From contig OZ025785.1 of assembly GCA_964019425.1 (NCBI GenBank), forward strand, positions 434,001 to 498,000: a stretch of 64,000 nucleotides of DNA, in the 5' to 3' direction. This stretch comes from Flectonema sp. DT1601 (Eukaryota). The stretch's first letter is position 1. Each line of letters begins with the position of its first letter. Shown here one piece after another: positions 1 to 64,000 of the stretch. The notes below the pieces were generated by a model that had not been told where the DNA came from, ran no database searches, and was given only the letters and a program-made list of their open reading frames with translations. The position numbers and the translations under genes were made by a program.

Positions 1-270
1 ACAGTCCCAGGTTGGACGGAGTTCCCACTGACAGATCGACTTGTAATTGATTCGCGTTCCTGTACAGTCCCAGGTCGGACGGAGTTCCCACTGACAGATC
101 GATTTGTAATTGATTTGCGTTCCTGTACAGTCCCAGGTCGGACGGTGTTCTCTCTGACAGATCGACTTGCAATAGTTTTACGTTCCTGTACAGTCCCAGG
201 TCGGACACCGTTCTCAACGACAGATCGGCCTTCTGATTTTTGTTCCTGTACAGTCCCAGGCTGGACGAAC
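1..270. repeat. Tandem repeat, ~4.3 copies of a 63-bp unit (one 60 bp)
   Basis: ACAGTCCCAGG recurs at 1, 64, 127, 190 and 250. Unit lengths are multiples of 3. Confidence 0.95.
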
Positions 271-313
271 TTGCAGCTCCATGCTGACTTGCGATAGAAG
301 GGGTTCCCGCGGT

Positions 314-1720
314 TCACTTCGCCTGTAGACGTGAGCCCCCCCCGGCGTTTCCCTTCGGTCTGAACTGAAAGCGGTTACCCACATTCAGTTTCTTTACAAA
401 GGTTGGTGGGCGTGCTCTCTTCTTTTTTACTATCAAGGCATTCGCCTTTTCTACAGGATCTTCGGATGCTATCAGTAGTTGCTCCTGAAGCTCCGACCGC
501 TTTGTACCGTCTGTACAGAAAAAGTGTTGAAACCTTAACTGTCTCAACAAATCATCCCCCAACTTCACCAAGTGAGGAACCTGCGTCCAGCCTGTCACTC
601 TTTCCATACCAAAAAGGAAGTTTGAGAGGTTCTCAAATTTTTCAACCAATAAGTCCCCTCCCAGACCATATTTTAGACCGGAAACATATCGGCCATCAAG
701 CTTCATCACTAGTGTCGCCGCCTCCTTCGCTTCAAGGATTTCCTCCCATGCCTTGACCTCCTTTGCACATGACGGGTCAGTTATCAGTTCTAGGTGCTCT
801 TCATGATCAGGTTCAGGCTGAGTATTCTGTTGTATCACCGGTGGCTGGAATGGCTGAGGTGGCATCCCCACTGGTGGCTGATGTGATAGTGGCGGTGGCA
901 TCGGCATCGGTGGCTGATGTGATAGTGGCGGTGGTGGCGGTGGCATCGGCATCTTCACTGCTTCGTGTTGCTGTGGTCGTGTCTCTTGTCTTTCTACCCG
1001 TGTTTTTAGCGAAACGAGTTCCGCCATTAGCGACTGCATTACAGTCTCGGTTTGTTGTTGCTGTTGCTGCTGTCTCATTGTAAAATCTTCGATGGTCGTC
1101 CTTATCGACCCCATCTCTTCAGCCGTGTTTTCCCTGTACCTGGCAACCGATTCAAACCTCTGACCCACTCCAGAAAAGGTTGCCTCTGTCCGACTTTCTA
1201 ACACCCTCGTTGCTTCGGCATTGTCTGAACATGCCTGCTGCGCCTGTTGACGCAGTAAGGCTGCATCCTCCTGCAGACTGCCCATCGCATCGTTGGCGTC
1301 ATCATACGACACGAGACGGGGGTTCTCCCCCCTTGACAGCCGCTCTCCAACCTTCGCGGCTTTTTCTGCTACCAATCCTCGATTTACCCTTGACAGCAGA
1401 CCCAATAACACAACTGCATGTGTTATTGGGACCGTCGCCAATGATCCTTGCGGCATCCCCAAAGAGATGGCAAGTGTCCCCCTTACCATCTCCCTAAGCG
1501 ATGTATCATTCCTCAGCTGATTGAGGTCCACTTCAAACGGGATATCTGCTTTTGCTGTATCCAAATCAATCATTTCACTCTCTGTAGGTACCGGATTCCC
1601 TGTCTTTTTCTCCCATACATTCTTCAAGGCAGCAGGGAATGTAAACTCGGAGTTGAGTTTACCAGGTGAGATTTGGACTGTTAGCTTTTGGCTAAGGCCC
1701 TCCCTGAAGAGCAAGAACAA
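314..1720 (-). CDS. Gag-like ORF1 (coiled coil, Gln/Pro-rich, basic C-terminus); first ATG at 1573, pyrimidine tract plus AG acceptor at ~1704
   Basis: 468-codon ORF. Its C-terminus ...KGNAGGGSRLQAK* parallels ...MGNVKGAGSK* of the gag at 9335-10054. Confidence 0.65.
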   Translation of the reverse strand: MFLLFREGLSQKLTVQISPGKLNSEFTFPAALKNVWEKKTGNPVPTESEMIDLDTAKADIPFEVDLNQLRNDTSLREMVRGTLAISLGMPQGSLATVPITHAVVLLGLLSRVNRGLVAEKAAKVGERLSRGENPRLVSYDDANDAMGSLQEDAALLRQQAQQACSDNAEATRVLESRTEATFSGVGQRFESVARYRENTAEEMGSIRTTIEDFTMRQQQQQQQTETVMQSLMAELVSLKTRVERQETRPQQHEAVKMPMPPPPPPLSHQPPMPMPPPLSHQPPVGMPPQPFQPPVIQQNTQPEPDHEEHLELITDPSCAKEVKAWEEILEAKEAATLVMKLDGRYVSGLKYGLGGDLLVEKFENLSNFLFGMERVTGWTQVPHLVKLGDDLLRQLRFQHFFCTDGTKRSELQEQLLIASEDPVEKANALIVKKKRARPPTFVKKLNVGNRFQFRPKGNAGGGSRLQAK

Positions 1721-3397
1721 AAAAACTACTCACACCTGAAGAAAACATACACAAAGAACACACTGTAAGCTGTGTGTGTATTTTGTGTTTGTCACAACAG
1801 GAGAGAAAAGAAAGAATGTCAAGGTTGGTCACCTTGCCTATCAACGCACAACATTGGTGGTCTCTACTAGACCCTGAGTGATCCCACTGGATCTCTCATC
1901 GTTCATAGTACCCTATGTGAAGTTATAAAATCAAAGGTAAACTATGAACTACAAATGACTTAGCCTGTTATTATAATGCCACAGGCAGGCCCTGCATTCA
2001 GCAACTATCCAGCAGTGCTTGAATGTCCTGATCTTCTTCTAAAAAAAAAGAAAGAAAAACAAAACTGTAGCTGGGATCACTCAGGATCAACAGACTACCA
2101 ATGCTACCTGTTGTACTTGCTCACTATGGGGGGTGATGCCAAACACCCAGAAGTACTAAACTGCTTTCCTTCTTGCTGCCCAGGGGTTTCTGACCAGAAC
2201 TAATAGAAAATAAAAACAGATGGGAAACAATAAAAAGTAAAATGAATATAACTGAAGTTAAACAAGAATGTTGGTCCTAGACAAGACCTTAAACTGACTA
2301 ACCGGTCTTAATTTTAACTAAGTGTTAACCTAGTTTCCTAGTTTCTAATATGAAATCTTTTTTCTTTTTTTTTCTTTTTGAACAAAATGTAATTATTAAT
2401 GTAAAAAAATGAAGAAACAGACCAGAACAGATAGAGAATAAAAAAGAAAAGATAATTGCAAGAGTTATTGTAGTAAAAGATTACAAATAAAAAAAAAATG
2501 CAAGTATCAACACATGATCGAGATACACCAGCAGCTAACAAACAACATAAAATTGAAGATCAGTTGCCAGAGTATTTCAACCATGGTAGAATACTCGCCC
2601 CTCTGGCAGGGATTATCCCAGACTTGTCCTTTAATTTAGTTGGCATCTTCGAAAACGTGAGTGTGAGAGAAAGAAGTGATCGAGCTGTATAAAGAATTTC
2701 TTTTTGAAAAAATAGAAGGCTAAAGAATATATAAAAAATGTCTGTTGTTTTGTTCATTTTTCCAACTTCGGAATCATACACTTTTCTGTCTGATTCCTTT
2801 GATTATTTCTTTCCGGTGCTAAGCTTGGTGGAAAATTACCTGAATGAATTCTAGATATAAATACAATCAGTTTAAATAAAAAAAAAAAAAAAAATAAATA
2901 AATAAAAAAAGATTAACGATCAAGCTGAGCTGATCTTGTTTTTATTAAAATAAGGGGAGCGGGAGGGATGGAAGGAATAAAGGAAAAAAAAAGAAAAGGT
3001 CGATCAATTGGATCTGATCGTCGAGAAGAAGGAAACAATTATTTTTAAAAAAAAATGATCGGTATAGCCGATCGTTGAGAAAAGAACAGATATAAATACA
3101 ATCGGTTTTGGTGATCGACGAGTGGAGCGATCACTTGACAAGAAGGAAAAAAGAAAGGACCGATTAATTGGGGCTTTGGTTGTATTCCCAAGGCATGTTT
3201 TTTTTTTTTTTTTTATTATTCATTTACATTATTTTTTTTTTTTTTTTTTAAATTAATAATCACATTTTGTTCAAAAATATTTCATATTAGAGTAAAAGAA
3301 AAAGAGAAAAAAGAAATAAGAGAAAAAAAAAAAAAACCATTGCTGGCCCCCTCACCACTCATAGAGGATGAGGAGGCCAGTAAGGCGTCACTCAAAT

Positions 3398-4132
3398 CTA
3401 TGCCAAGCCTTGGGAACTTGGATTGGGGTTTAGACCATTTACAATTAACTTCCTGTGAGACTCCCTCGCTACCCTTGATTTGTGGGCGAAGAAATCCATG
3501 GTCGTTGAGACCGGTTTACTTTCGGCATCCTTCGAGACTTCTTTGGCCAGCTTATCAGCCTTATCGTGTGGTTCAATCCCCACATGGGCCGGGATAAACT
3601 GGAGATGCACCTGTGTCTTCAGATCCCTAATGCTTTCCAGTATTAACAGAGAGTTCAACTTCCTCTGGGCAACAATCCCTCCATTGAGTTCCTCCAGGTT
3701 GGATTTCGAGTCACTGAAGATTCTGGTAATACCTGACCTGGGACCCAAGATCGAGTCAGCTTTGCCAATTTCTCTCATCAGCAGTTTGAGTGTTACTTGT
3801 TCAGCCTTGTAGCTGCTTTCAGTAGCTACAAGTCTTGACGACATCGTTCTCTCAGTTGGTGAGACCTGTACTGCTGCCGCACCCGCAGTGTAGTTAACAG
3901 GATCATGTGAGCCGTCCACATATATAGCCGAGTTGCAAGGGACTAGGTCCCTGCAGTATTCCTCAAATTTGTTCCTGTCCACATCTGCATCACCGGTCTT
4001 GTTATGACCATACCCACAGGATATCTCTAGATTTGGTACATCCGCCCAGGGTTCGATGCTGTCAGGTTGAACTATTCCTTGGAGGGCGATGTTACAATCT
4101 TCCTGCGGCAACTTAGAACTCCAGAATCCTCG
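3398..4132 (-). pseudogene. RNase H region of a non-LTR (Ingi/I-like) retrotransposon, fragment
   Basis: RNase HI motifs YVDGS, SSYKAE, IFSDSKS, QFIPAHVGI..HDKADKLAK. No ATG; the 5' break abuts the tandem array at 4131. Confidence 0.85.
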
Positions 4133-4574
4133 TCCAGGTCAAGACGCTAAACTGATTGTTTTTTTTTTCAAAATTAATAAAAAAGAATATAAAAAAATAC
4201 AAAAAAAAGAATAAACAATGTTATCATTGTTTTTTTTTATCGTTCGACTTTGTCGACTAATTTCTATTTTCCGTTTTTTTTCTTTAAAAAATAAATAAAA
4301 AGAATTTAAAATAAAAAAAAAAGAATAAACAATGTTATCATTGTTTTTTTTATCGATCGACTATGTCGATTACTTTCTATTTTCCGTCCTGGTCAGGATG
4401 CTAAACTGATTGTTTTTTCTCTAAAAATAAATAAAAAGAATAAAAAAAAAAAAAAAGGAATAAACAATGTTATCATTGTTTTTTTTTTATCGATCGACTA
4501 TGTCGATTACTTACTATTTTCCGTCCTGGTCAAGACGCTAAACGGATTGTTTTTTCTTTAAAATAATTAAAAGG

Positions 4575-4607
<33 letters not shown>

Positions 4608-4740
4608 ATAAACAATGTTATCATTGTTTTTTTCTATCGATCAACTATGTCGATTAATTTCTATTTTCCGTCCTGATCGAGACGCTAAACTGATTGTTTC
4701 CTTTTTTTAAATAATAAATAAGAAAAAAAAAAAAAAAAAA
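4131..4740. repeat. ~120-150-bp tandem repeat array with internal hairpins and poly-A/poly-T tracts
   Basis: Core CGTCCTGGTCAAGACGCTAAACTGATTG at ~4131, 4385, 4522, 4669. Units carry AAACAATG-TTAT-CATTGTTT and ATCGAC-TAT-GTCGAT inverted repeats. Confidence 0.9.
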
Positions 4741-5829
4741 AAGAGCATCTCCCTGCTATCCCTCATATCCCCACAATAATATTATACCTTTTCATTTTCT
4801 CTTTCCTTTTCTGGTCTTTTTTTTTTCTTTTTTTTCCTTTTTCATACAACGTTTTTTATTTATATATCAGTCATTCCTTTTTTTTGCGAACAAATTCTGG
4901 ACACTGAAAAAAAATTTCAAAAAAAAATTGTAAAAATTTCGATCGAAGCGGCATTTTAATGCGCTGCATCGTTGGGTTCATTTCCGTCCGAAATCGGGAG
5001 GTTGGCATCACATACTTGTCTCCCGAATTGAGAAAAGAGATTTTGCGGTTTACTAAATCAGCTCAGCCGTGGACAAGTACCAAAACTAAAAATTAATCGA
5101 AGGGTCTAATTTTACACTGCTGGCCCAGCGGGATCCAGAGAAAAAATAATCGAGCAAAAATATATTAAAGAGTACTAAGCATGTGCCGGTGAGGCAGATT
5201 GTTACTACCTGTCTTTTTGGACCTACTTTGATACTTAATGATCATTATCACCACCACAGATGCAACATTTTCCTTACATAATTGCTACTAGGGTTGATTT
5301 GTTAGTAAAAAGGTGCATATCTCTTGAGTGCGGGAGAAGGGGGAAAAAATAGTAAAAAAAAAAAAATTAGGGGTGTTTTTTACTCAGATTTTCTCGATCT
5401 TTCCATTCCAGGTCTGGGATTAATATTTATCATTGAGTAGTACCAAGGAAATTTTGCAAAGAGACGTTTATCTCTTTTTAGCAGCACTTACCATGTTTAA
5501 AAGTATATCCCTATGCCTAATTTTACAGATCGCACCCTCCCCGATTCCAAAAAATAAAAAATCGAGCAAAAGTAACATATCGTGTAACCTTGCTCAGGCG
5601 GTGAGAAAAAGGTGTTTTTTGTTCGCAAAAAAAAGGAATGACTGATATATATATATTTTTTTTTTTTTTTTCATGTTTGATTATTTCCAATTCAATTTTT
5701 TCAATTTTTTTTTTTTCTTTTCTTTTCTTTTCTTTCTTTTTATTTTTTTTTTTCTCTGCCTCTCTCTTAATTCTGTTCGTTTCTTTGAAACGAAAATTCA
5801 TTTGAATATTATTCCTTGGTCAGCAACCA

Positions 5830-8700
5830 TCATTGTCGCCCTTTGGGCCTGTTAAAAAAAATAAAAATAAAAAGAAAGTTTACATCGGGAATAGGGCAGG
5901 AGCCAAAAGCTCCCAGTCCGTTACTTCCCACTTTATCGAAATTCGCTATTCGGTTCGTCGAACGTACCCACTTCAGCGATCGATACCTAAACAGAGCAGT
6001 TCTGGCCTGTTTTTCTATTATCAACTTCATCGGGAGCATGTTCGCCTCCAAGAGCAGTGGGAGAGACCTGGTGTAGATGCTGCAACCCGTTATCCTTCTC
6101 GCAATCTTCTTCAGATTCAAGTCCACAAGATCAATCTGACCCTCAGATAGGAAAGGACCGAAGCTCTCCAGCCCATATGACAGCCTTGAAAGTATGTACA
6201 GGTTCTTGACCATGCACAGCGTCTTAAAATCAAAATCATACTGTTCTAGTTTCCCCAGGAGTGCAAGACCCTTCCTGGTCTCATCCAGCATCTTTCCGAC
6301 CTGTGTTCCATAAGATAAATCACCATCAATGTGCACCCCCAGGTATTTAACGCTGTCTACCATCGGCATCAGTACTGCGGTTAACAACTTTACTCTCAGC
6401 TTACTTGATCCATCAGGGAAAATTTCAAGCAGGTCCTTCGTATTAGCAACTTCGGTATCATCCACCTTGAGAATGGTTTCTCCACTCCCCAGAATTGGCC
6501 TTCCAAACTCGTTCGGTCTGATCATCTTAGCCAGATCTCCCCTGCTTACAACGTAATAATTATCCTTTGCAGTCCTGGGGAAGCCCAGTCTCCAGTAGAT
6601 ATCCTTTGGGCAGCGCACAGGCATACCACATGTCTTAGAGACGGACAGTGCCATATCATTGGTTTTGCACCAGCTATCCACAAGTCCAAGGATCCATTGC
6701 GCTTTCTTATTGGTTAAATTAACGTCCTTATCAGAGACTACACAAGCGGTGTCATCTGCATAAAGAGCCGAAACTGAGCCAGTCTTCTCCAACAACTTTG
6801 CCAGGTCATCAACATAAATCAGGTATAGCAGCGGACCGATAATCGATCCTTGGGGAACCCCCCTCGTTACCGTTCTGTAGGAGCTAAGGTTGCCATTCGC
6901 ACTCACCCTTGCCTGCCTGCCCTTCAGGAAGTCAACTACCCACGCAATGAACGGAGAGGGAATACGCATGTTCTTCATCTTCTTGATCAGTTTCTCATGA
7001 TTAATTCTATCAAATGCTTCCGTGAAGTCGAACGACAGCAGAACAGAGCTCTTGTTCTTTTCACTGGCCTCATGAAGAGCGTTGACTAACATTGAAATCT
7101 GCTCACACGTATTCCTTCCTCTTCTAAAACCCGCCTGGATAGACGACAGGGCATTGTTCTGGGTAAGCCAATACATCAACCTATCATAAATCACTCTTTC
7201 AAGTACTTTACCCACCACCGAGGTCAACGTGATCGGTCTGAAACTTGCGATCTTATCTTTTGGCTTACCTGGTTTGTAAACTGGCTTGATAAGACCCTCC
7301 TTCCAGATCCTCGGTACCTTTGACGTTAGCCACGATTCATTGAATAACGCCAGGAGGAAATCCATTCCTATCACCGATAAGTTCTTCAACATTATCCCAT
7401 GGATTCCATCTGGACCTGGTGCTTTCCCGGGCCTTACCTTCTTGATGGCTCGCTTCAGTTCAGTCATTGTTAGATTCCCTCCGATTTTGGCGAAGTCGCT
7501 GCTCTTCGTATTCGGAGGTCCTAGTTTACGTTTTGTCGGGGTCTTAACAAATTGTTCCAAGAACTTCGCAGGTAGTTGGTTCTCGTCAAACTCCGGAATG
7601 TGAATTTCACGTCCTTCATCCGTCTCAAGGTCCTTTATCTTTTTGAACGCATATGCAAAGCCTTCACCTTTTGCTAGCCGTTCAGCGATAAATTTTCCCT
7701 TCGCACGCTTGGTATCTGGGGTGGAAGCGTTCCACATTCTTCTTCTCTTCCCTTTGATCCGAAGCCTTCTTCTAACGTACCTCTTCGCTACTCCAAGAAC
7801 GATTCTGTTGAACGTTACTGCTCTTCTCCCAACGCTCGCAGAGTTGTTTACCTTTCCAAACCTGTAGTCTAGTTCATGTTCATATGAGTACCAATCAGCT
7901 GTATTGAAGTCCCAGACCGATCTCTTCGTCGCGTGGTTGCCCGAAGGCTCAAGGGGTGAGAGCGTATCGAAGGTAGCAGAGAGTGGTGTATGATCCGAAC
8001 CGTGCTCAATTCCTTCACCTACCAGCTCAAAGTTCAGCAGTTGAATCTCCTCGTGGTGCAGGATCAGATCGGGCGAGGTCCCATGTCTCGGCAGTGTCGC
8101 TAGACCTGGCGGGTTCGCAATCAGGAGGTCCTCTTGCCCTGTCCAGTTGAGAAGGTCACAGCCTTTTACGTCGGTTTTCTTGGACCAGTACCTATGGTGT
8201 GCGTTGAAGTCACCAGCGAGAATGAACTTGCCAACACGTTTCAGGGAGAATAGTTCAAAATTAATCCTCGAGCTCGGTGGGGAGTAGATGTTGAGAATAC
8301 TTACGTCTTCGTTAATTCTGACACCCATCGACTCGACGGTTCCTCTCATCGACGGTATGGAGATATCAAAGCAATCATGTTGAATTCCTCGTTTTATTAA
8401 AGTGATCAGGCCACCTCCCCTTCCTGGCCTATCCCTCCTGTAGCAAACGTAGTTCCAATGAAACAATGCCATCCTGCAAGAAGTCTCCTGAAGGCAAAGT
8501 ACGTCGGGGTCAAGCTTACTCAGGATGTGTCCAATGAACTCCATTTTGTTCGAGATGGTGCGACAATTCCAACTGATTACATTTAGTTTGCAAGAGGGAC
8601 CATCCTTTCTCCTATTCGGCCCTGGGTTTCGTTCAACGTCCCCTGCTATCAGCAAGAGACGTCTTCGAGTCTCAGCCCAGTTCCTTCCATCTACGTGCCG
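5830..8700 (-). CDS. LINE ORF2: 2A-APE-RT. The last ~16 codons (5830-5880) run into non-element AT-rich DNA.
   Basis: Uninterrupted frame from the TGA at 8701-8703 to 5830. No AUG before the first APE motif. Confidence 0.88.
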   Translation of the reverse strand, partial: RHVDGRNWAETRRRLLLIAGDVERNPGPNRRKDGPSCKLNVISWNCRTISNKMEFIGHILSKLDPDVLCLQETSCRMALFHWNYVCYRRDRPGRGGGLITLIKRGIQHDCFDISIPSMRGTVESMGVRINEDVSILNIYSPPSSRINFELFSLKRVGKFILAGDFNAHHRYWSKKTDVKGCDLLNWTGQEDLLIANPPGLATLPRHGTSPDLILHHEEIQLLNFELVGEGIEHGSDHTPLSATFDTLSPLEPSGNHATKRSVWDFNTADWYSYEHELDYRFGKVNNSASVGRRAVTFNRIVLGVAKRYVRRRLRIKGKRRRMWNASTPDTKRAKGKFIAERLAKGEGFAYAFKKIKDLETDEGREIHIPEFDENQLPAKFLEQFVKTPTKRKLGPPNTKSSDFAKIGGNLTMTELKRAIKKVRPGKAPGPDGIHGIMLKNLSVIGMDFLLALFNESWLTSKVPRIWKEGLIKPVYKPGKPKDKIASFRPITLTSVVGKVLERVIYDRLMYWLTQNNALSSIQAGFRRGRNTCEQISMLVNALHEASEKNKSSVLLSFDFTEAFDRINHEKLIKKMKNMRIPSPFIAWVVDFLKGRQARVSANGNLSSYRTVTRGVPQGSIIGPLLYLIYVDDLAKLLEKTGSVSALYADDTACVVSDKDVNLTNKKAQWILGLVDSWCKTNDMALSVSKTCGMPVRCPKDIYWRLGFPRTAKDNYYVVSRGDLAKMIRPNEFGRPILGSGETILKVDDTEVANTKDLLEIFPDGSSKLRVKLLTAVLMPMVDSVKYLGVHIDGDLSYGTQVGKMLDETRKGLALLGKLEQYDFDFKTLCMVKNLYILSRLSYGLESFGPFLSEGQIDLVDLNLKKIARRITGCSIYTRSLPLLLEANMLPMKLIIEKQARTALFRYRSLKWVRSTNRIANFDKVGSNGLGAFGSCPIPDVNFLFIFIFFNRPKGRQ
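8617..8655 (-). other. 2A-like StopGo (ribosomal skipping) peptide LLIAGDVERNPGP
   Basis: Exact match to the D(V/I)ExNPG|P consensus, preceded by a Leu-rich tract. Confidence 0.92.
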
Positions 8701-8960
8701 TCATTTACCTTCCAAGAATCTCGTCATCAGCATCTCTAAACGATCCATCCTTCGTTCCATCGTATCCTGTTCAGCTGTCGACTTCTTCACAGTTTTCTTT
8801 GTCACAACCTGCTCTACAGGACCTACTTCCTTCAAGGCTCCTTTCCTCTCCTCAATCTTCACACCCGCTTCCCGCCAGAGTCTCTTCCCCTTCCCCTTAC
8901 CATGAAAGGATAAGAATTCTGCTCGCAAGTAGCAACGATTAGAGGCCTCCCCCTCCGTTT
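8701..8960 (-). pseudogene. C-terminal fragment of LINE ORF1 (basic, ends in a short coiled coil), 5'-truncated
   Basis: Same frame as ORF2. Ends ...MERRMDRLEMLMTRFLEGK*. The frame closes near 8960 at a compositional boundary. Confidence 0.6.
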
Positions 8961-9334
8961 TTTATTTACAACATATTCCCTTCCCGCTCCTATCGGAACG
9001 GAAAGGGAAAATATCCCTCCCTTAACTGAAATGCACTCTGCAAGTTGTATTTCAATTCTGAATGAAGCATTTCGACTCGATAGCTATGTCGCATAAATTT
9101 ACATTTATGTTTTAGTCGCTGAAGTATATTGGTTCACTTATTTATAATATTTTTGTATATATTATTCCCTTAGGAGTTTAAGGAATATTAAAGAGTGAAA
9201 TATTGATGTTTAAAGATTTTCTGAGATAGTTGTTTGGTCTTGATTTAATGTAGTTAACACCTTAACATACTTTTATCAGACTTTTTCACCTCTTTATATC
9301 CAACTCCTCATTTTTTAGGGTTCAAATTGATGAA

Positions 9335-10054
9335 ATGCAGCGGAACATGTCGGATGTTAATATGCGTCCTGAAGTGGAGGTGAATATGCGTCCTGAAGCA
9401 GAAGTGAATATGCGTCCTCAGGCGGATTATAATTTTCGTACCGAACACCAAACCTGTCCACCAATTCCTGGTGGTTACCATCACTTGAATAGTTCAGACG
9501 TTAGTAATGTTCCTTATCATATGGCAGCACAGAGTGAAGTCTTGATGCAGATGGCGGCGATGATGAGGGAACAGAGTAGGCCGAAAGGTAGTGATAAAGA
9601 CGATATAGCTCTTGAACCAAACTTCGCGACAGATGCGAAGCAATTTATTCAATGGCGTGGGATTATTGGTAATCCTGCCGATCCGTATGCGACGGATAAT
9701 TTAATTCGCGATCTTTACGCGAAGTATGTGTCGGCTGCTACCGCTAGCTCGCAGTTTCAGTCTAGTCAGCTGAACAGAGATTGGGAGATGCTGAAGGACG
9801 GTATAATCTCGGTACGGGATTTTGTGTTCTTCGGGTACTATAGGTGGTACGACTTGCCGGCCTACACTCGAAACTTGAACAGAATGTATCGCAGATTGAT
9901 ATATTCGTCCAATGAGTTCAAGAAGGAACACAACACTCCTAGGAGTGGCAAAGGCGGTCAGGTACAGAGGTTCACAGCTTACAAGGGGGGCTACAATTGG
10001 AGTGGAAAAGGAGCGAAGTCGATGGGAAACGTGAAAGGGGCTGGCTCCAAGTGA
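9335..10054 (+). CDS. Gag-like ORF1 with three N-terminal VNMRPxxx repeats
   Basis: 239-aa ORF just upstream of YR and RT. TTTTAG acceptor-like site just 5' of the ATG. Confidence 0.75.
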   Translation: MQRNMSDVNMRPEVEVNMRPEAEVNMRPQADYNFRTEHQTCPPIPGGYHHLNSSDVSNVPYHMAAQSEVLMQMAAMMREQSRPKGSDKDDIALEPNFATDAKQFIQWRGIIGNPADPYATDNLIRDLYAKYVSAATASSQFQSSQLNRDWEMLKDGIISVRDFVFFGYYRWYDLPAYTRNLNRMYRRLIYSSNEFKKEHNTPRSGKGGQVQRFTAYKGGYNWSGKGAKSMGNVKGAGSK

Positions 10055-32250: not shown

Positions 32251-34755
32251 ATGAGGGAACCGATTGTACCTCGACCTCCTCCTCAGCCTGAGGCGATTGA
32301 ATTAAAAAAAGACCGCGACAAGTGGCAGAGACGACTCAACTCTCTCGACAACACTATAACAAAAGTATCAGAACAACCAGTGGTAAGTCACGATGAAAAT
32401 AAAAATAAGAATAAAGGAATGGCTGTGAAGATGCGAGAAGAAGGACTTGAAATTATTAAAAAATGGAAACAAGCTCAGGAAAGTATTTATGTGATGTCAA
32501 CAAGTCTTGAGAATCACTTAAACGGTGAGTCAGTTTCGGTTAAAAAGAAACCTCTGAAGGTTAAAATATCATTGTCGAAAACACCAAATTGGCAAACTGT
32601 TTGTACGGCATTTGAAAAAGCTTCATCACTGCTGTCGTGGTTGAGGTGTAAACAGATATCAGTTTCGTCATCGAAATATCTCCGAGACTGTTATTGGGAT
32701 TCAGTTAACATGTCTAACATTGATTCATTCACAGAGCCTGGAATAGAAGAACCATACCCATGTGGGTTAACTAATCCAAAAAAAGCAGTATCAACACCGT
32801 TGATTCGAATCAACTTATCTGACTTATTCCCCGACAATGAACCAATAAAGAATCTAACATCAATGACAGCTGGTTATTCAGAGGGTCGATTCTTATATTG
32901 GTGTACCTCCGATGAGTTTAATTTATCTCATTCTCTGTGGGAGTTAGACAGAGATAGTTCTCATGTGGGTAACAGAAATTCGTTAATATATTCATGGATG
33001 ACTTATAATGGTCTTAACAAATCAGGAGTTGAGTTATCAACATGTGAGTATCCACCATGTATATTATTACTTGGTAAAGGTTGTGAATGTGGAATTGAAA
33101 TTATTGACTCTGCGAATAAACAACTCAACAGTTCTGAGTCAGATGAAAAACAAGAGTCTGGTGTCGCTCACGACAGTCAGGTTAAATCAACGTTTTCTGA
33201 CATTGTTTGTTGTGACGATCGAGTTGTCGGAATTGAAAATTTTATTGACGAAGGATGCACCAGTCAGGCCCTAGTGAGTATATCTGTCACAAATAATGAA
33301 TCAGTAGTCACAAGACGACTTCAAGCAGCTGGGAAATGTATCAGCTCACCCACTATCAGTCCTGATGGAAGTACAGTTGCATGGCTTAGTTGGGGATCAG
33401 ACAGGTCAATCACTGATGGATGTTTGTTATCAGAGGCGTACTTCAACGATAACAATTCTCTTAATCACGCGAAGGTAATTGACGGAAGTCCTACAGCGAG
33501 TGTTCTCTCACCGACTTACCTGTTGAATGGAAGCTTAGTGTACTTGTGCAATCAAGGATGTGATAATTTCAGCTTATACAAATCTGACAAGGGGTGTCCT
33601 GGTGTTAGTTTGGTGTGCATTGGTGAGGCTCGTCACAAACATGATTGGGGTAGTTCTCGTTACATTACTCCATTGAAGTACGATAGTTGGGATAAAATTG
33701 CACTGATTGGATCGAGAGGTCACCTCGACCTTCTATTTATATATGACATGAAGGACAATACACTTCTATCTGACGACATCCTCCCCCACCATGGGGTTAG
33801 TCGCCTTTGGGACATCAAGGCAATTGATGAGGGTCAGGTTGCCTTATTCTGTTCTGGGATGGCGCTGACTACGCAGCTTATTATTTACAATTTCACATGC
33901 AAGACGGTGAAGACTGTTGATTTTGGAACTCGTCCGAGAACATGTCTTGGGAGGGGAGGTCGGAAAAGCTGTTCGGATTTTGCAAGATTTCCGATATCGA
34001 GTTCTCCTATTCCTCTGGATGAGGACAACAGGGGATGGCTGTTCGTACCTCCAGGTGGTGAGGTGCCGGATATTTCATTGAATTGGTGTGCGGAGTGTCC
34101 ATTGTCGGAGAGAATTCCGCTTATCATCTGTCCTCACACTGGATGGGGAGATACATGGCAGTCAGATGTATGGGATTTATCAACACAGTACTTCACATCA
34201 AATGGTTATGCTGTTTGTCACATTACTGTTTCTGGTTGTATTGGATACGAAAGACAGTTGAGAGAAGAAGGTTTTAAAAAATGGATTCGCAGTGGAGCTG
34301 AAGACATCATCTCAGCTGTTCATAAGTGTAATAGAATGTGTCACATTGACATGCATCACGTATCAATTAGAGCTTCGTCGTTGGATTGTTTGATCGCTCT
34401 TCAATCCACAACACTACCAGGGAGCTTCACCAGATGTGTTATGTTATCTGGTTTTATCCCTCCTTCCTCTGCCATGACTCTCAGAAGTACACCCGAGTAC
34501 TCTATTTCATCATCACTTTTATCACTTGGTGATTCTTTTTTAAAACCAGAATCTCTTCGTGTTCCTGTATTATATTCACATTGTAAAGATGATTGTATCT
34601 CATCATTGGAAGATGTACAAAGATTTATATCACAAAGTGATCATCCATTATCTCAGTCAAATATCGTTGAAGGGAGTTGTCATCCACCACCTGCGAGGTC
34701 AATTTTAGATCGTGAGCTTAACTTTATCAATAATGTGATGTGGGATCCGTTGTAA
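32251..34755 (+). CDS. S9 (prolyl oligopeptidase / acylaminoacyl peptidase) family protein, probably inactive
   Basis: SPDGSTVAW beta-propeller, PLIICPHTG, QYFTSNGYAV, G.IGY, PVLYSH..DD...H. The nucleophile elbow reads IRASSLD. Confidence 0.75.
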   Translation: MREPIVPRPPPQPEAIELKKDRDKWQRRLNSLDNTITKVSEQPVVSHDENKNKNKGMAVKMREEGLEIIKKWKQAQESIYVMSTSLENHLNGESVSVKKKPLKVKISLSKTPNWQTVCTAFEKASSLLSWLRCKQISVSSSKYLRDCYWDSVNMSNIDSFTEPGIEEPYPCGLTNPKKAVSTPLIRINLSDLFPDNEPIKNLTSMTAGYSEGRFLYWCTSDEFNLSHSLWELDRDSSHVGNRNSLIYSWMTYNGLNKSGVELSTCEYPPCILLLGKGCECGIEIIDSANKQLNSSESDEKQESGVAHDSQVKSTFSDIVCCDDRVVGIENFIDEGCTSQALVSISVTNNESVVTRRLQAAGKCISSPTISPDGSTVAWLSWGSDRSITDGCLLSEAYFNDNNSLNHAKVIDGSPTASVLSPTYLLNGSLVYLCNQGCDNFSLYKSDKGCPGVSLVCIGEARHKHDWGSSRYITPLKYDSWDKIALIGSRGHLDLLFIYDMKDNTLLSDDILPHHGVSRLWDIKAIDEGQVALFCSGMALTTQLIIYNFTCKTVKTVDFGTRPRTCLGRGGRKSCSDFARFPISSSPIPLDEDNRGWLFVPPGGEVPDISLNWCAECPLSERIPLIICPHTGWGDTWQSDVWDLSTQYFTSNGYAVCHITVSGCIGYERQLREEGFKKWIRSGAEDIISAVHKCNRMCHIDMHHVSIRASSLDCLIALQSTTLPGSFTRCVMLSGFIPPSSAMTLRSTPEYSISSSLLSLGDSFLKPESLRVPVLYSHCKDDCISSLEDVQRFISQSDHPLSQSNIVEGSCHPPPARSILDRELNFINNVMWDPL

Positions 34756-35643
34756 AAAAAAAAAAGAAAATAGAAGTTTGTCTCTTTCATATCTGTTATG
34801 TTATCTACACTCGTCCTCATTGGTTCTCCACTAGGTGCGCACAGGTGACGTGCGAATTAATTTTTTTTCTTCTCCCTCATTCTCATTTCAACAAGTGAAA
34901 ATTTATTATAATTAAAAACTAAGTTCCCCCGGTTGATGATGATTTCCGTTTTTGGGATTCATCTTTGGATTGTTACTTGGTTTTGGTATTTCAGTTACAC
35001 ATTTATAAGAAAATAAAACACAAAAACCTTTATTCAACTGGTGCATTATATCTTCTAATAAATGACTCGCATCAATAAATCCAATGAGATTCCTTCTGTC
35101 TCTTACCTACCTGCTATCTGTGGAAACAACATTCAAGGGAACGTCTCGTATTATTTGAAGGTCTTTTTTCTTTTCTTAATTATCGTTGGGAAAAAGTTCT
35201 CGAATTGAAGTTACGTATCTTTTGAATTAATTCTTCATCACCAGAAACTACTGTTTTGTTCTTTTTATTTTATTTAAGTGTAAGTTGTAACGGATTGGAC
35301 TCTCAACCTGATAGTACGTGGTCCCTGAATTACCGGATTCGACAACGTCTTCTGGTCAATGAGACAACGAACTTTTTCTTTTATTAACAACTATTCAGTC
35401 GAATACTTTGATATTAGTTTTTGTATTAATACCTAAAGTTGTTATTGTTTTTACATTGTGAAAGTTTCACCCCTCCATGAAGTACACGCAATACAAGTAT
35501 TTAAATTAATTAATTCCGCAGTCATAGTGCGTAGCGATGATTGTTCTCTGGTGTCAGTTATCATGTGAATTACGTTCTTGAATTGAAGTTACGTATCCTT
35601 TGAATTAATTCTTCATCACCAGAAACTCATCCAGTTAAAAATA

Positions 35644-37440
35644 ATGACAACTATCGATTCCCTGTCCTCTGTTTTGAGGAGCCATCAGAGGTTCATGGCG
35701 AAGCTGCTGGTGGAAGTGGTGAGTCGGAAGGAGGAGTCGGGGGCGCTGATGGACAGCTTTTCAGAAGTTCTCAGGTCGTCGGAGGAGATCATGGATGGAA
35801 TGACGGATGCTGAGGCTGCGACTGAATTGACGACGTACAAGGAAGTACACCGGGTGGCGAGGGAGAAGGAGTCGGCGAAGTTGGTGGAAGGAAGCTCGCG
35901 ATTACTGGGAACCCTTTCCTTGCATCCTGACATGAAGTGTGACGATATCGGGTTTGTTAAAGCTGATCTCAAGGGGGAGGGGAAGTTGGAGTTGGTCGAA
36001 GATGACCTGAGGAATGTATTCTCGTCCACCTGCTTCCCTCGGATGCTGAACGAGGATGAGTATTTCAACACACTTCAAATTGGTTACTTGGGCATGGGTG
36101 AAACAGAGGAGGGTGTCCCAGCCCAACTCAGGAAGGAACTCTTCCTGCTGCTGGACTGGCCGAGACTCTCCCACTCGTCGAAGGAAGAAGTCAAATCCCA
36201 ATTTGACAACACCTCATGGGGTGCTGAGATCCTCCGTGAGCTGGAAGATTCGAACAACTGGGGTACTGTGAAAAGAACATACAAATGGCCTCGGTATGAA
36301 CGTGTTGTGACTGCGGAGGAGTTGAGAACTTCACATCTTCGTACTCGAATTGACATTTTGTTCGCACAAAATCCTGACATGTTGTGTGTCCTCGATGCCT
36401 CAGAATATATCAACCATAAAGGAACCCTTTCTAGTGATTGTGTTAAGATGCTTCCGTCTTGCATCCGCCGGTTGTCATTCACCAACTGCGGCCGTTGCAT
36501 CGCATTTGAAAAGCAGTTCCGAGAAAAGCAAGAGTTCCTGTCAGACAGTTGTGACTCGCTGACGTCAATCGATTTCACTGCTTTTCACAACGTGACGGCC
36601 ATCCCCAGCAAGTTCTTGTATAATTCAAAGTCCTTGACTAGCGTGGATTTGTCTTCCTTGAGTGAAGTTACGAGCATTGGCGATTACTTTATTTGTCACT
36701 GTGAGTCCCTCACCTCCATCGATGTTTCCAGTTTGAAGAAGCTGACTGAAATTGGACATGGATTCTTGCATAATTCAAAGTCTCTGACTAGCGTGGATTT
36801 GTCTTCCTTGAGTGAAGTTACGAGTGTTGGCGATCACTTTATTGGTGACTGTGATTCCCTCACCTCCATCGATGTTTCCGGTTTGAAGAAGCTGACTACA
36901 ATAGGAGGTGGATTCTTGCTATGCTCAAAGTCTCTGACTAGCGTGGATTTGTCTTCCTTGAGTGAAGTTACGAGTGTTGGCGATCACTTTATTAGTTACT
37001 GTGAGTCCCTCACCTCCATCGATGTTTCCGGTTTGAAGAAGCTGACTACAATAGGAGGTGGATTCTTGCGTAATTCAAAGTCTCTGACTAGCGTGGATTT
37101 GTCTTCCTTGAGTGAAGTTACGAGTGTTGGCAATAACTTTATTAGTGACTGTGAGTCCCTCACCTCCATCGATGTTTCCGGTTTGAAGAAGCTGACTGAA
37201 ATAGGACATGGATTCTTGCATAATTCAAAGTCTCTGACTAGCGTGGATTTGTCTTCCTTGAGTGAAGTTACGAGTATTGGCTATTACTTTATTAGTAACT
37301 GTGAGTCTCTTACCTCAATTGATGTTTCCGGGTTTCGGAAAGTGACTACAACAGGAGGTGATTTGTTATGGAATACAAAACTAACTAAGAAAGATGTCAA
37401 GGGATTGGAAGATTGTAGTTTTTCCGTGCGATTGCGTTGA
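35644..37440 (+). CDS. LRR protein paralog 2 (BspA-like, alternating 24-aa LRRs)
   Basis: Repeats SLTSVDLSSLSEVTSVG / CESLTSIDVSGLKKLT.IG. Confidence 0.9.
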   Translation: MTTIDSLSSVLRSHQRFMAKLLVEVVSRKEESGALMDSFSEVLRSSEEIMDGMTDAEAATELTTYKEVHRVAREKESAKLVEGSSRLLGTLSLHPDMKCDDIGFVKADLKGEGKLELVEDDLRNVFSSTCFPRMLNEDEYFNTLQIGYLGMGETEEGVPAQLRKELFLLLDWPRLSHSSKEEVKSQFDNTSWGAEILRELEDSNNWGTVKRTYKWPRYERVVTAEELRTSHLRTRIDILFAQNPDMLCVLDASEYINHKGTLSSDCVKMLPSCIRRLSFTNCGRCIAFEKQFREKQEFLSDSCDSLTSIDFTAFHNVTAIPSKFLYNSKSLTSVDLSSLSEVTSIGDYFICHCESLTSIDVSSLKKLTEIGHGFLHNSKSLTSVDLSSLSEVTSVGDHFIGDCDSLTSIDVSGLKKLTTIGGGFLLCSKSLTSVDLSSLSEVTSVGDHFISYCESLTSIDVSGLKKLTTIGGGFLRNSKSLTSVDLSSLSEVTSVGNNFISDCESLTSIDVSGLKKLTEIGHGFLHNSKSLTSVDLSSLSEVTSIGYYFISNCESLTSIDVSGFRKVTTTGGDLLWNTKLTKKDVKGLEDCSFSVRLR

Positions 37441-38712
37441 AGATATTTTGAGACATCAGAGATTAGGACACAAAATCCTGGAAATCCTCATTAACCTCGA
37501 TATTGATGAGATTATGCCCTCGGGTGATGTACACAAGGTGGATACTACTTTCCGATAACAGAAAAGTACAATGACACTGACATGCAAAACTTGTTCTTCA
37601 AAAATAGCACTAAAGAATCTACGCCAAAAAAGGTAGATGCAGGAGCGGATTCAGTTATATGAAACAATTAGAATTCACTTCTCACTCAAAACTACGCACA
37701 TTACAACACGTGAAACCCTGGAAAAAGTTCTAGATGAAGTATTGAAACAATATTTAAAACGTATACCATTTCTTATAATCTCACAAAGAACACCATATAC
37801 ACATTATATACTCTTCATTGGAGAGGAAATGGAATACAAAGGTTTTGATATTATCAAATCTACAGACAGTTGTGCTGAAATAGAAAACATTCGAATATCA
37901 TGCTGTGATGTACTCGTCTGAAGATATCCCTCCTGTTGATTTCGAGTCATTTATTCTTCCTGTTGAAACACATCAAAAGAGTTCAACTACCAACGTAACA
38001 TAACAAATGAACAGAATGACGATGTACAAATGGAAGATAATAATAATGTAAAAAAAATGACTCAAGACGACGATGTTGCAAGGCTACAATTTTTATTTAG
38101 TGTGCTATTTTCAAAAGTTTCAACCCCCTCCGTTGTGCCGTCTAACGAGAAACTATAAACACTTTGAGTAAGTATTGATTTACTAATCTAATTATATTAC
38201 TGATCTTCAGAATAGAATGGTCTGAGTTAACAATATGAGCTCACTCAAAATCAATTAACTCCCTCCACGCAAGAGTACGCCGCTAGCAGTGTACTACTAA
38301 CTAGTCCTGTAATACGAACTGTTTTGTTCTTTTTATTTTATTTAAGTGTAAGTTGTAACGGATTGGACTCTCAACCTGATAGTACGTGGTCCCTGAATTA
38401 CCAGATTCGACAACGTCTTCTGGTCAATGAGACAACGAACTTTTTCTTTTATTAACAACTATTCAGTCGAATACTTTGATATTAGTTTTTGTATTAATAC
38501 CTAAAGTTGTTATTGTTTTTACATTGTGAAAGTTTCACCCCTCCATGAAGTACACGCAATACAAGTATTTAAATTAATTAATTCCGCAGTCATAGTGAGT
38601 AGCGATGATTGTTCTCTGGTGTCAGTTATCATGTGAATTACGTTCTTGAATTGAAGTTACGTATCCTTTGAATTAATTCTTCATCACCAGAAACTCATCC
38701 AGTTTAAAAATA

Positions 38713-40338
38713 ATGGCAACTGTCGATTCCCTGTCCTCTGTTTTGAGGAGCCATCAGAGGTTCATGGCGAAGCTGCTGGTGGAAGTGGTGAGTCGGAAGG
38801 AGGAGTCGGGGGCGCTGATGGACAGCTTTTCAGAAGTTCTCAGATCGTCGGAGGAGATCATGGTTGGAATGACGGATGCTGAGGTTGCGACTGAATTGAC
38901 GACGTACAAGGAAGTACACCGGGTGGCGAGGGAGAAGGAGTCGGCGAAGTTGGTGGAAGGAAGCTCGCGATTACTGGGAACCCTTTCCTTGCATCCTGAC
39001 ATGAAGTGTGACGATATCGGGTTTGTTAAAGCTGATCTCAAGGGGGACGGGAAGTTGGAGCCGGTCGAAGATGACCTGAGGAATGTATTCTCGTCCACCT
39101 GCTTCCCTCGGATGCTGAACGAGGATGAGTATTTCGAGACAGTTCGAATTGGTTACTTGAGCCTGACTACTTCAGAGGATGGTGTCTCACCCCAACTCAG
39201 GAAGGAACTCTTCCTGCTGCTGGACTGGCCGAGACTCTCCTCCTCGGGGAAGGAAAAAGTAAAATCCGAATTTGACAACACCTCATGGGGTGCCGAGATC
39301 CTCCGTGAGCTGGAAGATTCGAACAACTGGGGTACTGTGAAAAGAACATACAAATGGCCTGAACGTGTTGTGACTGCGGAGGAGTTGAGAACTTCACATC
39401 TTCGTACTCGAATTGACAATTTGTTCACACAAAATCCCGACATGTTGTGTGTCTTCGATGCCTCAGAATATATCGACGATGAAGGCACCCTTTCTAGTGA
39501 TTGTGTTGAGATGCTTCCGTCTTGCATCCGTCGGTTGTCATTCACCAACTGCAGCCGTTGCACTGCATTTGAGCAAGAGTTCCTGTCAGACAGTTGTGAC
39601 TCGCTGACGTCAATCGATTTCACTTCTTTTCACAATGTGACGGCCATCCCCAGCAAGTTCTTGTATAACTCGAAGTCTCTGACTCACGTTAATTTATCCT
39701 GTCTGAGTAAAGTAACCAGCATTAGCGATAACTTTATTAATAACTGTGATTCCCTCACCTCCATCGATGTTTCCGGTTTGAAGAAGCTGACTACAATAGG
39801 AAGTGGATTCTTGCTATGCTCAAAGTCTCTGACTAGCGTGGATTTGTCTTCCTTGAGTGAAGTAACGAGTGTTGGCTATAACTTTATTAGAAACTGTGAG
39901 TCCCTCACCTCCATCGATGTTTCCAGTTTGAAGAAGCTGACTACAATAGGAAGTGGATTCTTGAATAATTCAAAGTCTCTGACTAGCGTGGATTTGTCTT
40001 CCTTGAGTGAAGTTACGAGTGTTGGCAATAACTTTATATGTAACTGTGAGTCCCTCACCTCCATCGATGTTTCCGGTTTGAAGAAGCTGACTGAAATAGG
40101 ATATACATTCTTATATAATTCAAAGTCTCTGACTAGCGTGGATTTGTCTTCCTTGAGTGAAGTTACGAGTGTTGGCAATTACTTTATGAGTAACTGTGAG
40201 TCTCTTACCTCAATTGATGTTTCCGGGTTTCGGAAGGTGACTACAACAGGAAGTAATTTGTTATTGAATACAAAACTAACTAAGAAAGATGTCAAGGGAT
40301 TGGAAGATTGTAGTTTTTCTGTGCCATTGAGAAGATAA
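38713..40338 (+). CDS. LRR protein paralog 3
   Basis: Same architecture with fewer repeats. Shares ~390 bp of upstream DNA and ~75 bp of downstream DNA with paralog 2. Confidence 0.9.
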   Translation: MATVDSLSSVLRSHQRFMAKLLVEVVSRKEESGALMDSFSEVLRSSEEIMVGMTDAEVATELTTYKEVHRVAREKESAKLVEGSSRLLGTLSLHPDMKCDDIGFVKADLKGDGKLEPVEDDLRNVFSSTCFPRMLNEDEYFETVRIGYLSLTTSEDGVSPQLRKELFLLLDWPRLSSSGKEKVKSEFDNTSWGAEILRELEDSNNWGTVKRTYKWPERVVTAEELRTSHLRTRIDNLFTQNPDMLCVFDASEYIDDEGTLSSDCVEMLPSCIRRLSFTNCSRCTAFEQEFLSDSCDSLTSIDFTSFHNVTAIPSKFLYNSKSLTHVNLSCLSKVTSISDNFINNCDSLTSIDVSGLKKLTTIGSGFLLCSKSLTSVDLSSLSEVTSVGYNFIRNCESLTSIDVSSLKKLTTIGSGFLNNSKSLTSVDLSSLSEVTSVGNNFICNCESLTSIDVSGLKKLTEIGYTFLYNSKSLTSVDLSSLSEVTSVGNYFMSNCESLTSIDVSGFRKVTTTGSNLLLNTKLTKKDVKGLEDCSFSVPLRR

Positions 40339-40454
40339 GACATCAGAGATTAGGACACAAAATCCTGGAAATCCTCATTAACCTCGATATTGATGAGATT
40401 ATGCCCTCGGGTGAAATATCGTTTATTTGGGGGGGGGGGGGGGGGGGGGGGGGG

Positions 40455-42432
40455 TAGGGGGGGGTACAAGCTGTCGATAAAGTACTTTTTCCGAATTTTG
40501 GTAAATATAACCTTCCCGGGGGCAAAAATTACCCAGGACCCCATCAGAACCCCCAAAAATGTGATTTCGGGGCTGAAAAAACCTCGATTTGGCTGATTTC
40601 GGCAAAGGAATGAAAAATCTCAAAAAGTGTGGACCGTGTGGTACCTGGGGGTCCAATTTTGAGGCCTGTGAAATGCACCTTCAAATAATTTTTTTTTACA
40701 ATGAGAAGAGGTGAGTCTTGGTGTGCCCCTGTGCACGCAGTGTGCTAATATACCATTTCCGTATCAGTTTCCACCTCAAGAACACGCCACGAAAGAGAGC
40801 ATCGCTCTCGCCCGGCCATGCTTGAGGTCACGAGGCTCACGGGCAGGATAACGCAGCTGAAAACGATGTTCTGCAGGGCAGCTCACAAAGTCATTCTGCG
40901 GAGGAGAGCATTGATCCCAGAGTGCATGAAAACACCTCCCGAGACATCCCTGAAGTCACTCAACAGCACTTGGACAGTCAGAAGTAAGATACGCGTGAGA
41001 AAGGGGTTCAAAAAACGTCCAGTATCTGCATCGTGATCACAGAAGGCTCAGAGAATAGAGAAAGCGTCACGTCTGTACCCCAAACAGGGATAAGCCTGAA
41101 GACAGCTGTAGTGGTAGTGCCTCAAATAGCAGTGCCATAGATAAGCAGCAGCGACATAGGGCAACATGCCCCATCCAAAAAGCCGTTCAAGGCATCACTT
41201 CAGAAGACCCAACCATACTCACCAGCGGGGCATACAAGACACTCTAGTACATGCAGCATTCGAAGAAGTACGGAAGAGACATCCGCTTGCAACTGTACCC
41301 AAGCGAGGGGGATTTACTCCTAGAGTCTTGGAGTCGTAACTACACTGCAGATATTGCGGCAACAAGGGATCGGCGCAGAGAGATCCAACAAAGCCCTGAG
41401 TGAGTGACATAGTTGACGTCGCCGGTGCACAGACAGAAGGGAAGCGGGTCGAAGTCCCCGACTATATCTCGAAGGACAGTCCGACTTGTTGATGAATTCA
41501 CAGGTGATCTGTCAGTGACCTGACTTCTTGAAGCAGCAGCTTCCTTCTCACCCTCCATCACATCGCTGCAACATGATACTTCCTCTAGTGCCCGTCATGC
41601 TCGTGGGCTGAAGCTAACAACCGTGGCGTTCGTTGTCCGCACCCCTCAAGGGATGGGGAGGTTATTCAGTGTGTTGTTGTTGATAGTTCTTAGTCAACTA
41701 ACGGAACCATTGGAGTGAGGGCTGCCCTACTGATAACGTACAACATATTCCAGAGGCACACGGACTTCCAAAGGCTACCACATCAACGCAGGACCACCAA
41801 CCCTCTTCAGATTGGCAAGAACAAGCACAACAGGAAGCGCTACAGGGGCTGAAAGTACCACTCCGTCCTCACAGGGAAGACCTCTAGACAGCAAGGCCTA
41901 ATGCTAATCTGCCATCCGCATCCAAGGATTGGTCCTCTGTCTATCTTGTACAGAAAGAAGCACAGCTTCGAGCCGAATTTCGAAAGCTGAGCACATGGGA
42001 TGTTCAAGAGAAGGCCAGTAGCCTAAGCATCGAAGATGGGGAATTAACAAGCCCGGTCTGGTGGAGCATATTATTAAGGTTCAGGATGGGTCGATAAAAT
42101 CATAAATTGGGTTCCCATTTCATCCCCCACACAACTCGGAGGGAAACCCTGGTTATGGATTGCTCAATGCACGGAATTACTTGTAATTTTTGTGAGCCCT
42201 CCTAACACACCCCTTGTTTTCACCCCCCTCAGGTACCACACGGTCCACACTTTTTGAGATTTTTCAAAGACTTGTTCTAAAGTGCCGAAGAACTGTTTCT
42301 TTGGATCGCAATCCCCATTTTTGGGGTATATGTTGTACTTTTCATAATTTGGGTGCCCAAAAAACTTGTTCTCCGGGAAAAAACCGAAAGTGCCCAAAAT
42401 CTCCGTAAAATCGATGCTTGTACCCCCCCCTA
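40455..42432. mobile_element. ~1.98-kb non-autonomous TIR element, copy 1
   Basis: Ends TAGGGGGGGGTACAAGC...GCTTGTACCCCCCCCTA, subterminal 37-bp IR (40611-40647 / ~42230-42266), flanked by G26 and G11. Confidence 0.85.
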
Positions 42433-42443
42433 GGGGGGGGGGG

Positions 42444-44419
42444 TAGGGGGGGGTACAAGCTGTCGATAAAGTACTTTTTCCGAATTTTGGTAAATATAAC
42501 CTTCCCGAGGGCAAAAAATACCCAGGACCCCATCAGAACCCCCAAAAATGTGATTTCGGGGCCGAAAAAACCTCGATTTGGCTGATTTCGGCAAAGGAAT
42601 GAAAAATCTCAAAAAGTGTGGACCGTGTGGTACCTGGGGGTCCAATTTTGAGGCCTGTGAAATGCACCTTCAAATAATTTTTTTTTACAATGAGAAGAGG
42701 TGAGTCTTGGTGTGCCCCTGTATGCGCAGTTTGCTAATATACCATTTCCGTATCAGTTTCCACCTCAAGAACGCGCCACGAAAAAGAACAGCGCTCTCGC
42801 TCGGCCATGCTTGAGGCCACGAGGCTCACGGGCAGGATAACGCAGCGGAAAACGACGTTCTGCAGGGCAGCTCACAAAGTCATTCTGCGGAGGAGAGCAT
42901 TGATCCCAGGGTGCATGAAAACACCTCCCGAGACATCCCTGAAGTCACTCAACAGCACTTGGACAGTCAGAAGCAAGATACGCGTGAGAAAGGGGTCCAA
43001 AAACGTCCAGTATCTGAATCGTGGTCACAGAAGGCTCACAGAATAGACAAAGCGCCACGTCTGTACCCCAAACAGGGATAAGCCTGAAGACAGCTGTAGT
43101 GGTAGTGCCTCAAATAGTAGTGCCATAGATAAGCAGCAGCGACATAGGCCAACATGCCCCATCCAAAAAGCCGTTCAAGGCATCACTTAAGACCCAACCA
43201 TACTCACCAGCAGGGCATGCAAGACACTCCAGTACATGCGGCATACGAAGAAGTACGAAAGACACACCCGCTTGCAACTGTACCCGAACGAGGGGGATAT
43301 ACTCCTGGAGTCTTGGAGTCGTAACAACACTGCAGATATTGCGGCAAGAAGGGATCGGCGCAGAGACATCCAACTAAGTCCTGAGTGGGGGACATAGTTG
43401 AAGCTATCGTGGGTGCGCAGACAGAAGGGAAGCGGGTCGAAGTCACCAATTATATCTCGAAGGACAGTCCGACTTGTTGATGGATTCACAGGTGATCTGT
43501 CAGTGACCTGACTTCTTGAAGCAGCAGCTTCCTCCTCACCCTCCGTCACATCGCTGCAGCATGATACTTCCTCTAGTCCCCGTCGTGCTCGTGGGATGAA
43601 GCTAACAACCGTTGTGTTCGTTGTCATCCTGCACCCCTCAAGGGATGGGGAGGTTATTCAGTGTTGTTGATAGTTCTTGGTCAACTGATGGAACCAGTGG
43701 CGTGAATGCTGCCCTGCTGATAACGTACAACATATTCCAGAGGCACACGGGCTTCCAATGGCTACCACATCAACGCAGGACCACCGACCCTCTTCAGATT
43801 GGCAAGAACAAGCACAACAGGAGGCGCCACAGGGGCTGAACGTACCACTCCGTCCTCACGGGGAAGACCTCTAGACAGCAAGGCCTAATGCTAATCTGCC
43901 ATCCGCATCCAAGGATTGGTCCTCTGTCTATCTTGTACAGAAAGAAGCACAGCTTTGGGCCGAATTTCGAAACCTGAGCACATGGGATGTTCAAGAGAAG
44001 GCCAGTAGCCTAAACATCGGACAAGGGGGAATTAACACGCCGGGTCTCGTGTAGCATATAATTAAGGTTCAAATCAGGTCGATAAAAATAAAAATTGAGT
44101 TCCCATTTCATTCCCCACTCAACTCAGAGGGAAACCCTGGTTATGGATTGCTCAATGCACGGAATTACTCGTAATTCTTGTGAGCCCTCCTAACACACCC
44201 CTTGTTTTCACCCCCCTCAGGTACCACACGGTCCACACTTTTTGAGATTTTTCAAAGACTTGCTCTAAAGTGCCGAAGAACTGTTTCTTTGGATCGCGAT
44301 CCCCATTTTTGGGGTATATGTTGCAGTTTTCATAATTTGGGTGCCCAAAAAACTTGTTCTCCGGAAAAAACCGAAAGTGCCCGAAATCTCCGTAAAATCG
44401 ATGCTTGTACCCCCCTCTA
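42444..44419. mobile_element. ~1.98-kb non-autonomous TIR element, copy 2 (head-to-tail, diverged from copy 1)
   Basis: Colinear with copy 1 with many substitutions and small indels, same TIRs, flanked by G11 and G16. Confidence 0.85.
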
Positions 44420-45405
44420 GGGGGGGGGGGGGGGGTGCTTTTTGAGTTCCAAAGAAAGTCTCACCAGCATTGTTGACTCCCCTTTTGATATTCAAGTTTA
44501 GTACAACTCATCTTTGGTGGTGGACCCAAATAGATGTTTTAATTCGATTTCTACGAGAATAGACTCTGACAGTATCTCTCTGATAACGTGGAGTAGAATG
44601 GATCAGAACTTTAAATACTTCGAAGGGTTGGATTAGAATCAAACACTAGACGGTGTCCTTGACTGGAGTCAAGTTGTGTCACTATTTACAATTCCAAAGA
44701 AAGACTACTCAGAGTGGTAATGGAAGGAGTGTACACTTGCCTGTAGAACTTAAACCAGCTCAGATGTCGATAATTTAGAATCAGAGAGTCAAAAAAAGAG
44801 AAAAGAAAAAAAGAGAATTTCTCCAGAATCCGAATTTTGTTGAATGTTTTCTATGAGTGTTTCTACTAAAAAAAGAACATGGTGTCACTTAATTAGGGTG
44901 GATTTAGTCATTTTTTTTTGGAGATTTGGAGACTTTTTATATATCATGATATTTATAATTACAGTATTTTAATATATGAGATCGCCACCATGATTGTTTA
45001 TTGTCGAGAGTGGGATCATTTTCTCACTCAATAAAGTAATCATCCTCAGAGGGTACCATCATGGATGGAATGTAAAATTACCATCTTTGATTGATATTTT
45101 TAGAGTTCGTTAATTGACTGTAAAATCGTATCGGAATAGGAGGAGGTAGTGAACTCATTCTTCTGCACAAAACTATTCGATAAGGCCAATTAATATTTGT
45201 TATGGTTACCCCATTTCAACAGTGAACACTCTTACGTAAATTATATTGACTTAGAGATAAAAGAAAATATTTTTATTTTTTCAATCAGTTTTATAAAACA
45301 TAAATATATAACTTTTTTATTTGAAAAGATGAGAGTTATAAAAAGGACACATATTAATAACAATATTATTATTATTATTTTCTTCTTAAAAAGCAACATC
45401 CAAGA

Positions 45406-47055
45406 ATGTTGTCATTGGGAGACGGAGAGACATCAGAAAGGATATGCATACGAGCTACTTCTCTTAACGGGGGAGCTGACTTTCGATTCATAGCATCACC
45501 CATATCACAGTGGAGTGCTTTCCAATCAGCCATTGGAAACATGATGGGAGGAGGAGTCCCTCGGATAAAGTGGGTCCGAGATGCAGTCGAAGCCCCACTA
45601 ATTTCTTCACAAGAATCTTTAAATGATTTTTTAAAAAGTTGTAAAGATAACAGAGTAGATAAATCTAGATTTCCTTACATGACTTGGACTCCTGAGGGAA
45701 CCGAACCTGCGATATTTGATGTCACGCCTGAGGCATGCAACCCATTTGGATTTTCTCACGGTGATGTAGTTGAGCATACAGCTGGAGCATACCAAGGAGA
45801 GGAATCGATAATAATTGGTGTTAGAGAAGATGAACTTTGGTACGACACGGGAGCCATCCAGGGTGCCTTGTACAGCTGCGGGTTAAAGTCAAAAAGCGAC
45901 TTCATAAAAACTTTAGGTTGGAAATTATTAAAAAAAAAATCAATAATAAATCCCTTATGGGAATACTCTGGTTCTGTCATCGTTTCTGTACCGAAACAGA
46001 TGGCTGATGAACAGTCAAGCAGTGTAATTTCAAATGTAAAAAATAATAATTTTGTTGAAATTGGATTTGGGGATCAACTCAACTTAGATGAAGTAGTTAA
46101 TAAAAATAACATCTCAGAAACTAACTCACCAACCAGATCAGATAATTCTTCCGGAAGCAATTCAAATTTTCATTGGAGACGGGGAAAGCTTCTCGGATCT
46201 GGAGCTCATGGTTCTGTTTACACTGCGATAGATAGCGTGACGGGAAGACAAATGGCTGTTAAAGTAATACCTTACAAGGAAAGGGATAAGAATATTTCTG
46301 ATTTCGAAAGGGAAATCACAGCTCTCTCAATACTATCTCACAAACACATAGTGAAGTACATACGAACTGACATCTCTTCTCGTCATATTAACATCCTAAT
46401 GGAATACATTCCTGGTGGATCCCTTTGTGAACTCTGCCACCAATGTGGAGGTAGAGGATTAGGTGTCAACATAACCCAACGATTTATGAAACAAATCGCA
46501 CTCGCAGTTGAATATCTCCACGCGAACAACATCGTTCACAGGGATATCAAGCCTGCTAACATCTTAACTGACGCTGATGGGATGGTCAAGTTAGCTGATT
46601 TTGGTGCATCAAAACAACTCCGTAGCGACATTCAAAGTCAGCAAAAAAGTGGACTCAGAGGGACTGTGTTATACTTGTCACCAGAGGCAATTAGAGATCA
46701 TAAGTATTCTACGAAGAGTGATGTTTGGGCGATTGGTTGTACGATGATAGAATGTTTAACGGGAAGTCCTCCTTGGAAAGAAGCAAAGTTTCAACTAGAG
46801 ACTGTGTACCAAGCCCTTATTACTATTGCATATACTCAAAAAGGTCCCGACATACCGAAATCAGTTCCAGAATCGGCAAGGCAATATCTCAAATCGTGTC
46901 TTTCAATACAACCAGACGACAGACCTTCAGCAACAGGGTTGTTGACGTTTAAATTTCTCGAAGAGAATTTTGCGTGTGAGCGCATAGATGACTCTTCTGA
47001 TGAAGATGCAATGCGAGAATTTGACTGGGGCAGCACTCTGAGTACTGTGAAATAG
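45406..47055 (+). CDS. STE11/MAP3K-like Ser/Thr protein kinase with N-terminal extension
   Basis: WRRGKLLGSGAHGSVY, MAVK, MEYIPGGSL, HRDIKPAN, DFG, SPE, SDVWAIGC. Confidence 0.92.
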   Translation: MLSLGDGETSERICIRATSLNGGADFRFIASPISQWSAFQSAIGNMMGGGVPRIKWVRDAVEAPLISSQESLNDFLKSCKDNRVDKSRFPYMTWTPEGTEPAIFDVTPEACNPFGFSHGDVVEHTAGAYQGEESIIIGVREDELWYDTGAIQGALYSCGLKSKSDFIKTLGWKLLKKKSIINPLWEYSGSVIVSVPKQMADEQSSSVISNVKNNNFVEIGFGDQLNLDEVVNKNNISETNSPTRSDNSSGSNSNFHWRRGKLLGSGAHGSVYTAIDSVTGRQMAVKVIPYKERDKNISDFEREITALSILSHKHIVKYIRTDISSRHINILMEYIPGGSLCELCHQCGGRGLGVNITQRFMKQIALAVEYLHANNIVHRDIKPANILTDADGMVKLADFGASKQLRSDIQSQQKSGLRGTVLYLSPEAIRDHKYSTKSDVWAIGCTMIECLTGSPPWKEAKFQLETVYQALITIAYTQKGPDIPKSVPESARQYLKSCLSIQPDDRPSATGLLTFKFLEENFACERIDDSSDEDAMREFDWGSTLSTVK

Positions 47056-47106
47056 CAACCTCACATCACATATTACTGCAGCTTGTTGAGAACACCCTTA
47101 GTGGGG

Positions 47107-47137
<31 letters not shown>

Positions 47138-47213
47138 GGTTTCGAAGATTGCCTTCATCCCGCATATTGTAGTTACGATTATTTTCTGTTTTCATCCGTA
47201 GTACGTTTTCGTT

Positions 47214-47252
<39 letters not shown>

Positions 47253-47884
47253 AGTTTTCTACCTCACCAGCACGTTGTTTTATCCTGTTATTAAGCTTCT
47301 TTGGTTTTTTATTTATTTTTCATTCTTTTTCATTTTTATTTTTTATATTATGTTGTTGTGTTTGACCTACTCGGGTATTGTTATATATGTTGTTGTTTTT
47401 ATTTCCTTCTGAGTGAGTAGGGGGAGGGGGAGGGAAATTTTCGGGTCAGGGGGAAAAAGAAAAAAAAAATATAAAACAAAATAAAAGAAATAGCTAGAAT
47501 AACTCACTATCACAGATGAAACCATTCTTTAGGATGCGTGTGTAGATTTTCTTCCATTGTGATTACAATGCAATAAGTGATGTGTAAGTAATTAGCACCA
47601 ATGAGCGGTTGGTTACGAATTGTAATTTACGTTCTGTGATATTCGTAACAGCGGATGTCTCTCTTGGCATTCTAAATCTATTTATTTGGTTTTTATTTTA
47701 TTATTTTATCCCTCAACAACCCTTCTCATAACAACATCCGAGATGGTTTTCTTTTGTTGACATAAGTCGGGACTCCACTTTCTTGTGATTGTTTTCCTTC
47801 TTCAGGTAATTTAACTTCTAAATGATGGTGAGCATTGACTTATTTATATAATCGTTACCTCCCAACAGTTTTATTCAAAAATAA

Positions 47885-50800
47885 ATGTTGCGAATTGCTG
47901 TCGCTTCATCAGCAGTAGCTGTCGCTTTGGGATGCTTCCCAACTTGCGATGATGACTGCAACAGATTATCACCTCCACAACTTGGTGAGGTGACTAGACT
48001 GAGGAAACTTAAGGAGAAGTGTACTTCTGGAGAGGAAGTTGTGTTCAACGTTGACTACAATCCTTGTACTCATAATTTAGATTATAAAGTACGAACACCA
48101 GACAATTGTGAACAGAGACAGGGAAATGTGTTTACATGCAAGAACAATAAGAGGTGTAAAGTTATCCCATTCCTTACTGAATTAAAGTTCTGTGACTGCT
48201 CTTCAAGCCCAGGACCTTCACCTCCAACTACTCCAACCAACCCATGCGGTAGTAAATGTGGAGCTGAAGAGATATGTTACATGAGGGATACTATCTGTAA
48301 TACTTTTAGTTGTCATCCAGTCCCAACATGTATTACTAACCACTGTATGTTTAGCAAGTGTGAATATGGTAACGATTGCGTCATCACAGACCACGGAGAT
48401 TCATCGACCTGCAAGCCTTGGTCTGAGATTGGATGTTTTGACAAGCCGTGCAAGGCAGGATACACTTGTGTTGATGTTAAGAGAGTCTGCAAGACTGCCC
48501 CATGTTATCAATATGAGTGTAGTTGGGAAGCACCAGCTCCAGTTCACTGTACGGCCGATGCCAAGAAGTGTCCTGACGGCTCCTCCGTTGGAAGAGATTC
48601 CAACAACAACTGTGAGTTCCACCCTTGCCCTGATCCATGTGGAGGAAGTTGTTTGTTTAACCAAGATTGCTTAATTCAGAAGATTAAGTGTCCTGAGGGA
48701 ATGGTTTGTACACCACGCGCTGTTTGCTTTGACAAGCCTTGCAACAAGAAGTGTCCAAAGGGTGACGTTTGTGAACACATGGTTGCTCCGTGTCTGATTC
48801 CACCATGCCCAGTAGTTGAGACGTGTAAAACTGTTGTTCAGCCAAAGTGTGACAAGAAGTGCCCAAAGGGTGAGGTTTGTGAGATCGTTGTTGCTCCATG
48901 TCTGATTCCTCCGTGCCCGGAGTTCCCAACATGCAAACCTGTCGTTCAAGTGTGTACGGATGATGCGAAGCAATGTCAAGATGGCTCCTTCGTTGGGAGA
49001 GATTCCAACAACAACTGTGAGTTCCACCCATGCCCTGATCCATGTGATGGAGCTTGTAAGTTCAATCAGGACTGCTTGTTGAAGAATGTAATTACGTGTC
49101 CTGAGGGAATGGTGTGCCCTCCGACTGTTGTTTGCGTTGACAAGCCTTGCAACAAGAAGTGTCCAAAGGGTGACGTTTGCGAGCTCATGGTTGCTCCGTG
49201 TCTGATTCCACCATGTCCAGTAGTTGAGACGTGTAAACCACTTTCACCACCAACTACTCCAACCAACCCATGCGGTAGTAAATGTAGAGCTGAAGAGATA
49301 TGTTACATGAGGGATATTATCTGTAATACTTTTAGTTGTCATCCAGTCCCAACATGTATTACTAACCACTGTATGTTTAGCAAGTGTGGATATGGTAACG
49401 ATTGCGTCATCACAGACCACGGAGATTCATCGACCTGCAAGCCTTGGTCTGAGATTGGATGTTTTGACAAGCCGTGCAAGGCAGGATACACTTGTGTTGA
49501 TGTAAAGAGAGTCTGCAAGACTGCCCCATGTTATCAATATGAGTGTAGTTGGGAAGCACCAGCTCCAGTTCACTGTACGGCCGATGCCAAGAAGTGTCCT
49601 GACGGCTCCTCCGTTGGAAGAGATTCCAACAACAACTGTGAGTTCCACCCTTGCCCTGATCCATGTGGAGGAAGTTGTTTGTTTAACCAAGATTGCTTAA
49701 TTCAGAAGATTAAGTGTCCTGAGGGAATGGTTTGTACACCACGCGCTGTTTGCTTTGACAAGCCTTGCAACAAGAAGTGTCCAAAGGGTGACGTTTGTGA
49801 ACACATGGTTGCTCCGTGTCTGATTCCACCATGCCCAGTAGTTGAGACGTGTAAAACTGTTGTTCAGCCAAAGTGTGACAAGAAGTGCCCAAAGGGTGAG
49901 GTTTGTGAGATCGTTGTTGCTCCATGTCTGATTCCTCCGTGCCCGGAGTTCCCAACATGCAAACCTGTCGTTCAAGTGTGTACGGATGATGCGAAGCAAT
50001 GTCAAGATGGCTCCTTCGTTGGAAGAGATTCCAACAACAACTGTGAGTTCCACCCTTGCCCTGATCCATGTGATGGAGCTTGTAAGTTCAATCAGGACTG
50101 CTTGTTGAAGAATGTAATTACGTGTCCTGAGGGAATGGTGTGCCCTCCGACTGTTGTTTGCGTTGACAAGCCTTGCAACAAGAAGTGTCCAAAGGGTGAC
50201 GTTTGCGAGCTCATGGTTGCTCCGTGTCTGATTCCACCATGTCCAGTAGTTGAGACGTGTAAAACTGTTGTTCAGCCAAAGTGTGACAAGAAGTGCCCAA
50301 AGGGTGAAGAATGTGAATTAATTGACACCCCTTGTCCATTCCCTCCATGCTCAAAGGCTGAGATCTGTTCACCAATTGGATGTGGTGATGATCTAAAAGA
50401 CTGTTCAGATGGAAGTAGTGTTGAGAGAGATCCAAAGAACGGTTGTCAGTTCTTCCCGTGTCCTGTTGATGGTGAATGTGAAGATGAAGATGATTGTGAA
50501 GGCTGGAATTTCTGTATTGAGGGTAAGTGTGTTGATGCATTTGAGGGAACTTGTAATTCCGTTAAAGACTGTAACGGTTACGGATGCTACTACAACGACA
50601 ACAAGGAACCAACTTGTCGTACCACCTGCATGGGAGAACCAACCTGGTTGTGTGACAAGAACCACCTCTGTTTGGGAGATGAGTGTGTTGATATGAAGCA
50701 GTGTAAGACTAACTGTGGAAACCTTGTTCCTCATTTATTTAAAGGAAATGACGACGGAGACAACAGTTGTAATGAATGCACCTGCTTCAATGGTGACTAC

Positions 50801-52603
50801 AGCTGTACTGAGAGAGGTTGCACCGGTGATGAGACTTGTGGGGGACCTTCACCACCAACTACTCCAACCAACCCATGCGGTAGTAAATGTGGAGCTGAAG
50901 AGATATGTTACATGAGGGATACTATCTGTAATACTTTTAGTTGTCATCCAGTCCCAACATGTATTACTAACCACTGTATGTTTAGCAAGTGTGGATATGG
51001 TAACGATTGCGTCATCACAGACCACGGAGATTCATCGACCTGCAAGCCTTGGTCTGAGATTGGATGTTTTGACAAGCCGTGCAAGGCAGGATACACTTGT
51101 GTTGATGTTAAGAGAGTCTGCAAGACTGCCCCATGTTATCAATATGAGTGTAGTTGGGAAGCACCAGCTCCAGTTCACTGTACGGCCGATGCCAAGAAGT
51201 GTCCTGACGGCTCCTCCGTTGGAAGAGATTCCAACAACAACTGTGAGTTCCACCCTTGCCCTGATCCATGTGGAGGAAGTTGTTTGTTTAACCAAGATTG
51301 CTTAATTCAGAAGATTAAGTGTCCTGAGGGAATGGTTTGTACACCACGCGCTGTTTGCTTTGACAAGCCTTGCAACAAGAAGTGTCCAAAGGGTGACGTT
51401 TGTGAACACATGGTTGCTCCGTGTCTGATTCCACCATGCCCAGTAGTTGAGACGTGTAAAACTGTTGTTCAGCCAAAGTGTGACAAGAAGTGCCCAAAGG
51501 GTGAGGTTTGTGAGATCGTTGTTGCTCCATGTCTGACTCCTCCGTGCCCAGAGTTCCCAACATGCAAACCTGTCGTTCAAGTGTGTACGGATGATGCGAA
51601 GCAATGTCAAGATGGCTCCTTCGTTGGGAGAGATGCCGACAACAACTGTGAGTTCCACCCTTGCCCTGATCCATGTGATGGAGCTTGTAAGTTCAATCAG
51701 GACTGCTTGTTGAAGAACGTAATTACGTGTCCTGAGGGAATGGTGTGCCCTCCGACTGTTGTTTGCGTTGACAAGCCTTGCAACAGGAGGTGTCCAAAGG
51801 GTGACGTTTGCGAGCTCATGGTTGCTCCGTGTCTGATTCCACCATGTCCAGTAGTTGAGACGTGTAAACCACTTTCACCACCAACTACTCCAACCAACCC
51901 ATGCGGTAGTAAATGTGGAGCTGAAGAGATATGTTACATGAGGGATGTTATCTGTAATACTTTTAGTTGTCATCCAGTCCCAACATGTATTACTAACCAC
52001 TGTATGTTTAGCAAGTGTGACTATGGTAACGATTGCGTCATCACAAACCACGGAGATTCATCGACCTGCAAGCCTTGGTCTGAGATTGGATGTTCTGACA
52101 AGCCGTGCAAGGCAGGATACACTTGTGTTGATGTAAAGAGAGTCTGCAAGACTGCCCCATGTTATCAATATGAGTGTAGTTGGGAAGCACCAGCTCCAGT
52201 TCGCTGTACGGCCGATGCCAAGAAGTGTCCTGACGGCTCCTCCGTTGGAAGAGATTCCAACAACAACTGTGAGTTCCACCCTTGCCCTGATCCATGTGGA
52301 GGAAGTTGTTTGTTTAACCAAGATTGCTTAATTCAGAAGATTAAGTGTCCTGAGGGAATGGTTTGTACACCACGCGCTGTTTGCTTTGACAAGCCTTGCA
52401 ACAGGAGGTGTCCAAAGGGTGACGTTTGTGAACACATGGTTGCTCCGTGTCTGATTCCACCATGCCCAGTAGTTGAGACGTGCAAAACTGTTGTTCAGCC
52501 AAAGTGTGACAAGAAGTGCCCAAAGGGTGAGGTTTGTGAGATCGTTGTTGCTCCATGTCTGATTCCACCATGTCCGGAGTTCCCAACATGCAAGCCTAAA
52601 TAA
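47885..52603 (+). CDS. Large secreted Cys-rich repeat protein, copy A (1572 aa)
   Basis: Signal peptide, 342-aa (1026-bp) internal repeats, CTxDAKxCPDGSxVGRD modules, one pacifastin-like CNECTC..G...CTERGC. Confidence 0.9.
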   Translation: MLRIAVASSAVAVALGCFPTCDDDCNRLSPPQLGEVTRLRKLKEKCTSGEEVVFNVDYNPCTHNLDYKVRTPDNCEQRQGNVFTCKNNKRCKVIPFLTELKFCDCSSSPGPSPPTTPTNPCGSKCGAEEICYMRDTICNTFSCHPVPTCITNHCMFSKCEYGNDCVITDHGDSSTCKPWSEIGCFDKPCKAGYTCVDVKRVCKTAPCYQYECSWEAPAPVHCTADAKKCPDGSSVGRDSNNNCEFHPCPDPCGGSCLFNQDCLIQKIKCPEGMVCTPRAVCFDKPCNKKCPKGDVCEHMVAPCLIPPCPVVETCKTVVQPKCDKKCPKGEVCEIVVAPCLIPPCPEFPTCKPVVQVCTDDAKQCQDGSFVGRDSNNNCEFHPCPDPCDGACKFNQDCLLKNVITCPEGMVCPPTVVCVDKPCNKKCPKGDVCELMVAPCLIPPCPVVETCKPLSPPTTPTNPCGSKCRAEEICYMRDIICNTFSCHPVPTCITNHCMFSKCGYGNDCVITDHGDSSTCKPWSEIGCFDKPCKAGYTCVDVKRVCKTAPCYQYECSWEAPAPVHCTADAKKCPDGSSVGRDSNNNCEFHPCPDPCGGSCLFNQDCLIQKIKCPEGMVCTPRAVCFDKPCNKKCPKGDVCEHMVAPCLIPPCPVVETCKTVVQPKCDKKCPKGEVCEIVVAPCLIPPCPEFPTCKPVVQVCTDDAKQCQDGSFVGRDSNNNCEFHPCPDPCDGACKFNQDCLLKNVITCPEGMVCPPTVVCVDKPCNKKCPKGDVCELMVAPCLIPPCPVVETCKTVVQPKCDKKCPKGEECELIDTPCPFPPCSKAEICSPIGCGDDLKDCSDGSSVERDPKNGCQFFPCPVDGECEDEDDCEGWNFCIEGKCVDAFEGTCNSVKDCNGYGCYYNDNKEPTCRTTCMGEPTWLCDKNHLCLGDECVDMKQCKTNCGNLVPHLFKGNDDGDNSCNECTCFNGDYSCTERGCTGDETCGGPSPPTTPTNPCGSKCGAEEICYMRDTICNTFSCHPVPTCITNHCMFSKCGYGNDCVITDHGDSSTCKPWSEIGCFDKPCKAGYTCVDVKRVCKTAPCYQYECSWEAPAPVHCTADAKKCPDGSSVGRDSNNNCEFHPCPDPCGGSCLFNQDCLIQKIKCPEGMVCTPRAVCFDKPCNKKCPKGDVCEHMVAPCLIPPCPVVETCKTVVQPKCDKKCPKGEVCEIVVAPCLTPPCPEFPTCKPVVQVCTDDAKQCQDGSFVGRDADNNCEFHPCPDPCDGACKFNQDCLLKNVITCPEGMVCPPTVVCVDKPCNRRCPKGDVCELMVAPCLIPPCPVVETCKPLSPPTTPTNPCGSKCGAEEICYMRDVICNTFSCHPVPTCITNHCMFSKCDYGNDCVITNHGDSSTCKPWSEIGCSDKPCKAGYTCVDVKRVCKTAPCYQYECSWEAPAPVRCTADAKKCPDGSSVGRDSNNNCEFHPCPDPCGGSCLFNQDCLIQKIKCPEGMVCTPRAVCFDKPCNRRCPKGDVCEHMVAPCLIPPCPVVETCKTVVQPKCDKKCPKGEVCEIVVAPCLIPPCPEFPTCKPK

Positions 52604-53777
52604 ATTGTATCAACCAATATTTTTACTTTTTTCCATTTATAATTTCATTTGAATAACAGTTTGTAACTGATATTAACTACACCTTTCTGTTGTAAAGGTT
52701 TGGTGACTTGAAGTTTTATAAAACTGATTCCCAATTCACAAGTCAGTGTCTCCATGGAGAAACGCGGCATCGATCCGTGCTGATATTCTTCTTTGAATAC
52801 ACAATAGACTCTCACTGTTTCATTAGTGATAAATTAACTAAACTGAATGAATACAATCAGTATCTCTTAATGAGAAAGGCGGCTTTATTGTCGTGCTGAT
52901 CAAGTTCTTTAAACGAAACAGTTTTTAATCCTTTCTCTCCAGAACCACGTTAGCATCTCGCTTGAGAAATGCGGCTTAAATGCCGAGCTAATGGTTTCAT
53001 CCGATTATTTGATAATTTCTTTAGTTGTGTACTTCTGGAGGGGAAGTATCTTGTTCTTGTTTTCTTTTATTCAAAATTATTCTTTCGGATCAAACAAAAC
53101 TTTAATGTTTGTTTTGTCTTGGATTCCTTTCCTCTCTTGTTGATGGTAACTGTGAGTGTTGTCTAACTTTTAATTTATTATTATTTTTCTACAGGAAGAG
53201 GAAATGAATTACGTTGATGTTGTCCTCGTAGCTCTGGAGAGTTAACCCGATGCTCTTTAGTTTGCTGTCTATCAGAGATGCACAGTACGCAATGTATTGG
53301 ACTTCCTTATCTATCTAGTCACATTATCATTGTGTGGTTTTAATTACAATTCCGTAATATTATTATAACTGAACCCTCCTCTCAGTACAGTCTGCAAGGA
53401 ATACTTAAAAAGGCTACAGTTCACTGTGTCCTCATATTGTCGTTGCTTTAATTATTCCTAAGTATTCTTATTTAGTATCTCGTATCAATTATTGTAAGAC
53501 GAAGTATGTATGTAAACTAGACTACTCAGCTGATAGTGTGCTGTGAGTTAGTAATTATTTCAATTCAACAGTTTCACAGATATGAATATGTAGATTACAC
53601 CACAACTGATGTCTGAGAGAATAGAGATACAGAGTTTATCGTATTAACTCTGTTGATATCTTAGATGGCTATTTCTTGTGATTGTTTTCCTTCTTCAGGT
53701 AATTTAACTTTTAAATGATGGTGAGCTTTGACTTATTTATATAATCGTTACCTCCCAACAGTTTTATTCAAAAATAA

Positions 53778-56700
53778 ATGTTGCGGATTGCTGTCGCTTC
53801 ATCAGCAGTAGCTGTCGCTTTGGGATGCTTCCCAACTTGCGATGATGACTGCAACAGATTATCACCTCCACAACTTGGTGAGGTGACTAGACTGAGGAAA
53901 CTTAAGGAGAAGTGTACTTCTGGAGAGGAAGTTGTGTTCAACGTTGACTACAATCCTTGTACTCATAATTTAGATTATAAAGTACGAACACCAGACAATT
54001 GTGAACAGAGACAGGGAAATGTGTTTACATGCAAGAACAATAAGAGGTGTAAAGTTATCCCATTCCTTACTGAATTAAAGTTCTGTGACTGCTCTTCAAG
54101 CCCAGGACCTTCACCTCCAACTACTCCAACCAACCCATGCGGTAGTAAATGTGGAGCTGAAGAGATATGTTACATGAGGGATGTTATCTGTAATACTTTT
54201 AGTTGTCATCCAGTCCCAACATGTATTACTAACCACTGTATGTTTAGCAAGTGTGGATATGGTAACGATTGCGTCATCACAGACCACGGAGATTCATCGA
54301 CCTGCAAGCCTTGGTCTGAGATTGGATGTTTTGACAAGCCGTGCAAGGCAGGATACACTTGTGTTGATGTTAAGAGAGTCTGCAAGACTGCCCCATGTTA
54401 TCAATATGAGTGTAGTTGGGAAGCACCAGCTCCAGTTCACTGTACGGCCGAAGCTAAGAAGTGTCCTGATGGCTCCTCCGTTGGAAGAGATTCCAACAAC
54501 AACTGTGAGTTCCACCCTTGCCCTGATCCATGTGGAGGAAGTTGTTTGTTTAACCAAGATTGCTTAATTCAGAAGATTAAGTGTCCTGAGGGAATGGTTT
54601 GTACACCACGCGCTGTTTGCTTTGACAAGCCTTGCAACAGGAGGTGTCCAAAGGGTGACGTTTGTGAACACATGGTTGCTCCGTGTCTGATTCCACCATG
54701 CCCAGTAGTTGAGACGTGTAAAACTGTTGTTCAGCCAAAGTGTGACAAGAAGTGCCCAAAGGGTGAGGTTTGTGAGATCGTTGTTGCTCCGTGTCTGACT
54801 CCTCCGTGCCCAGAGTTCCCAACATGCAAACCTGTCGTTCAAGTGTGTACGGATGATGCGAAGCAATGTCAAGATGGCTCCTTCGTTGGAAGAGATTCCA
54901 ACAACAACTGTGAGTTCCACCCTTGCCCTGATCCATGTGATGGAGCTTGTAAGTTCAATCAGGACTGCTTGTTGAAGAATGTAATTACGTGTCCTGAGGG
55001 AATGGTGTGCCCTCCGACTGTTGTTTGCGTTGATAAGCCTTGCAACAAGAAGTGTCCAAAGGGTGACGTTTGCGAGCTCATAGTTGCTCCGTGTCTGATT
55101 CCACCATGTCCAGTAGTTGAGACGTGTAAACCACTTTCACCTCCAACTACTCCAACCAACCCATGCGGTAGTAAATGTGGAGCTGAAGAGATATGTTACA
55201 TGAGGGATATTATCTGTAATACTTTTAGTTGTCATCCAGTCCCAACATGTATTACTAACCACTGTATGTTTAGCAAGTGTGGATATGGTAACGATTGCGT
55301 CATCACAGACCACGGAGATTCATCGACCTGCAAGCCTTGGTCTGAGATTGGATGTTCTGACAAGCCGTGCAAGGCAGGATACACTTGTGTTGATGTAAAG
55401 AGAGTCTGCAAGACTGCCCCATGTTATCAATATGAGTGTAGTTGGGAAGCACCAGCTCCAGTTCACTGTACGGCCGAAGCTAAGAAGTGTCCTGATGGCT
55501 CCTCCGTTGGAAGAGATTCCAACAACAACTGTGAGTTCCACCCTTGCCCTGATCCATGTGGAGGAAGTTGTTTGTTTAACCAAGATTGCTTAATTCAGAA
55601 GATTAAGTGTCCTGAGGGAATGGTTTGTACACCACGCGCTGTTTGCTTTGACAAGCCTTGCAACAAGAAGTGTCCAAAGGGTGACGTTTGTGAACACATG
55701 GTTGCTCCGTGTCTGATTCCACCATGCCCAGTAGTTGAGACGTGTAAAACTGTTGTTCAGCCAAAGTGTGACAAGAAGTGCCCAAAGGGTGAGGTTTGTG
55801 AGATCGTTGTTGCTCCATGTCTGATTCCTCCGTGCCCGGAGTTCCCAACATGCAAACCTGTCGTTCAAGTGTGTACGGATGATGCGAAGCAATGTCAAGA
55901 TGGCTCCTTCGTTGGGAGAGATTCCAACAACAACTGTGAGTTCCACCCATGCCCTGATCCATGTGATGGAGCTTGTAAGTTCAATCAGGACTGCTTGTTG
56001 AAGAACGTAATTACGTGTCCTGAGGGAATGGTGTGCCCTCCGATTGTTGTTTGCGTTGACAAGCCTTGCAACAGGAGGTGTCCAAAGGGTGACGTTTGCG
56101 AGCTCATGGTTGCTCCGTGTCTGATTCCACCATGTCCAGTAGTTGAGACGTGTAAAATTGTTGTTCAGCCAAAGTGTGACAAGGAGTGCCCAAAGGGTGA
56201 AGAATGTGAATTAATTGACACCCCTTGTCCATTCCCTCCATGCTCAAAGGCTGAGATCTGTTCACCAATTGGATGTGGTGATGATCTAAAAGACTGTTCA
56301 GATGGAAGTAGTGTTGAGAGAGATCCAAAGAACGGTTGTCAGTTCTTCCCGTGTCCTGTTGATGGTGAATGTGAAGATGAAGATGATTGTGAAGGCTGGA
56401 ATTTCTGTATTGAGGGTAAGTGTGTTGATGCATTTGAGGGAACTTGTAATTCCGTTAAAGACTGTAACGGTTACGGATGCTACTACAACGACAACAAGGA
56501 ACCAACTTGTCGTACCACCTGCATGGGAGAACCAACCTGGTTGTGTGACAAGAACCACCTCTGTTTGGGAGATGAGTGTGTTGATATGAAGCAGTGTAAG
56601 ACTAACTGTGGAAACCTTGTTCCTCATTTATTTAAAGGAAATGACGACGGAGACAACAGTTGTAATGAATGCACCTGCTTCAATGGTGACTACAGCTGTA

Positions 56701-57470
56701 CTGAGAGAGGTTGCACCGGTGATGAGACTTGTGGGGGACCTTCACCACCAACTACTCCAACCAACCCATGCGGTAGTAAATGTGGAGCTGAAGAGATATG
56801 TTACATGAGGGATGTTATCTGTAATACTTTTAGTTGTCATCCAGTCCCAACATGTATTACTAACCACTGTATGTTTAGCAAGTGTGAATATGGTAACGAT
56901 TGCGTCATCACAGACCACGGAGATTCATCGACCTGCAAGCCTTGGTCTGAGATTGGATGTTTTGACAAGCCGTGCAAGGCAGGATACACTTGTGTTGATG
57001 TTAAGAGAGTCTGCAAGACTGCCCCTTGTTATCAATATGAGTGTAGTTGGGAAGCACCAGCTCCAGTTCACTGTACGGCCGATGCTAAGAAGTGTCCTGA
57101 TGGCTCCTCCGTTGGAAGAGATTCCAACAACAACTGTGAGTTCCACCCTTGCCCTGATCCATGTGGAGGAAGTTGTTTGTTTAACCAAGATTGCTTAATT
57201 CAGAAGATTAAGTGTCCTGAGGGAATGGTTTGTACACCACGCGCTGTTTGCTTTGACAAGCCTTGCAACAGGAGGTGTCCAAAGGGTGACGTTTGTGAAC
57301 ACATGGTTGCTCCGTGTCTGATTCCACCATGCCCAGTAGTTGAGACGTGTAAAACTGTTGTTCAGCCAAAGTGTGACAAGAAGTGCCCAAAGGGTGAGGT
57401 TTGTGAGATCGTTGTTGCTCCATGTCTGATTCCACCATGTCCGGAGTTCCCAACATGCAAGCCTAAATAA
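53778..57470 (+). CDS. Large secreted Cys-rich repeat protein, copy B (1230 aa)
   Basis: Near-identical tandem paralog lacking exactly one 342-aa unit. Confidence 0.9.
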   Translation: MLRIAVASSAVAVALGCFPTCDDDCNRLSPPQLGEVTRLRKLKEKCTSGEEVVFNVDYNPCTHNLDYKVRTPDNCEQRQGNVFTCKNNKRCKVIPFLTELKFCDCSSSPGPSPPTTPTNPCGSKCGAEEICYMRDVICNTFSCHPVPTCITNHCMFSKCGYGNDCVITDHGDSSTCKPWSEIGCFDKPCKAGYTCVDVKRVCKTAPCYQYECSWEAPAPVHCTAEAKKCPDGSSVGRDSNNNCEFHPCPDPCGGSCLFNQDCLIQKIKCPEGMVCTPRAVCFDKPCNRRCPKGDVCEHMVAPCLIPPCPVVETCKTVVQPKCDKKCPKGEVCEIVVAPCLTPPCPEFPTCKPVVQVCTDDAKQCQDGSFVGRDSNNNCEFHPCPDPCDGACKFNQDCLLKNVITCPEGMVCPPTVVCVDKPCNKKCPKGDVCELIVAPCLIPPCPVVETCKPLSPPTTPTNPCGSKCGAEEICYMRDIICNTFSCHPVPTCITNHCMFSKCGYGNDCVITDHGDSSTCKPWSEIGCSDKPCKAGYTCVDVKRVCKTAPCYQYECSWEAPAPVHCTAEAKKCPDGSSVGRDSNNNCEFHPCPDPCGGSCLFNQDCLIQKIKCPEGMVCTPRAVCFDKPCNKKCPKGDVCEHMVAPCLIPPCPVVETCKTVVQPKCDKKCPKGEVCEIVVAPCLIPPCPEFPTCKPVVQVCTDDAKQCQDGSFVGRDSNNNCEFHPCPDPCDGACKFNQDCLLKNVITCPEGMVCPPIVVCVDKPCNRRCPKGDVCELMVAPCLIPPCPVVETCKIVVQPKCDKECPKGEECELIDTPCPFPPCSKAEICSPIGCGDDLKDCSDGSSVERDPKNGCQFFPCPVDGECEDEDDCEGWNFCIEGKCVDAFEGTCNSVKDCNGYGCYYNDNKEPTCRTTCMGEPTWLCDKNHLCLGDECVDMKQCKTNCGNLVPHLFKGNDDGDNSCNECTCFNGDYSCTERGCTGDETCGGPSPPTTPTNPCGSKCGAEEICYMRDVICNTFSCHPVPTCITNHCMFSKCEYGNDCVITDHGDSSTCKPWSEIGCFDKPCKAGYTCVDVKRVCKTAPCYQYECSWEAPAPVHCTADAKKCPDGSSVGRDSNNNCEFHPCPDPCGGSCLFNQDCLIQKIKCPEGMVCTPRAVCFDKPCNRRCPKGDVCEHMVAPCLIPPCPVVETCKTVVQPKCDKKCPKGEVCEIVVAPCLIPPCPEFPTCKPK

Positions 57471-58442
57471 ATTATATCAACCAATATTTTTACTTTTTTC
57501 TATTTATAATTTCATTTGAATAACAGTTTGTAACTGATATTAACTACACCTTTCTGTTGTAAAGGTTTGGTGACTTGAAGTTTTATAAAACTGATTCCCA
57601 ATTCACAAGTCAGTGTCTCCATGGAGAAACGCGGCATCGATCCGTGCTGATATTCTTCTTTGAATACACAATAGACTCTCACTGTTTCATTAGTGATAAA
57701 TTAACTAAACTGAATGAATACAATCAGTATCTCTTAATGAGAAAGGCGGCTTTATTGTCGTGCTGATCAAGTTCTTTAAACGAAACAGTTTTTAATCCTT
57801 TCTCTCCAGAACCACGTTAGCATCTCGCTTGAGAAATGCGGCTTAAATGCCGAGCTAATGGTTTCATCCGATTATTTGATAATTTCTTTAGTTGTGTACT
57901 TCTGGAGGGGAAGTATCTTGTTCTTGTTTTCTTTTATTCAAAATTATTCTTTCGGATCAAACAAAACTTTAATGTTTGTTTTGTCTTGGATTCCTTTCCT
58001 CTCTTGTTGATGGTAACTGTGAGTGTTGTCTAACTTTTGATTTATTATTATTTTTCTACAGGAAGAGGAAATAAATTGAGAGTCAACCGAAGCTACATAA
58101 CAATCCTAGTAAGAGGAGTCTAATTACGTTGATATTGTCCTCGTAGCTCTGGAGAGTTAACCCGATGCTCTTTAGTTTGCTGTCTATCAGAGATGCACAT
58201 TACACAATGTATTGGACTTCGTTATCTATCTAGTCACATTATCATTGTGTGGTTTTAATTACAATTCCGTAATATTATTATAACTGAACCCTCCTCTCAG
58301 TACAGTCTGCAAGGAATACTTAAAAAGGCTACAGTTCACTGTGTCCTCATATTGTCGTTGCTTTAATTATTCCAAAATATCTTTATTTAGTAAGACGAAA
58401 TATGTATGTAAACTACCTCTCCCCTCAGCTATCAATAATTAT

Positions 58443-59240
58443 ATGGCATGGAAGCAGACTAGACTACTACATGTCGGACGAGGTTGGGAGAAGACAATTG
58501 TCACTAAGAGTGGATCATCGCTACTAAATGACTCATCAGAGATGGCAAAATCACATCCATCTTTGATAGTTACCAAGACGACGGATGCTTTGGGACCGTT
58601 GGAAATGAAAAGACGAGTTGAACGTTTTTATGATTGGGCTAAGGAAGAATGGTATTATAGATGGACGAGTCGTTATTTGTTGTTGGTCATCGTGTATACT
58701 TTGTACGTAATTAGAAATCGTCATTTACAACTAAAATCATTAAATAATAAAAATAATTATGAAATAGCAAGTGAAAATCATTTTACGTTAACTGAGAAAG
58801 AATCAAAGGACAATAGGTCTAAGGTGACTGAATTGTTGACTTTATTTTCGACAACGATACCGAAACCTACATCAGATCAAATTTCAGATCTTAAAAAAAA
58901 AATTGAATTGATAATGAACCCGAGACAGATCTCAGCGAGTCAAGCTTGGGAAGATATTTGTGATAAAAAAAGACAACGAGATCTCAAAGAATTGGAAGCT
59001 TATCGACGATCGAATCAACTGGAAGCTATCCAACGAGGAACTTCACAAATAGTATCTCAGAAATCAGACGGCTCTGTAAATATCAACATTCTAAATACCT
59101 CAACGCCATCTTACGGTCTAATTCAGCCAGAAATTCCTGCGGAACTTGCAAAGAGGATCGAAGATGAAAAGATGAAAGCAAAAGAATCACAAGAAAACAT
59201 TAATTGGATAACTGAGTTGGCTAATTCTGGTAAGAAATAA
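58443..59240 (+). CDS. Hypothetical protein with one predicted TM helix
   Basis: ATG after a CTCAG acceptor, hydrophobic YLLLVIVYTLYVI segment, basic N-terminus. Confidence 0.7.
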   Translation: MAWKQTRLLHVGRGWEKTIVTKSGSSLLNDSSEMAKSHPSLIVTKTTDALGPLEMKRRVERFYDWAKEEWYYRWTSRYLLLVIVYTLYVIRNRHLQLKSLNNKNNYEIASENHFTLTEKESKDNRSKVTELLTLFSTTIPKPTSDQISDLKKKIELIMNPRQISASQAWEDICDKKRQRDLKELEAYRRSNQLEAIQRGTSQIVSQKSDGSVNINILNTSTPSYGLIQPEIPAELAKRIEDEKMKAKESQENINWITELANSGKK

Positions 59241-59887
59241 TCAACACAGTAACGTGATCTCCTCCACGAAACATGTCATGTTTTAAATGTCTAACCGAGA
59301 GGGAAAAAAACAAAAAAAAAGAAAGAAAAAAAAAAACAAAAAAAAAACAACAACACCATCATACAGGCTGTTTGTAACTGCAGAGCTTTCTAAGAAGATT
59401 GAAGAAGAAGAGAAAATGCAAGAAAAGCAACTGATGACTAGTCAGGTATTCTCTAAGACAAGGTTTTCGATACTAAGTTAACAACGAGAAGAATAAAATG
59501 ATGGAAAAAAAAAGCACTTCTAATGATGTGCGCTCCCAGTTGGAATCGTTAATTCATTTTTTATATCGTTTGGTGTGTGTGTGAGTTGTGCAAGGATGTC
59601 ACTCCGTCAAAAATACAACAAAACAATTGAAATATCTGATTTTTTTTTTGTTTTGTTTTAATCAAAAGTGGGAGGGTTTGCTTATTTCTGTTTTGGAAAA
59701 AAAAAAAAAAAAAAAAAAAAAAAATAGTTTCTTGTTGTATAAGGTTACTTTAATTACAATCAGGCTTCCACTAGTGCAGAATGAAAAACGAATCAGGGCA
59801 TTAAGAACAGCACTATGGCTGTATTTCTTCTCTTTTCTCTTATCAATCTCTTTTTCAAACACAAAAAGTAAATTAATATTTAAAAAG

Positions 59888-61255
59888 ATGTGGATAGAAG
59901 ACGACAATTCACCGACGGATACCACTCCCGAGTCTACTTCAATTGATCCCTCAGAGCTGACTTGTCAACTGTGTTTGAATTTATTTGATATTCCCTTATT
60001 ACTACCGTGTGGTCATACCATCTGTAGGAGTTGTGTCGCAACACTGACGGAAGAAGAAACAATTATATGCCCTACCTGCAACAGGTTGACAGTTTTAGAA
60101 GGAAATGTTTCTCTGAAAATCAACTATGAAATTAGTAACCAGTTGGATAAAATAAAACAAAATGTAACTAACACACCTCCAGCAACTGTACAGGAATGTG
60201 ATAAATGTGAAATTGAAAAAGGGACTTTGAAATGTTCAACATGTGATATTATATTGTGTGAAAATTGTAATAAAGAGCACCACCGAGGTAAGCTACGAAA
60301 CCACGTTATATCAAACGACGTTGACCGTTTCAAACAAAATCGTTATTGTTCCATAATCGGACATGAAGATTATCGACTTAACTTAGTTGGAGGAAATGGT
60401 GATTTGATTTGTTTTTTATGTTGTCAACAAAGTGATCTTCAATCGCAATGCATCTCTCTCCAAGAAGCAACAGTGAGTACAAAGAATAGCCTTTCAACGT
60501 GGTTGTGTCAGTCACAGCAGACTAAGGTTGACTTACAACAGAAGGTATCACAAATTGATGTTGTGATAAATGAAATAAGAGAATCAGCTCAAAGTGAAGT
60601 TCAAAGAATAAGACATTTCATCACAACACTTCGAACAGCATTGGATGAGAAGGAACTTGCACTCGTTGATTCAATTTCTAAACATAAAAACAGTCAATTG
60701 AAAAATTTAAATGTTCTACGTGAGGTTGTTACTTCAAACATTTCTCTTTTAAACATCGAATCCACTCGAGTGTCTACTTCTATAAAAACATCTGACCAAC
60801 TACCTGACTCAGACTGTTTTGGAGCAATGCGATGTCAGCTTATGCAGCTTGAATCAATTTCAATGAGTAAGTTAGGATCTGATATGGGATTGAGTGCACC
60901 TCTTCCATCACTAGTAAAACCTCGAGTGGTTTTTAATGATATCGACGTTGAGAATTCAGCGTCTCTGACGTATGATGTAATTTTGTCTGAAAAGATTCCT
61001 CGAAAATCACTGACTCCTTCATCGTCGATTGCGACTGCTCGACCGAATGACCATCAAATATCATATCGTAGTAGTCGTTCTCGTAGTCCTGTGAAGAGAA
61101 CGATCACTCCTCGTAAAATTGGTATTTCAAAAAAATCAAATCGACCGTCTATCAGAACGAGTACACCCCCGGGTGATATTATGGCAGTTCAGACTAAACG
61201 TCATTATCCAATATCGAGGTCGTTATCAACTCATAATAGAGATCACAAGGGTTGA
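59888..61255 (+). CDS. TRIM-like RING / B-box / coiled-coil protein
   Basis: CQLC..PLLLPCGHTICRSC..CPTC RING, CDKC..CSTC..LCENC..HH..H B-box, coiled coil, Ser/Arg-rich tail. Confidence 0.88.
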   Translation: MWIEDDNSPTDTTPESTSIDPSELTCQLCLNLFDIPLLLPCGHTICRSCVATLTEEETIICPTCNRLTVLEGNVSLKINYEISNQLDKIKQNVTNTPPATVQECDKCEIEKGTLKCSTCDIILCENCNKEHHRGKLRNHVISNDVDRFKQNRYCSIIGHEDYRLNLVGGNGDLICFLCCQQSDLQSQCISLQEATVSTKNSLSTWLCQSQQTKVDLQQKVSQIDVVINEIRESAQSEVQRIRHFITTLRTALDEKELALVDSISKHKNSQLKNLNVLREVVTSNISLLNIESTRVSTSIKTSDQLPDSDCFGAMRCQLMQLESISMSKLGSDMGLSAPLPSLVKPRVVFNDIDVENSASLTYDVILSEKIPRKSLTPSSSIATARPNDHQISYRSSRSRSPVKRTITPRKIGISKKSNRPSIRTSTPPGDIMAVQTKRHYPISRSLSTHNRDHKG

Positions 61256-61327
61256 GATTATCTAATTAAAAAAATAGAAAAGAGAAACAACAACAAAACC
61301 TTCCAATACGACTTTCATTTCAGTTAC

Positions 61328-61617
61328 CGTGAGGTAGTTACTTCAAACATATCTCTTTTAAACATCGAATCCACTCGAGTGTCTACTTCTATAAAAACAT
61401 CTGACCAACTACCTGACTCAGACTGTTTTGGAGCAATGCGATGTCAGCTTATGCAGCTTGAATCAATTTCAATGAGTAAGTTAGGATCTGATATGGGATT
61501 GAGTGCACCTCGAAAAGTATAATAGAGATCACAAGGGTTGAGATTATCTGATTAAAAAAATAGAAAAGAGAAAAAACAACCACAAAACCTTCCAATACGA
61601 CTCTCATTTCAGTTACG
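61328..61617 (+). repeat. Internally deleted tandem duplicate of the TRIM gene 3' end
   Basis: Copies ~60719-60902, then ~61234-61327. Confidence 0.9.
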
Positions 61618-61988
61618 TTAATCGTAAAAAAAAAAAAAAAATAACAACAACAGCGAGCGCTATAGACTTAATTTATTAACGTCGGTTATTAGTTTTTTAA
61701 TGAATGATTCCTTCATTAATTATGTCAGGAAAAATAAAATAAAATTCGGGCACTCTTTTTGTGAACGGGTTTATCTGGTGGGTCTCAAGACGCGTGTAGT
61801 GTGTTATAAAGTCAAGCATTCAACGATACGTATTTGACCACCTAAAAAAATTAAATTTCCGATAAAAAAAAAAAATATAAACTCGATATATTTTTGTCTT
61901 GTATGTTACTGTTGTATATTTACTTATAATTATTCTTCTTAAATAGGATTCTTAATTATTGATATTGGGATCTTATGTTCTCATCCAA

Positions 61989-63977
61989 ATGGAAGGGAGT
62001 GATGCAGACATGCGAGGAACTATATCAAAGTTCATAAAATCAGATGATGAATTACTTAACTGTGATGACAGTCCTGAATTAGTTGTCTCGACTGTCGAAT
62101 CAAATTCTGTCGTGAGGTCCAGATGTCCGCTAGCACCTAAAAAACCACATCCACCATCACCACCACCGAAATCATTGTCACGGTCACCTCTTGCAAAGAT
62201 TGCGAGTAATCAGGTTAACTTTAATTCTGATTCTATTCCTGAAAAAGATTTAATTTTTGGAGGAGGAAGTCCGTCGATGTCACTACTAGCTCAGAAGGTT
62301 AGAGAACAAATCGTGTCGAAGATAATTGTAGTGTTAGGTCCTTATGCTGCAGTTGGACCTCAGCATATGCAGAGATACGCACCGAGTAGCGAGACGGGTG
62401 TTGGTGGTGTTCAAAATACTCAACCTCTATTGTCACTTGAGTTGGTAAATACGACGTTGCCAGGTTTGAAAGATCGATTGTTAAATTTAGGATTCTCGTC
62501 TTTAGAAGAAGCTAATAATGAAAAATTATATAAATCAGATCCTACTTTGCTTTGTGATGTTTGGAGAGATTTGTGGCCGACATCATCGAAGCCACTTCTT
62601 CCACACATTCTTTGTAAAATTTTATCAGAGAAAGGACTGCTACTTAGGGTATATTCCTACAACATGGAAAGTCTTGAACGTGCCATTGGTATCCCCAGAT
62701 CCAAAGTAATAGAGCTTAACGGAACTTTTGGAGCTGCCCACTGCATTGAATGTGATAGAGAACACATGTCGACGTATTTAAAAGAAAAATTACATAAAAA
62801 TCAAAGACCAAAATGTACATTCAAATCATGTAAAGGATTAGTAAGGCCTAGTATATATATGAAAGGACAGAAGAAAGAACCTCCTCATTCAAGGATTATT
62901 GAAACAGACATGAACCAGTGTGATCTAGTGATTAGCATCGGAACTATTGGATCAAATGTATCAGATTTAGTTGATGTGTTAGCACCAAGACTAATCGTTA
63001 ATACGTTGAAGGCTTCATTCACAAATCAAGTCATCGACAGTGATAATGCCCATCGAGATGTGGTAAGACACTGCATCTCAGATGGGTTGATAGAATTTAT
63101 CAAAGAGTGTAACTATGAAACACATGTGAGAGAACTACTACCAACATCATTGTGTAGATCTTTACAAGTTAAGATGGATGAGTTTGATTGTGAAAGTATT
63201 GTACGTAGCCACCCTGTTCTTACTGATAACGGTGGTATCTTAAAAAGGACAATTGTCTCAACCACATCATTACTAAACTTTCCTCATCATAACCGAAAAA
63301 ATCGACAGGTACGGAGACGTGCTCCAGCACCTCCAATTCGTTCGTTTAATCAAGTTATAGATTTTAATAAAACAATCTGTCGATCTGCTACTCGATCTGC
63401 TTCAGCCGGACCGAATATTCCCATGACGGGGAATCGAACTCCACAGGTAAAACCTCTTAGCGCTCCGTCAACTCAATTTGTAAAGGATAAAACAGTTCAA
63501 TTTGACCCATGTATAAAGTATATATCTGAAGATCAAGAAATCTCAACAGGAAGTGGAATCCTAAACTCCGGAGGAGACTTTTTAAGAACACCAAATGTGT
63601 CTCCTCTTGCAGGATCGTTGGTGTCAAGTCCAAGTATGTACAGCAGCAATGTGAGTAACGGTTCAATGTCTCCGTTTGCGTTATTACCGCTTGTTTCAGT
63701 TGATGTGTTGTCACCGTTATTGTCACCAACACCACCACCACTTGATGTTGGTAGGCTCCCGTTACAGATATCGAGTGTGACTGAGAGTTCTTTGGATGAA
63801 ACGGTCCCCGTTGGACATCTACCTCCGCCTATTAAGTGTCGTTCTAGGCCTGTGAATCCTCTTTCGGATGTTGAAGGGGTCAGATTACTGTCGGAAACAA
63901 TAAGTTTATCTCCTCCTAAGAGAAATGTCGTGAGAGGAACTCCTAAAGTAATGCCGCTTGTTAAGCCATTTCGGTGA
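61989..63977 (+). CDS. Sirtuin (Sir2)-like protein with degenerate catalytic motifs
   Basis: KP...H.....L.EKGLLLRVYSYNMESLER, VIELNGTF..AHCIEC..C....C.GLVRPSI, CDLVISIGT. Confidence 0.8.
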   Translation: MEGSDADMRGTISKFIKSDDELLNCDDSPELVVSTVESNSVVRSRCPLAPKKPHPPSPPPKSLSRSPLAKIASNQVNFNSDSIPEKDLIFGGGSPSMSLLAQKVREQIVSKIIVVLGPYAAVGPQHMQRYAPSSETGVGGVQNTQPLLSLELVNTTLPGLKDRLLNLGFSSLEEANNEKLYKSDPTLLCDVWRDLWPTSSKPLLPHILCKILSEKGLLLRVYSYNMESLERAIGIPRSKVIELNGTFGAAHCIECDREHMSTYLKEKLHKNQRPKCTFKSCKGLVRPSIYMKGQKKEPPHSRIIETDMNQCDLVISIGTIGSNVSDLVDVLAPRLIVNTLKASFTNQVIDSDNAHRDVVRHCISDGLIEFIKECNYETHVRELLPTSLCRSLQVKMDEFDCESIVRSHPVLTDNGGILKRTIVSTTSLLNFPHHNRKNRQVRRRAPAPPIRSFNQVIDFNKTICRSATRSASAGPNIPMTGNRTPQVKPLSAPSTQFVKDKTVQFDPCIKYISEDQEISTGSGILNSGGDFLRTPNVSPLAGSLVSSPSMYSSNVSNGSMSPFALLPLVSVDVLSPLLSPTPPPLDVGRLPLQISSVTESSLDETVPVGHLPPPIKCRSRPVNPLSDVEGVRLLSETISLSPPKRNVVRGTPKVMPLVKPFR

Positions 63978-64000
63978 AAAAGTCGTATCGATACTAATTT

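What the first reader, a model, noticed from the sequence alone, without database searches (positions are those of the whole stretch)
1..360. The same recoding cassette recurs in a second, highly divergent element
Seen on the - strand: gag ends AAG GGA AAC GCC GGG GGG GGC TCA CGT CTA CAG GCG AAG TGA ACC. It has the same in-frame G_GGA_AAC (+ strand 347-353), a G-rich stem (GGCUCAC/GUGAACC, GGGG/CCCC) and the same AAG-UGA-A stop. Downstream the 0 and -1 frames are both open to the window edge, and the only two stops (178-180, 214-216) are in the +1 frame. The two gag proteins are otherwise not alignable by eye, so recurrence argues for selection on the cassette. Caveat: only ~310 repetitive nt are visible.
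Basis: partly seen in the sequence, partly recalled or inferred. Interest (0 to 1): 0.8.

Follow-up and report, generated by a model that had tools for sequence, protein, structure and literature searches.

The report
Retrotransposon frameshift-or-readthrough translation switch
At the end of its first gene, this jumping gene and many distant relatives carry one conserved signal that likely lets the ribosome stop, slip back one base to make the copying enzyme, or read through the stop codon to make the integrating enzyme, which would explain how these elements make three proteins from one message.

Summary
The window holds two VIPER-like tyrosine-recombinase (YR) retrotransposons, probably of a euglenozoan. 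In sister copies of element B the -1 frame runs on into RT-RNase H (P0067), and the 0 frame carries YR motifs. The cassette is family-wide. Of 28 metagenome loci, 24 show the gag end and 22 have the layout gag-UGA-YR in frame with RT in -1. Adding element A, 21 of 23 have an in-frame slippery heptamer 15-51 nt before the stop (18 of 358 control windows), 23 of 23 stop at UGA followed by C or A, and a stem starts 3-9 nt after the heptamer. Published T. cruzi, Crithidia and Bodo VIPER copies show it too (read by eye). Best model: -1 frameshift gives Gag-RT/RH (about 0.9), UGA readthrough gives Gag-YR (about 0.7). No RNA or protein data. A and B are sister lineages, so this is inheritance, not convergence; B's own fold is weak and this copy's gag is interrupted. 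I found no description in print (10 searches) or in this scan's notes.

The parts
314..1729 (-). Element B gag-like ORF (stop to stop, 471 codons); intact sister copies encode 448 aa starting MPLVEF
347..353 (-). Element B slippery heptamer G_GGA_AAC, in the gag frame, 30 nt before the stop
296..343 (-). Element B candidate stimulatory stem (arms 343-336 and 303-296) with the UGA in its loop; modest support
   Evidence: 1 of 40 shuffles as good; nested fold z +0.7 to +0.8
314..316 (-). Element B gag stop UGA, followed by A; predicted readthrough codon
2..313 (-). Element B 0 frame after the stop, 104 codons, no stop and no ATG; leads to YR in sister copies
3..374 (-). Element B -1 frame, open from upstream of the heptamer; leads to RT-RNase H in sister copies
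1..267 (-). 63-nt tandem repeat in the doubly coding linker; sister proteins differ by whole 21-aa units (1070, 1091, 1133 aa)
1650..2643 (.). 994-nt insertion separating B's gag ATG (2646-2644) from the rest of gag; found with other flanks in other runs
9335..10054 (+). Element A gag-like ORF ending at UGA 10052-10054, followed by A
10024..10030 (+). Element A slippery heptamer G_GGA_AAC, 21 nt before the stop
10037..10069 (+). Element A 10-bp stem starting 6 nt after the heptamer, UGA in the loop
   Evidence: z -3.4 to -3.7
10055..11254 (+). Element A tyrosine recombinase, gag frame; first ATG 48 codons after the UGA (10199)
9943..12888 (+). Element A -1 frame, open across all of YR and on into RT-RNase H

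Best explanation
The gag end of these VIPER-like retrotransposons is likely a three-way translational switch on one mRNA, where a ribosome would either slip back one base at the slippery heptamer and make Gag-RT-RNase H, stop at the UGA 5-17 codons later and release Gag, or read through that UGA and make Gag-YR. Shown by sequence: the gene layout, the open frames, the heptamer, the stop identity and their conservation. Predicted: a stem, in one sub-family an H-type pseudoknot, starting 3-9 nt after the heptamer, with the UGA inside its loop, that stimulates the slip. Inferred: that both recoding events occur (-1 frameshift about 0.9; readthrough about 0.7). Inferred purpose: YR elements have no protease, so two alternative Gag fusions would deliver RT and YR as separate, low-abundance proteins to a Gag assembly; the 350-520 residues of -1 frame lying over YR would be a spacer.
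For: Frameshift: in-frame X_XXY_YYZ within 60 nt of the stop in 19 of 23 intact junctions (21 of 23 allowing G_GAU_UUU) against 14 (18) of 358 in-frame windows elsewhere in gag and 0 (1) of 46 off-frame windows. The common heptamers G_GGA_AAC, G_GGU_UUU and A_AAA_AAC are three of the four listed as most shifty in PMC5009743 (passage). No -1 stop between heptamer and UGA in 272 codons against 24 in 1008 codons just upstream. The -1 frame is open over the whole visible YR in 21 of 23; the other two break where YR breaks; 293-368 stops would be expected over the 9287 codons. Best stem 3-9 nt after the heptamer beats the shuffle mean in 23 of 23 and the 5% level in 20 of 23. In a 7-sequence sub-family the pseudoknot helix is 100% paired with one compensatory change. 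Readthrough: stop is UGA in 23 of 23 (17 of 17 lineages) against 50% of chance stops and 9 of 14 YR stops (Fisher p 0.012); the next base is C or A in 17 of 17 lineages (66% by chance, p 0.0008); CUA or CGG follows in 5 of 23 and CUN in 13 of 23, UGA-CUA/CGG being the type II readthrough motif (PMC3159437, passages); the gag frame stays open for 838 codons between UGA and the first AUG over 17 lineages. The same layout is in the 10 published VIPER records I saw (PMC6681497 Additional file 10, by eye).
Against: No ribosome, RNA or peptide data. Under the stricter control (shuffling each linker's own -1 codons) only 6.7 stops are expected in the linkers and 11.6 of 17 lineages would be open anyway; joint P 1.6e-4. 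YR's own stop is also UGA-rich (14 of 19). B's context UGA-ACC is not a textbook readthrough motif, and the structure surrounds the UGA instead of starting about 8 nt after it as in known readthrough sites. Every intact locus has an in-frame AUG upstream of the YR core; I looked for conserved YR sequence upstream of the first AUG in family B and it lies downstream of Met185. In T. cruzi an AUG overlaps the stop in the -1 frame and another follows it directly. Exceptions: L004 has no heptamer, L001 a variant (G_GCU_UUU), L024 has G_GGA_AAC but UAG-G and shifted frames, L028 has RT in the gag frame and YR in +1 with no heptamer, L012 and L020 show no gag. B's fold is weak.
Confidence: 0.68

Rival explanations
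1. RT is made by the -1 frameshift, but YR starts at its own AUG, by reinitiation after Gag termination or from a separately trans-spliced or spliced message; UGA is an ordinary stop.
For: In-frame AUGs exist upstream of the YR core in all 23 intact junctions; the first AUG after the stop is in the YR frame in 13 of 17 lineages; T. cruzi has AUG directly after the UGA. An earlier scan note proposed splicing for an Ngaro element (unchecked).
Against: 13 of 17 equals the background, since 72% of AUGs in the overlap are in that frame (p 0.47). The AUG lies 10-101 codons away, 4 of 17 lineages have an out-of-frame AUG first, and the T fraction before AGs in the linkers (0.00-0.47) is mostly below that upstream of 13 host ORFs (0.33-0.57). 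It does not explain 17 of 17 UGA followed by C or A, nor the open linkers.
Confidence: 0.22
2. Termination-reinitiation at the overlapping N-UGA: UGA is kept because it supplies an NUG start in the -1 frame for RT, with no frameshift.
For: UGA always creates NUG in the -1 frame; AUGA occurs in the 6 T. cruzi records and one C. fasciculata record; gene callers start P0067 at this GUG.
Against: The base before UGA is A in 0 of 17 lineages (G 10, C 6, T 1); the heptamer, the stem after it and the open -1 frame upstream of the UGA would have no purpose.
Confidence: 0.05
3. UGA is reassigned (Trp or Sec) in the hosts, so Gag-YR is a plain fusion.
For: Stop reassignment is known in the trypanosomatid Blastocrithidia (search listing).
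Against: Element A's YR ends at UGA where homologues also end; 3 of 14 long host ORFs end at UGA; the cassette holds in T. cruzi and Crithidia, which use the standard code (recalled).
Confidence: 0.02
4. Chance or relic: the likeness of A and B reflects recent common descent and G-rich composition.
For: A and family B are sister rows; B's visible linker is repeats; B's fold is unremarkable; this copy of B is interrupted.
Against: The cassette holds in loci whose RTs are only 26-33% identical to family B's, with different heptamers and spacings, including elements with 95-100% identical terminal repeats.
Confidence: 0.03

Closest known systems
VIPER retrotransposons (order DIRS, VIPER-like; Ribeiro et al. 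2019, PMC6681497: parts 1-2 of 9, passages, and parts of Additional files 10 and 11 seen)
   Same: gag-YR-RT/RH order with YR and RT overlapping; split direct repeats in relatives; weak hepadnavirus-type RNase H hit; YR and RT motifs match the T. cruzi record by eye; the published copies carry the same cassette.
   Different: The paper treats them as three ORFs; 'readthrough', 'stop codon' and 'translation' occur 0 times and 'frameshift' only for mutations. The hosts here are probably diplonemid-like or unknown, not trypanosomatids.
Retroviral and LTR-element gag-pol -1 frameshifting (heptamer, spacer, stem or pseudoknot; PMC5009743, passages)
   Same: Same heptamers, 3-9 nt spacer and 3' structure; gives a Gag-RT fusion.
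   Different: Here the unshifted frame also continues past the gag stop into a second enzyme, and there is no protease (PMC3783388, passage).
Stop-codon readthrough: MuLV gag UAG plus pseudoknot; type II UGA-CUA/CGG of alphaviruses and tobraviruses (PMC3159437, passages)
   Same: One in-frame stop between gag and an enzyme; UGA-C contexts, including CUA and CGG.
   Different: The UGA is nested in the frameshift signal, 15-51 nt after the heptamer and inside the stem's loop; about 40% of lineages use UGA-A.
TATE elements (PMC6681497 Additional file 11, search hits only)
   Same: Sister group with gag, YR, RT/RH; A_AAA_AAC motifs present.
   Different: In 2 of 7 hits A_AAA_AAC is followed directly by UAA (by eye, not verified as gag ends), suggesting a simple frameshift without the UGA.

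Membership tests
VIPER-like YR retrotransposon | Three ORFs in the order gag-like, YR, RT/RH, the last two overlapping | tested here: met
   Element A directly; family B through P0067 and P0086. Gag is assigned by position only; no Pfam family.
VIPER-like YR retrotransposon | Split direct repeats A1 ... B1 A2 B2 | tested here: inconclusive
   Present in 4 of 7 long relatives examined (L001, L013, L019, L021); none found around element A; B's 3' end is outside the window.
VIPER-like YR retrotransposon | RNase H allied to hepadnavirus polymerase | tested here: inconclusive
   Weak PF00336 hits only (E 0.019 for A, 0.066 for P0067).
VIPER-like YR retrotransposon | Groups with named VIPER in an RT or YR tree | not tested
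   No named VIPER sequence was among the stored proteins; motifs were compared by eye with the T. cruzi record. Named YR homologues are Diplonema papillatum hypothetical proteins, 43-53% identical.
VIPER-like YR retrotransposon | No target-site duplication | not tested
   Element ends were not defined in the window.
Canonical -1 programmed ribosomal frameshift | In-frame X_XXY_YYZ heptamer before the ORF1 stop with the -1 frame open from there | tested here: met
Canonical -1 programmed ribosomal frameshift | 3' stimulatory structure about 5-9 nt after the heptamer | tested here: inconclusive
   Met for A and 20 of 23 junctions; weak for B itself (spacer 3 nt, nested fold z +0.7).
Canonical -1 programmed ribosomal frameshift | Measured transframe product | not testable with these tools
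   No RNA holder listed.
Programmed UGA readthrough (type II) | Conserved single in-frame stop with continued coding in the same frame | tested here: met
   22 of 24 metagenome loci with a visible gag end, plus A
Programmed UGA readthrough (type II) | UGA-CUA or UGA-CGG context | tested here: inconclusive
   5 of 23 exact, 15 of 23 UGA-C; not met for A (UGA-AGG) or B (UGA-ACC)
Programmed UGA readthrough (type II) | Stem-loop starting about 8 nt 3' of the stop | not tested
   Structures were scored from the heptamer, not from the stop; the stop lies inside the predicted fold.

The most novel reading that the evidence does not exclude
VIPER-like retrotransposons across Euglenozoa, T. cruzi's included, use a single nested recoding element in which one RNA structure both drives -1 frameshifting into RT and encloses a leaky UGA that is read through into the recombinase: a three-way branch point that replaces protease processing, kept for hundreds of millions of years while gag became unalignable.
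Probability: 0.6. Interest if true: 0.85.

Novelty: new variant of a known kind. Interest (0 to 1): 0.74.

Why it matters
How DIRS-order elements translate their overlapping YR and RT frames is not addressed in the papers I could read. This gives a precise, short, testable signal for the VIPER branch, predicts Gag-RT/RH and Gag-YR fusions that current annotations split or start at the wrong codon (T. cruzi VIPER included), and supplies natural reporters for frameshifting and UGA readthrough in euglenozoan ribosomes. Frameshift and readthrough nested within 15-51 nt and sending one leader protein to two different enzymes is an arrangement I did not find described.

Tried and rejected
No whole genome was held. 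A metagenome scan with B's gag found nothing; a viral-contig scan with the YR alignment found nothing. No RNA holder was listed; contigs laid on element A's region did not cover it. P0003 and P0066 end early in the -1 frame; P0003 comes with other fragments from a 7,809-nt contig and carries frame changes, while 5 of the 15 listed members of P0067's cluster besides P0067 start at the junction and run 1070-1133 aa, so I read these as broken copies. mis-framed L007 and L023; one search corrects this. The idea that conserved YR sequence lies upstream of the first AUG in family B failed (Met185 precedes it). The excess of YR-frame first AUGs is background. The AAG before the stop is not conserved. 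RNAalifold found no doubly changed pair among its 20 nested pairs; the named structure has 2, on only 7 related sequences. ViennaRNA pseudoknot folding was unavailable, so second stems come from a simple search and are unreliable singly. Rows left out of counts: L006 and L016 (junction not in contig), L012 and L020 (no gag), L024 and L028 (other layout); L004 was left out of the stem test and L001 entered by hand. Four intact loci show under 80 gag codons before the contig edge. 'Intact' was defined partly by the open frames, so 22 of 24 is the unselected count.

Full report
Setting. The window is eukaryotic, with long ORFs mostly on one strand beyond 18 kb and several mobile elements in the first 16 kb. 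Element A (9335-12888, plus) has a gag-like ORF, a tyrosine recombinase (YR) in the same frame after one UGA, and a -1 frame open from 9943 across YR into RT-RNase H. Its YR has 30 homologues, the named ones being Diplonema papillatum proteins at 43-53% identity, so the host is probably a euglenozoan (inference). Element B is the finding: a gag-like ORF on the minus strand ending at 314.

Observation. Three corrections: B's nested fold is no more stable than shuffles (z +0.67, +0.84), though its G-run/C-run stem is matched by only 1 of 40 shuffles; the AAG before the stop is incidental (2 of 23); and this copy has a 994-nt insertion after the gag start codon, seen elsewhere with other flanks, so it may be inactive.

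The prediction. No genome was available, so I followed B through protein databases. B's -1 peptide finds P0067, 1070 aa, 95% identical, 22 members, with RT and a weak hepadnavirus-type RNase H hit, 39% identical to A's -1 ORF over 796 residues. The frame overlapping P0067 in the gag register is compatible with the YR motifs WKTASRW and HSIKRG at residues 355 and 449, and has no forced stop between the gag stop and residue 723; both motifs appear in 0 of 2000 shuffles. B's 0-frame peptide finds P0086, open through the repeats into a helix matching the YR N-terminal region (0 of 300 shuffles) before a LINE-like sequence interrupts it. A contig end in run X1 continues past the repeats with letters that match P0067 by eye. 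Sister proteins differ by whole 21-residue repeat units, which keeps both frames in register.

The family. A YR alignment fetched 28 metagenome loci. Two lack the junction and two show no gag. Of the other 24, 22 have gag-UGA-YR in one frame with RT in -1; L024 has G_GGA_AAC, UAG-G and frames shifted as by one lost base; L028, the most distant in the RT tree, has RT in the gag frame and no heptamer. With A this gives 23 junctions in 17 lineages at 60% YR identity. An in-frame heptamer lies 15-51 nt before the stop in 19 of 23 (strict) or 21 of 23 (with G_GAU_UUU), against 14 or 18 of 358 windows elsewhere in gag. The -1 frame has no stop in 272 codons between heptamer and UGA, against 24 in 1008 just upstream, and stays open over YR in 21 of 23. 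A stem begins 3-9 nt after the heptamer and reaches the 5% level in 20 of 23 (that set includes B and omits L004). In seven related loci it extends to a pseudoknot whose second helix is fully paired with one compensatory change, with the UGA in an inner hairpin in most. Four of seven long loci have the VIPER split direct repeats at 95-100% identity. Their RTs are 26-33% identical to family B's; A and B are sisters at 47%.

The stop. It is UGA in 17 of 17 lineages, followed by C (10) or A (7). Chance stops in the same frame are 50% UGA, YR's own stops 9 of 14 (p 0.012), and long host ORFs end mostly at UAA (10 of 14). The gag frame is open for 838 codons before the first AUG. Using the RT-region stop rate, 1.3 of 17 lineages would be in frame and open by chance; with a stricter shuffle of each linker's own codons, 6.7 stops are expected and the joint P is 1.6e-4. 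This supports readthrough but less strongly than the frameshift, and an in-frame AUG is always available downstream.

Published VIPER. In Additional file 10 of PMC6681497 (parts 1-3 of 6 read, the rest searched) all 10 records I saw show the cassette by eye: B. saltans G_GGA_AAC then UGA-A; three C. fasciculata copies with an A run, A_AAA_AAC or G_GGA_AAC, then UGA-A; six T. cruzi copies with A_AAA_AAC, a 10-bp stem and UGA-A. These readings were not run through any tool. In T. cruzi AUG codons overlap and follow the stop, which favours reinitiation in that lineage.

Mechanism. Most likely a -1 frameshift yields Gag-RT/RH, termination yields Gag, and UGA readthrough yields Gag-YR. The layout and conservation are shown; the structure is predicted; the recoding is inferred. 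YR elements lack a protease (PMC3783388, passage), which gives a reason for two alternative Gag fusions (inference).

Prior art. Ten full-text searches and passages of ten papers gave no description of recoding in VIPER or DIRS elements; the held part of the frameshifting review PMC5009743 (first 300,000 of 449,034 characters) mentions neither. This scan's notes had no matching finding.

Verdict. A real, conserved feature of a known family; each recoding mode is known, their nesting at one junction appears undescribed. New variant of a known kind; interest 0.74.

Noticed in passing
window 5830-8700 (-): LINE-type ORF (endonuclease plus RT) with a 2A-like DVERNPGP motif near its N terminus, as recalled for L1Tc/ingi elements; an RNase H ORF follows at 3398-4138.
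   Followed up: no
window 1650-2643: 994-nt non-coding insertion in B's gag; other runs hold it with different flanks, and one contig joins its two ends with 544 letters between. Probably a non-autonomous mobile element.
   Followed up: partly
L028 815-860: Divergent YR element with RT in the gag frame after UGA-A and YR in +1, no heptamer: a decayed copy or a swapped arrangement.
   Followed up: partly
L024 188-480: G_GGA_AAC followed by UAG-G; frames fit either a one-base loss near 460-480 or a variant in which the -1 shift leads to YR.
   Followed up: partly
P0004, P0005 (gag relatives of B, 33-34% identical): Both end SGNGRGFAK-stop, as a G_GGA_AAC cassette would give; DNA not seen.
   Followed up: no
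window 13585-15297 (-): 570-codon ORF with a weak GIY-YIG hit (E 0.008), possibly a Penelope-like element.
   Followed up: no
window 40611-44323: 41-nt inverted repeats in four copies about 1.6 kb apart, suggesting tandem short DNA elements.
   Followed up: no
window 47885-57470 (+): Two long ORFs built of near-identical cysteine-rich repeats, no Pfam family.
   Followed up: no
P0086: A family B copy whose YR frame is interrupted by, and fused in frame to, a LINE endonuclease-like sequence.
   Followed up: partly

What the first reader, a model, noticed from the sequence alone, without database searches (positions are those of the whole stretch)
8617..8720. LINE ORF2 has no start codon: in-frame UGA-CGG followed by a 2A StopGo peptide
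Seen on the - strand: ORF1 ..GGT AAA TGA CGG CAC GTA.. continues in frame as RHVDGRNWAETRRRLLLIAGDVERNPG|P into the APE domain. The first Met lies inside APE, after the SWNCRT motif. The AUG overlapping the stop (AUGA) opens only a 10-codon dead-end frame. Established: UGA-CGG is a known leaky context in alphaviruses and tobraviruses, and 2A peptides precede APE in L1Tc/ingi-type elements. Inference: readthrough sets a low ORF2:ORF1 ratio and 2A then releases free EN-RT, two recoding events within 30 codons.
Basis: partly seen in the sequence, partly recalled or inferred. Interest (0 to 1): 0.75.

Follow-up and report, generated by a model that had tools for sequence, protein, structure and literature searches.

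The report
Leaky stop plus 2A in LINE
A young jumping-gene (LINE) family, likely from a marine diplonemid protist, keeps a stop codon between its two in-frame genes and has no start codon at the head of the second, so some ribosomes likely read through the stop and a predicted 2A 'skip' peptide would then free the copying enzyme.

Summary
Confirmed and strengthened. The window holds a dead, truncated copy of a young LINE family (ORF1 1,054 aa; ORF2 endonuclease-RT-RNase H). ORF1 ends at an in-frame UGA-CGG; 27 codons later comes a canonical 2A site (DVERNPG|P); the first in-frame AUG is codon 53, inside the endonuclease. The stop is fixed: all 11 retrieved ORF1 proteins that reach this end stop there, no fused form was found, and four other families (one in Flectonema neradi) end at the homologous place. 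A frameshifted sister-family protein shows the leader conserved as peptide (24 of 25 residues; codon position 2 kept 25/25, position 3 only 9/25) with no Met possible, so the ORF2 frame is likely translated from within about three codons of the stop. New: a 13-bp hairpin at +38..+66 exceeds what the peptide explains and keeps 12/13 pairs in the sister. Readthrough then StopGo is the best reading (about 0.65); AUG-independent reinitiation, as proposed for L1, is the main rival. Against: no robust stem at the usual 8-nt spacer, CGG not shown in sisters, some relatives have an AUG, nothing tested in RNA or ribosomes. No LINE readthrough case was found in eight literature searches.

The parts
8704..8958 (-). 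3' remnant of ORF1 (residues 970-1054 of the 1,054-aa family ORF1p); the copy is 5' truncated here
   Evidence: tblastn 100% to P0197 970-1054; P0197 found, members
8701..8703 (-). In-frame UGA ending ORF1, context AAA-UGA-CGG; proposed readthrough site
   Evidence: sequence; fixed in copies; homologous end in four other families
8672..8704 (-). AUG overlapping the stop (AUGA), -1 frame, 10 codons then UGA; dead end
   Evidence: in the sister family this frame would stop at the codon 3/4 boundary (letters)
8617..8700 (-). Met-less 27-codon leader ending in the 2A/StopGo motif LLLIAG-DVERNPG|P; predicted skip between 8620 and 8619
   Evidence: conserved as peptide in a sister family, 24 of 25 residues
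8635..8663 (-). Predicted 13-bp RNA hairpin (+38..+66 from the stop) inside the 2A coding sequence
   Evidence: pair probabilities 0.81-1.0 in all 6 folding windows; 12 of 13 pairs kept in sister
8618..8684 (-). Predicted extended stem-loop enclosing the hairpin (outer helix +21..+25 with +75..+79, plus +17/18 with +82/83)
   Evidence: the outer helix is largely set by the peptide (5 of 5 pairs in 50-68% of synonymous recodings)
8542..8544 (-). First in-frame ATG (codon 53), downstream of the W-N strand of the endonuclease
   Evidence: gene calls of the family start here (8 of 15 listed)
5944..8616 (-). ORF2 first part: APE endonuclease (about 8577-7984) and reverse transcriptase (about 7263-6331)
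   Evidence: Pfam; 99.8% to P0001 1-867
4136..5943 (.). AT-rich insertion that splits ORF2 in this copy, with about 140-nt tandem units and a 38-nt inverted repeat
   Evidence: an X1 contig joins across it, showing uninterrupted copies (loose end at 5942)
3443..4135 (-). ORF2 second part with RNase H (P0001 residues 867-1097); the last 146 residues are missing from this copy
   Evidence: Pfam RNase_H E 4.7e-5, 24 bits, just under the 25.8 cut-off

Best explanation
This LINE family keeps ORF1 and ORF2 in one frame on either side of a fixed UGA, and a small share of ribosomes likely reads through that UGA and is then predicted to skip a peptide bond at the 2A site 27 codons later, which would release the endonuclease-RT-RNase H protein starting at Pro without any AUG. 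Most ribosomes would stop and make ORF1p (long Q/E-rich region plus RRM-like domains, the RNA-coating protein). Readthrough would set the low ORF2p:ORF1p ratio, as gag-pol readthrough does in gammaretroviruses, and 2A would do the job that the protease does there. The UGA-CGG context and the conserved 3' hairpin are the likely stimulators. Shown: frame, fixed stop, absence of AUG, conserved leader peptide, conserved predicted hairpin. Inferred: readthrough, its rate, 2A activity, the role of the hairpin.
For: Stop fixed: 11 of 11 ORF1 proteins reaching the end stop there and no stored protein runs past it; no fused form; X1 contig identical across the TGA. Stop old: ORF1 homologues P0239, P0240, P0241 and Flectonema P0242 (31-47% BLAST identity to P0197) end at the homologous motif. 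ORF2 intact (1,243 aa from Met53) in 4 listed copies differing by 3-6 residues. Leader translated: the tail of P0243 (38% to P0197) is the +1 reading of a sister leader; codons 4-28 give 24/25 compatible residues, position 2 same 25/25, position 3 same 9/25, Met impossible; 15/16 match is the single best of 282,178 placements, next best 11. No near-cognate start in frame before codon 6. CGG is 3 of 919 codons and UGA-CGG plus a 3' stem-loop is the type II readthrough signal (PMC3542737; PMC3159437; the xxA-stop-CGx part of the Virgaviridae motif matches). Hairpin: 2 of 1,000 synonymous recodings as stable and 1 of 1,000 with a 13-bp helix; strongest of 33 tiles; 12/13 pairs in sister against 125-138 of 20,000. 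A second family (P0002 cluster, 71% identical) has its first Met at codon about 101, past the catalytic LQET.
Against: No ribosome, RNA or protein data. The robust stem starts at +17/+21, not at the usual 8-12 nt; the helix at +9 is unstable between folding windows (0.01-0.99), no better than recoded controls and has one broken pair in the sister. The sister's own stop context is lost in its frameshift: if its UGA sits at codon 2 the next codon is YYT, not CGG. The third conserved Virgaviridae position (xxG at +3) is not met. Three of nine related ORF2 groups have a Met before the 2A and two more have one just ahead of the endonuclease, so relatives may initiate normally. The P0240 family ends ORF1 at UGA-Y but shows no 2A in either decodable frame within 68 codons. 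A 3' structure also serves reinitiation in SART1. Part of the hairpin register comes with any LLLxAGDV coding sequence. Only one sister copy, a decayed singleton, carries the leader evidence.
Confidence: 0.65

Rival explanations
1. Termination-reinitiation without AUG: ribosomes stop at UGA and a fraction restarts in the ORF2 frame at codons +1 to +4, helped by the downstream hairpin; 2A trims the short leader and fixes the N-terminus.
For: Unconventional reinitiation is proposed for mammalian L1 and a downstream structure is required in SART1 (PMC5972666; PMC10275272); calicivirus reinitiation tolerates non-cognate start codons. Ingi-type 2As normally sit behind a short leader, so 2A needs no readthrough to be kept. 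The hairpin lies further from the stop than usual readthrough stimulators. Relatives with an AUG at -3 to +7 fit a reinitiating ancestor.
Against: Codons +1 to +5 (CGG CAC GTA GAT GGA) are not near-cognate to AUG; no UGGGA TURBS-like core in the 106 nt before the stop; ORF1 and ORF2 abut in frame with no spacer, and the codon after the stop is the rare CGG of type II readthrough.
Confidence: 0.18
2. AUGA stop-start coupling (SART1-like) followed by a +1 frameshift into the ORF2 frame, for example at the GGC-UGA-G that ends the 10-codon frame.
For: AUGA is a known stop-start overlap and is present; GGC-UGA is present in both families (letters).
Against: The ORF2-frame peptide is conserved from codon 4, upstream of that shift site, with synonymous changes at codons 5, 6, 7; in the sister the AUG frame would hit UGA at codon 3/4; an A before UGA is itself a readthrough feature, so AUGA arises for free.
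Confidence: 0.05
3. The UGA is recoded by another route: selenocysteine insertion, RNA editing of the stop, or a separate trans-spliced ORF2 mRNA with a non-AUG start.
For: A 3' stem-loop near UGA is also seen in some selenoprotein mRNAs (PMC3159437); trans-splicing is general in Euglenozoa (own knowledge).
Against: No Rfam SECIS or ribozyme match in 1800-9400 (but the element's 3' UTR is missing from this copy); the stop is not predicted in a stable duplex; a separate mRNA would still lack an AUG; host genes in the window end in TAA 9, TGA 3, TAG 1 of 13, with no sign of UGA reassignment.
Confidence: 0.07
4. The UGA is a nonsense mutation in a single ORF1-2A-ORF2 frame, copy-specific or carried by a master copy moved in trans.
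For: ORF1-2A-ORF2 single-frame proteins are annotated in a pseudoscorpion (PMC13405545); the copies are about 99.5% alike, so they may come from one master; most records may come from one assembly.
Against: All 11 ORF1 ends stop here, no fusion found; four other families in at least two species end ORF1 at the same place; ORF2 stays intact.
Confidence: 0.03

Closest known systems
[quoted passage not shown]
   Same: APE-RT-RNase H ORF with a 2A directly before the APE domain (PMC5814959 passages; PMC3708506); euglenozoan host likely.
   Different: Those are described as single-ORF elements with no ORF1, and 2A was proposed to replace ORF1 as the down-regulator. Here a 1,054-aa ORF1 is present, in frame, with a stop and no AUG before 2A.
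Type II stop-codon readthrough (alphavirus, tobravirus, coltivirus replicases)
   Same: UGA-CGG, A before the stop, predicted 3' stem-loop, polymerase downstream.
   Different: The robust stem starts 16-20 nt after the stop instead of 8-12 nt; host is a retrotransposon; products would be separated by 2A, not by a protease; untested.
Gammaretrovirus gag-pol readthrough
   Same: Abundant RNA-binding protein and rare RT made from one frame across a leaky stop (table 5).
   Different: UAG plus pseudoknot there; Gag-Pol is packaged and cut by protease; here a non-LTR element with 2A.
SART1 and mammalian L1 ORF2 expression
   Same: Bicistronic LINE with low ORF2 output; SART1 needs a downstream RNA structure.
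   Different: SART1 has a productive UAAUG overlap and L1 a 63-nt spacer and an AUG; here the overlap AUG is a dead end and there is no spacer.
Cardiovirus StopGo followed by -1 frameshift; ORF1p-2A-ORF2p proteins of Cordylochernes
   Same: Two recoding events a few codons apart (PMC5009743); 2A between ORF1p and ORF2p domains (PMC13405545).
   Different: Order reversed and second event is a frameshift in cardioviruses; the pseudoscorpion cases are annotated single proteins with no stop reported in the passage seen.

Membership tests
APE-type non-LTR retrotransposon (LINE) | APE endonuclease followed by RT in ORF2 | tested here: met
   Pfam PF14529, PF03372, PF00078 above cut-off
APE-type non-LTR retrotransposon (LINE) | Dispersed multicopy family with 5'-truncated copies | tested here: met
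   42 ORF2 and 23 ORF1 cluster members on many contigs; window copy truncated at 8958
APE-type non-LTR retrotransposon (LINE) | ORF1p with coiled coil and RRM | tested here: inconclusive
   Model pLDDT 83; best matches are RRM proteins, Z 8.4, rmsd 2.4, 73 aligned; Foldseek best E 0.004; no Pfam hit; coiled coil judged from Q/E-rich sequence only
Ingi/L1Tc clade | 2A directly upstream of APE; RNase H after RT | tested here: met
   (RNase H just under cut-off in the window; PF00075 on relatives P0004, P0006, P0008)
Ingi/L1Tc clade | Single ORF, no ORF1 | tested here: not met
   1,054-aa ORF1 against PMC3708506
Ingi/L1Tc clade | RT groups with named Ingi/L1Tc elements | not tested
   Tree of 47 RT rows gives a 100/100 clade of 12 rows with the Flectonema proteins but holds no labelled Ingi or L1Tc sequence
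Ingi/L1Tc clade | Pr77 hallmark with HDV-like ribozyme at the 5' end | not testable with these tools
   5' end absent from the window; no DNA of a full-length copy obtained
Type II stop-codon readthrough | UGA followed by CGG or CUA, in frame with the downstream ORF | tested here: met
   motif from PMC3542737
Type II stop-codon readthrough | Stem-loop starting about 8 nt 3' of the stop | tested here: inconclusive
   Significant conserved hairpin at +38..+66 within a stem from +17/+21; helix at +9 not robust and not above controls
Type II stop-codon readthrough | Measured readthrough product | not testable with these tools
   needs reporter, ribosome profiling or mass spectrometry
2A/StopGo (class A) | D(V/I)ExNPGP core with a leucine-rich upstream hexapeptide | tested here: met
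   LLLIAG-DVERNPGP; core and LLLLSG-like group from PMC12846837
2A/StopGo (class A) | Skipping activity | not testable with these tools
   The motif alone is not sufficient; only 43 of 580 retroelement contigs had highly active 2As and 56% mid-range in a 2026 preprint

The most novel reading that the evidence does not exclude
The first LINE clade that expresses its polymerase by programmed stop-codon readthrough, with an RNA hairpin written into the 2A coding sequence so that one 81-nt cassette both stimulates readthrough as RNA and, once translated, cuts the product as peptide: a protease-free gag-pol strategy kept across diplonemid families, and a living intermediate between two-ORF LINEs and the single-ORF 2A-bearing Ingi/L1Tc elements.
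Probability: 0.5. Interest if true: 0.85.

Novelty: new variant of a known kind. Interest (0 to 1): 0.74.

Why it matters
How LINE ORF2 is translated is a long-standing open question (stated so in PMC3894237 and PMC3708506); known answers are stop-start coupling (SART1) and unconventional reinitiation (L1). Readthrough chained to StopGo would be a third route and would give 2A a clear job in elements that still have ORF1, against the published view that 2A replaces ORF1. The cassette is about 90 nt, so it is directly testable in a reporter, and it would be a natural module for making two separate proteins at a fixed low ratio from one frame. It would also explain why gene callers truncate these ORF2s inside the endonuclease and miss the 2A.

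Tried and rejected
No whole genome is held, so no copy alignment at DNA level. Searches for sister-family DNA failed: metagenome contigs gave 14 loci of unrelated 2A-bearing elements, viral contigs none, genome contigs 21 distant RT loci at 23-41%. A pattern scan for TGACGG followed by a 2A core in viral contigs gave 5 loci, all 5 out of frame. No RNA holder was listed; runs X3 and X4 laid nothing and the X2 contig stops at 8693, short of the stop; X1 may not be independent of the window's source. A basal stem at the canonical 8-nt spacer looked strong in one fold and was dropped. P0248 seemed to hide an endonuclease in another frame, but did not beat shuffled controls against 10 targets; dropped. 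Rfam: 1 weak chance hit, nothing relevant. ESM Atlas: all hits under 0.9, leads only. pdb_via_wide was not run, so the ORF1 fold search is limited to Foldseek-ranked chains. Initiation at TTG/CTG/ATA (codons 16-18) rejected because codons 4-15 are conserved as peptide. UGA reassignment in the host rejected on weak grounds only (13 stops). Three look-ups of earlier findings returned nothing.
Full report
Observation. The sequence is as described. On the - strand ORF1 ends GAA GGT AAA TGA (8703-8701) and continues in frame as CGG CAC GTA into RHVDGRNWAETRRRLLLIAGDVERNPG|P and the endonuclease. The downstream frame carries APE and RT domains above Pfam cut-offs. The first in-frame ATG is codon 53, after the W44-N45 strand; in-frame near-cognate codons before the skip site are AGG (6), TTG (16), CTG (17) and ATA (18). 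The AUG overlapping the stop gives 10 codons. This is the only canonical 2A motif in the six frames of the window.

The element. The window copy is dead: it begins at ORF1 residue 970, has a 1.8-kb AT-rich insertion at 5943-4136 and lacks the last 146 residues of ORF2. The family is young: ORF2 proteins of 1,243 aa differ by 3-6 residues among 4 copies and ORF1 proteins of 1,054 aa by 2-6 among 4; the clusters hold 42 and 23 members, of which 15 each were listed. The closest named relatives are from the diplonemid Flectonema neradi (ORF2 51%, names; ORF1 P0242), so the host is likely a diplonemid (inference). An RT tree of 47 rows (one row, P0276, dropped) puts 12 rows, including the Flectonema ones, in a 100/100 clade; it has no labelled Ingi reference. 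ORF1p has a long Q/E-rich N-terminal half and a C-terminal part modelled at pLDDT 83 from 19 sequences, whose best structural matches are RRM proteins (Z 8.4, rmsd 2.4, 73 residues; Foldseek best E 0.004): the usual ORF1p build, weakly supported.

Is the stop fixed? Yes. Ten of the 15 listed ORF1 members reach the C-terminus and all ten end in RFLEGK; the other five break off earlier; an eleventh protein (P0244) ends the same way, and no stored protein runs past it. Eight of 15 listed ORF2 members start at Met53, none holds it internally, the other seven are shorter pieces. A search for proteins of 1,674-4,780 aa found 27 hits, none closer than 35%, so no fused copy. One contig of run X1 spans 8618-8785 with no difference; it may not be independent. 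Four other families end ORF1 at the homologous place: P0239, P0240 (7 of 10 members reach that end and stop), P0241 (2 of 2) and Flectonema P0242 (3 of 3). Most ENA records may come from one assembly, so they count as copies, not as independent organisms.

Is the leader translated? No sister DNA could be fetched, but one sister protein gives it indirectly. P0243 (38% to our ORF1, 78% to P0239) is a frameshifted copy whose tail is the +1 reading of a leader like ours; it is the only out-of-frame 2A signature among all stored proteins. For codons 4-28, 24 of 25 residues are compatible with the window peptide, codon position 2 agrees at 25 of 25 and position 3 at only 9 of 25, and Met is impossible throughout; the 15-of-16 match for codons 4-19 is the single best of 282,178 placements, next best 11; against shuffled targets it scores 19 of 20 versus at most 14. 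That is the pattern of protein-level selection in the ORF2 frame from codon 4 on, upstream of every shared near-cognate start. So ribosomes likely enter the ORF2 frame at or within three codons of the stop. Limits: one decayed singleton; first codon positions are not fixed by the decoding; its own stop context is lost (either UGA-YYT two codons closer, or a longer deletion), so CGG is not shown conserved.

RNA structure. The first 80 nt after the stop fold with z -3.65, and the two lowest-z windows of 76 along the element cover it (z -1.94 over 144 nt). A 13-bp hairpin at +38..+66 is matched in energy by 2 of 1,000 synonymous recodings (12 of 1,000 with uniform codons) and in helix length by 1 of 1,000 (2 of 1,000), and is the strongest of 33 tiles. 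Nine distinct natural sequences coding the same LLLIAGDVERNPGP or nearly (13 loci) give helices of 5-10 bp, some in the same register, so the peptide supplies part of it. The sister keeps 12 of 13 pairs, reached by 125-138 of 20,000 recodings. Against the textbook picture, the helix at the 8-nt spacer is not robust (0.01-0.99 over six windows) and no better than controls. StopGo itself does not depend on mRNA structure (PMC12846837), so the hairpin needs another job.

Relatives. Of nine related ORF2 groups, three have a Met before the 2A (P0004, P0005, P0180), two just before the endonuclease (P0149, P0006) and four inside it (P0001, P0135, P0007, P0008); P0009 was left out as a likely fragment. 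P0007 and P0180 are almost identical in RT yet differ in that Met, which suggests it is dispensable (inference). The P0002 family (74 members) has its first Met past the catalytic LQET in 6 of 15 listed. The P0240 family ends in UGA-Y but shows no 2A within 68 codons, so the arrangement is not universal.

Mechanism. Best: readthrough of UGA-CGG, then StopGo, giving abundant ORF1p, a little ORF1p extended by 28 residues, and free ORF2p starting at Pro (0.65). Rival: reinitiation without AUG right after the stop (0.18), with precedent in L1, SART1 and caliciviruses. Minor: AUGA plus +1 shift (0.05), Sec, editing or a separate mRNA (0.07), nonsense mutation (0.03). Nothing here was measured in ribosomes.

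What is known. 2A before APE is known in Ingi/L1Tc, described as lacking ORF1; a few CR1 elements have both (PMC3708506: passages and section 7; PMC3894237: parts 1-2 of 3; PMC5814959: passages). Type II readthrough is from PMC3542737 and PMC3159437 (passages). Chained recoding occurs in cardioviruses (PMC5009743, passages). 2A between ORF1p and ORF2p domains is noted for Cordylochernes (PMC13405545, passages). Passages were also seen from PMC5972666, PMC10275272, PMC8310308, PMC13517186 (no mention of retrotransposons), PMC12846837 and bioRxiv 10.64898/2026.09.24.754024 (passages and section 31). Eight searches showed no report of stop-codon readthrough in a non-LTR element or of readthrough followed by 2A; the library lacks most subscription papers, and no supplements were read (the 2026 preprint's list of retroelement 2As could include this family). 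It works like gammaretroviral gag-pol with 2A in place of protease; it is a LINE, but fails the single-ORF criterion of Ingi.

Verdict. Real, fixed and conserved feature; new variant of a known kind; interest 0.74.

Noticed in passing
L001-L004 (2A at about 4025-4067): Metagenome retroelements in which an RT-RNase H-like ORF runs through a 2A motif (RWVRLLLLIAGDVERNPG|P) into what looks like a tyrosine recombinase, i.e. StopGo in a DIRS-like element; domain names judged by eye.
   Followed up: no
window 9266-12888 + and 314-1729 -: A VIPER/TATE-like element by eye: gag-like ORF, recombinase-like ORF 10055-11254 and an overlapping 981-codon frame with RT/RNase H-like motifs; no Pfam hits.
   Followed up: no
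window 13585-15297 -: 570-codon ORF with a weak GIY-YIG hit (E 0.0077, under cut-off), possibly Penelope-like.
   Followed up: no
window 4136-5943 and 16407-16683: AT-rich insertion with about 140-nt tandem units and a 38-nt 97% inverted repeat (4857-4894/5618-5655); related units recur near 16.5 kb; likely nested non-autonomous elements.
   Followed up: partly
P0240, P0281, P0282: ORF1 of a sister family is fused in frame to cysteine-protease N-termini (Peptidase_C1 and I29 in P0240) in three records, and to another shared N-terminus in four more; may point to targeted insertion into multicopy host genes.
   Followed up: no
P0250, P0253, P0254, P0256, P0261-P0263, P0266, P0269, P0271-P0273: A small motif (RRDP...YT..EF..F.G...G..LW..A) near the ORF1 C-terminus also occurs, often repeated, in unrelated proteins; not scanned against Pfam.
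   Followed up: no
window 29200-40338 + and 47885-57470 +: Three paralogous leucine-rich-repeat-like genes and two long cysteine-rich repeat proteins in tandem.
   Followed up: no
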